Shown in pieces: positions 1 through 64,000 of a DNA stretch of 64,000 nt (its first letter is position 1; every line of letters begins with the position of its first letter). Below the pieces are notes generated by a model that was not told where the DNA came from, did no database searches, and saw only the letters and a program-made list of their open reading frames with translations. The translations under genes were made by a program, and so were the position numbers. This stretch comes from Raillietiella orientalis (taxonomy: Eukaryota), in assembly GCA_036172245.1 (NCBI GenBank), contig JAYWIR010000008.1:124001-188000 (forward strand). Reading direction: 5' to 3'.

Positions 1-1418
1 CAATGCAATACATCGAGCTTGCATTAATAGCTCACTTTTTGATGCAGCAAAATGCCGACAATAACGTAAGATACTTCAAGCCTCAAGTTGCCACTTATAG
101 TCATAAACGAAGTCTCATTTGAAAAAATCCAATTGAACAGAAACATAAGAACATGTGAAAATGAAAACACGAAAAGTGCAAGTGTGACTATGATTAGTTT
201 TGAGGATTTTGATGTGACAAATTTTAGGATGAATTAACACTTCCTTCTGGCCGTACATCACGTCATGCCAAATTCAAAAGGTGTTATGGACATGAAAATA
301 TAGCAGCAACGCGCAGACCAGTTACAATAATAAATTGTATTTATAACTTATCGATCATATCAATTTTTCGGTCAAGATGAAAAAAAATTTCAGCAATGTG
401 TTTTCTGGGATAGAAATTAGCTGATTCTCTCTAAACTGACGTGCACAATTATAGAATCTTCAAAAAGGCTGCGAAAATGTTTCAAATTAGATTTTCTCAT
501 TTAGCATTTTGGCAATTGAACACAGGAAATTTAGTTTTCACATATTCGGAAATCGAACAGCATTTTCAAGAACTGAAGGAACAGGAACTGTTTGAATATT
601 AGGAAAGCGAGACAAAAAGGGTGTAACACTAATATCACTTGCAAAATAGTTATGCATACAACTGTAAAATGGTGGTAGCATTCCAAGTGAAATCTGTCAC
701 CAACCAAGGGATATCTAAGAATGTTATATAATCATAAAAACCACACCAATCATAAATGTACTTGCACTCAAAGTATGCACTATCATACAGTATCAAAATG
801 CTATTTTCGAATTGTTTATGTTTGAAAGAACTACTACTGCATGTGCAAGTATCAACTGAGATTACAGAAAGTAACTGAAATTTAGTAAACAAACAAAAGA
901 AGTATGCTTGTTGGAATTCGACATTTTGTAATATATTTAAGTTTCTGAGATTAGTATTGCTAAGAATTTTGGATAATTTGATGCCATTTCCTATTTAATG
1001 GAAGTCTACAACCATTTGTACATAAGACACTGTGTATACTCCTGTAGTTACTGGTTCACATGAACAAGTTTTAACAGGGAAAAATTTTCAGTTCCTTAGA
1101 AATCTATAAAATCTAAACAAATGATACCACATAATCTTTAACCAATAAATGATGCAGTTCCATTTAATTTATAATAAGTCTGTGGATTCAGTGTCAAAAC
1201 ATATGCTAAGAGAATAGGCAATATAATTATATGTTGAGCATTTGCAAAAGCATTAAAAGAAAAACCAAAGGATTTTTTCTAAGCAAGAACATTGAAGACT
1301 ATTTTAAAAACTGATGCATCCTTATCATAACCAACATAAATTGCCAAGCATTGTAAAATCAAAATTGTCAATGAGATCCTTTTTAAAAGCTTTACATTCA
1401 TTATTGCAACATGTTCAA

Positions 1419-4400
1419 TTAAATGATCTTAAGATTTTCTTTCATCACGAATTGTGTTAGTGTATTGACATCCAAATAAACAAAGTGACCACTGAACTTC
1501 TTTTCATGCAGGCAAAGAGGCAACCAGTATTTATCATCAGGCCACATTTGTTTGTAGGGGATTTCTTTTGGCACAAACCACTCTGGCTTCATTTCTATAG
1601 AGAGAGAGAGAGAGAAAAAAAAAATACATTCATTTTCATGGCCATTTTGGTATCTTCAGATGCAATTATGGATAAATATAAAATTCAGGAAATACAAAGA
1701 AACAAAGAATTTATCAAGCATTTGATCATGGGCTTGAAAGCACTTTTGTAACTTGTTTTTGCTCTGGACAAACTTCATGGGTATGGTAGCTCTTATGATA
1801 CAGAACGAATTCAGCATTGCTGGCTAAATCAAAAATAACATCCGAACATATGCATACAAAAGTTTGCAAATTAAGTGCTTATCACAAGAAAGGAAAGGAT
1901 CTGTTTGGAGGGAAGTGTTTTTTATAATAGCATGCTGGAAATTGTTTTCCATTTGAATAAAAACTACCAAAAACTTGGAAGAACATTTGAAGTTGTTATA
2001 ATTCCTAAAACCAGACTACATAATCTTGGGAAGTTATATAACATGAAATTTTTAATCTTGTACAGATACATTTTTGCAAATGTAGCAATACCAACTTCCA
2101 CTATGTCTTACTATTTTAGTAAACTAGTATCATGTAATTTGAGAAGGAAAAATGAGTTTTGCAAAAATACATCAACTAGGTATTTCTCAAACTCCATTCC
2201 TTTAAAAACCTCAGAATGCAACTCACAACTTGGATTTTATCATTTTGAGCATCATTTTCTAGCAACTTTCAATACATGTCATGATCCCCAAGCTATAAAT
2301 GCTAATTTGTGCACAGATTATTAAATTAAACATTCTTTATCTTAAAGTGACAAACAAAATAAGCTACCCAATATAAATTAAATTCCACATTTCTCCTTTT
2401 TAATCTTTGCAACAGTTTGTGCTCTGTATAAGCATACTGCCTTAAGCTGTAATCTATGAAAGAGCTTCTTCACTATGATTATCTTACATTTAGTCAATGA
2501 AGTCAGGTGATACTTGTATCAATCTCTAAACCATCTTCCAATTTACATTCAACATTACTTGTCTGAACAAAAGTAGACCAAGCTGTGTAATGAAATGAAA
2601 ATAATTTGGTTCATGAAGAAAACTATATTTCTTAATTATTAACAATTATATCAAATGGTACCATACGCAACAATTGCTTATTTCATAAACATTATTGTTG
2701 AACTTCATTTTTAACATCAAAGAACTCAAGTGGGCATACATATCCATACACAAATACTCAAACTAATGCCTATTACATTTGGTAATATTCCTAATCTTAT
2801 AAATATTTCCTCTATCAAATTTTGTTTGTCTTTGTAAAAATGTAAAAGTTACATCTTCCTTTTTGTATCATACCAGATATGAGATTGCTGCACATAATTC
2901 AATCTTTGGATTTCTGCAGTATTGCATCCTTGTAATGCAACTTTTTAAGCTCTGTATTCTTATTTGTTCTCATCTGATAGATTTATAAGATTTTACATGC
3001 TCTCCCTAACCAACATGGTATTTTATAAATAGACAAAAAAATATTACCTTCTGTTTCTATAGGAGTTCCTTTAACATGGTTAGTTTTAAATACATGTATA
3101 TGCCACATTTGAAGATCACCAATGAATCTTAATGCTAAAAAACCCATCCTTTCAACTTTCTTAGCTTCCAGACCAGATTCTTCTTTAAGCTCTCTGAAAA
3201 GAACATTGGAAAAATAACTTCTCAAAAATAAAACTTGTTTACAAGTTTAATCTCAAAGGAAATATTTTTGCAATTCACACTTAAAAGTTATTGAAGAGAA
3301 TAATTTCATCATCTGATCAAGAAGGAATATTCAAGTTTCCTAGTTCAAATACAATATATGAAGGTTGTTCAAAAACTAAGCTCACAAGCTCATTTTAGGA
3401 AACTGATAGAAAATTTCATTATACAGTGCATGTTGTTAATGTCAATATTTAGGCAGATTATTGCTACTATCCTATGTAACCTTCCAACTAATTATAACAT
3501 TCATGGGCAAATCAGACAGATTTGTCAATGATGGCTAAGAACAAGGTAACCCTTTAGAAATGCAAACATCCTGGGAATCCAATGCACACGAAGTATGCAC
3601 AATTCAAGCTCCTCATAGTGACAAAAAAATCATTTCACCTGAAAATCAAATTTTGTTTGATACTCACAAAACATACACCTTCCGATTTTCAAAATATTGC
3701 TTTTAATAGTTCATCTTTGCATCAGGTCTTGCATTGGCTGATCTCCCACTTAGGGCTGATCTGGTTTTGTCTAATTTCCCAAATCTCTGCATAAATTTCT
3801 GTTGACAGAAAACCTCCTTCCCCATAGCCTTCACCAAGGATAACAGGAATGCATGCAGTAAAAACATTTTTCGCATTTAAAAATCCAATTACAGTGAACA
3901 CATCCTCAGGGTACCATATGTCTAGGAGGGCAGTTATTTTTAAGTAAAGGTATACCAAGTAACAACCAATTATATTTGATCCACTTTACAATCTTCCTAC
4001 ACGTAAATGTCCCATTATTCTATCAACACAAATTCTCACAACCAATTATATTTGATCTGTTTTTCAATATGTAATGCACTGGTAGTCAGTCTCGTAAACT
4101 TAATTTTTGAGCAACTATTTTACATTACAGCATTTCTAAAACTGACATGCAATAGGTCATGGCACACAAAAAATTAATTTATATTTTCCTTTTTTGTTAA
4201 AAAAATGGGAATGAGTTTTAAATCCATCTCAAATTTAGGACTACAACTTTATTTTTACTCATGTGGTACAAACGCTTTACAATTACTTGAAAGACCGTGA
4301 TGCATAGACGGGTTGATACGGATTTACCAAACGTTGGCATACTACCATGTTAGCCTACTTTCGTATGCTAGCAAAGTAGATCTCGGATGAGTACCAATGT

Positions 4401-4646
4401 TTCAACGGTAAGGGCAAACAATCACTGATAACCAATTTGGAATGCAGTATAACGTTAAAATTTATTTACTAGAATTTTTTTTAACCTTTTAGCGGCTTCA
4501 GCAAGAGATTCATTACATTCTACTTTTCCGGAAAAACAATTCCATCTTCCTTTTCCTAATCCTCTTTTTTGGAATCCCAGTAAAACTTGCTCTTTATTTC
4601 CGACCACTATTACAACAGCTTGTTTCACGATTGAGATACTCGCCAT
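1419..4646 (-). CDS. NUDT1: 7,8-dihydro-8-oxoguanine triphosphatase (MTH1/NUDT1, Nudix hydrolase), 3 coding exons, 160 aa
   Basis: Exons 4646-4486, 3193-3048 and 1594-1419 join in frame through GT-AG introns (483 nt). Protein: MASISIVKQAVVIVVGNKEQVLLGFQKRGLGKGRWNCFSGKVECNESLAEAAKR/ELKEESGL...GTPIETE/EMKPEWFVPKEIPYKQMWPDDKYWLPL...KII*. The Nudix box GX5EX7REUXEEXGU is intact, and the MTH1-specific GRWN and MWPDD motifs are present. Exon 3 is absent from the ORF track and was found by reading the sequence. Confidence 0.93.
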
Positions 4647-5699
4647 ACAGCCGGTCTCGTGTAATTAATAAACAAATGTAAACCACGCTTTAAGCAATCT
4701 AATTAGCAAGCTTAACTGTAATAGAAAACGTTTCATGTTTAACCATTATTTTACGCAGGGTTCTCCATGCTCTTACTCAAGGAAACAACCGATCTTTTTC
4801 ACTGATTACTTGAATGCAGTTGATGCATGAAGAAATGCACGAAGAATAATGAAGAGAAAATTACATGGATTAATGCCTTCTGATACCTAAAAGAAGTATT
4901 CAAAAATTAAAAAGAAACAAAAGACTGCATTTCAATGGGAGAATAAACCACTGAAAACCAACGCAAAGGAAAGAACACATGGATAGCTTACTGCTGTTAT
5001 ACATATTCCATAAAACAGGTATGTTTTCTCAAATAGCAGATTTCAATAACTATTTCACAATTATAAGAAAAATATGCTTGAAAATTGCAATTCTTTTCTT
5101 TTAGTGCCATAAAGAACTCTACATTTTCATTACTACTTAAAAGGCTACTTAAAAGGATGCCCCAAATTTTTCTTTCAGCAGCAAAAGGTCTTAAGAATCC
5201 AAAACAATGAACACATTTGATATTACTACGTATTTTAGCAGCAAAGAAATTCCAGTTTCAACGCTACAATAAGACCTCTTTCCAGTGTTATTTACTAAAA
5301 CAAAATGCTTCTTTTCATTAACAAATGTGCCAAGTGTCCAACGTCCTTTGTTTCAGATGTCTCCATTTGGAGTTTAGGATCAGAAATGTTTTTGAAAACA
5401 GCATATCTTTGAGATCAGAATCATACTTCATAAAAATCTCTATGCACTTCCGAGTTTACATCTAATTTATTGTATGTACATGATCATTACATTATGTGGA
5501 TCAAAATTTCAAAAAATATTATCGGAAGAAAACTTGTAAGAGATTTGCAAAGAAGCATGCAGAGAGTTATGTGGAAATATGTAACAAGTATGCAGATGTT
5601 TGAGTCAAACATTAACAGAATTTTTTTCGAGGGAGCGGGAAAAAAGGGAAAAAAATGACGATATTAGTTGAAAACTTTTTTGCATCCTCTCATTTGACA

Positions 5700-7260
5700 A
5701 TAACATTCATTAACTGTGATGATTCATTTCCACATGTCGCGCAGACAGTAAGATTGTCTCCTCTGGATGGACAGCCGAGTCAACGTGCCCGGTATATGAC
5801 CCTGCTGAAGCAAACCAATATGAGGAAACCATGGGCTTCCGCATCATTCGTCCAAGGGACACACAGTGTTCCCACCTCATAGTTCTTAGGGTTTCATGAG
5901 CCAACCACTATAGTATGTACGGAGGCTTGCTATACGCTGAGTGATACTACACTTTGGTGATTGTTGTACAGTTCAGTCCCTATATTTTCCTCCTTATTCT
6001 CATGAGTTCTTTCCAACGCTGCGGGAGTATTAAGAGGGTAGCAGGAATCAAGGATAATCAGTCGATTGCCTTTTCTTAAAACCAGGTGCGGCGCAAGTAT
6101 CTTTCTAACTTCGGGAGCTCGACTGTTTTCTGAAACTATTTCCAAGCTGCCAGTTGCCTTTTTAATCAGATCTACTAGGGCAAGATGGAGTTTTATTCGC
6201 AGTCTGGGATGATACATACAGTGGTTTAAAATGTAGGAAGGGTTTTATTGCACATCTGAGATCTTAATTGGTTTTGATTATTATTCTCTTGTAATGATGC
6301 GCGAATCGGTAGTAATTTAAGGTGTGCTGCATTAATGAACCTCTATGAGTCGAAGAGCAGGTATTCTCCAATGATTGAAAGCTCTGTTTGATGTTATGCG
6401 TTGGAAACAGTAATACACAGATCATGGACCATCTGTTTTCCCTTGATCGTGATGATTTTCAACTGGGAGAGTCATGCTGCAGCATGCTATACAGAAAGAA
6501 CACATGCTGCAAATTTCCTTCTTAACGACTGGTCGAAGAAATGATTAGCTCTGACAGCACTAGGTTGATGCCTTCAAAGGTCCATTGCGCTCTCATGCAG
6601 TTGGTCTTCCCTGTTCGAATGCTCTTGATGATCGAGACTGCCTAGAGAACGCCCTCCGCATGTCCCCCAAGACAAAACACCTAACATCCTTATCCGTGGA
6701 TGGAGTAAGGATTCTAGCGACATCGAAAGGAGAGTTTCCTGGGTAAACTCCAAGATAATGGGATCAGTTATGGTAACTTCAGGCAGCTGTCAACCAGGAA
6801 AGTATCCACCTCGTTAGGTTCATCGACACGACGAAGCCTTTTGCTCGCTCATTATACAAGCACTCATTTGTTGCTTTTGAGGGAAGCCTTAAGCAGTTTC
6901 TCACTAAATCACATATCGAGTTACTGGTGTAATCCTTATTTCATTTGAGTAACGGACCAAATCTCTGTAAGTGAACAAACACAGGGAAGACCCAGTGCAA
7001 TGAGTTTTTGAAATGTTGAAAGCACAATCCACGAGAATTGGCACACTAGACTGAAAGAGCTCTCTTGGTGAGAATGGTTCCGTAAGAGTACACCGAATGT
7101 TTTAGCTCAGAATTTCCATTTCTTTTACTATACATTCACAGAAATGAGCTCCTAGTTAATTTGCATGACGGCATCTTCACCACTGATTTGCTTCGAACAC
7201 CCAACACTGAAGATTAACACGATCCCAACATTGAACTTGATGTTTCAGTATCTAAATGTA
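5700..7260 (-). mobile_element. Degenerate non-LTR retrotransposon with C-terminal restriction-like endonuclease (NeSL/Utopia-like); many stops and frameshifts
   Basis: Minus-strand fragments occur in the order expected for RLE-type LINEs. RT C-terminal part: LNIKFN, LSTFQKLIAL..VFP, LRLPSKATNECLY. Then RFINAAHLKLLP, a CCHC remnant YILNHC...H, the RLE region ENSRAPEVRKILAPHLVLRKGNRLIILDSCYP (ORF 5930-6217; cf. RPDLV..IIDV..P), and IVVGS.NPKN...MMRKPMVS...Y.GHV (ORF 5710-5904). A possible GVLQG/AD remnant may extend it to about 7480. Boundaries are approximate. Confidence 0.72.
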
Positions 7261-8284
7261 CTTTTCACTACATTTTTTGCATAATAATTCATTTTTAAAT
7301 ACTTAAAACTTTGCCAATACTGATGACATTGCTTTCGTTTAGTTACGAAACAGTCGAGCTATGCACCGAAAGGATTGTAATTGTATCTGCTGTGTGTGCA
7401 ACGGTGTCACTTTTTCTGAATTTTTAGATGCAAACTGGTAACACTGCAATCCCTGTAACACTCCAATTCAGAAAACTCATACTGGGTGAAACAAAAAATT
7501 TTCTAATTCGAAATCAAAATAGGTGATGCATGTATCAGCTGTGGAACGCGCAAGGTGACCCAAAGCTGTTTCATCCAAATTTTTAGAATGAGCTTCATTC
7601 TCCATTATTGACGGTGCACACGTATGTACCTCTATCGTTGATTCGACTTCCCTACTACCGATATCACAGGTAGTTAAAATGAGCACTCGAATTAAGGATT
7701 CAAAAGGCGAAACCAGCATTTATAATGTTCAATAAATGCCTGAAAACAATAAATTCAAGAATCGCATAAGGCTTGCTACTTAAGCTTAATCAGTTTCAGT
7801 GAAACACCTGCACAGCATTGTTTTTTTGTCAGTCTGATGAACGCAGTTTTAACCATGGTGGCAAACTCTGAGAGTGCAACTAGATAATGGTAAGCTTCCT
7901 GTGTTGTTAGAAAGCTCACATTTTTTATGAACGCCATCATAGTGTTATTTCTCGAGAATTTTATTTCTGCACTTCATTGCAAATATTTATGTTTCATAAA
8001 ACTCCAGGTGCTTCCCTATAATAAGCAAAAGGTTTTTTTTTTCTATATCATATTTGTTGCATTTCTAATGAATGCTCTTATTGACACATATATTTGTTCC
8101 CTAAGTTACTCAAAAGTTATTGATCGGATAAGAAATTTGTCTCCAAATTAAATGACATTCTGAATCTGTTTTTACTCTCACAAAAAGAAATTTCATGGAG
8201 AGATGGTATTAAGTTAAAATACATAATGTGAGCACTTCTGAATTATATCAGAGTTTGTGACCAAATTCATTTACCAAAGTTTAG

Positions 8285-9712
8285 TTATGTTACATGTTCA
8301 GATGTTTCCAGGCGAACAGATTGAAATGCAGCAATTAGAGCAGATAACTGGATTTTTTCAGAACTTCCTGCCAATAATCGATACTCAATGTCTGCCAACT
8401 TAATCAGTAGTTGAATACGAATAGTATCTGGAAAATCGACTAAACAAAAACAATTCCAAAAGTAGATCCATTGCACTCACTAAGATGAACAAAACGATGT
8501 GTCTCTGTTAGAATATCTTGTAATGCTAAACCTTTTAATTGTTTCAGTTCTATGATATCTTTAATAAGTTAAGGAATCCCTAAAAATTTGTTCAAAGGAT
8601 ACTTTTATATGCATTTACAAAATCTTCATTCAACATCCAGTGAATCATATTCTGTAAATCTTCTTTTAATGGGTGTCCCGTACATGTGTACACTGCACTT
8701 TCAGTAACTTGGGAATGTGCTAAAGATGTAGACTGAAGAACATTAAGTGCTCTACGCATATCACCTTGGGATAAGGCAACAATTGCTTGCATTCCATCTT
8801 CAGTCACAGGAATGCTGTAGCTTGCATAAGCAATTTTGTCAAAATTCATGGATTTTACCTTTCTTTGGAAATGATATACTGCAGTCTTGGCAACATCTGC
8901 TGTTGAGTCAGGGGACCGAAGCGAAAGCGAGTACACCTTGATTGCAATGCAGGAATGATTTTGTTCAAATAATTGCAAATCAGACAGAACCGGACATTTT
9001 CAGTAAATTTTTCAATAACTATAACGTAGGAATTACACAGTTATGCATCATAGGAATGTACAGATATTTAAACTATTGACACACATCACCACATTGCATT
9101 TTTTACACGTGAAATTCACAGACAGTAGCAAACGAAATGAAAAAATGAGAAAAGACAACATACTCCTCCTCAATGCATTTTGGGCATCATGGGTTAAAGC
9201 ATCTGCTTCATCCAAAATAATTAATTTCACTCCTGAACTAAATATAGTTCTAGTACTTGCAAAATTTAATATTTGAGTACGAACGACATTAATTCCTCTG
9301 TCATCTGAAGCATTCATCTCTAAAACCTCGGATACAACGTTTGGAAATTTTTGAAGATTTTCTTACCATCGAGCTAAGTTTTTCTTTGGGATATAACCTC
9401 CTTGCACAAGCAAGTATAGTAGAGGTTTTTCCAGTACCAGGAGGTCCATAAAACAAAAGATGTGGCAACTTATCTTCATCGATAAACTTACAGACTAAAA
9501 AAAAAAGCATTCGTTTCCTGATTAATGAAACCATTCTGAAAACCGTTACTAACTGATTTTAATGATGTCTTCATGGGAAATGAGTTCATCTAATGTTTTC
9601 GGGCGATATTTTTCTACCCTACATGCGATCCTTCAAAAGAAATAGATTTGACGGTGATAACTCACCAAGGCAGATCGGGACTTGGAATGCTGGAGCTCAC
9701 CTCACAATTCAT
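8285..9712 (-). CDS. RFC5: Replication factor C subunit 5 (clamp loader AAA+ ATPase), 8 coding exons, 335 aa
   Basis: Exons 9712-9666, 9618-9554, 9494-9367, 9326-9164, 9018-8859, 8814-8603, 8558-8481 and 8439-8285 give 1008 nt in frame. Motifs: LPWVEKYRP, Walker [28 protein letters not shown], Walker [13 protein letters not shown] ([10 protein letters not shown]), [11 protein letters not shown], and the RFC5-type C-terminus [11 protein letters not shown]...LADIEYRL...[12 protein letters not shown]. Confidence 0.95.
8559..8602 (-). other. U12-type (minor spliceosome) GT-AG intron, 44 nt, RFC5 intron 6
   Basis: The intron reads GTATCCTTTGAACAAATTTTTAGGGATTCCTTAACTTATTAAAG. It has the U12 5' splice-site consensus GTATCCTTT and the branch site TTCCTTAAC, with the presumed branch A 10 nt before the 3' end. 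Removing it restores [19 protein letters not shown]. Confidence 0.9.
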
Positions 9713-10814
9713 GATGTAACGAATGCACTGATCAAATTTCTCTCTCTATGCCTTTTACCAAAAAAGAACCCAGGCGCACCTCGTAAATTCAAGCCTGCAT
9801 CCCGAAAACTGGCTTTCGGAATAAATTGATAACAGAAATAACTGGAAATTAATTTTTCGAGTACGTTAAGGCGCGAAAGTTACCTCCTTACGGGTTTCGC
9901 GCTCGTTGCTATGCCGCAAGCGCCCTCCACTGCAATACCATGGACTGCTGCTACTGCTCCCCCCGAGCATGCATGCCAACTTTCCCGAACAGATGCAAAC
10001 TCAACTGCTGCAACATGGAATAATCCTCTTTAATTTCAAAGGATTTTTCGTACTGCACCTTCAGAAAATGTTCAGATTTGCTACTTAAGCATTTCATGAT
10101 TCACTATTCAATGATTTCAATCGATTCCTTGAAGGAAAGTTTTTCGAAAGTTATTCTTGAGCTTTCGGGAAGTTTCGTTGCACACAGTTTAGTTGTGGAA
10201 TTACACTCTTAAAAATTGAGAAACTGATAATTTATAGTAGCAGCAAAAGAACTGCAAGAAAAAGCTATCATCTGAATTGCACGAGTTAAAAAAAGAGTAA
10301 AAGCAAAATGAGCACATTATACCCTAGTTTCTATCGTTCGTCAGCTCGTCTGAGGAAACTACTCTTCATTTCTCTAAGTTACGATTAGAATTTTAGGTGT
10401 TGATTCACTTCTTTCAGGCGTGAATACTTTTTTGTTAATTTACAGTAGAAACATCTAAAATGAATCCAAATTCGTCATTTGAATGTTTGCTTTCATCTTT
10501 ATGCTTTCCAAGTGACTTTTTAAATGGATGTCCGAGCGAGAAATTTTTTTTCACTGCATGAAGTCTGTTCCAATAATTCCAACGAAATAAACCATATTAA
10601 AATATCTATGTAAGCTATTTTTTGCATTTCTCACCAGCAAGTCAACACAACGTCAGTGGACCCAAATATTCTCCTTTGTGAGAACGAATCTTCATTCAGA
10701 AGTCAAAGGATTTCCGTAAGTCAGAGGTGTTTCATGCATAAGTGTCATAAACCTAATACAGTTATTTACGCTGCATATCTCTGTACACTATCGACAAGAT
10801 TCCACTTTTGTATA

Positions 10815-10823
10815 TGTGACACA
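10815..10823 (+). repeat. Target-site duplication, left copy (TGTGACACA)
   Basis: An identical 9-mer occurs at 13071-13079. RT-like coding sequence begins immediately after this copy. Confidence 0.7.
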
Positions 10824-13070
10824 CGCAGGTCACCCAATGGAGGCCAATCTCAATCCTTAACTCGGATGCCAAGTGGTTGGCAAAGATCTGGACCAACCGC
10901 TTAGGCAAGGTTATGTCGAGGCTGATTTCTCCCGTCCAGACATGTGCGGTACCCGGACGCCACATGTCGGACAATATTAAGTGCGCGCAGGCTACCGTGG
11001 GACTTAGCCGATACGTCGGCGAGAACCTGGTGCTGGCGTTCACCGACATGGAGAAAGCCTTCGACACCATCGACCATGGGATGCTGCTGAAGATTCTGGA
11101 AAAGCTAGGACTTCCGGAATACTTCAGCACCTTCGTGGAAATGATCCTCCAGAATCAAAGTTTCCGGATAAAGATCAACGGTATGGAAACAGCAGCTATT
11201 CGAATGGAACGAGGAGTTCGGCAAGGCGACTCGCTAAGTCCGATGCTGTTTTTTATCTACATGGAGGCGCTCTCTTCATTCATTGAGAAGAGTGGGCGAC
11301 TACAAGGGATGGATATTGACAACCAGAAGCTCACCCATCTCGCCTAAGCGGATGATCTTTCCTTCTTCATCAGGGGAAAGAGGGATCAGCAAGCGTTTTT
11401 GGATGTGGTGATGCTCATGAAACAGGGACTGGGCCTGAAGATCAACGCCCAGATGAGCCAGCTTTTGCCCGTCGGAATCCTGGACCTCTCCGCTCTCACG
11501 GGGAGAGAATTTCTAACGGTGGACATGGCCAAGTCTCTGGGAGTCTACATTGGCGACGACTCTGCGTCGAAGCTACTGTGGAAGGAAATCCTGGGGAAAA
11601 CGGCAGAAGAAGCAGCGAAATACACCCAACTGGGTTTTGGCATGAAGCGAAGGGCCAACCTATGGAATGGAGTCCTCCTTCCAAAGGTACTCTTCGGAAC
11701 GGCCTTCGACAAGTTGAACAAAGAAAGCACCAGAGAAGTGGAAAAGCTGCAGAGAAAGACATTGTGGGGACACTATCGCCCAAGAGTCCGGTTGAAACAA
11801 CTGTCCAGGGAAGAAGGCGGTTCCGGGATGAAGTCGCCTGCACACTCCATGGAAATCATGGATACGCGACACATACTGGACATAGCCACCCGCTGGGATG
11901 ACTGGCCGTATGCAGCACACAGGGCCTACGCGTTGTTGTTGAACAACTCGAAAGGCCTGATGACTGCGCTGCTAGGCCGAACAGGGGAATGGTGAACCAT
12001 CGACCCCACCTGGACAAGAAAGCAAAGGCTAGTGCGAAAGCACAAGATAAAAATCGTGCCTAAAAGTAGGGAACTCTGGCAGGAGGAGTCCATCCTGGTG
12101 ATCCCATGGATGCTTCCGGTCTCCCAAGACACGAGAAGCTGGATCTACCAGCGGTCCAGAGTTACCCTACAACGCATCCGGGAGTTCAGAAGAGGAGGAT
12201 ACCCACATTACACTCGTATACTTCGGTATATAGAGATGATGGTGGGTAGGTTCACCCATATGACCCGCGAAGTGTGGATCAACCACGATGACCTCGCGTG
12301 GTCCAGGGTAACCAAGGTGAACCTCCGAAGAATGATTAAGGATGAGGACCAAGACACCAGTGCCCTCCAAGAAGCCGCCGATCGCTGCGGGAGTAACTGT
12401 TTTAACCTGTTGGCGATTGGCACGACACTCTGGAGGAGTGACCTTCCGCCGGACTCTCTGGACGACCTCCTGATGTTCTATCATGGAGGAATCCAGAGCA
12501 GGTCCAGGCTCAAGCACTTCACCGGAAGACGGGCAGATGAAGACTGCACGGCATGTGGAGACATCGATACGAGACTTCAAGTCTTGAGGTGTCCCACTTT
12601 GCTACGCGACTGGCTGATCCTGAAAAGGATCATAGAACAAAACAACAAGTCCGTGATGGAAATCCTCGCCGGGATGTTTCAGGGAGATGGTAATGTTCGC
12701 TGTTACAATCCCATGGTGAGGACGACCATTGCCCTCTTCATCACCGCCATACTTGTGCGGTGGTGGAAGATGAGGAAAGCCAGGAGAACCGGAACCCCCA
12801 TGGAGATCCTACAAGGACTCATCCGGAAGGAGATCGGTATCAGGAACTGTGGACGACTCCAAGCCTGGACGTACCGATTCATCCTGAAGAGTATTGAGGA
12901 CGACTCCCGGGACCAAACAGCTGGAAACCCACCCTGAGTGCAGAACTTTAAATAACCCAAAGGACCTTCAAGTGAAAGTGGCATTGTATTGTGTGAATGG
13001 AAATTGTAGTATGAATGCTTAAAAATTGAAAAATAAATTTACTCCACCCCTTGTGGGACTTGGGGAAAAT
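10824..13070 (+). mobile_element. 5'-truncated L1/Tx1-like non-LTR retrotransposon (RT plus C-terminal zinc knuckle), inactivated by two nonsense mutations
   Basis: One reading frame from about 10826 to 12937 (track ORFs 10877, 11399 and 12032 share a frame): WRPISILNSDAKWLAKI, DMEKAFDTIDH, GVRQGDSLSPMLF, LA*ADD (stop at the Y of YADD), KSLGVYI, EEGGSGM, CTACGDIDTRLQVLRC. It is GC-richer than the flanks, has a short 3' UTR with AATAAA, and is bounded by a TGTGACACA direct repeat. Confidence 0.9.
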
Positions 13071-13079
13071 TGTGACACA
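13071..13079 (+). repeat. Target-site duplication, right copy (TGTGACACA)
   Basis: Matches 10815-10823 and follows the element's 3' end (...GGGGAAAAT). Confidence 0.7.
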
Positions 13080-16000
13080 TTAGCACGCTGCTACTACTTC
13101 GTAAGTGTCCTGTTGGCTGAATTTTTGAATCTTGCAAGTCCAATGTCTTAAAACTAGCTTCAGTTAAAACACACAAGGGGTTGCATGCCTGGCCTCTGAA
13201 AACGCGACTAATATTTGGACACGGTGGCACATTCACTGGGAAAAAAAAAAAAAATTCATACACAAAAAAATCACTGAAATCTCATTCAGGTTCTTAAAAT
13301 GAAATTCCAAAGAGTTTTGAAGAAATATTTTAGTCTTGAATGTTTTTCCGTTGTCGACAAACTAAGGACAGTTATTTACGGTACTGCAAAGACTATATAA
13401 GTTTGCATCTTGTAAAATGATTCGTTCCTTTATGAACTAAAAGTTTTTTTCACAAGACTTAATTAACTGCAGAGATGGAAAACGGAAGGAGGAAAAATCG
13501 TTGACATTGTCTGGGGAACTCTGAAATTATTTTTATCATCCAAAAATTTTTTAATCACGGGAATTTTTGATGACGACGCGGGAGCACATGGGAATCATTG
13601 TCAAACTAGTCCAAAACAAATTTTGGTTGAAAATGAGCAAACGCCTGCTGCAAGCGCTGTATTGCTTAAGCAACTGCACTTGAAACTTCATTTCAGTCAT
13701 TGACCATCATATTCACCGACACCTAGGCGAACCTGGAATTGACACGAAATTCCTTGCGAACCCCCACATGAGAGTTACATTCCTGATATCCCTTAGGTTA
13801 TGAAATGCTGATCCTGTAATTCATTGTCATCCAGTATACTGTTCATATGAATGTCTCATTTTGTTAATTTTACAAGAATATTTAATGTCTAGTGTGTTGT
13901 GAAAACTAGCCTTTTTAATATTCACACAAATTGTTTAGCACGGTGCTAAGTAACAGCATTTGAAAATGCCTTTTCCCATTAGTTAATATGAGTTGCATCC
14001 TTAATAGGAATTCTAGTCATAACACCAGTTGATGTTATTTGTCTTTCCAAACAGCTTTCATTACCTGCTTGTAGATGTATGAGCTACTTCTGTCTTCATA
14101 ATCTGGCGATCATTACACATCTCTGAAGTAACAAAAGCTAAAGGGTTGATTCAGACAAATGCAATATTGGTACTTTGTTCTTCGAGTTCACCATTCGGGT
14201 GAGCACTCGAAGCATTCTGAATAACATGGGATCTTTTTGTTAATAGTCCATTCACAAAAGAAACTATCCATGCATGCACAGAATTTGCTGTTATTGCATT
14301 TCAAACTCACTTCAAATGATATTACTGAAACAGGAAATAGTTTCTCAAATTTATAAAATCGGCATTTTAAGTCTCTGCAAACTAAACTTAACAAAGGCAG
14401 TATGTAGCCTTTGTACTTTTAGTATGAGCAGCTGATGAAACTCACTTCTTAGTTTGGAAATGTGTTTCTTTAAGTAAACATGATTTTCCAAATCATTGCA
14501 ACTACAAATTCTTTGCTTCACATGATTCCAGTTTCATTTGATGTGACAACAGAAACATGGCAGAGCAACAATATCTCGCTTTTTAAAATGCTATCCATTT
14601 GCCAGGATTTTTTGCCTGATGTTTTTTTGCAATCTCACAATAAGCTGAAAACTTTACATTTGATATTTGTAATCTGTGTTTTGAATGAGAAAGATGTAAG
14701 TCTTTTGTAATTTGAGTATTTGATTTTTTTTTTTTTTAATGACAATGCTATCAAAATAAAGTCAAAGATTACAAAATAGAGAAACAGTATTTACATTCTA
14801 ATTTCACTTTGCAGGAACAAATTGATATTCCACATCATAAATGCCTACAGGAAGTTTTGCTATCTCATCATAATCAGACCATTCCATGTCCGTGAGATTC
14901 ACATCAAATATGCTGTCACTTTCTGGGCATACTGCTTTCCAACCTATCTTTATTAAAGAATCCCATATCAGTTTTTTTTTGGGGAAAAAAAAATTTATTC
15001 ATAAAACTTAAACAAAAAAAAAAAAAAAAAGGTACAATGTTTTTCATGGTTTACTTACTCGGGGTGAAAAGTCGATCACTTCCAAACCCCTACAGTCAAA
15101 CATTACCACAGTTTGAAATCTGCCACTCTCCTTTACAGGTGAGACAGAGTTACCAATAATAGCTAATTCACTATGACATTAAGGTCTCCATTGATTTCAA
15201 GGAAACTTACAAAGAGAATTTTCTCTGCTGCAAAGTTTACATCTAGTCACAAGATTTGCATTACCTTTGCTTCCTTTCAACGGTACAGTTTCTTCAACAC
15301 TAACATATTGTAACTGCTCATATTGCTCTCCACAATTAACACATTTCAGCTATCGCGGACGAAGGATAAACGTGGCCGAAGTTATTACTCACCTTAAGAT
15401 ACCAACGAAAATCTTCACCTTCGGGATAAACTGCTGAAATATTTTCCAGCGTTAATTTCATTTGAAGAGCTATTTTCTGGGATATTATTGGAATATGAAC
15501 AAACACTTAGACAACAAATTTGTACCATTATGAACTTTATTTACTTCAAAAATCCCAATTTTTTCCCGCGTACAAGTGTATGTCCAAGTTTCTAGATCTC
15601 AAGGCACACATCCATTGCTCATGTTCCTAGAAGATATCCTTGTGATCGCAGAACGCAATACTTCGAAATGGAAAATTACCTCAAACATATGTTTCCCACT
15701 GGAACACAAACAGTCTCAGCAAAATCAGGAACGCACCTTGGAGAACGCAAAAGTGAACGCAGCACCAACCGATTCGAAGCCGTGGTAGGAACGATCTCTG
15801 ACGCGCAGCAGCTCACGCGCTCACGTGAAACTCAAGATGCCCACTTGCGAAACCATTTATCTTGAACCATTTACTATGAAAGGAGTAAATACGATTCCCT
15901 GGTTGCGTTCCGGTTGATCACGGCGATTTTATCGGGTGATTTTTCCAAGGCAGCCTTCATTGTGGAATCTGAACCGAGTTTCATGCCTTACGAACGTCAA

Positions 16001-16633
16001 CATGCAGCCTGACACGGACCTGGTGCTCACAACAGCGTGTCATAGCGATTGAAGACGCTTACATACTTCTGGTTACTGAATTGTAATGCATAAAAAGAAG
16101 ATAGCATAGTCAAAAAAAAAAGAGGGCCGACGAAAGTGAAGAGCGGTATATGACAGAGGTGAATCTTTTGAAATGCTAGTAGTAACGTTTCGAAACACGT
16201 TTCGACTCTCCCTCTGCGCACGTAGGCCATGATACCAAAGCAGAGACGTACTTTTCGCTATACCGTACACCAGAAGCAATCTGCGAGGAAGAATTTGGTG
16301 CTCTCAGGCAGCTGAGTACGCGGAGAGAGACAGAGCCCATCAAGAGAAGCGATGTCTCTCGGATTGCCAGAGGGAATGCATATGCGAATTGCTCCCAAAA
16401 GTGCACAGTGCTCAGCTCGAAACCAAGCACGTGCTTTGTCCTAATTTTAATTTTACTCACTTATCCGCTTTCATCCACGTTTACCGAACATACCGGGAAC
16501 CTTTAAAAGGGGCCAAAGATTCTCACTGCTTTCCACCTGTCTTGCCGATGTGCGAACTTCGCCAGCATCTTCCTGTGTAAAAACACTCCGAAACATTCGA
16601 ACAAAATTCCTTTCAAGTATATATTGAACACAT

Positions 16634-16639
16634 TTTATT
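16634..16639 (-). promoter_or_regulatory. Candidate polyadenylation signal (AATAAA) of UBR4
   Basis: AATAAA on the minus strand about 45 nt downstream of the UBR4 stop codon. Confidence 0.45.
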
Positions 16640-16684
16640 GGATTCCACAACTGAGGATTTTTTTTTTCCTTTTTTTGTTTTTTT

Positions 16685-19600
16685 TCAAGGCGTATCGCTT
16701 AACAAATTGTTCAGGAAGTTTTCGGGATCTGCTTCCACGTCCGGTCCTAACTCCAGTAGCTTTATCATTTCGGAAAAGTCGCACACGGCAATGAGATTCT
16801 GCCAAACTGTGATCATCTTCTCCGAACCTTTTGCCAAGGCCTCGCTGTTGTACCGTATGTAATTGGCTAGAGCTGCGGACCAAGAGCTCTCCTCAATGGG
16901 AAATTGCACACTTTTAAACATGACGGAATACAGCGCATCTACCAGGCCCCAGAACACGAACACGTATTTGTAAACCTCATACGGGGCGGGAGATCTGTCC
17001 ACCAAAGTTGCTGCACCCGCTGGCAGGGAGTGACGCGCATGAGCTAGTAATAACAGGCGCTTCAGATGCAAGCCACGGTACTTAATCCATTTCGATGGTG
17101 GGTGCACAAACACTGAAAGCACAGTCATATACAGCGGGCCTTCAGCTTCCCAGCTTCTTTTTATCCACTTGTCGGATGACTCTTCCAAGTACGAAATCAA
17201 GTTTTTGTCTTCCTTGGTGAAAGAACGGGTAGCGTTGATCACATACAATGCGATGTTGAGAAGATACGGGGAGAAATGCATATTCGACTGTGGGCCGCCG
17301 CCGCCCGAATCTTCACTGAATGATTTTTCCTGCGCAAACCGAAGCAGAAGAAGCTTGAAGTCGTGAATGCTGGACACGTAACCTATGTCACGGTGCCCTG
17401 TCGCTTCTTGAATACAGGTGTTGTGCCTGGCCAGGCACGTGGCGAATGAGGACTCGGGAACCTGCGGTCCCCACATTGGTAGCAAACCATTACACCGCGT
17501 ATTTGCATTCTGCAGCACTGCGGACTCCCACTCATCTCGAGATCGGGCTAATCGTATGGCAGCTAAATGACAGTCCATGTGAACGATGTTGAAGTGAGAT
17601 ACAGTACTGTACGCCATGGTCAGGCGGCTACGGGTCTCGAATTCGTCTGCCTGCGTTCGTTTTGTATAAGTGTATATACTCAGCACTTTAGTTGGTTGAA
17701 AACGATAGCCTTCTCGGCAAATGACACAAGTCAGTCCAGTTTCTTCCCCTAGGTCACTTGCCATCTGTTCTAGGAATGCACTCTGCACATGAACTTGACC
17801 TCTTTCATCAGCACTCATTCCCAGTTGACAAAGTTGCTTCTTACGCATCGCCATGGCCATTTTTTTCTTTTCCACGCGAGTCTGACGTCTCACGTCCTCA
17901 ATACACTGCGACAATTCCGAATACGATTTCAAAACTTCCAACAGATTTTCCGCCAAGGAACCGACATGCTGATCACTAGACATGTGTTCCAAACGGTGCA
18001 CGATTGGAATTACATCCTTTATAAGTGCCAGGTGGAACATGTCCAAGTCTACCAATAATCCTGTTAACAATCTAAGTACGTAACATAGACTGGCACGATT
18101 TGCAAATTCTTTCCACAGATCAACATCGGATTGGCCTGAGGCACTGCGGAGAGATGGTGCATAAACCTGAATATATTCGAGTGCTCTCTGTACGAATCCT
18201 GCAGTTTGAAAACGTTCTCGTAACTGACGACAGACAACGTTTTTTTCCAAGTTCTGCACCAATAAGCACAACTGCTCCAACTAAAAGGCAAACGTACAAG
18301 GAAAACCAAATGAATGAAGTCAGGCGCGGTTACCTTGTCTGTCTCTTGAGCTGTCCTCGACTGGTCATAGTTCTTAAATTCCAGGGAGGAAAGAAAGTAT
18401 TCGCAAAGCAACGTTAGCTTTGTTATGCTGCCTAAAGAAAGAAGGGGAAGGATACGCATGAAACGGTGGATCAGTTGTGGTTGAAAGTTGATGCTTCTAA
18501 GTTGTAACAGTAACCACTGAATATCATCTGGATGACCGCAGGTGTTACTGAACGTACTATAAAATTCGCTTCCACAATACGAAGCTTCCACCAAGATAGT
18601 TTCCATGATCTAAAAGCGTAGTTTCGATAATCAAGAAGACATTCAACAGCATCCTAACCTCCAGAAGCTGTTCCAAAATGGCTGTGTTGTCTGCCAAACT
18701 CGACTGTATACAAAGCTTTAACGAGCGCAGCATTACGGAGACAGCATTCATATTGGGATTTACTAACTGCTGCACATTGGCTTTGGTATTCATACAGAAA
18801 CTTAAAAGCCGCAGCAAAACAAGCATAAGTGGTTTTCCTTTTATCAAATCCTGAATGGCCCCTAGGCGTTCCAGGATCACTTCAAGACCACCACATTCAC
18901 ACATGACATTCGCCATGCGAAATACTTCCTCGTTGTCTACTTGGCGTGCGTTTTTTTCATCTAACCGTTCTATTATGTCTTCTGTTGCATCACCCAGTAA
19001 TCCTCGCATCCGATAAATCACACGCATAGCTTCTGAATCGGGATTATCAACCAGCCACACTTTTTTGTAAACCTACAAGATTGTTAGTGTAAGGAATTCT
19101 GTTGGTTATTTTACCTCTTTAACCGGAAGATCTAAGCTAATTATTTTATTGCACACCAACAATTCCATTCCAGTGTCATCTTCTAATAATGCCACAAGTT
19201 CACAGTCTCGGCAGATTTTGTTTTTAATATCTTTCATAAGTGGGCCGATTCCGGGGTCAAGACTACTATATGGGTTTGCAAGCATGCGGCCCTATAGATA
19301 CATACATTCACTGAAAAAATTCAGAACTTGCTTTACCTGAAGAAAATCCTCTTGCTGAGGATCCTTTTCTAACAGAAGAAAAAATTCACCGACGTCATTC
19401 TCCTCCGGGTATATTAGTGAGCACAGCCTTTCAAATATAAACACTGGTGTGCGGAAATCACTTAATGCATACTGCTGTACGGTCTGTACACAAATGGCCA
19501 TAAAGGCTTTGGTCTCTGCTTCTGTGCCAGTAGTCATGTCTTCTAGCAATGCCAATAAATGACTCTGTGTATCATCAATCAGTTTGGTTCGTTGTACCAC

Positions 19601-22600
19601 CAGCTTCTTAAGAGAAAGATAGCCATTGAGAATGGTGGCTACAAGGCGGCTTTTATACTGGGTACGGATATTCTGAACTTCCACAAAGTTTGCCAAAAGT
19701 TCAGTTAAAGCCTTGAGAGCATATCCTGAACCAACAAAAGTCAGTGCTTCCGAATATATGTAACGCTTACCTTGTGACAGACCAGATCCAAAACTAGTTT
19801 CCTCCAGATTGATAAGATTATCAATTTCTTTAGCAATAAGCTTTCCCAAGAGGGAAAGCACCCCTCGAGAAACCAGATAATACTTCCAAGATTCTTGGGA
19901 AACTAAAGCTTGATAAAGACTTAGGAACTCGGAGGAATTTTCGCCCGCAGTCCCCAAATCATTCAAAAATGCAGTCAACATATTGATTAGCTGTATAAAA
20001 AGCTCAAATTGTTCTTTAGTCATTTAACAGACCTCTTTTTTCCAAAACGGAGAGCAGCAAATCTTTTCCACGATGCTTGCCACAGTTTGGCGAACCAAAC
20101 GGCAGGAAGGATCAAACAACAACCTGCGAATCCAATTTGAATCTTTAATTTTTACTTCACATCTATGACCAAAAACTATATTATGCCACCTACGACCATA
20201 CTTCTCCGATAGAAATCGAATTCTCTGGTCAGTCTAATCAACACTTTCAGCCAATTGTAACATTTAATTGAAGACTTACTCTGTTTTTTTTTAGCTGTTT
20301 GCCAGCATCAAGTTTTCGTGGCATCTGTTTTTTCCATACATTATAGCTGTGTTTACTATTCCCCAGCATCCAAGCATATGGATCCACATGCAAAAACTGC
20401 TCCATAGTTTCTACAGTTGCCAAACTGATCAGATGCTTGCCCTAGTGAGGCTGTAAATTATGAATTGCATTCAAGGATAATACCTTATATTTTTTGGATT
20501 GTACTGCCTTTGACTGCAATAAAGATTGAAGAATCTGTAGACAGGGAAGTATTATACTCTCCATTACAACGGGAGTTTGTGGTTCCATACATACCATCAT
20601 GAAAAGGCGGAAAACATACCTGAAATGACGTATAAAAGTGTTAGGAATTCATATTTACCTCAAGGTTTGCTCCCAGCAAGAATCTTCTTTCTGCATGGAA
20701 AATGCCAAAAGATTCATTTCATTGCGAACGGCAGATACTAGTAGTGTTGAAGTGCGATGTGTGCGTAGTGCAAGCAGCACATGCTGGATCACCATTATGT
20801 TCAATTCCTCTGTAGCCTTTGGATTATCTTTGATCAAAAGACATAAAAGCTGTTGTACTTCAGTGTGTGTCTAGAATTAAAAATCATAATACTCTCATTA
20901 CTGAAACTCATGCTTACCTGCTGAAATGAATGTCGAAGATTGTGTTCCATCAAATTCTTCAGAAAGGCACCATCTTCACATAAAATGCCACGTGCAGCAG
21001 GTAAAGTAGCCAGTGCCCGAAGAAGAGTTATGCAATGCGAAGTAGCTGCCATGGCACATCCATAACAGTTATTTATTCGAAATATCTCCTTAGATGATGA
21101 GCCTGCCTTCTGGTTAGAGCAACTGGAAGGATCTTCTTGGATACTATCATATGTTAACAATCCTTGACGTGATACTAATACTTTCTAAGCAGCCATAAAT
21201 GAAGTAGACTAAATGTAGAAGTGACAAAATAACAATACCTGGATTATTTTGCTCAATTCCTCAAAATTGGTTTTACAATCCCCACAATAGCGCTGCGAAA
21301 GTTGCTGGATAGTTTTGTTGACATGAGAACTTCCCATATCATCCCCAACTTTGTCTGATGACTGATCCAAAATTTTTCCAATCAACATCTACAATATTAT
21401 TCGAATGATAAATGTGCTGTTAAGATATTAACATACTTCTAAAATGCTTTTGTAACCCATCAACTGTTTACGCATTTTATCTGCTTTCTCAAGAAGTCCA
21501 TTTATATTGCCTACAGCTTTCTTGCGATCCTCTTCGCTTTCTATGGGGTCAACAGCACAACAAGGTCGTGCCAACAAGGTATAATCGAATTTAGCATATT
21601 TGCAGAAGCCACATGCATTACACAGAAAGGGATCCTTTTCATCATAGTTGATAGATCTACAAGAAACAGGCTTCACAAAACCAAAGCATTACACTCACCT
21701 GCATTTGTGACACTGAAATACATTCTCTCCACAATTGGAGCAGATGCCAGGGTTAGCAGGAACATATGCACTGCAGCGAGGGCACTGTAAAGTTTCAGGA
21801 GATGCCTGTAAGTTTTCAAAGAAATCCGCATATTCAATCATTAAATTGCAGGCAACAATGGGTAATGGGAACTCAATTTTCACTTCAACTTGACCGGCAA
21901 CCAAAACCACTTTTTTCGCTTTATTCCATAATGCTACCCAAAGAGAGAGAGAATACAAATTTGGCAATTAAAAGCAAGTTGCAATTACTTGCAAGATGTA
22001 AATCATAGTCACCTGGTTTATTTTTCAATTCAATAACTGCTTGCACTGTCCGGCTATTATAATAAATATTAATTACGCGGACCAATTTGGTTTGCTTTAT
22101 ATCTCCAATGCGCAGTGTTATTTTGCTTATCATGTGTGGGCTCACCAATTTCACGATCTGTGTGGTTGTAGTAAAACGAGAATCAACCTGCAAAGAACCA
22201 CAAGTCTTTTGCACATGTTTCTAATGTACATACTTTCACAGTTGACAACTTCATTGTATAATAGGGAACTTCAGGATTGTTGCAAACTAAGCAAGGATCA
22301 CCCTCCAAATAGTAGCCATCAAAATCTACTAGCATACAAAGATTGGAATATAGCATAGCGTTTGGGTGATTCAATAAGAGTTGATTCTGAGTTCTTAAAA
22401 CATATGTGGCCTTCTGGAGATGTTCTCGCAGCTGAGTATTTGCCAAGTAATGCCAAGTTGAGTTATCAGAAAATTTACCTGTTCTTCTCCCAAATTTGCT
22501 TTTATGGAACAGTATCCCAAAAGATCTACAAATTGTAGTGCTTTATGCCCATGAACTGCAATCTGCAGCCATAGTTTCCATAACAACTGCACTATATCTT

Positions 22601-25600
22601 TCTGAGTATCTTTAGAGCTGTAGCTAGATACATCCTGTATAACATCAGCTGAACATAAGTCTCACAAACCTGTAGATATTCAGAAACAGAGAGTACGCTT
22701 GCCAACGAACAGATGCTTGATTATTTTCTAGAAGGAAGTAATGCAAAAATTTTTCGAGAACATGAACGCTGACAGAATCAAATAATTGACATATTAATTC
22801 CTGAGACATATTTTTGTTCTCTTCTTTTTTGCTCATGGGCAAATTTTTCACATTTAGGCCAATTGTCTGCATCAAAATATCCTTCAACATCGAGGCAGTG
22901 ATAAATTATGAATAAACTTAAAATTCTCACCTCTGCAGGAACCTTACAGCCACATAAGGTCAAGTGCAACAGCTGGAGAAGTATAGGGCGAATTCCTTCA
23001 TCCAAAGAAAGACTTCCATGTATCAAAAAATGTAATACTGTTTTATCTTTGAGAGAAAATTTCTGCCAGTTGGCTGTTCGTGTTCCACCAATGTCCACAC
23101 ATGCTTTCAAGTGCTCAATTACTTCAATGAGACTGTTGTAAGGCAGATTCAGCTTAGTTATCAGGTCAACTGATTCTGTTGTAAGTTCCTTCAAACATAA
23201 AGATCTGACTTCCTAAAGCATTTATAAAAGATTCCTGTCAGATGCTGACTAATTCTCACTTTCAAATGTGACTCCAAGGCATGCATATCACGCAATTCTC
23301 TATAATATTCTTTGTTTCCACAAATAAGCAGGAGCAATTTGCGAACATGGCGCCTCAAAGACAAATTTTTTATCATCATGTACTCGCACAGATAGTATAA
23401 CCATGTCTAAAAAAATGGATGATTCAGAAAGCAACATTAGTTTGCAAAGTCTTTTAACCTGTTCAAAAACAGGAGGATCCATTAGTGATGTACCACTTGC
23501 AATCTTCTTAATCTGATATGGAATTCGCAGAAGAACTTCTGTAAGCAGCTCAGTATAAGTGTCAAATACGTCATACGGATGGCTCTTTATAAACTGCCAA
23601 TGGAAAAATGGATCCATATCTGGCAACGGAAATGAGGGATGTGGCTTTAAAAGAGAAGATCCCAATCCTGATTTTTCTTCTACGTGCTGATTTTTCCAAT
23701 GGCTATCAAGTAATGCTTTTAACAAAGTTAAGCAGTAAGGAATAATTCCTGAGGAAATAAGAGTTGCTGCTGTTAGCTGGGCACTGGAAGAAAACCCTTC
23801 TTGCTGATTTCTGCTAACGTGAGATCTACCCAACAGGATACTGAAGAAGCGCAATATATTCAAGTTGAACTCTCTCTCTAGAGTGCGAATAGCAATTTCA
23901 GTGGTATCTTTCTCATCCAGATTGAGCTCAGATAGGAGAGCATGCAAGATACTGACAAGACTATTTTTCTGTTCCTTTGTGTTGGGATTATCTGAGCTCA
24001 AAACGAACAAAACTTGGAACATTGGAATAGAGTGTACACCTCCAACTGTTTTGAATCTTGACACTTGCTTTAAAAATTCTTCCGTCAGTTTTGAATAAGA
24101 TGCAAGAAGGAATGGAAAAGAATTCTTCCCTGTTCCATTTTCTTCCTATTACACAAAATTAAGATCAAACAGTAAATGGGAGAAGCTGCAAAACACTTAT
24201 GAATACCTGGAAAGCACTTGTAGAGCTACCAAACACTACATTTGAAGGTGGCACATGCACATCACCTACACAAGAAAATTTAACAAATTTCGTGACTTGT
24301 AAATGTTGTTCACTGCATTTTTCACTTACAGGCAACGAATTCCCCAACGCTGCCTCCACTATCAGAGCCAGCACTCTCTGGCTGTTCAGCAGGAGAGGTT
24401 TGCAATGTACTGCCATTTGTAGCAACTGTAGAACCTTCTTCATCTGATAATCCAACATCATAAGATTCCTGTCTATTTACTACATCTGTTTCTAAATTCA
24501 CTTTTTTAAATCCCCTATAGGAACCCACTAACCTGAATTATTCTGCAAACTAAGAGCAATGGCCAATTCTACCATTGCTTCATCATCTGTATCATTATTC
24601 ACATTCTGACCTGGTGAAAATATATGACCCAGAAAGTCCAAGACGTTCTGATTACTGGGATCTGAGACAAAAAAAAATCGGACTTTTCAAGTGATCAAAT
24701 ACTCACCTGCACTCTGCACTGCTGTTCCTGTCTGTTCATTATCATGGGAGGTTTCACTCAACGAAACAGTGCTCTTTTTGCATCCACCACCTACATCTAC
24801 CTTTAAGTATTTGAACATACAAAACCAGACACTCACTAGAAGCACTAGAGGGAAGTGGACTAATGGTACGTTGGGTTTGTTTAATTTTTGGCTTCAATAA
24901 TCGAACCAGTTCATGTGCTGATGCAAAACTCACTTGCATGTCATCACAAATGAGCAAGCTAATCAACAAGTGCACTATCAATGCTGTGCAATCATGAGAA
25001 CAGAGCAAAAACGCAAACAAGATATCAGTAAGCGCCTGAATCTGTTCCTCAAGATGAGGAATACCTGAAACATTCGAACTCTACAGTATTCAACACATCA
25101 TAGTAAAGGATCTAACCATTCCTCCAAATTGGAGTAAGGAATAAGTTAGTTGGACGGGCTTGATATAAACGCCAAAACACATCCATCAATTGTGGCACAA
25201 ATTGAATGAACTTGGACTGGTCAGGAGGGCGAGAGTCTTTGGTGGCAGAGTCACACAATTGAATGTCTAATGAGAGATACAAACAGAATACCTGCAGCAC
25301 TGTTGGACTTATGGGCCAGAGAAGTGAATTTAATCAAATTGCATGGGCGAGCCACAGCTATGCTTCGAGTAATATTTAATATTTGATAAAAAAGTTCTGT
25401 ATCCATGACAAGCTCTGCTTTCTGGAGACATCGTACTACGTAAGACAACTGGCACGAATCCTAAAAATCATACTAACTTGGATTCACCAAGCTACAGTGC
25501 CTACTTTATGATTGTAATACGCTATTTTATTCGCATATACAGCAGCTAATAATGATCTAGCTGGATTTTGAATAGCTGGTGAATAGGGGAGAGTGAGTAA

Positions 25601-28600
25601 AGAAGTTACCAGCTGTAAACAACTGGTTTGATCTGTGATCACCTGGCTTATTGCTAAACAAGCTTCCAAAATCTGAAGACCAGCAGAAGCAATTCTGGAT
25701 ACAAATACAAATTAAGCATATCACTCGAAAGAAAACTTCATAATTACATCTCTAATGAAGTGAGACTGGGTGTAGAGCTTTTTCCCTGTTCTTCACTGGT
25801 TGTGTTTAATGCTGTATTCGATTGTGCAGCATCAAGATAATTAACATCTTCATCTTCAGACCATCCAAATAAATCCTTAATATGAAAACGTATCTTAATT
25901 CAATTGATGATGCAACAGTACCTTTGTTTTTCCGTAAACTTTTACTGATTCAACAATTGTGCCACCAGATGAGTCATTTGAAGATCCAAAGGTAATAGTA
26001 ATTTTTTTACTAGCTTGCAGAGACTCTTCTCTAGTAAAAGGAAAATCATACCAACGGCTACGATTGGTATTAACAGGAAGTGAACGTCCAAAAATCTACA
26101 ATTTCTTTGTTTTCAAATCCCTATGAGTCAAGTGATCACCTGAATATAGGTTGGAGATTTGTTGGCATCAAAGCCACCTAATAAGATTCGCAATCCCACA
26201 ATTACAGTAGATGAATCCTGATTCAACACTTCAAGATTAAAAGAACCACTTTTTGTTGATGCAATATACATGTTAGTATTGTTGAGGCGATGTTTGATCT
26301 GCGCTACGTTATACACTTGAAGGAAGTCATTTCCTCCAAATTCAACATCAGTCATTTGCTGGCATGATTCAAAGAAGTCTGCTGCAAATGATAGATTGCC
26401 AGCTGAAGAGACTAGAAGTAACTAAATAATGATCACAAAGGTTCCAAATGCAAACCTCTCTGTTTGATAGTTCTGCTGCTTTTTTTCTTTTGAGAATACT
26501 GCTGCAATGAATGAATTATTGGAGGATATGCTTGGAGCGTAGGAGCCAACCAATAACCTATAAAGCACAGTACAAACACCATTCCACATTCATTAATGCT
26601 TTTTAATCCTACCGGATTGTTCAGCTGGAGCTTGGTAAACTCTCAAAGATCCATCTTCACAAAGGAGGATAAGAGTAGTTTTATGAGAATTGCAACTGTG
26701 GTCATTTAAAGCTAAGTGTCTCAAAGCAACCATGTCCATGATTTTAGATTTCGTTGAAACTTTAAGTTCTTGCACAAGCACGATATCCGGTTTGAGAAAT
26801 AAGATGACGGGATTATTGGTTGCTTGTTGCATACAAGTAATAAGTCCAGGGTGCCCCAAAACTTCAGACCACTGACAAAGTGGCTGTGAACTTAGTTTAC
26901 TTGAGCCATTTCCTGATTTAATCTATATTGTCTTTTGTAGAACACTGCACTATAATTTTAAAAGTCACCTGAATGAGAAACAGTTTCTCAAGTGTCATAT
27001 CCAATTCTAAATCTTGCAGTGGAGCAAAAAAACTTTTGCCTATACTGTAACTAAAAAACAGCAGCTGCAACACATGTGAATAATAAATGGATATACCACC
27101 TCCATTCAAAATACCCATATTTTCCTATAAATGAAACTCGAAATGCTTGCAATAACAGGGGCGATAAACTCACCTTTACTTCTGCATGACAGATGTCCAA
27201 GGTATTAGTTACATAAAAAGGTCCATGCTGTGCAGAACTTTCCTCACTTAGAGGCTGCATGTAAATGTATCCTGATAGACTCATAAGAAGCATGTAGGCA
27301 ACACCTTCCTCAGGAATGAAAAATGTACAATCTCGTATTTTCCCCGTTGGTAACAAAAAAAAATACTGCGGACTAACTGCATCCTTTGCTAAATCATAGA
27401 TTTTAACAAAATCCGCTGTAATTAAAGCTAAACATGATTGAGATCCAGGTAGCCAAATGGCTCGAATAATAAAATTTCCAGTTTCTAATTGAGGATGTAA
27501 GAACAGAAATTCAGTGACTGTTCCCAAATTGGAAAATGTCAAAACATGACAGTCCTGACGTTTTCACACTATAATTTATAATTAATGTCCCTTACTAACC
27601 TTTAAACCTGTAACTGCCAAAAAGCTGTCATTGCAAGGATTTGGAGAAAGAGAAAGAACCGTGAAAGGTATGTGAGTTGATGAAAGACGACTAAGTGTTA
27701 ATTTGCGCTGTGAAGAGCTTGCTTGTTTCAGCAAAGAACTGAGTAACAAAAGGGTGATTTTACCCTTCTCATGGCTCACAACTAAAGGAAAACTTGCAGT
27801 TATTTCAATTTAGTATTTTGTGTACCTAAATGTTGTTTTCTTCCATGATGGGAAACTAGGCAACACATAGCGACTCTATGAATCTGATGACCACTTAATA
27901 ACTGACGGATAGTTTGACCATGATCACCAGAATAATTCATCTTCACACTCTCAAATGCGCCTTCTTGTGATCCTAACGTAGGTACCTATAAATAGGTATA
28001 GGACACATAACAAAACACAAACTTAATTACCATCAGTTGATCTACAAACACAAAGCTTTTTTCCAGACTATGCAACTGTAGAATAGCTTCTTTAGCTCGT
28101 ACCGAAGCTCCAACTGTAGAACCTCTTTTACATCCTAGTTCTATTGCTGGAAGAAGTGCTTGAAGCAAGCGCAGGGTAATAGAAAACAAATGCTCCTCAT
28201 GAATCTGTTCTTGAAAATCACTCATAAATTTTGCTAAAAAAAACAAACAAAAAAAAAGAAGATATAGTGCACAATACTATAACAATAAATGAAAGAGAAG
28301 ATACACATTTGCTATCATGATAAGTTGCAAAACATGAATTACCTAATTTTCTCAGAAGATTTTTTTTTTTAATATCTTTTAACTCTTTCTTGGCTTCCAT
28401 TTTTTGTGTTTCGGGGACTGAGATCTCTTTCTTATTTGATGATTCCGATATACCCTCGGAAAGGGAAGAAACATTAAAAGTATTTGATTGCAAAGGATCA
28501 TCACTCATTGGCTGGCGTTTTACTAATGCTTGACATGAACCGTCTTCTTTTGCACCACAATCACAGAAAAAACTCCCAAATTTTGCATATGTAACATCGT

Positions 28601-31600
28601 GATTTTTATGACACACTCTGGCACAAATGGAGCACACCCCAACCCCATCGATCATGTTGCATGTATGGCAATGATACCAATGTTGACTCATGAATTCCTT
28701 TTGGGTGACCGTAAAGGTGCACAGTTTATTGCACAAACTATCCTCATCCTGTGTAATTTTTCTTCAAGGAAAGATTCTCAAAGAAATTTTACCTACAGAT
28801 TCATCAACACCACTCTCCTCTTCCTCTACTTCTTCAAATAGATCGGAATCCAAATCAACATAAGGTTCAATTTCATTAGGTGGAGACACAGATTCTTTAA
28901 GCTGTTTGCATTGATTGTTTCCATTTTCCTTTAAGATGGATAATATAAAAGCTATGTACTGCAGCAATTGGCTGCAGGAATCCAGCATATAATGATGACA
29001 ACCAGATGTAACACCACCTTCCAATTTTTCAACAACAGCTCTTTGTGAAAGATACTTCTTGCTGCAGTAGTCAGTGTCCATAAATCTGCTTTTCGTGAAG
29101 CATGCAACTTACCAGATTTCCAACCATTTGATGGAAGCTTTAAAGAGAAGTAAATGACCTAAGCCTAGTCCAACTTCAGCAAGCTCGGTCATTATCAACA
29201 TGAGCTCCGAGAAACCTAATCCTTCAGAAACTGATGAGAGCATCTTCAATCCCATTGGGATAATAGCATCCAATAAAGCTTTGGCCACACTTTCATCAAT
29301 CCATACACTTTCCTTCACTATAGAAGAAACCAAAGACTGCAGCAAAGAGTGACACTTGATTTTGTCTTGTCCTTCTGACTGATTGGAAATCGTAATAATA
29401 TGGTTCAACCACTTTTGTAAAGTGTTCAACTCAACACAACGTAGATCTGACAAAGACCGACATAATTTCTCAAGATGAATATCAGTGTGAAGTTTTTCTG
29501 CTGCATTGTTTTGAATTGGGATGAGCTAAGCATAACACATTTCACACTTACCTGTCTGAAGTAATTTATTGAAAAAGCTCAAAACTAATGTACAGTATTC
29601 AGCGGACAATTTTGGTGATGCTACTGATAAGAGCAGTTTTGTAAGATCGGAAGTTTCCGAGGTTCCGTAAACCTCTGCTAAAGCCTGTTTGCCAGCTGAA
29701 TAGTCAAGCAGATTTTCATAAAACTTGATACATTCATGAAATATTCTCTCATCCAGACAACTAAACACATCATGTAGCAAATGCAGATATACAATGAAAA
29801 ACATACCAGTCATCAGAGACATGCTGTAACAGCTGGCATCCCATATGCACAAAATGAGAATATACAAAATACTGAAATTCCTGTGTTTCAGCGTTACCAA
29901 TTAAATTTTCTACAGTAGCAATAAGAAAGTCTGCAATATTTTCCATTGTGACATCCAAAAGCAATGGAACAAATGTTTTAGCCAACATCATTTTCCATGC
30001 AGAATTGTCTGACCACCTTGAAAAATAATCAAATATGATAAAATATTCACATGCAACATGGACTAACGTGGTGAGGTCAATTGCAAAATGCACCAAAGAA
30101 TTGAGCAGATGCCACAAAGATGGTCCCAATGACAGAGTTGGTCCACTGGATAATATTGAAAGATGAGAAAACAACACTGCACACATATAGCTTTCCGAGG
30201 GAACTAAATCTCCTGCATAACAATTTTTCTAGAATAATGCTGATATCAATTCAACTGTAACCAAACATATTAAACCAAAAGTTTATATTGATTATATTTG
30301 AAAGTAGGAAACAAAGCCACTGTTGCAAAATGAAGAGTATACCAAGTTTATTAAAATGTAGAGAAAGAGAAACAGAGACAGAAAACAATCATCACACATA
30401 CCCAATCACCCTTTGCAGGGAACTCAATCCCTTGTATTGCATTCCAATGGTCCAGCTGACTTTGCAGCTCTGATGGAAGTAATGATGAAACTGCCATTGC
30501 AAATGAATTAGTTTTGCTGGACTTGGAGGACAGGATTGACATGCAGTAAATCATTGTCTCTTGGGACTTTTCATTGAATGGCACAGAACTTGTGTAGTTA
30601 GTTAAATGGATAATGTTCCATCGTATGCAGAAATGCACGACATGAATTAAGCGCAAAACAAAAGGTAGTAAATCATTAAATAAGGTAAGAGGCTGTGTCA
30701 TGTATTCATCAAAAGATGCTTGAAGTTTGGCCAAAATAGCATCTAGGCAGTAGATGTCACAAAAAGATGGCAAGCTATCAACTGACACATATCCACCTGC
30801 AAGTGTGAATGCCAATTGCAAATTGATAGATTGATTGCAAAATTTCATTTCTGTCAAAAAGAAACCTTACCCACAAACTGCTCCAACTCCAGAAATACTA
30901 AGGCGCTTTTTTGAAAAGCAGACAGCTCAAAACCGATCGTGCATTTAGTCTCATCAGTGAAAATTTCATCTACTTTTTCTGACATTCCTTGTTTCACGAA
31001 AGCTTCCTAAACATGTAATGGAAGCATGTAATGGAAACACAAGAAAAAGCCCACCTTTATCCAGCTAGAATAGGATTTTTTAACCATGCGACTATAATAA
31101 ATAAGGGAATGAAGCAATTTGTGTCCACTTAGAGTTTCATCAGACTTAGTGATGCTACTTAAATATTCAAAAGAAGGAGGAAGCATCAACAGAAGCCTGA
31201 AATTCACATTATTGCAAAGTTAACAGTAGCTGAAACCTTCAATTTTACCTCCAACAAATAGTAAAACAATATTGAATGGCACAAAAACCAGTATAAGACA
31301 GTGTGTCATTAGTTCTCTGTCCCATGGCATTGCATTGTTGGCCGACATCTAGTATTGTGAGAAGCGCATCATATAATGAGTGATAGGGCAGGTGGTCAGG
31401 AGTGGCATGCATTATAAAGCTGGAAGCCTTTTCCCCACATAATCCTTATGAATTACTTTGGTTAACAAAAGTATACTAACCAATCCATCCAGTTTAGGAA
31501 CAACATCCGAGCTACTTGACTCAGTGGAACACAGACTATAAAACTTGGCTTTTACACTCAAGTCATCCACTAACCCGAGCTTTTGGAAATTTGTTTCAAT

Positions 31601-34600
31601 TTCCTTAAATCGAAAGTACTTTTTGTCTATTGTTATTGATGTGCTTCTTTCAGTACAGGTTTTGCTTAAGTGGAAAAGATTCCACTGAATCTATATTATA
31701 ACAAACAGATCACACCATGTTCAAAATACAAAAGACGTACATGTTCAAAGAGTTCAGAAGGAGCATCATACAAATGTTTCAACAAATACTCTAATATAAG
31801 AAGGATTCGTGCAAGATGCAAAATTTGTGATTCTTTTAAAATATCACCACAACAAAATACTTGAGATGCATGAATTAACTCTGAATCACAACTTAGTAAA
31901 ACAATTTTTTTATTAAGTAAAGTCAGTGAATGGAATAAAAACAAAAGTAACTGCACATGTTCAACATTCAGATCTGAAAAATAAAGATTTCTGATTACAT
32001 CAGATTACTCACAACTGTTTACCTTCTCTGTCATAATCTGATGATGAAGGATTTAAAATTGCTTTTGACAAGGAAGAAAGAACTAATTTCCAGATATGTA
32101 TAATAACTTTTTCCGTTTTCATTCCAAGTTCATTTTTTTCTGTCTTGTGTGAGAAAAGCAACTAAAAGAAACAGTCAACATTGTTTATTTGTAAACATAA
32201 ACAATGCGATCAAATTTTTTTAATCAAAGAAATTTGTTCCTTAAGCATTTATTGGAGATACAATTTAGAAATAATTAAAATAATATTAAACATTAAACGA
32301 AACATCCGTTAATTATCTATTATATCCTTTATATTTCATCAGTATCTTACATGTGCTAATACAGCCAGAGTTCGGGGATAAATTTGTAGTGGCCACTCTT
32401 GGGCTTCAAATGGATTGACATCTAGATGTGAAAGCAAAACTTCCTGAAGACTTTTATTTAGTATTCCTGTCACCATAATGTTGTGAGTGTAAGTTTCTAG
32501 GGATTTGGAAAATCCTGAGTACAGATCAATAACTTTGGGGTTTGAGTATGCAGCAATAGATCCTAAAATGAACCAATACTTTTCAAGACATAAAGCATGA
32601 ATTACTACAAAATACCTATATCTGCTCGAGCGATTTCTCTATCCAAATCGCGGATAATAGCAGCCAGCATCATCATCTGAATCTCACCTAAGCATTGCAT
32701 GAATTTTTTGATGTATGGATTCTCTGATGTCACCAAGAAGGAGTTCATAAAGGCAAATATTTCAGTTGCAAGCCTAATGTACTGTAATGGCAATTTAAAA
32801 TTAATATTATTGGATCAAGTTTCTTACAGCATCTGGTTCTCCTTTTTCAGGAACAACAATAGTTCTGCATTCACTGTTTGTTGCAAGTTTCCTATCATCA
32901 GTATTAGGGTCTGTACTAATTGCAGGTACTAAAGTATCCTCAGGTAAAATTAACGTCTCCTCAAACCACTGACCAAGCAGAGGTTCGCTGTCTTCATCTA
33001 TTACATGTAAATTAATTTTAAACACAAAAGCATTCTATAAATTCTCAGTTGCACACTGAAAATTTTGGGGCGAGACTATGAGACATCATTTACATTATAG
33101 GAGTGGCATTTTTTGATTTTGTGTCATATACTCCAAATAGCATGCAAATACTCCTGAAATCGAATGTTGAAAATACTGTATACAGCTCAATTAATTTTTC
33201 CACGACCAAAATGAATGTGGGGTACAAAATTTTTCAGGTTTATCCCTTGAAACACCACTTAGCATTCTAAACTGCTATTCCCCAATTGACATGCATACAA
33301 TGTTGTAAACAGTTATGAAAATGTAAGGAAATATTTTTTGTTCGTTTGGTATCTTAATCAGGTTTATTAAGGATTAAGGACTTTTCAATCTTCCGAGCAA
33401 AAAAAAAAAATTTCATTATACAGTCCAAATTTACATGTGAGATTCTGAGCACCCAACTGTGGCAAAAATTTGAATAAAAAGTTCAAATTGTCATTTAAAC
33501 CATAACAGATCACTGACTAGGAGAGAAAAATACAGGTAATGCCATGCAGAGAGAGAGAGGGAGAAGAAAGGAAAAAGATAAACATGAGAGTGGAGTAGAT
33601 AAGGTAATGAACACATTATCTACAATTTCCATGATAATTCACAGAAACACTCAGATAAGTACCTACAATAACATTAAACAACACATCTCTTGCAAGCTAC
33701 CTGCACTTCAAAAAAAGCATACAAATCAATTATCAAAGGCACATTACATATTCTATACCTATACATTTACTCTGTTTTGTTTTGTTTTTAAATAAAACAA
33801 AACAAGAACAAAAAAATAGTTAACACAGAAGATAGAAAGATTCTTCAATTGTAAAGTAAAAGTATTCAATGCAACAAATGCTCAGTTCCAAAGAATGATA
33901 CAACATTAACAAAAAAAGGAAGTAAATGAAGTGACTGAGGATTTGGGATTAATGATGGAGAATAACATACAAAATCACCTCTTGAATAAAATTGAACTCC
34001 CTTGGAACCAATGAAGTGTGTCCAAATAATTAGAATTGAAGACTTGCAAAGATTTTTAAGGAGTAAACAGAAACAGTCATGTTCAAACTTTCCCACAAAG
34101 CAGAATTACACAAACTCTGATTTTTGACAGAAACCTTATGCCCTCTCACACTAACAAATGCCATAACAGCTGAATGTCAACTACAAAAACATAAGCATAT
34201 AACTTCTATGCAATGAAAAGCCCTTTTCTCAGAATGCACATGAATATTTTTTCTACTGACCTTCTTGTGAGCTCCCACCAAAAAAACTAAATTCCTCTTC
34301 ATTATAAGTATCAGATTCAGACATTGCAAGAATGTCATCTGATCTGCAATCAATTTGATTATTTTCACATGATCTATCAGCTTCACTTTTTTTGTGCATG
34401 CGATTCAAGGTATAGGCCTAAACATTCCTTTACAATAATCATCGAAAAACCAACTTACTTTTCTGTAGCTTATAGTAGCTATCAAATAAAAAAGAAGGTT
34501 CAGAGGTACACTTTGAACAATACGATGAATACGCTGTTGGGCTGTGACAGTAGCATGAATATCTAGACTGGCTGATTCAACATCAATGCCCGAGATGTAC

Positions 34601-37600
34601 TCTGTTTGTAAATCTTTCAGCATATATGTTAAGTAAGTGATGGCTTGTTTAGCTAACACTACACATTGCACTCCAAAAGACTGATGGCTACAAATTAAAG
34701 ATATAATGAGACACTCAATTTCAAGTTTATAAAAATATGTGAGATATTTCTAGTTATCTTTAAAAACAGTTTTTTTCATACTTTTATCGTATTCCAACTG
34801 TAAGTATTCTGCTATTACGCATCTCAGGTTTTAATAATAGCACTTTAAGGTAGCAATTAAATTGGGAATAATTTGATGATTTTATGAATCATACAGTATT
34901 CTTTAGAGTCATAAAAAATGGAATATTTTATTCAAATTTTTGTAGAAGGGATGTCACACAGATGAAGGAGAAAGTTACCACCCTTCATCTGTTTAAATCC
35001 CCAATCTTCTTTGACTGTCTCCGTTTCAACTGGCTTAAAAATGAAATATGAAATCACATACAGAAGTTCAGTTGCACTTCAATCTTTGATTGAAAAGCGT
35101 AACTGCTTAATACCTAGATTCACTTTACAACGTATTGTACACAAGTATAATGCAATTATGCTTGCAGAAAAAAGCAACAAAAGCTTGTCCAGCATTTACT
35201 AAGGCAAGCAAAATTTCGTCATATTATCAGTGTTCAACCATTTCTTTTACAATTTAAATACTCTGATATATTGTTGAGTCCTCTCACCAATGCAATACTG
35301 TAAACAACTGTCTAAATTATGCCTCCGTCAATTTTAGTGGAAGAAAAATAATAATACAGAACTAAAAATGCATCAAAAAATTGGAACCAAAAACAAATAC
35401 TGTAGTAGTAATGCTAATCTTGATCTTGATCTTATATGTTAACATTTTAAAACTACTAAATTACTAACGTGACCACTGCAATGTCCCAGTAAAACTGGAA
35501 AAAAGTTGGCACATTATTTGAGTATGTCACACAAGAGTATTCATGTTGAAACTTCACAGGGATGAAATATTGAAACACAATTATTGTTATCATTATATAC
35601 AATTCAAAACTACAGTCATTTACATTTTCTATAGAAGCTATAATCTTTGATGAATAAGTATCCTGTCTAATTATATCCTTGATTCATTTCCCATAGTTCT
35701 TGTCATGACTAGATATCAAATTTCTAACAATGCACTAATATCAATCGACACTGTTGAAGCATCATTAACATTTTATTGATCTATTAAATACATCATTCTG
35801 AATGCAAAAACAAAAAACCAAGCATACCAATCACAAATTACAACTTACACTTTGTTCAAATTCAGTTTTCCAGGGAAACATTCAGGATACTTGTGTTTTA
35901 CTCGATCATTGTCTTTCTTCTCAGAACTAGCAGATGTAACCATGATTATGAAATTAACTTTACTTGAAATCTGTTCTGCAATTTTATTCTTATTTCTGTC
36001 GTTTTCTTTACGTTCAGAACTAATTCCGGACAGAAGGACAATATTCTGTATTCCAGTTAATAGTGTCCATGCCACAAGCATGTAAAAGTTATGCATTATC
36101 TAAAAACATTAAGATGAGTGGCTATACGAATACATCATTTCCCTTACTGTTCCACCTGCACGGCTGGATTGTTTGATTAAAAGAGCAATCTTATCAACAC
36201 TCTCTAAAGCTAATTCAACAATACCATTAACATAGTTTTCCATATCTTCATCTTTACTACTGTTTTTTGATGAAAGATTAGAATTCCCTGGGGAAATCCC
36301 AATCACACTAGTAACCATTACTGCTGAAACTAAGCAACTCATGCTAAGTGTAACAAGCCAGTCAAGTTTTTCTGCTGTTAATGGTTCCAAAACAGGCAAA
36401 GATAAAAAATCACATATTAATTGCAATTCTAAAAACAGTGACTGAAAACTTTTAGAGTTTATTGCAGTATTCCATCTAACTATAATTCTTACTTTGACTT
36501 GATTGCAATCATATCAGTGTGGTTCAGCTGACCGCTGAATTCCTCACTTGCATGGATTTCTTTCCATGCATCAATGAAGCGTTGCAGGTGAGGTAATTTC
36601 AAACAGAACTGCAAAGTGATTTCTCCAGCTTTTAGTTCCATCAATGACATTTGATTTTTATAAATAAATAACAAAGTGGCTTCGTTCATTTCATTCTGTT
36701 TCAAGTTGATTGGATTGATTTCTAAGAAATGATCTTCTTTTAACATGTTTAGATGTTCCAGAATTGGCATACTGGGCTTTGCCCGAATCTTCTTCATTGT
36801 CTCTTTTGGAGATGCTGCAGAGTCTTTCTCTAATATTTTGAAGACAAAGAACTAATGAATCATGGTATATTACACAATGCATACACAAAGCTATGCTTTA
36901 GAAACAATAATTCAATCTATCTAATCAAAATCTGTTGTCATTCAAAGGCTGCTTTCATACTCTTATCTAAAATGATTATTTAAATACTGTGTGTACACTC
37001 CATTAATTATCTAAACCCCTTAATACAAAAAAACAGAAACCTGCATGGACCCGGACTGAAATTAAGCATACAGACTACAAGAAAACATTTTAACATTTTA
37101 AATAATGCTAGAAACTGGCAATATTTGCTGTAGATTTATACAAAGTATTGTGACCTGAATGCCAACACATACAAACGATGAAATACACATTAATGATACA
37201 AAAGAACAGATCAATAAATCTATCCACAAAACCTGCTTACAAGTACAACATGGAAGAATCAAAGTCAAGTAAAATTGAACTTTTATGCAGGAATTAATAT
37301 AAAGGCAAGAATAAAAAGTTGATTACTGTGAGATAAAAAAGGTTGGTAAGAAAAATCAAAACCAAATCTTTAATATCAGCTTGAATTACAACAAAAATAT
37401 TATCATGGTTTGACTACCTATGAAAGCATATCAGAAGATTAAATAAGAGTTTTTCTTGCTCTTGCTCGAATCCCCTCTCAAATAAAATAGAAAAAAATTC
37501 ACCACTGGAACAAAGATTTAAGACATGCAATAGATTTGGTGACTTCCTTTAATTAAAGACCCGCATTCCGCGGATATTCTAGAAGTATGTGAGACAAAAC

Positions 37601-39104
37601 ATTGGTGATGTCTGCATGTGAGTTCTGAAATTTTCAAAAATTGATCTCCCAATTAAATAATACAACCCATAACGGCTGTTGACTGTAATGCTTTTGTTCT
37701 TCATCACTTCAAAACAAACCTTTCATTTATTTGCAAAAATTTTCACAACCACCAATGACTGTTTATTCATAAATACCATATATTTCACTTTCTAATGAAA
37801 GTTGGAAAGATCAAACAAGTGAAGGCATTTAAATTTTATCTGAGAAGAATGCAATTTCTGTGTAGGAAATGAATTTTTTTTAAGTGCATGAAATTTAATT
37901 GGATGAATACTCTATGGAAAATAGACATTTGAATGAAGCACAAAAGAGTTCCTATTGTAAGACTCAAAAAAATGTTTTGATCTTCTAAAAATAAACAAAT
38001 GAAAGCCAGCATTAATAGATTTCAATTTTTGAAACAGCCACATATCCTAAATAATACTGTTGATGAAGTTGTATTAAATTAGGTATCATTTCATTTGCAT
38101 TAAGCATTATTCGATGCAGGAATTTCATTATTCCTGCAGACACTGTTTGTTTAAAAAACAGGCATTCCGGAAAAACTTCCGATTCATTCTCCACATTCTT
38201 ATAATGTATTACAGTGTACTGCGAATCAGTTCCAAAACTAAAAGCAAGTTACAACAATCTTGACTTAATCTTGCTATGTAAAAACTAAAGTTGAAATACA
38301 TCAAAAAATTGGTGCAAGAACATTTTTAAATCTATTCTGACCACACTTTTGATAACAATTATTACTGGCAACAATAATGAATTACTATTCAGAACACATA
38401 TTTGGCATATCAAAAACAATTACCTGATGTTTTTATGTGCAATGGAAGTTTACTAGCTTTAAGCAGAGCACATAAGGTAACTTGATCATCCTTTTTGAGT
38501 ACACTATAACCTTGGCATAATGCTTTTAATGAGTCCAATATCTGTTTTGGAGTATGAGAAGCATTATCATTCCAGCTGTTTAGTTTTGACAGCAAATATG
38601 ACATTAGGATGTGGCATCCCTGACATACTTGTTGCACCTGAGAAAGGTTCACTGAAACAAACAGATGAAACAATTCAATTTACAAACTGGATGACAGTTT
38701 GAAGTTCAAAACAACTCAAACAAATTAAAATGTTCCCAACCAAATGTTCGGAAACCAAAAAGATAAAATTACTTCTTTACAATATGAAAACAATTACTCA
38801 CACTGGGAGACTATATCACTGATGTGATGAATGGCTAGAATAGCAAGTGAGGCATAAAATGACTCATAAGCATCATCATGATTTAAGATTTCACTTTTAC
38901 TAGAAAAATAAAATGCTATTAATACCAATGTTACATGCAGAAGCAATACTGCAATAATTTACAGTAGCAAAGAACAAGTGTGCACTACCTTTTTATAATA
39001 GCTCCAATGAATTCATCAACATCATTTTTATTAAATGGTCCATATGAGGCTGCCAAAATGGGTTTTACTATTGAGGACCACTCTATGCTACCAGAACAGG
39101 TCAT
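16685..39104 (-). CDS. UBR4: E3 ubiquitin-protein ligase UBR4 (p600 / purity of essence), about 63 exons, roughly 5000 aa
   Basis: Starts at the ATG at 39104 ([24 protein letters not shown]...[14 protein letters not shown], like the UBR4 N-terminus). Traced in frame through about 62 GT-AG introns. Landmarks: [30 protein letters not shown], the UBR box (28.5-28.7 kb), [26 protein letters not shown], the Cys-rich [64 protein letters not shown], and the terminal exon 18280-16685 with CVICREGY...[10 protein letters not shown] and [16 protein letters not shown] few internal splice sites are tentative. Confidence 0.95.
28490..28736 (-). other. UBR-box zinc finger coding region of UBR4
   Basis: [67 protein letters not shown] is the UBR-type N-recognin zinc finger pattern. 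Confidence 0.9.
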
Positions 39105-42100
39105 TTCTTACTTTTCATTCAATTTTACAGTCTAAATCATTCACATTTCTTTGTAGAACATAGAGCAACTAGGAATGTGTTATTGAGTTAAATGACACAT
39201 TTCCAAAAATCAATTATTTTGGGAGTCATCAGCACATTCCTCCATCAAATCATGTGAATCATTCTTATTTTTTATTTTTATTCCTTTGAAGCACTAATAA
39301 CATAATTTTCAAAAAAGAAATTTCAAAATTTGCAAAGGCAGATCTAGAAAGCACAAATAGGGCTAAATAAGAATCACTCAAAGGCTATTTCAATAACAAT
39401 TAAAATCAAATGGAACACTTTGGCAATGTCGATTTAATTGTTGGTTTCTATACAATACATGCAGTTGACATGTCTATTCATTTACATCACTTAATTTTAG
39501 GGTTTATTATTTACTGGATTCAAGATAATCAAATTGAATCTTCAACACTTATTCATGCAGAAGCCTTACCACCTAGGTTGCCTTCATTAATCCTCATTTG
39601 TGGAATAAATTACTACACAAATTGTTTAGCATGCTGGGACAAAGTAGAAAACATCAAATCACCATTACTATGGGCATATAAAGTAAACTTTTATATTACA
39701 ATCTAATTAAGATCTGTTATTCTGTTATTAATCAAAGGTTTTGGTCTTTCTCTTAATGATGGAAGTCATTCTATATCTTATTTGGTATCCCTTCCATATT
39801 TTAATTTATGAAATCGCAATATATTCATGGTCCTTGGTGAGTACAGTCATTTTGAATTTTAGAAATAAATTGAAAAACAAAACAAAACAAAACAAACAAA
39901 ATCTATCCACATAAAAAAGTAACTTAAATAGCTTTTGCAACTATAATGATAAATAAAAAATAATAAACCTGGTGATGCTTGCCTTAATTATTTCTTAGAA
40001 AAATGTAGTATGAACAACTCAGGGTATGGAAACATGTCACAGAATCCAAAGAGTTTGCTAAATAGCGTAAATGAGATGCAACTCTAATGTACACATTTTA
40101 TGTTCATGCTACGTATTTCATAAAATCTTAATTATTGGAAATAAAATAATGAATTCCTATGGGCTGTTATTTAACAATAAGCATTCAAAACACTATTAAG
40201 ATATTTGGCATTTATTGAATAACCATGTAAATTTGGTTGACCCAACATACAGCTTGCCAAGTGTGATAAAATGAATCAAGAGTCCAAGGCTAACATAAAT
40301 CACACACTTATGTAACATACTATTACATCAATGCCAATGTGGCACTGTGATAAAAGAAATAACGGAACTTAAACCTCAAAACTTGGTCAACAAAAGTCAG
40401 TTGGCATGTCCATAAATTAAATAACTTTCGATAGCGATAGTCCCTCCCAATAAGTACAACTTCTTATTTGTAAACACAAAATATGTGAGTAATTCTACTG
40501 TCTGAATGAGGGTTTTGCTTGATGAAATCTACACACGGAAAGAGGAAGTGGCTCAAGCACTAAAAACTCTAATTTTTCCCTGAGAGGCCAATGTTTCAAC
40601 TACATGCACAAGGCAGTGAACATTTACGTATGAACGTTAAAAACCAACATTTCCATAAATATTTGTGGTAATATGCGTATATATAATTCAAATTCAATTT
40701 CCTTAAACATTTTAACGCTTGGACATATCTCTGCGAAAATCAAATGCTCAAGATAAATGGATATAATATGCTACTCGGGCTCAAACACGTGTTAAGAAAA
40801 ACATACCTGATCAAAAAACAACACCAAAGGAGAAATATGATTCAAGTGATTTTTGAAATCTGTGGAATAATTCTGTTTAATATAGTCATTAATTCAAGAA
40901 ATTGCTTTTCATAAATGACTAAAGGGTGATTTTAGTACTTGTGGGCATTTTTTGAGCCTTCGACGAAAATGGCTTTGTTAGAAAGTGTCAAACAAATGTT
41001 CCCTTTTTATATGACTACAAAAACGGAAGGTCAATTGTGCTGGAACGTGATACAACCGTTATTAAGTACTTTGGCATTAGTATTATTGTTCTATGAAGCA
41101 GAACGTCATGCAAATTTATTTCAATGTCTATCCACGAGGTAATAAGTGAACGAATGGAATTCACTGATTTTACTTTTAGTTTTGATAGCAAATTATGTGA
41201 TAACAAAAAGATTCCTGAGCAAAACACACAAAGAATGGAGGCTAAACGAAACAACCTTGGCAAGGGACCATTACTATCAATTTTTCTGTCCGGTAATGGC
41301 TGAATTATGAAAGTCAACTCTTGAAAGCTTTACTGAATTCTTCAATAATGAAACAAGATAACATGAGAAAAAAAAAAAAAAATTGGATCAAGTGTGTGAC
41401 TAACTTAATGGAAACAATGAATCTCACTCAAGTCTAAACACTGATTTGAGTATTTTGGTTTGCTATTCTCATGGATTTGTTTAACGATAGCTGTTGCGAC
41501 TTAAAAGAGGGGAACTGATGCTTAGCTCCTCCACATGGATGCATTTCACCAAACTTGTATCCTTTCCTGCTATCCTATGCAACGTTTCCGGCACCAAATC
41601 GCGGCCATAATTCACTGGGGGACCCCATAAATTGCATTCTTTTCGTGGGGACAAGCATACTTGACACAGCAAACAGCTTTCAAACACATACTTGAAACTG
41701 TGCAACTCGAGCAAACGAAGCAAAAATCGAGAATTTATCCACACTCTCGTTGATATGTGCGCATTATTACCATGCATGCATTCCTTATGGCTAAAATGCA
41801 TAACAATTCACTTCTTTTCTTTTCTTTCTTTCTTTCTCCTCCAAAGTTTTGGCATCTTGATTTCGGACTTTTGAACTATATAGGCTATGCCATCGAAATG
41901 CAGCCCATACCGGATTGGGGACAGGAATCATCTCAGCATTTGAATTCGAAATTCATAGTACGAAAAAATAAAATAAATAACTGAGCTTGTTACTCGAATC
42001 ACATGATATGGAAGGGTGCATTCTAAATATACATGTTGCACGCGCTCATTCACCTCATATGTTAGGGAATGAGCCAACTTCACGTTCTGGTTGGCCAACC

Positions 42101-44538
42101 TTAGGCTGCTCATCGCCGCTTGTCACACCTATGTGCATCTTTTTTTTTTTCTTCCTCACGTCCGTTTTGTTTTTCCTTTTTCTTTTCTTCTTCTTCTTTC
42201 CTTTTTTTTTGGTTCTTCCTTCCTAACCACGACGAAGAGGAACAGCACAGCTCTGCAGAAGGATTTCACTCCCGAGTCTTCACGATTCATGAATCTCTTC
42301 CGTTTAACGAATACTGAAAGTCGGCAACCATTGCAGTGAGATGGTGGCCAAAAAAAAAAAAAAAAGAAATACTTTTCGAACTGCTCGTGAACATTTTCCA
42401 TTCTTCACGACAGTAAATTTACCAAAGCCTCTGGAAAAAAAAAAAAAAGAAAAAAAAACTTGAGACGGAAACTCGAGACTGTGTGTGTAACACAAGTACG
42501 TAATACCAAAGACGAAAAAAAATACCACGAGGCAAAACTGCATTTACAAATTGAGCTGCAGATTAACTTACAGGTGGTTTATTTATGTTGTGGAAATTGT
42601 AAAAATTCTTGCAACTGTATTATTCTTTAACGTAAACGCATTCCGATTAATAGAAAAGATAAAGATGAATCAAAGTGGCCCGAAAGACTTAAAATGAGAT
42701 TTTTCATTCCTTAATATTTGAATAGCAGTAGTGATTCTATTGTTTATCTAATCAAACAAGTTCAGAATCACAAGTGCGGGATAAAAAGTATTAGTAGATT
42801 CTTCTAGTCCCGTATTCGTCACCGATTACGATGAAGTCCCCAGGATCCCTCCTTTTTGCAAACAAACATCAGTGCACTATCACATGACCAACCGAATGTG
42901 GTGAAAACCTGCTGACGGCAGTTGATGCCAAGTGGGAGGTGGTTATGCACCGTGCATTCTTTTCCACCAGCATCAGATAGTATACTTGGAAGTGACACAT
43001 TGGATGGAGTCTTTACTAGTTTGACATTTCGAGAGTTGTATCTACATGTGGCTGTTTGAAACCGTATAATCTTAAGTGGAGGGGTTTATGTATGGTTGCC
43101 GGATGCATTTAGTTAATAATGATTCGCTGTAACACGAGTTTTTGCTTTTTTTAATCCTTTCTAAATACATCTCTTTTAAAGGATTTGTAACGGCAGCTTT
43201 TCATCGAGAGAGAGAAGGGGGTGGGGCACTCCTTTTCATCACTTTTGATGATTTGCTCCAGGACCAATTTCGGAATTTACTGAATATTGAAATCCCGGTT
43301 CTTCTTATTCAAGTAAAGGTTTCGTAAAGGTTCATCTGGATATGGGTAGCTGATTTGTTTGATTTGTGTGCTTCCCTGTGTTCACATATGCAAAACGAGA
43401 CTTTTTAAACGTTAAGAAGCCCTTCTGTTCTTTCCTTTGAAATCTAACTCATTTAAGGTGGATTCTTTTCATCTAGAGGTGTTGAACGCCTCCTTCTCCT
43501 TAACTAGGAATAGTGTCGACAAAAATACCGCCAACAGGGTTTTGAGGAAGTCAATAAGCCTCAGAGTATTCTCTTTAATAATGATAATGATGTATAAGGG
43601 TTTATATTAAAGATAAATCGTTAATCTGATATGCATAATTGTTAACTGTATCAATTTCATACTGGTGGTTTTTCATTATATGTGAATTCTTTGCAGTCTA
43701 AAGAGCAAATCTTTTTCCCACCCATATCCAAGTCTTACTGAAATTCCTACACATAGAATAAACTTGGTTCTGTATCCAGTGCCATGTGTTTCCTCATAAC
43801 AAGTTTGCAAAACTTTTGCTTGCCAAAGTAAGCACCTCGGAAAAAGCATCTTGTGCATGGAGTTCTCGTGACACTTAAGCTGCACTAAAAGCAAAACACA
43901 TGTTACAGTGGGTGAGTGGATCCACTTTATTTTCACAATGTTATATAAGAAAAAAGGCTTTTGTTGAACACCTGGATGAAAGAGAGCCTGATGTGAAGGG
44001 AAGGGTTATTAACGAGGTTTCTTCCATAATACGATTTGAACCTTAGATAGGCAAAACAGCGCAGACGCACTCCCAACAACTGCCGACCAGGGAGAGTCTA
44101 TGCAGGTATCTACAAGAATGGGAATTGCTTAAGAGTCGGCTTAACGATATCATCTGGTAATAGAAGACAAAAAAGGGTAGCATCATGTAAAAGACAAATA
44201 GTAGTATGACGAATGACTAAACGAAGCATCTCTGCATTCCTATGGATCGCTCACGAGCAGAATTCGGTGAAAAGAGCTTGAGAAATATAGATGCTGAGAT
44301 GTCATGCTCTCTGAATACGAACTACGGGCACATCGAGAAATCGCCCGATGATGCCAACTCGCACACACCTCTCCTTCAAAGTGAGGATCGCACCACTCTC
44401 CTGAAGGATTTTGGAGAGTTCCTCGTGCCATTCTCTGGAGGCCATTTTTTGTCGAAAAGCTTCGCCCAGTCGCGCTCGGCAAGTGGCTGTTTTTCTGCCA
44501 CGGTGTGGATCGAAACGGAGGCTTTGGGCGAGGTGCAC

Positions 44539-47500
44539 TTATCCAGAGACGAAGACAGTGTCCGGATTCAACCGATGGCCGTTCCTATCACAAGACTGCA
44601 GATGCTGCTCGGTTGCACTGATTCCGGACTGGATCTTCTCCAGCTGAAGCTTCAAGTCTTCGATTTTACGCTGATACTGCAACGACAGAACAACAAGCGC
44701 GATGTCTTTCAAGCCCGCGGACGCGCTCACGTATTCGATCCTGGATTCCGCATCCCAGGAATACTGGAACACTTCCGATTCGGAATCCGAAGTGGAATCA
44801 CACTCGTGAAATTTGCTCCTGAGGATTCCCTGCTTCCGGTGGCTATGAGGGTACCGGGCGATCGACTGCATGCTGCAGTGTGGGTTAGTTCTGGGCGCAG
44901 CTTTCAATCGAATAGGGCGTTCGATGCAGGGGCTATCTGCGCTCCTGCCGCTGTCTGACGAAGCCGATGCCACAGGCACTTGGATGGGCAACAGGTCGGG
45001 AGAGCGGTACACTGGATTGTTGAACACCAAAGGTATTCTTTGCACTGGGCTCGAATCGTACGTGGCGAAACTCTGATACCCGGAGGAGGGCTGGGAGACG
45101 GACAGCTGGCTACCGTGCGTACCGTTTTCTATGTAGCGCAAGAATTCGTCGAGTCTCCGGTACTTGGAATTCTGCATCACGGAAACGTTTTCTCCGTTCA
45201 AGTTCAAGCAGGCGTTCCAAGGGAGGGTCGCCGACTTCCTCTGCAGCGGAAGGCACTGGAAACTGCCGACGTCCGCGGGGGCGGCGTCCACTCGGAAACT
45301 GGAAGAAGCCCCGTGTTTTTCCGGGACCTTGCATATTTCCGGGATCCCATGGATGATCGCTTGCAGGCATATCAGTTCGTGAGACTGAAAGGAGGGAGGG
45401 GAGATTCGAGGCGTTCGCCCTGAAGTCGGCTCCCCTTTCCTTCTCTTGTTACCTTGCAAACGACTTTGCTCAGAAGATCGGCGAGCACTTGATGAGCAAT
45501 AGACAGCTCTTTGCCCAAGTCGATCCGGGAATCCGTCCTATTAGGGGGGCGGTCAAGGTTCTGAGGAACCTGCAAAGTCTGCTTGTTATTAGTGCCCGAG
45601 ACACTCTCGGGAGGAGAGAGAGAGACAGAGGAATGTGCGTCTTTCATACCGAAATCTGAAAGAGAAAACTCCTCATCGACTCCGATTCGCGCTCGACGAA
45701 CAGGTTCAGGAACTCCATGAAATTCTCCTTCCCCTCAAAGCGCACAAAGTTTGCCAAAGTTTGCAAAGTTTTGGCGACCAAGGTCAGACTGCGCAAGGTC
45801 TTGTCGCTGGGGTACTCTTCAGGGAGGAAGCAGCCACCGAAGCGGCGTAAGACGCACGGAGCTCCCACGAGCTCTCGGCTCTCACCTTTCGTAAGCTTGA
45901 AGAGCGACGGCGACAAGATAGCCGGGCAAAAAAATCTAAGAAAAATGGACGCGCTGATCACTTTGTCTGGAAGCAATGGTTTCCCTAATATGGTCAGCCG
46001 GTCACGAATAGTGGCGAAGCAGGATCGGATCTCACTGCCGATACCAGATTTAGTTCTGAGAGGACCGAGATGACACTTACTTCGGGAAGATCGGGTACGA
46101 GTCCAGTATTTTACGCCATATTGTCTTCACGGTGTTCTGCAGGTTGCGCTGGTTGCGCTTCAACAAGGCGCGCGACACCACCTTCGCAGGGTCAACCTCG
46201 CAATCCGCCGGCGACGCCAGGTAGTCGCGGATGATGTCTCCCAGCGTCTGCTGGAGGTACTGCTCTCCCACCAAGCGCATGTACACCTCCATGGCTTTCG
46301 TTGCGAGGGAATTCGCTCTGAATATCACGTGACCGTCGTCTGCTCGCGACCGTCCTGGCTAGAGCGGGGGCGGGTCAACGGCTCCGCGAATAGCTACCCT
46401 TCAGCTCCATCTTCTGCACCTCCATGACTACCAGATCCGCGATGAAGACGATGCTTTTCTTCTGGTGGTGCATGATCCGCGTGAGGCAGTCCGACAGCTG
46501 CTCCTTCGATTTGACTGCTAGGGCGGGCTCCACCAGATCACACACTGCTTGGTAACCCGTTGTTAAGTACTGAAATTCAAACACGACCAGGGTCACAAAC
46601 ACACAAAAATCAGGATTCCCGGAAAAGACAACTGAAACTGGCGTTGCGAGTTTCGCTCGTTTCGGCAGAGAGATAAGAGGGAAGGGGGAGGGGGGGGGGG
46701 AGAAGAAGGGAGGAGAATGAAAAACCGAATTTCAGCTTTCGCGCTGTTCCTTCTCATTGCATTTCTCTAGGGCTGCTCATCAGGAGGCGCTGAGTTCTTC
46801 CAGAGCAGCGCTGCTTGCGGCGGAAGAACGGCGCGGTGGCAGCGCGCGCCCTAAAGGTGGACGCGCGCTACTCGAAAGTGCGGTTAGCACTGCGACCAGA
46901 CGATCCCTCGGAGCAGCAGCGCGATTCGGGAACGGGGGGCACGTGCGACGGTTCGCAAAGCCTCCGGCGCGAGGGGCGCGCGTGCCACGCCGCCGTGACT
47001 CGCGCACCGTCATCCCCTGTGCCGTCCGGATAGCGCCGCGGGCCTCTCCCGGGAGAGCTCGCTCCTCAAGAGTCATGCACCCCACCACCCCATGCGCGCC
47101 TCTCAGAAAGTTCAGAGATCCTTCCGCATTCCCCCCCCCCCTCCCCCCCTTCTAGCGCACAGCCAAGGGGCCCGGGTTTCCTTCCCCCCAAGCGGTTTCG
47201 CGAACGGTTCGAGCGCGGCTCGGAAGTTCGCGCCCACGGACAAGGGGAGGATCCTCCCCCTGTGGTCAGCGCCACGAAGCCTCGTTAATCGAGCTCCGCA
47301 AGAGATCAAACAACGTTGCGGAGCAGAGCCCGGCTTCTAGGATCGCCCATTTCATGCTTGATGACCAATTCCGTTAAGAGGACGAGCCTGTTTTCCACGG
47401 AATGATGGCCGGCACCGCCATTAAGGTATTCAGGCGGAGGGGACCAAATTACCGTACCTTCCTGTTAATCACTCTATTGCGAAGGCATTCCGGGGTTCAT

Positions 47501-50500
47501 CTTTGGTTTCGTACAGCTTTCGTCCCCCCCCTCCCTCCTTCCTTCCCTTTCGATTGATTATTGCGCGCATCTAGTCCGACAGCTGACAGCTTACTTTCTA
47601 CTTGACGGGACCCGGTTGGTAACAAAAGTAGAAGACTTTTGTTTGCTCTCCGTCAGCGCTGGTTCCAAAGTTCGTTCCGCAACCGACGGACGATCCCCGC
47701 AGCCTGGATTCCCACAGGCCTCGCCGAGGAAGGCGCGCGTTTCGGGACCCGAAACGGCGGCCCTCCGCCGGGAATGCTAACACCAAGGGAAACGCCAGGA
47801 AATCCGAGTGTGCCGCACGTGTTTTATCGAGCTGGTGATCCCGAGACACACACACACACACAAACGCCATTCGTCCGGGCTAACCGCGTGCCTGCCCTCC
47901 TGAAATGCCAGGAGCCGCCGTGTCTCAGGCATTCTCATGTGCTCGTGACACGCAAGTTGCTGAGCCCTCCTCTCTGGAATCTTCCAGAGTGGTGATGAAA
48001 CCCTCTTGAGTTCTTCTGTCTTCGCTGCTTTTTCCTTCCAGCTTTTTTTTTTTTGTTCCGGGTTTCCCCCCCCCCCCTTTTTTTTTTGAAGGTGAGGTGG
48101 AGGAGTCTTCACGTGCTGAGTAACCGTTCGCCTCCTTTTTCAGGGGGGTGGGGGGTGACGGAGGGGATCACGAAGCTCTTAAACGCCCCCGAGGGTTTAA
48201 ATTATAGGCGGATACCCCGGTGTGGGACCACCTTATGGATCCAGGAAAGGAATCCGATGCTTTTACGCCTGGGGAGGGATGTCCGAAAGGAACCCTCCTC
48301 CTTATTCTCTCAGGAGGGTCCCGCCGCAAGGGAATCGCTTCTGGTTTTCCTCCTCTGAAGAGAAACCCCAAGGGATGCCTCCTTGATTCCTAGAAGGACC
48401 CGGAAAGTCTATTCCGGCCAGTGAACGGGGGGTGGGCATATCCGGCTTCTACCAGTGCAGTCGCACTTGAAGCGCGCGGACCAGCCAGGGGTCGTCCAGC
48501 GGGACGACCCTCGACGTTAGGAGGTTCTCTGGAACCTTCCACGAACCGTGCGGCCTGGCCGCGAGCTGGATCGGCGGGCGTGTCTCGGGCAAAAGCTAAA
48601 ACGGTATCCACGGATAGAAAAAAAAAAAACGAAAGGGTTCGACCGACCCCATCCGGAAACACTGGAATAGGTCCAGGAACGATCCAGGAACGCTCTTCCT
48701 CGAGTCGCGGATCTACGTAAACGCGGAAGGGCGTGAGTTTCAGGGTGAAAGACGCAGACTTGAAGAGCTCGGGGCGGCCAACTTCAAAGGGACCTCGCTC
48801 GGAACTTCGCCAAAGGTTCCCTTGTTTCGAGCTCGTTTCGAGGGAACGCGATTGTTCTTCTCCTGAACACGCGAGAGCGACTGCAAGGATAAACAAGAGT
48901 GAGGCCAGAGGGCGACAGAAGCATCCAAGGAAACGCAGATGCTTCTGGGGCCTTCTTTGCTGCCCTAGGTAACGACGGCGATGCTTCTCGAGGAGAGTCA
49001 ACGGAAAAGAGTCGCTGGATGATCCTCATCACCTGGACTGGTTCGGGTTTTAAATAGCTTAGATGGTCCTGAGATCGAACTTTGCAAAGAAGTCTGAAAA
49101 TAGAACGGGATGAAAGTCAGGTGCCAAGCGGAGCAAACAAACGACGGCGAGGACGCATGCGCAACAGGGCGTCGGCGACGGAGCACCACCACCATGCCTG
49201 CCTGCGTGAGGCAGATTGGGGAGGTGGGGGGGGGGGGGGGGGGGACCTCCGAACGTGCCGTGCGCCTTCGCCGTCAGCAGCAGCGGCTCAAACGTTCCGT
49301 GCGAACTGAGGGAGAGTGCGGCACGAAACGTGCGGAACTTCAAAGGCAGCAGCCAGGTGGCAGCACGGCTCAACGAAAGAATGTCGCCGATGAGCTCTCT
49401 TCCAGGGGCTGGGGAGAGTCGTCACTTGAAACGCCTGACGAAATCGCGCCACTTTGGTGCGTCGCTGGCGGCATCACTTGACGTGAAGCTGTGATGCGTT
49501 CCGCTTTGGTTCGCAAAAAAAAACAATCCGCCAGGTCGCGAACAGGCGAAAGACAAAGCGAAACGAAAACCCAAGTGGTCGACGGCCAATTCGCCGTGCT
49601 TGTTTCAAGGATCGAGATGACGATGATAATCAAAAGTGGCGTGGAACCTCCTTCCCAAGTTTTTCTAGCATGCGAGCCATAATCCATAAAGCGCATCGAT
49701 CCCCTCCCCCCCACTTGGCGACAAGAGCAAATCGTTCAGCTCCCAAGCCACGGACCAATCTGCCGGCCGACTCACAGCCGCCATGTGCACCTAGAAAGAC
49801 CACTTTTCGAATCCACCTTACTCCCATCTCCCCAGCTACATAATCGTGGCTTCCACTCCTTCATCCCGCCTCCCTTCCAGTACAGCCCTGCTCCCCAACC
49901 CTCTCTCCCTTTTCTACTGGCGCCGTGCGCGGGAGGAATTCGGTCTCGAGGAAACCTGGCATTCCTGCCACTCTGCCACATCCTTCTGCTCGCCCCGCCT
50001 CATTCTCCCTCCAGCTCGCACTCGATCACCCGGGAACCCCTGCTCCCCCGATGAGGGTGGGCGAGAGCCGACCCCACCTGCGAGGAGGGAGCAGGCGACA
50101 GGAAGAGCTGGGAAGGGCGCTTAGGGGGACACTACCGACTACGTAAGAGGCGACAGAAGGAGAGGTTCAAAGGACCGATTAAGGAGACAGGAAGCACGGC
50201 GGTGTCCGCCGCCGCTGGCGCATTTGCGGAAGGAACGGGAGCAGCAAGCGCAGCGGGGGTGCCTAGGTGCGCTTGGCGACCTCCTTCCGCGCGTGCGCTC
50301 GGCCGAAAGCCCTAAGGCCGAAAGCGCCGGACTGCTCCACCGGGTCGAGGGGGCACCGCCAGTCGGTCTGCAGAAGCACCACCTGGCGTCACGCCGGGAA
50401 CGATCGCGCCGAACCAGTCCGAACATATCAGGAGCGCGCAGGTGCGCAGTAGAACCGTGGTGGAGGCAGCAGCAGCTCACCGCCGCCAGCGTGCATGCGC

Positions 50501-53500
50501 GCGCCGCGGCGCTGGGGACGACAGCGCACGCCGGAGTAGGAGCAGCTTCCCCCTCCTCCCCCCCCCTTCCCCTTTCCGGAAGGGCAGGTATCTCCCCTGC
50601 ACAGAGTCGCGCAACCAGGCACAGTCTTGTTCGACGACGCCCTGCTTCCGTCCTGCGGTATCCTTCGTCTCTGCTGCCAACAGCCTTTCGAAGGGCACGG
50701 CAAAGTGGAGAGCGGACGGGAGCGAGGGGGGAGGAGGGGGGAGGTTCTGGGGGTCGAGCGAAGAGCTCGTGGCAAGGATAAACTCGAGCGTCCAGAAGGA
50801 GCTGCCACTACTCGGCAGCGCTCAGGGTCAGCACCCCAGGCTCACGTGTGCAGTTGTAGGGCACCGTGAAGCTGCGGGTGCTCGGACGAGCCGTCGTCCT
50901 CTTCGTTTCCAGGGAGAGCAAAAGTTTCGCGTCCCCTCGCCAGCTGAGGGCGGGCCATAGCTGGTCCCACCTGCTAGGAGGGAACAGGCAACGATGGGAG
51001 CTGGGAAATGCGCTTTGTGGGGACGGGGGGCGGCGAGAGGAGCTTTTCAGCGGGAAGGAGAAGACGACGACGACGGCGAACAGACCGAGCCGTTTTTCGA
51101 CTGTCTGCGTTACGCAAGCAACGGGAAGGCACAGCAAGGGGCTCAGGAAGGGGTGGGCGGGGCGGGTGAGGAAAGAGTCGGGAATTCACGAAAAAAAAAA
51201 AAGGCGACTATCCTCTTCGAGAGGTGCAGGAGAAATGACGGCATGCCCTCCGTGGCATCGGAGCAACGAATTTGCTCCTCCAGAAAACCAGTCCCCTGTT
51301 CCTCTTCCTCCACCCCCCCCCCCCAACTCCAGCCTTACCTCTACCCATCGGAAAGGAAAAATCACCCTTGGGCGAATGGATCGGCTCGCGTGTCGCTTTC
51401 CGGAAGCACGCAAAGACACGCGAGCTCGTGCGCGCGGCACACGTGGGTGGAACGAAGCGATATCGGCTTCTGACCTGCGGCGCTCGTTCCTCCAAAATTA
51501 CGGGGGGTTCGGGTGGAGGCTGGAAGGGCGGCGGCGCGACGGTGCGCGCGGGAGCAATCCACGAAGCGCGCGCGGTGCGGGCATGTGCCGCGAAAAGCCG
51601 GCCTTTTTGGCTGGTGGGCGCGCGGATTCCACGATCCGCTTTCGGATCCCCACTTGGGACCCCCAGCCACTCCCGGACCGGGGAGACCGGTCAGGGGGAG
51701 GAAAGGGGCAACGTCTGCACGACGAGCAGCACGCGAAGGCGAGGCGAAGTGGCAACGGGTAAGAAATCGAGAAAAGGCAGGCGGGCAAAGAGAAATGGAA
51801 CGAGGATAGCTTCCGACTACGTTTCCGCAGTAACCGGTTGTTGCCACCAGGTGCGCTCAACCAACCCGTTGTGATTGGGAAGGGGGATGAGGCATCTTTA
51901 GGAAGGGAAGTCTTGTGCTTCACTACGATTAGCAACGGGAGTTCTCCGTTCCGGTTCGGTTCCCGTGAAGACAAATTGAGGAACGGCTCTGTCCCGGAGG
52001 CTGGGCATGCGGAGGGCTAGATGCTCGAGTGTATCCGTTTTCAGGGTCTCCAGCAGGTGAATCGTCAGACACACACACACACACACACACACACTCTAGC
52101 GGTTTCCCGCTTCTATAGGAACCACACAGTTCGCCACCATCCGGACCGGGCGCACTTCGCCATCGCATCCGGTGTACGGAAAGAGGACTGCGGGAGATGA
52201 TGCCTGGAATCGACAAAAAGAAGAGCTGCTGCGTGTGTGTGTGTGGGGGGGAGGGGGAGGTTCGAGACAACCTCGTCGCATGGTGGAGAGGATCAAGCGA
52301 ACAAAAAAAAAAAAAATTCAGGCCGCTTCGAGGCTAAGCCCGCCAAGTGGAGTACAACGCGGTTCGCGCGCCGCTCGTTTTCCGAGCGACAACGACAAGG
52401 AGAAGAAAGGATGGAAGCAAACGAACCAAATGCCATGGGGAAGAGGGACCTGAAGCTCTCCGTGCAGGGGCGTTCGCGGAGCCGCGCCCGCAGCACCAAG
52501 GCGACAGAGTCCCAGCCGGCGGAAGGTAATATCTCGAAAGGGAAGCGGAATCTGAGGTCTGCAAAGAAGAAAATCGGCCGATCCGTGGCAGCACACGTCC
52601 AGTGAGAACGCAAAACACAGAGGAAAACACCCTAGCAACGGGAGGTTCTCGAGCGGATGACCACCCGGGGGAGTAACCGGACCCGACCCGCTTAACGTCT
52701 CCTATCTGGCAAGAGGAGGCGCAGTCAGCTCGGTATAACGCCGTGGAAGCGATGAGGACGCGAGGGGATAAGGGGAGCTTTCCAGAAAATTCCACCGATG
52801 GAAAGGAGGACGCGCAAAAGGCGGGTTCAAAGACGTCAACCGGCATCCGCAAAAGGGAGTCCCCTGACGGCGACCGCTTGGGCGACAAATTGTCGAGAGG
52901 GAGCGACGCTTCCCAGGACTGGGGTGAACAGCACAAGAGCCCCTTCGACCTCTCCTCACCGGTGGTGGTCTCGACTCGTTCGCTCACGGGACAATAGCTC
53001 GGTGTCGCGCAGGCGCTCTCGTGCGACGGTCAGGTGCGCACGCGCAGCTGCATGGGATTCGCCGCGCAGGTCCTGGACCACGGGAGGCTCTTACCTGCCT
53101 ACCCCACGCGGTTTTGCAGGAAGTACGCGAAAATGTCAAGGCGTGTCCCAAATTCAGGGAGCCGATCGGATGGAAGCTAAGCGGGCCGGGCACGCGCGCG
53201 CGCGCGCACGCCCCAGTCAAAAGGTCATTTCTGGAGTTCACCGAGAGTACCCCCGGCAGCTTTTCCTCTACCGCCCACTTTCTTTCCCTTTTTGCGACGC
53301 CACTACTTTGGTGAGCTTTGCGCAGGGGCAACATCACGGTCGGGGACGGAAGCGGGAGATGTGGTTACTGCTAAGGGAAAACAATTCGCGAAAAGCTGGC
53401 TCGTCGTCAACGTCCACAGAACTTTCCGCTGGCTCAGAACCCAGAAGAACAAACACACGCAAAAAATGACTTTCTTTTTTTCCTGTCTTTTTCTTTTTTT

Positions 53501-54790
53501 TTGCAAACGGTTTCGCCAGCCGCAAACCTTCGCCTCTGGATTTTGTTGACATGCGGTAGCCGCGGTAACCGCGTTCGGCGCGGGCAGCAGCGCGAGGGCG
53601 TTGGCGAACGCATGCCGCGTTTCCGGAAACGTGGAAATTACGAAGGCCAATTTCTCCTTTCCCCCCCCCCCCTCTCCTCCTCCTCCTCTCTGCTTCTTAC
53701 TTTCCTTTTTTCTTTACTTTTTTTAAAAAAGCAAAAAACAAAACAAAACAAAACTGGCAGGTGCTTTTCTTCCCGCGTATTTTTTTTTTTTTTTCACCTA
53801 TCCGAAAGGTAACGACAAAGATGGCTTACGCGCAAGAGATCCTTGTAGCAATGCAACGGAAGTATTGTGAGCGACTGGAATTTGCATTTGATCCTCAGGG
53901 ATGGCTTTGGTCCTTTCGATGTCTCCTTCGACAGGCACGCCTGGTACCATTTTTCCACCATGTAGCGACAGGTGACGTCTTGTGCTGGGATGAGCACCGT
54001 ACCTAATTGGGGGATGGAGACGAGCTGGTTTGCGGGGGGGGAGGGGGCGAACGGTTGTTCCCCCGTACCTATCAAGTGCCTCCTGGCTTCCTCCTTCTTC
54101 TTGTGCTCCGGCTGCCGGTACAAATTCACCTGGATGGTCGAAATGGGGGGCAGAGAAAGAAACTCGAAACGCTCGCCCCAAAAGCACAGCTCCGTGTGGA
54201 GCTTGGCCGCGGTCTGCGCGTAGGGCGACTCGTCCAAGCACAGCTCACAGAAATATCTAAAACCCAAAGGTGGACGTTTCGGGAGTGTGCAACGGTTTAC
54301 TTTTTTTTGGGATGCAAATTTTTTGCCTCTAAGACCCAAATAACGAGCGAATTTTCTTGCCGGGATTGCTGCTCGTTGCCGGGGCGATCGTTACTATGAC
54401 AAAAAAAAAAAAAAAAACACGAATTTCGTACTGACAAGTAAGGAGGATGACAAACCAGCACAGCTGCGGGATTCCTTCTTCGCTCCTGGATTCCGCCTGC
54501 GAGGTTTCGGACGCACGCGACCTGGTCTCGTCCGTCCTCGAAGGAGCACAGGGTTCCCTAGCAGCGCTCCAGACTGTTGCCATCTGTGCCGGGTCCTGGT
54601 TACGTAAAAGTAATTCATGAGAATGCGATGAGCGAAGGAGTGGAAACACCACACTAAAAGTGCACATTACTATGCCACTGTCCTCATTCCAGGTGGATCT
54701 GTCATTAAAAAGTGAGGTCGCACAGTCACACAGGCAACAACTCGGGAGACGGGATGAAAGAGGGAAAAACTGAAAGGAAACAAGCCAAAC

Positions 54791-54825
<35 letters not shown>

Positions 54826-56965
54826 CGAAGGAAAAAGAAAGAAAGAAGGAAAAAAAGAGGAGCAATCTGGGAAACACGGTATCCCGCAGGGACGGCGAAC
54901 CACGCACCCATTCTGACGTTCAACGACCCGCCATATTGATTTATTGAACAAACCCGAACGCGCCGTTAGCGAGGATGCACTGTGGAGCCCTCCCCTGGGG
55001 TCGCTGATTGGGACCTCGGCACATCCCCGACGTGTCGCCTGCACGCTTCCGCAAAGTCCGCGCGACTCCAGGGGAGCAGGATCGGTGGTGCGCGTTGTCC
55101 GCGCTCGAAAACGACCCGAGGGGCCCTTCTGGATTGCCCGTGTCCGTGCGGAGAAGCCATTTGGGATGTCGGTAATCGCCGAATTTCCATGGTGAGCGGA
55201 GAGGATTCCTTGCGTGGACGCACCTTCTATGGAAACCGTGTGCTTCGTTAAGCTGCGCTCGATGCCCCCCCGGAGTGTGTGCTGCGAGGACAGTTGCAGC
55301 ACACACTCGCGCGTGCGCTGCCGCCATGGAGCACTGCCCGATCTCCCCCCCCCCAAATACTCTACCACCGTTCCCAGAGCAACACGGCGCCACTCGACGC
55401 TAGCGAGCGAAATGCTCCCAACGGGTTTAAAGAGGCGCGTCGCCGCCAGGTTGTTCGGCAGCGTTGGCCCGGGTGTCAAAAACGCGGAATCTGGCTCCGC
55501 GCACCTTCCGCACCTACGCCGCAGGGAGTGGGAGCAATCGATCCCAATTTCGAGGGAGCTATTTTCGGAGCTTGGGTGTCTCCTCGCAAGATGTCTGTCA
55601 GGACACGTGTTCGGGCGCTTTCGGAGGCGTTTCGCCACATCCGGAGAAGTGCGTGCACAGGTAATACGTGACCCACCCACCCACCCCTCCCCCACGCGAG
55701 AGCGGAGGGAGGATCCGTGAGGGAGGTCGGAGGAATGCACCCCCGTCAAGAACACCAGACGACTTGTGCCATTTCCTGCAAAGGAGTCCCAAAACAAAAG
55801 CTATACCGTTTCGTACGCAGTCAACTTGTCCAGGTGCTCCCGGCAACTCGAGGCATGCACTGGCTTGTCCCGACGCAGCTCCCCCTTCCCCTCCACCGAA
55901 TCAAGGAAGACACCGGTGAGATGGAAAAGCAAAGGTCGTCGTCCTTCCTGCAGAGGGCAGTCGATCCCGAGCAGTTCCGCTTCCTTAGGGGCACGGGAGC
56001 AACTGGGATTCAGGGATTCCGTTCGCGCAATGAAATACTCGGGCGCGTGACAGTGGTCTCACTCAGACTGCACCGCGGGGAAGAGCAAGCCGAACAGATG
56101 GGTGGTCGCGATGGCGCACACAACTGGAGCGCGTTCTGGAAGTAATCGCGCGAACGACCGGGAACGAGCCGACAACAACAGAATGCTTCGAACTTGTCAA
56201 AAGGATGCTGAGGGGGAAGGGGGAACTCTGGAACAAAATTGCCCCGGTTCAATCGCTCGCGCGCGTCGTCACCGACAACTGGAGCTGCCGGGACACTACC
56301 CGACAACGCGCCAGACGGCATCACCCAGGGACAGTGTCACTTTACGCACGCACACACAAAGGGAGGAGGGGAGGGGAGGGGAGGGGAGGGGGGGGGGAAG
56401 GCCACAGTGCATCTCGACAGGGAGCACCGGGACGAAAATCGGGAACAGCAGCACCCTCTCCCTCTCCCTCCCTGCCTCTGCCCTTCCAACCATTCAGATT
56501 TCCTCCCCCCCACCCCGCCGTCAGGACTCGCCTTCGCTAGCTTCCAGTCCTGGGCCGCCACCACCGCCGCCGCCGCCATCGTTCTCGCCCGTCAACGATG
56601 GCACGGAACCACCGTTGCCGGTCGACGCTGCGGCAACGGCGCACGCGCGAGCCAGCGCAGCGAGCGGACTGCAGCGAAATCGGCGCGCGTTTCCATGTGC
56701 CCCCCTCCCGTCTCCGCCTCCTCGCTCCATGCACAGAGAGCACACAGTTTCTTCTGCCAAGGATAGCGGAACCCCCCCCCCCCTCCCGCTGCTAGAGGCT
56801 TGGATGCACAGTCTAAGGATTGGTTGCTCAGGGATTAAAAAAAAAAAAATTACCGCTCTACATCCGGCTGCTTTCTCTCGAATTTCGCCGCACTTCTAGT
56901 TCGCTTCAGAGGAACACTTTTCAGCGACCTCTTTCTGAATAAGCTCTGGAATGAAAGCAAACTGA

Positions 56966-56999
<34 letters not shown>

Positions 57000-59577
57000 G
57001 AGGGGGGGGGCGTGGAACACACAGGAGGAGAGGCGAAGACAGAAAGAGGTGGAGGAAAGGGGGGGAAGAGAGAAAAACATTGGGGGAACAGGAGAACCGA
57101 CCGCGCGCGCGCGTCCCGAAAGCGAAGACACCGTCCTCCTGCCGGCGGAGGAGGGGGGGGGCGTCCCAGGGGTGGCCGATTCGTCACAGCCTGCCCTCCG
57201 CCCGTGCCGGTCGGCAGGGGTTGCGTGCCGCCTGCCCGGGACGGCGTTCCAGGAAGGCACGAAGGATGACGGTGCGAGGGCACGTGCAAACAAGGAGGCG
57301 AGGCGAGGCGACCGGCACAGCGAGGGAAGAAGGATAAGAAGAAGAAAAGGTCCTGTTGCTGCAGCTGCTGGGTAGACAAAAGGGCGGACGCGTCCGTCTT
57401 AACGCCGTCCGTCGGAACGCTTCGCCGGTGACGTCGCAGCGGTGTCTCCCTCTTTTTTTTTTTTTTTTTCCTTTTGATTGCTCGCGCGCGCTCAACGGAG
57501 AACGAAACGTGGAGGAACCGGTCGCCGAAACAACCGTGGGGGGCGAGGGATCTCCCCCCAGGCCCAGCTGGAGTCCTGGGGGTTGCCCTACGGATCGTGC
57601 AGCCACTTCCCTGGGCTCCGAAGGACCGCGCTGCCGTCTCACAACGGCGGCGGCACTCGCCTCAACCCCCCGCGGAAAAGGGGGCGCCGCCAGGTCACGG
57701 GAGCAGCAGCGGTTTCAATGAGAGGTCCCTCCGGAAGACGCCAGGGATCGCTGTTGCCTTCCTTCCCATCCTCTCCCCCAGGAGTGCACACTGCTGCTGC
57801 TGCTGCGGGCTGCCCCCTCGTTGCCCATGCCACGAACGTGGGACGCACCGCTCGGACATGTGGAAAAGAGGAAGGGAAAGGGAGGATGAGGAGGGGGGGG
57901 AAGGACAAGAGAGAGGGAGAGGAGGAGGAGCGTGAGGAACGCGGCCGTGAAGTCGGCATGGAGTCCTCCCCCCCCCCTCCCCACTCCTATCCCTCCTCCT
58001 CCTCCCTCTCGCGCACCGCATCTCACTGCCTCGTCGGGTGTCTCCGGCGCAGCCTCGGGGCGCCCCGCACGACCGGTCTCCGTCAGTCCGCCCACCCGCC
58101 CGTCCGGGAAGGCACTTTCCGCCGCCGACACGGTGCCGCCGCCTCGGCGTCCTCGCCCGCATCTGCGGACTCCCCACGCGCCTTCCGTTCGGTTCGCTTC
58201 GTCTCATCGCACGCAGCTGCGCGCTCTCTTCAGGATTTTTTTTTTTTTTTTTTTCCCGTCGTCGTTTTTAGCTTTCTTTTCTTCCCCGTTCGACTGAGGG
58301 AACGATGCTGCCTGGCAACGGGTGCTGCAGTAGCAGCCTGCGGCGGAGGCGGCACGACTGCGCCCGCTACCTGGTGGAAGGGGGGAGGAGAGGGAAGTAC
58401 TTTGTGGGGCTTCCCGGCGCTTCGGCAACCGTGGCGCGCTCGCGCACGCGACTTCGGCTGCACCGGTCATGCGATGACCGCGGGGGTGGGAGTGACCTCG
58501 CAGGAGGGAGAAACGGTAAAATTGGAGGGGGCGTACCTTCGCCCCCTCCCCCCTCTCCCTCCCCAAACGCAGCAGCTTCATTTAGGGACTGCCCCGCAGG
58601 TAGGCAGCAGGGTGCTGAGGGTGCCCACCACCGCGGGCCGCCGCGGTTCCCACGCAGTATACGCGCGCGCGGTTCGCGCACGCGCCGTCCGGACACGGTC
58701 GCCGCTCCGAAGGACGGCAGAGATCGTTGGTCCGCTGGACTCCTCTCGCATGACCCACGTCCCTCTTGACCCCTCTTTCAGCCTTAGAACGACCAAGCAG
58801 CAAGCCTGCCGCGTCGGATTGCAGGAAAAGCCAAACAAAAAAAAAAAATAAATCGCGGAGATGGGTCGGGCCCCCCTCCTGCCCCTGTGACAAGGAAGAC
58901 GCCTTTGGGCAAGTAGCGTGGGCTTACGGTTCTTTTTTCGAAAAGAAAGGCAGGGCGTTTTCTCCCCCTTCTCCCCCCGCTTTGTTTTCCAAACAGCTTG
59001 TGGCTGGCCAGGTCACGGGGTCTGGCGCGGCATTCGACTCGAAGCACTTCGTCAGATAAGAAGACCGCGCGTCACGCAGCGACACGCTTCAGCACAACAA
59101 GGAGGAGGAGGGGGGGGGAGCTCCTGGCTTCGCGTGCCGGTAAGCGAACGGGGGGATCACCGGTCAGTGCCATCACTACTGGTGGAAAGCTGCGCGAACG
59201 GCAACGCGCGGGGCACAGGAGCGAGGGACTCCGGGGCGGCTGCCGTCCAGGGAGCCAACCCGCAGCGACAGGAAAGACAGCCGCAGGTATTTCCCTTTCT
59301 TCTTTTTTTGCTCTCGCCCCCGCCCCCCTTTTTCCTTACTCGGTCAAGAGGAGGACGGGGGGTGGGGGGAGAGGCTCTCGCAAGAAGCACCGCCATCAAG
59401 GTTAGAAGAGCATCGATCCGCAGAAACAACCGAGAGCAAAGCAGCATGTTCGGAGGAACCACCCACTTACCGCTAATCTGAAGGACGCGCCGACGGTTTT
59501 CGCTCCATGGGAACAGCCCGACGGCGAGGCGAGGGAATTCCCCTTCTGGTTCCGGATCGCTCTGTCGTAAGAGGAAT
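44539..59577 (-). CDS. raskol: Ras GTPase-activating protein of the raskol/gap-2/RASAL2/DAB2IP/SynGAP family (C2, RasGAP and coiled coil); 5' end and extreme 3' end uncertain
   Basis: In-frame exons: 59577-59471 (DSSYDRA), 56945-56854 ([25 protein letters not shown]), 54653-54456 ([11 protein letters not shown]), 54393-54301 ([12 protein letters not shown]), 54256-54069 ([23 protein letters not shown]2), 54002-53830 ([19 protein letters not shown]), 46569-46398, 46339-46081 ([13 protein letters not shown], arginine finger), 46034-45886 ([20 protein letters not shown]), 45816-45650 ([28 protein letters not shown]), 45605-45453 (IDLGKELS), 45384-44731 (PLVFNNPVY), 44676-44539 (YQRKIEDLK). Confidence 0.88.
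52068..52094. repeat. (CA)n microsatellite
   Basis: Direct read: acacac... run. Similar runs near 47847, 54794 and 62628. Confidence 0.9.
56973..56999. repeat. (GA)n microsatellite, which is a (TC)n pyrimidine tract on the minus strand upstream of the 56946 acceptor
   Basis: Direct read: agagagag... run. Confidence 0.85.
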
Positions 59578-60358
59578 CTGAAAAGCATCGTCGGTGTAGC
59601 AGCGTTCGCGTTGCCAAAGGGCTCGCTCGAGCTCATTGTGTCGCCTGCTGCTGCTGCTGCTGCTACCGGAAAGGACAACCATCGATCTCGCCTAAAGGTC
59701 AAAAATGTGTGACGAAAGGACACGATGGGAAAAAAAGATCTGTCAAGGTGGCACGCTTTTGAAAAGCCACACGCGCACTCCGACCAGCGTCTCTTCTCCG
59801 CCTCTCTCTTCTCTCTCTCTCTCTCTTTTTCTATACATAAAGGGGTAAAAATCACGATCAGGGATCAAAGAGTCTTTATGTACCAGATAGCCAAATGGTC
59901 ACGTGCAACGGCAGCAGCACGGTGGTGCGACGGATGGCGCGCAAGCATTCTTTTTTTTTGTAAGCACCCGGAAAATCAGCTTTTTCTTTCGCCCGATAGC
60001 TCCTTGCTAAATCTACGTGGTCATTTCCGGCAACTACGTGCGGGGGGGGGGGGGGAGGTCAGGTGTTGTTCGTTTACCGCGCTCACGTCAGCACCTCTAC
60101 CCACGAGAGGAGCTCTTGCTGTTCCTCGTGCACGAGCGCCCGCTGGGCAGCAGCCCAAAGTGACGGCGCATTTCCATTCTTATCTGCTCCGTCGCCGCCT
60201 GCGCCTCTACGCGTGAAGAGTTCGGTTCTGTTACCAGCACGCCCTCTCCTTCAGCGGCAGGACGGCTTGGTGAGCGCTTCTGCGACCACCCCAAAACTTA
60301 AATGCATTAGTTACATCCAAACAGGGTGCCCCCCCCCCCCATCCATCCATCCATCCAC

Positions 60359-60577
60359 CATGTGTGCTGAAGTCCACGTGCGCCTTCAACTTTGCTTTCC
60401 CCATTACGTCGACCTCCCAGCCCCAGAAGTCATCGTCGGCACTGATTTCATTCACAACCTCGCTGCGCATGCTCCACGCTCTTTCCCGTCTCCAAGGCTT
60501 TTCGTCCAATCGCACCGTAGTTGGGGACACGGGGTCAGTCCGCAATAGAAGCAACCGAAAGGCGTCCTCCATAAACA
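60359..60577 (-). CDS. Tentative upstream coding exon of the RasGAP gene
   Basis: CAG acceptor at 60578, an open frame FMEDAFRLLLLRTDPVSPTTVRLDEKPWRRERAW...STH, and a phase-1 donor (GTGGAT, weak) compatible with the 59577 exon. The DAF/VRLD words loosely resemble arthropod raskol N-termini as I recall them. Confidence 0.4.
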
Positions 60578-60823
60578 CTGCGCGAACGACGCGCACACGC
60601 GGAAACCACGGTTCCTGAGCTTGGAAAACTCGTTCTCTGGAGCATCTGCGCCTCTCTCTTCCCACCCCCATCTGACCCGACGCTGCCATGAAGTTTCACC
60701 GATTGATTGTCGATAAGCTGCGCGACGGTGTTTTTTTTTTTTTCAAAAGAACATTCGAGCAAAAATACCACATCGATCAGCGCACTGAAAAAGACACACA
60801 CACACACGCGCGCGCGCGCGCGT

Positions 60824-60825
<2 letters not shown>

Positions 60826-60861
<36 letters not shown>
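60826..60861. repeat. Poly(A) run preceded by (CA)n(CG)n
   Basis: Direct read: 36 consecutive A after cacacacacgcgcgcgcgcgcgtgc. Confidence 0.85.
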
Positions 60862-60864
<3 letters not shown>

Positions 60865-63267
60865 CACTGTCTTCAAAGACACACACAAAAAATAGTTGGT
60901 ATATATATTTGGGAAGCTGACGTCCAACAAGCACAGCCACCATAGACTCATTTTTTTTTTTTTTTTTTTTGCATTTTCTTTCTTTCTATGACGGATGAGT
61001 GCGTGTCCGATGGCGTGCGGCTCGAAACGCCTGCGTTGTGGCTCCCGCGGTCGTCCACGCGAGGACACGGCAAACAGCCGGGGCGAGCCGAGTTGCCAGG
61101 CGAGACCGACGCAGCCGCCTGGCACCGCCGGAACGATTTCCCAGTCAGCGGGCGGGCCGCCGCCCTCCCTCCCTCCGTCGTCAGGGGGCGCCAGGGGGAT
61201 GACCGGCAGGCGGAACCTCCCGGCAGCGGGCACGGAGCGGAAGAGCGCAACTTCGGCGGTGCGCCAACTCGGTCGAGCCGCCGCGACCGGACCGAAACGA
61301 GAGAGGGGAAGCCTCTCCCTCCCTCCCTCCCTCTCTTCCAGAATCTTCGGGTTGCAGGCACTCGGTTGCGGCCACCGCAGCTGCTTCCGTGATCGTCCGA
61401 CCCCGCGTGCCCCGGCGAGGAAGGGGGGGGTGGGCCAGCGGCGACCTGAGCAGTTCCCACACGTCTCACATCCTCGCGCAGCCGAGACTCGGGGCTGCAG
61501 AAGATCCGACATTCCAGCGTGCATGCAGGAAGAAAATCCGTGCATTCCCTCTAATTAATCACTTCCTTACTGTCAAAGGGAGGCTGACCCACTCCATTGT
61601 TTGTCGGAACGCACGGAGCAGAAAGGACTTGCCCTCCCCCACACGTCCCCACCCCACCCCCCCTCTCTCACACGCACGCACGCGCACAAGAAGAGAAAAG
61701 AGGGGGGGAGGAAGAAGAAGAAGAAGAAGAAGAAGGGGGAGAGAAGGAAGAAAAACAAAAAAAAAAAAACTCGTTTTGGGGTTGCTGCAATGCTGACTCA
61801 CTTGGCTGTGCCTCAGCGCGCATCTCACGGATACACTTGAAAGAGAACGCTTTCCGCTTCTTCGACATCTCGGACGAGCTTGAGAGAAACCGTTCGTGAA
61901 CGGCAGAGGTGTCACCACGGTTCCTGCCGGAGACAAAGCAAAGACGTTTCGCCCGGGAAAAGTTCGTCACGTTTCCCGCGTCGGTCCGGAGCCACGTTGA
62001 AAAACGACGGGGAGCGACGGCGAGAGGAGGTGGTGAGTTTGCCCCATCCTCTCTCTGCGCGCTGCCCACATCACGAGCTAACGTGGCGGCGGGAGAAGAA
62101 CTGAGAGAGGAAGAAGAAGAAGAAGAAGAAGAAGGGGGAGAGGGGGGGGGGCTAGAAAAACACGCATGCCAAAACGCAAGTAACGTTCGTCTGCCAACAT
62201 GAGCGCAGCTGGAATTCGAGCCGCAAAAAGAGCGCGCCCAGCAAGAAGAACAAGCGGAGGGTTTTTTCGGCAGCGCTTCCCATCCTTCCGCCTCCCGGTC
62301 GGGCCTATTCTCTGCTCCAGGAATCCGCCGCGAAGTACACATCGTTTGGGACGGAAAACGCCTTCGGCGGTCAACTTTTCTCGGCAGTTTCGAAACGGCT
62401 CGTTGACTTTTCGAAGCGCCCCTTTGCCATGCACTGCCCCCCCCCCTCTCCCCGCGCGCGCGTCTTTGCACGCGAAACCTTCAACTTCTGCGTGCACGAA
62501 ATGGGGGGGGGGGAGGAGGGAACACTTTGAACTTACACCCCGGTCGGGACTTTGGCAGAAAGGCTTTTCCAGGGAAGCGAATCCTCCCCCCCCCCCTCTT
62601 CCTCTCTCCCCCACTGAATCCGTTTCCACACACACACACACGTTTGGGTGCACCGAAACCCGAGCACGGTCCATCGATCTGGACGCGACAAATTGAGTCC
62701 GCTAGCGACTGCACGAAAAGTCAAAAAAGGAAGAAGGAAGGCAGGAAGGAAGGAAAAATTCGAAAATCCGACGCACGTGTCGAGGCAAGAGCCGCTGGAA
62801 TTGACCCAGTTCATCTGTTCTCGGCAGCAGCTTCCACGAGGCGCATGCGCACCAACCTCACCTTCTCTTTCCTGCTCCTCCCAGTCAGACATGTCATCAT
62901 AGAAACACTGCGAGAAACCCGTACACCGTTTGCTGCTGGTTTTGTTTTTTTTCGAAGTAAACATGAAGTCAAGCTCGGATGTTTTCCAGCATCGAAAGCA
63001 CAGCCTCACAAACACTGAAGGATCACTCCATGGGCGCGACGCGCTCCCCTCCTCCTCGCCTTGGCTCCGCGATCCGCACTCCGCGCAGATTGCGAAACCG
63101 AGCAACTGCAGTCCTCCGCACTCGAAAATATCTGCTGTGACGTCACGGCTCGTTCGCAGAGGAAAAAGAAAAGACCCATCGTTGCGGGCCGCAGAGGTTC
63201 CCTCGGATGGGGGCTTCCTGCCATTTCGTTCAGTAGGGAGCTCGAAAGACGTCGAGGCCACGAGCCG

Positions 63268-63270
<3 letters not shown>

Positions 63271-63304
<34 letters not shown>
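63271..63304. repeat. (CT)n microsatellite
   Basis: Direct read: tctctc... run. Confidence 0.9.
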
Positions 63305-63306
<2 letters not shown>

Positions 63307-64000
63307 CTTCTTCCTCCTCCCTGCTGGCTCGCTTATATGAACGCACGGATTCGGTGCGACTTTTCGCCCTCCGAAATCGCGGCCTTTGCCATCAGCTCAT
63401 CCCGAACCCAAGAGTCGCTTCAAAACTCCCACTATCATTCATCCTTTCCCCGCCCTGTTAGCCTGAATCGAGTCCTCGCAGTTCGTTCGCTGCCGCCACG
63501 GATGCTTCGTCTATCGAATCGCACAGATGTAAGCTCTTGCACGCATTTGTTCGACGGAACGAGTCCTTGGAGCCGTTGCTGTTGTTTGTTCATCTTCCCT
63601 TCCACCACTTGATGGACCTTTTATCCATTCCATTAAATCCCTCCTTGACGGTTCCGGAAAGAGGTCCAACAGGCCGCAGAGTTGTCGCCGCAGATGGTCG
63701 TGCGCGAACACACCTTCATTTTCGGCACACCGCAGTTGCCCGGCTGGGAGTGGCTGGGAGTGGTTGGTCGCAGGGTATCCCGCGTGTTGCATCGTGGCTT
63801 TCCGCTAAGAACATCCGCTTCCTCCGATCAGCCGTGAACCCAAAACTGACCTCCGATCCCAGCAAGGGCGAACCCTCCAGCTGAACGTTGAAAAGCGTTG
63901 TGGCCAAGGCGTGACCACAGGCAAGCAGAGGACGCTCTCCTTGTTGCACCTGCTGGATATCAGAATCGAAGCACCTTCACTTCCGACTCCAAACAAAGCA

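Follow-up and report, generated by a model that had tools for sequence, protein, structure and literature searches.

A 44-nt RFC5 intron with complete U12-type splicing signals, probably inherited at an ancient position

The RFC5 gene of the window (the whole 64-kb stretch of DNA that was analysed, to which all positions refer) contains an intron of 44 nt, at 8602-8559 on the minus strand, that carries the full consensus motifs of the U12 type. Motifs and homology suggest that this is a real U12-type intron, most likely inherited at an ancient position and shortened together with all the other introns of a compact-intron genome, a reading to which we assign a probability of about 0.8. Present-day removal of the intron by a minor spliceosome of the organism is given about the same probability. 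The gene, which corresponds to yeast Rfc3 and codes for replication factor C subunit 5, and its relevant parts are located as follows.

8285..9712, minus strand: RFC5 coding region from ATG to stop, 8 exons and 7 introns, 335 aa (homology-guided model)
8603..8814, minus strand: RFC5 exon 6 (212 nt), which precedes the U12-type intron, aligned to human RFC5 and ending in AAA A before GT
8559..8602, minus strand: predicted U12-type GT-AG intron of 44 nt, phase 1, after RFC5 residue 258 (motifs and homology)
8594..8602, minus strand: U12-type 5' splice site GTATCCTTT (exact motif match)
8577..8593, minus strand: 17-nt spacer from the 5' splice site to the branch site (counted from the sequence)
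8568..8576, minus strand: U12-type branch-site motif TTCCTTAAC (exact match), in which the adenosines 8570 and 8569 are candidates for the branch point
8559..8560, minus strand: predicted acceptor AG, part of AAAG; no other AG occurs from the branch motif to the start of exon 7 (junction fixed by homology)
8481..8558, minus strand: RFC5 exon 7 (78 nt), which follows the U12-type intron, with a translation collinear with fish RFC5

The RFC5 model starts with the ATG at 9712 and its stop codon ends at 8285; intron ends were placed manually on the sequence and verified with a script, which gave predicted intron lengths of 47, 59, 40, 145, 44, 44 and 41 nt. When the 335-aa product was aligned with a fish RFC5 of the same length (P0122), 226 of 334 positions were identical (67.7%) from end to end and no junction was gapped. 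The product contains the motifs GPPGTGKT and LDEAD and is collinear with RFC5 over its full length. Exon 6 alone, compared with the PDB, matched residues 194-266 of human RFC5 (6vvo_C) with an E value of 1.3e-27, whereas RFC2 reached only 1.4e-07. An exon-wise protein search with RFC5 gave 7 matches from 11 candidates and was of no use for taxonomy. Two further observations concern other introns of this gene. Intron 3 (9366-9327, minus strand), of 40 nt, has the unusual acceptor GAG and an internal GTATCC, and a bird RFC5 record (P0121) bears a 28-residue insertion exactly at the site of the last RFC5 intron of the window, which has the appearance of an intron that the annotation translated as coding sequence.

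All 18 positions of the U12 consensus were matched in the 44-nt intron, with a 5' site of the form /[AG]TATCCTT(T), a branch site of the form TTCCTTRAY and GT..AG termini. After TTCCTTAAC, the last 9 nt of the intron read TTATTAAAG and end at 8559, so that the two branch-motif adenosines, 8570 and 8569, lie 11 and 10 nt, respectively, from the last intron base. This short distance, in a sequence with no marked polypyrimidine tract, can be set beside the optimum of 11-13 nt given for U12-type introns in a review. Excision of 8602-8559 joins the exons in phase 1 within an Asn codon (AAA-A + AT-ATC), and the resulting product, ..AYK-N-IIELK.., aligns without gaps to both human RFC5 (6vvo_C) and fish RFC5 P0122, the junction residues being K-N-I-I-E in the window and R-N-I-T-E in the human protein. 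The sequence-only reading had described a 44-nt intron with U12 motifs, a branch motif 9 nt before its end and conserved RFC5 sequence restored by excision, all of which was confirmed from sequence and homology, as was the gap of 17 nt (8593-8577) between the predicted U11 and U12 binding sites.

In the splicing pathway that we propose, the U11/U12 di-snRNP would bind GTATCCTTT and TTCCTTAAC jointly across the 17-nt spacer, one of the two adenosines located 10-11 nt from the 3' end would form the lariat, and the AG at 8560-8559 would serve as the acceptor, so that exons 6 and 7 would be joined in phase 1 inside the Asn codon. No fold bringing the 5' and branch sites together was found in the 44-nt intron: its folding energy was -4.3 kcal/mol (z 0.11), and 92 of 200 shuffled sequences folded at least as well.

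The sizes of the neighbouring introns were obtained from a set of 27 predicted introns of the window, 7 from RFC5 and 20 from UBR4, the latter found by a homology-guided junction search. Their median length was 46 nt and their range 39-145 nt, and since 23 of the 27 fell within 39-54 nt, the claim that the U12 intron matches the local U2 introns in size holds. Only one of the 27, the 44-nt RFC5 intron, carried a CCTTRAY motif or a 5' site of the U12 type. The set includes two poorly scoring UBR4 junctions (22930-22867 and 20483-20442), and at another UBR4 junction the second-scoring GT-AG solution (174) was preferred to an AT..AC pair (178) without U12 motifs. UBR4, which codes for an E3 ubiquitin ligase, is a large gene on the minus strand (16700-36850), and the 20 mini-introns predicted here, of 39-79 nt, are located in its C-terminal half.

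The age of the intron position was approached by scanning metagenome contigs with the RFC5 alignment; 80 loci were kept (L005-L080 among their identifiers) and the exon ends of the window were projected onto each. At 72 of the 80 RFC5-like loci an intron with GT..AG termini was found at the same place and in the same phase. These introns represented 54 distinct sequences of 24-121 nt, with a median of 55 nt, although the two cases of 24 nt are doubtful. Seven loci, on short contigs that read straight through, had no intron there, and the remaining one gave no clear call. The presence of an intron at this site in 72 of 80 loci indicates that the RFC5 intron position is ancient. The metagenome introns and that of the window share codon position and phase and are of similar size, but differ in their signals: all 72 have U2-type 5' sites (34 GTGAGT, 9 GTGAGC, 5 GTAAGT and others), U12 motifs are lacking, and [AG]TATCC occurs in none of them. 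The 72 introns are substrates of the major spliceosome, and presumably arose by U12-to-U2 conversion. The occurrence of U2-type introns in 72 of 80 loci at a position that is U12-type in the window may thus represent such a conversion at one old position, and a position that is U2-type in many other eukaryotes would offer a clean case for studying it.

The sequence-only reading also stated that RFC5 is a minor-intron gene in other animals, and the supplements of Olthof 2019 and 2024 bear this out for human and mouse, with one catalogued minor intron of the gene in each. The human RFC5 minor intron is listed in the Olthof 2019 supplement at chr12:118027019-118027952, with a length of 934 nt, the 5' splice site GAAGTATCCTTT and the branch site TTTGCCTTAACT; the mouse Rfc5 minor intron is listed there with 422 nt and the 5' splice site AAAGTATCCTTT, which was scored 92.9. 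In Table S6 of Olthof 2024 the human intron is classed as 'minor' and as responsive in three of nine human conditions (MDS, U12 morpholino and U6atac morpholino), and the mouse intron as responsive in one of six U11 conditions (U11_E12). The window intron has the gene, the GT-AG subtype and the 5' splice-site 9-mer in common with both, and its 12-mer, which includes 3 exon bases, is that of the mouse. The branch core CCTTAACT is identical to the human one, and the full branch motif of the window is nearer to the consensus than that of human. The main differences are in length, 44 nt against 934 and 422 nt, and in the kind of evidence, since dependence on the minor spliceosome has been demonstrated for the human and mouse intron and is predicted from sequence for that of the window.

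The exon bases preceding the 5' site are GAA in human and AAA in mouse, and both fit an R/K codon followed by the A of Asn as in the window, an agreement that is weak when taken alone (about 1 in 16). Gain of U12 introns is rare according to the established view presented in a review. Given this rarity and the old position, the window intron is most simply regarded as the same intron as the RFC5 minor intron of human and mouse, an identification that draws on the three exon bases and on parsimony. RFC5 did not appear in those supplements of Larue & Roy 2023 and Baumgartner 2019 that were consulted, and a literature search on RFC5 (replication factor C) and minor or U12-type introns returned nothing on the RFC5 intron outside supplements.

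How often the motifs arise by chance was evaluated on the whole window. RTATCCTT had 8 matches in the 64 kb against 3.54 expected, a number that was reached in 3 of 100 shuffles, and TCCTTAAC had 3 matches against 2.19 expected, which was reached in 37 of 100. Either 8-mer taken singly is therefore not rare in 64 kb. A relaxed two-motif scan gave 16 matches against 15.2 expected and so had no power. The RTATCCTT at 18455-18448 (minus strand) is not a splice site and forms part of the UBR4 coding sequence. Four plus-strand sites inside or adjoining the minus-strand UBR4 gene, as well as one in the GC-rich part of the window, were rejected as splice sites by position only, and the site at 41557 was rejected because the surrounding DNA has no recognisable coding sequence. 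This last site, GTATCCTTTC, could be paired with the stretch 43497-43513, which consists of TCCTTAAC and 9 nt up to and including an AG, to delimit a U12-like intron of 1957 nt (41557-43513, plus strand); no coding sequence was recognisable on either flank of this candidate, which probably arose by chance.

The frequency of single motifs is also what could be said for the view that the 44-nt intron is an ordinary U2-type intron which happens to bear both U12 motifs, as the single 8-mers occur in the window at about chance frequency and the relaxed scan barely departs from expectation. The full pair within one defined intron is another matter. Under the composition of the other 26 window introns, the probability of ATCCTTT after GT is 1.3e-4 and that of TTCCTTAAC at any of 8 allowed offsets is 4.3e-5, so that the joint probability of both full 9-mers, ordered and correctly spaced, comes to about 6e-9 for any one homology-defined intron, and even 200,000 introns would be expected to yield only about 1e-3 such cases. 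As the vertebrate RFC5 orthologues also bear a U12 intron, we consider a chance resemblance hardly credible. A different possibility accepts the U12 type and shifts the main acceptor to the TAG at 8552-8550, which would give an intron of 53 nt and a protein shorter by three residues. Acceptors are usually of the YAG type, to which TAG is nearer than AAG; moreover, this TAG lies 9 nt further on, 19-20 nt from the branch adenosines, and keeps the frame, since 53 and 44 leave the same remainder. However, its use would mean that three residues supported by homology are lost, while N-I-I-E aligns without gaps to human and fish RFC5, and the 10-11 nt between the branch adenosines and the upstream AG are closer to the optimum of 11-13 nt. 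Use of the TAG as the main acceptor is thus very unlikely.

Loss of the minor spliceosome is a less remote alternative, though still an improbable one. The intron would once have been of the U12 type, the minor spliceosome would have been lost recently, and the major spliceosome would now remove the intron through intron definition, with U1 recognising GTATCC as a weak site and U2 taking TTAAC for its branch site. TTAAC, with which the branch motif ends, fits the U2 branch-site consensus yUnAy. The U2-type 5' sites of the window are loose as well: 10 of 26 have no G at +5, and one of them reads GTAACC. An Rfam scan of the 64-kb window gave 0 matches, and no minor snRNA gene was found within it. 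As to the position of the organism, protein searches with UBR4 found no close relative, the best identities being about 52-61%, and the UBR4 fragment grouped inside the arthropods, sister to insects, in two trees. In the quick tree, which is unfinished and has a long terminal branch (0.9), the pancrustacean set received an SH-aLRT of 97 and the sister position one of 87; in the FastTree, the arthropods were supported at 0.97 and the sister position at 0.82. According to Larue & Roy 2023, minor introns have been lost or nearly so in springtails, mites and some copepods, and the loss reported in these neighbouring arthropod groups makes a loss in the lineage of the window not far-fetched. Against this reading, none of the 18 consensus positions has decayed on a branch that is long and fast-evolving, and neither the bases +7 to +9 nor the TTCC upstream of the branch has a role in U2-type splicing. 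The metagenome loci serve here as a control: as none of the 72 U2-type introns at the same position keeps [AG]TATCC, no U12 relic remains at this position where the major spliceosome acts on the intron.

The sequence-only reading had stated that minor introns lack the very short size class seen for major introns. This is no longer supported in view of the survey of 3000 genomes of Larue & Roy 2023, in which the median lengths of minor and major introns correlate across species (Spearman 0.903) and in which the minor introns of Blastocystis have a mean below 42 bp and a median of 39, with all four minor snRNAs present. Minor-type introns this small are, according to that survey, already known in another organism. 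In Blastocystis sp. subtype 1 (Gentekaki et al. 2017, as cited in Larue & Roy 2023), as in the window, minor introns of about 40 bp stand beside major ones that are equally short. This organism is, however, a stramenopile and not an animal; 77% of its minor introns are AT-AC, many are in phase 0 and they are probably recent gains, whereas the intron of the window is GT-AG, in phase 1 and at an old position. The insects with few minor introns described in the same survey resemble the window in belonging to a related arthropod lineage and in keeping minor introns in old genes, but the minor introns that they keep are out of proportion in length, at about 200-1000 bp where the major ones have about 100 bp, while that of the window is at the modal major size.

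The suggestion that so short an intron may need a streamlined U11/U12 complex found no support. In the A complex no more than 50 A separate the 5' splice site from the branch site (Turunen et al. review), and, by our own estimate, a single strand of 17 nt could reach across about twice that distance; a streamlined complex is therefore not needed on geometric grounds. The literature search, which covered statements in print, returned no mention of any U12 intron at or below 45 nt in an animal, and the RFC5 intron is possibly among the shortest U12 introns of animals. We regard as tentative, and on balance rather doubtful, the broader proposal that a 44-nt intron with 17 nt between the U11 and U12 sites is processed by the minor spliceosome of an animal, in an arthropod lineage that kept minor splicing and shrank its minor introns to the modal major size, the opposite of what happened in insects. 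If true, the intron would be a naturally occurring minimal substrate on which to study the structure of the U11/U12 di-snRNP, and, if minor splicing is confirmed, the 17-nt spacer would be a natural lower-bound substrate for the proximity of the U11 and U12 sites in an animal. The case also extends to an animal the rule by which minor introns become shorter along with major ones, and it shows that an old U12 intron of a replication gene can retain perfect signals at 44 nt.

Outside the two genes, some other features of the window were observed. Between RFC5 and UBR4, open frames resembling a non-LTR retrotransposon are present at 10820-12937 (plus strand), with a reverse-transcriptase domain (RVT_1, E 6.4e-21). 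Near 44 kb the GC content rises from about 30-40% to 52-63% (44000-64000), a jump that may mark an isochore-like transition or a join in the assembly. In the GC-rich half both strands have long open frames, and there are simple repeats and, at 45644-46126 (minus strand), a piece of a RasGAP domain (Pfam, E 1.3e-08).
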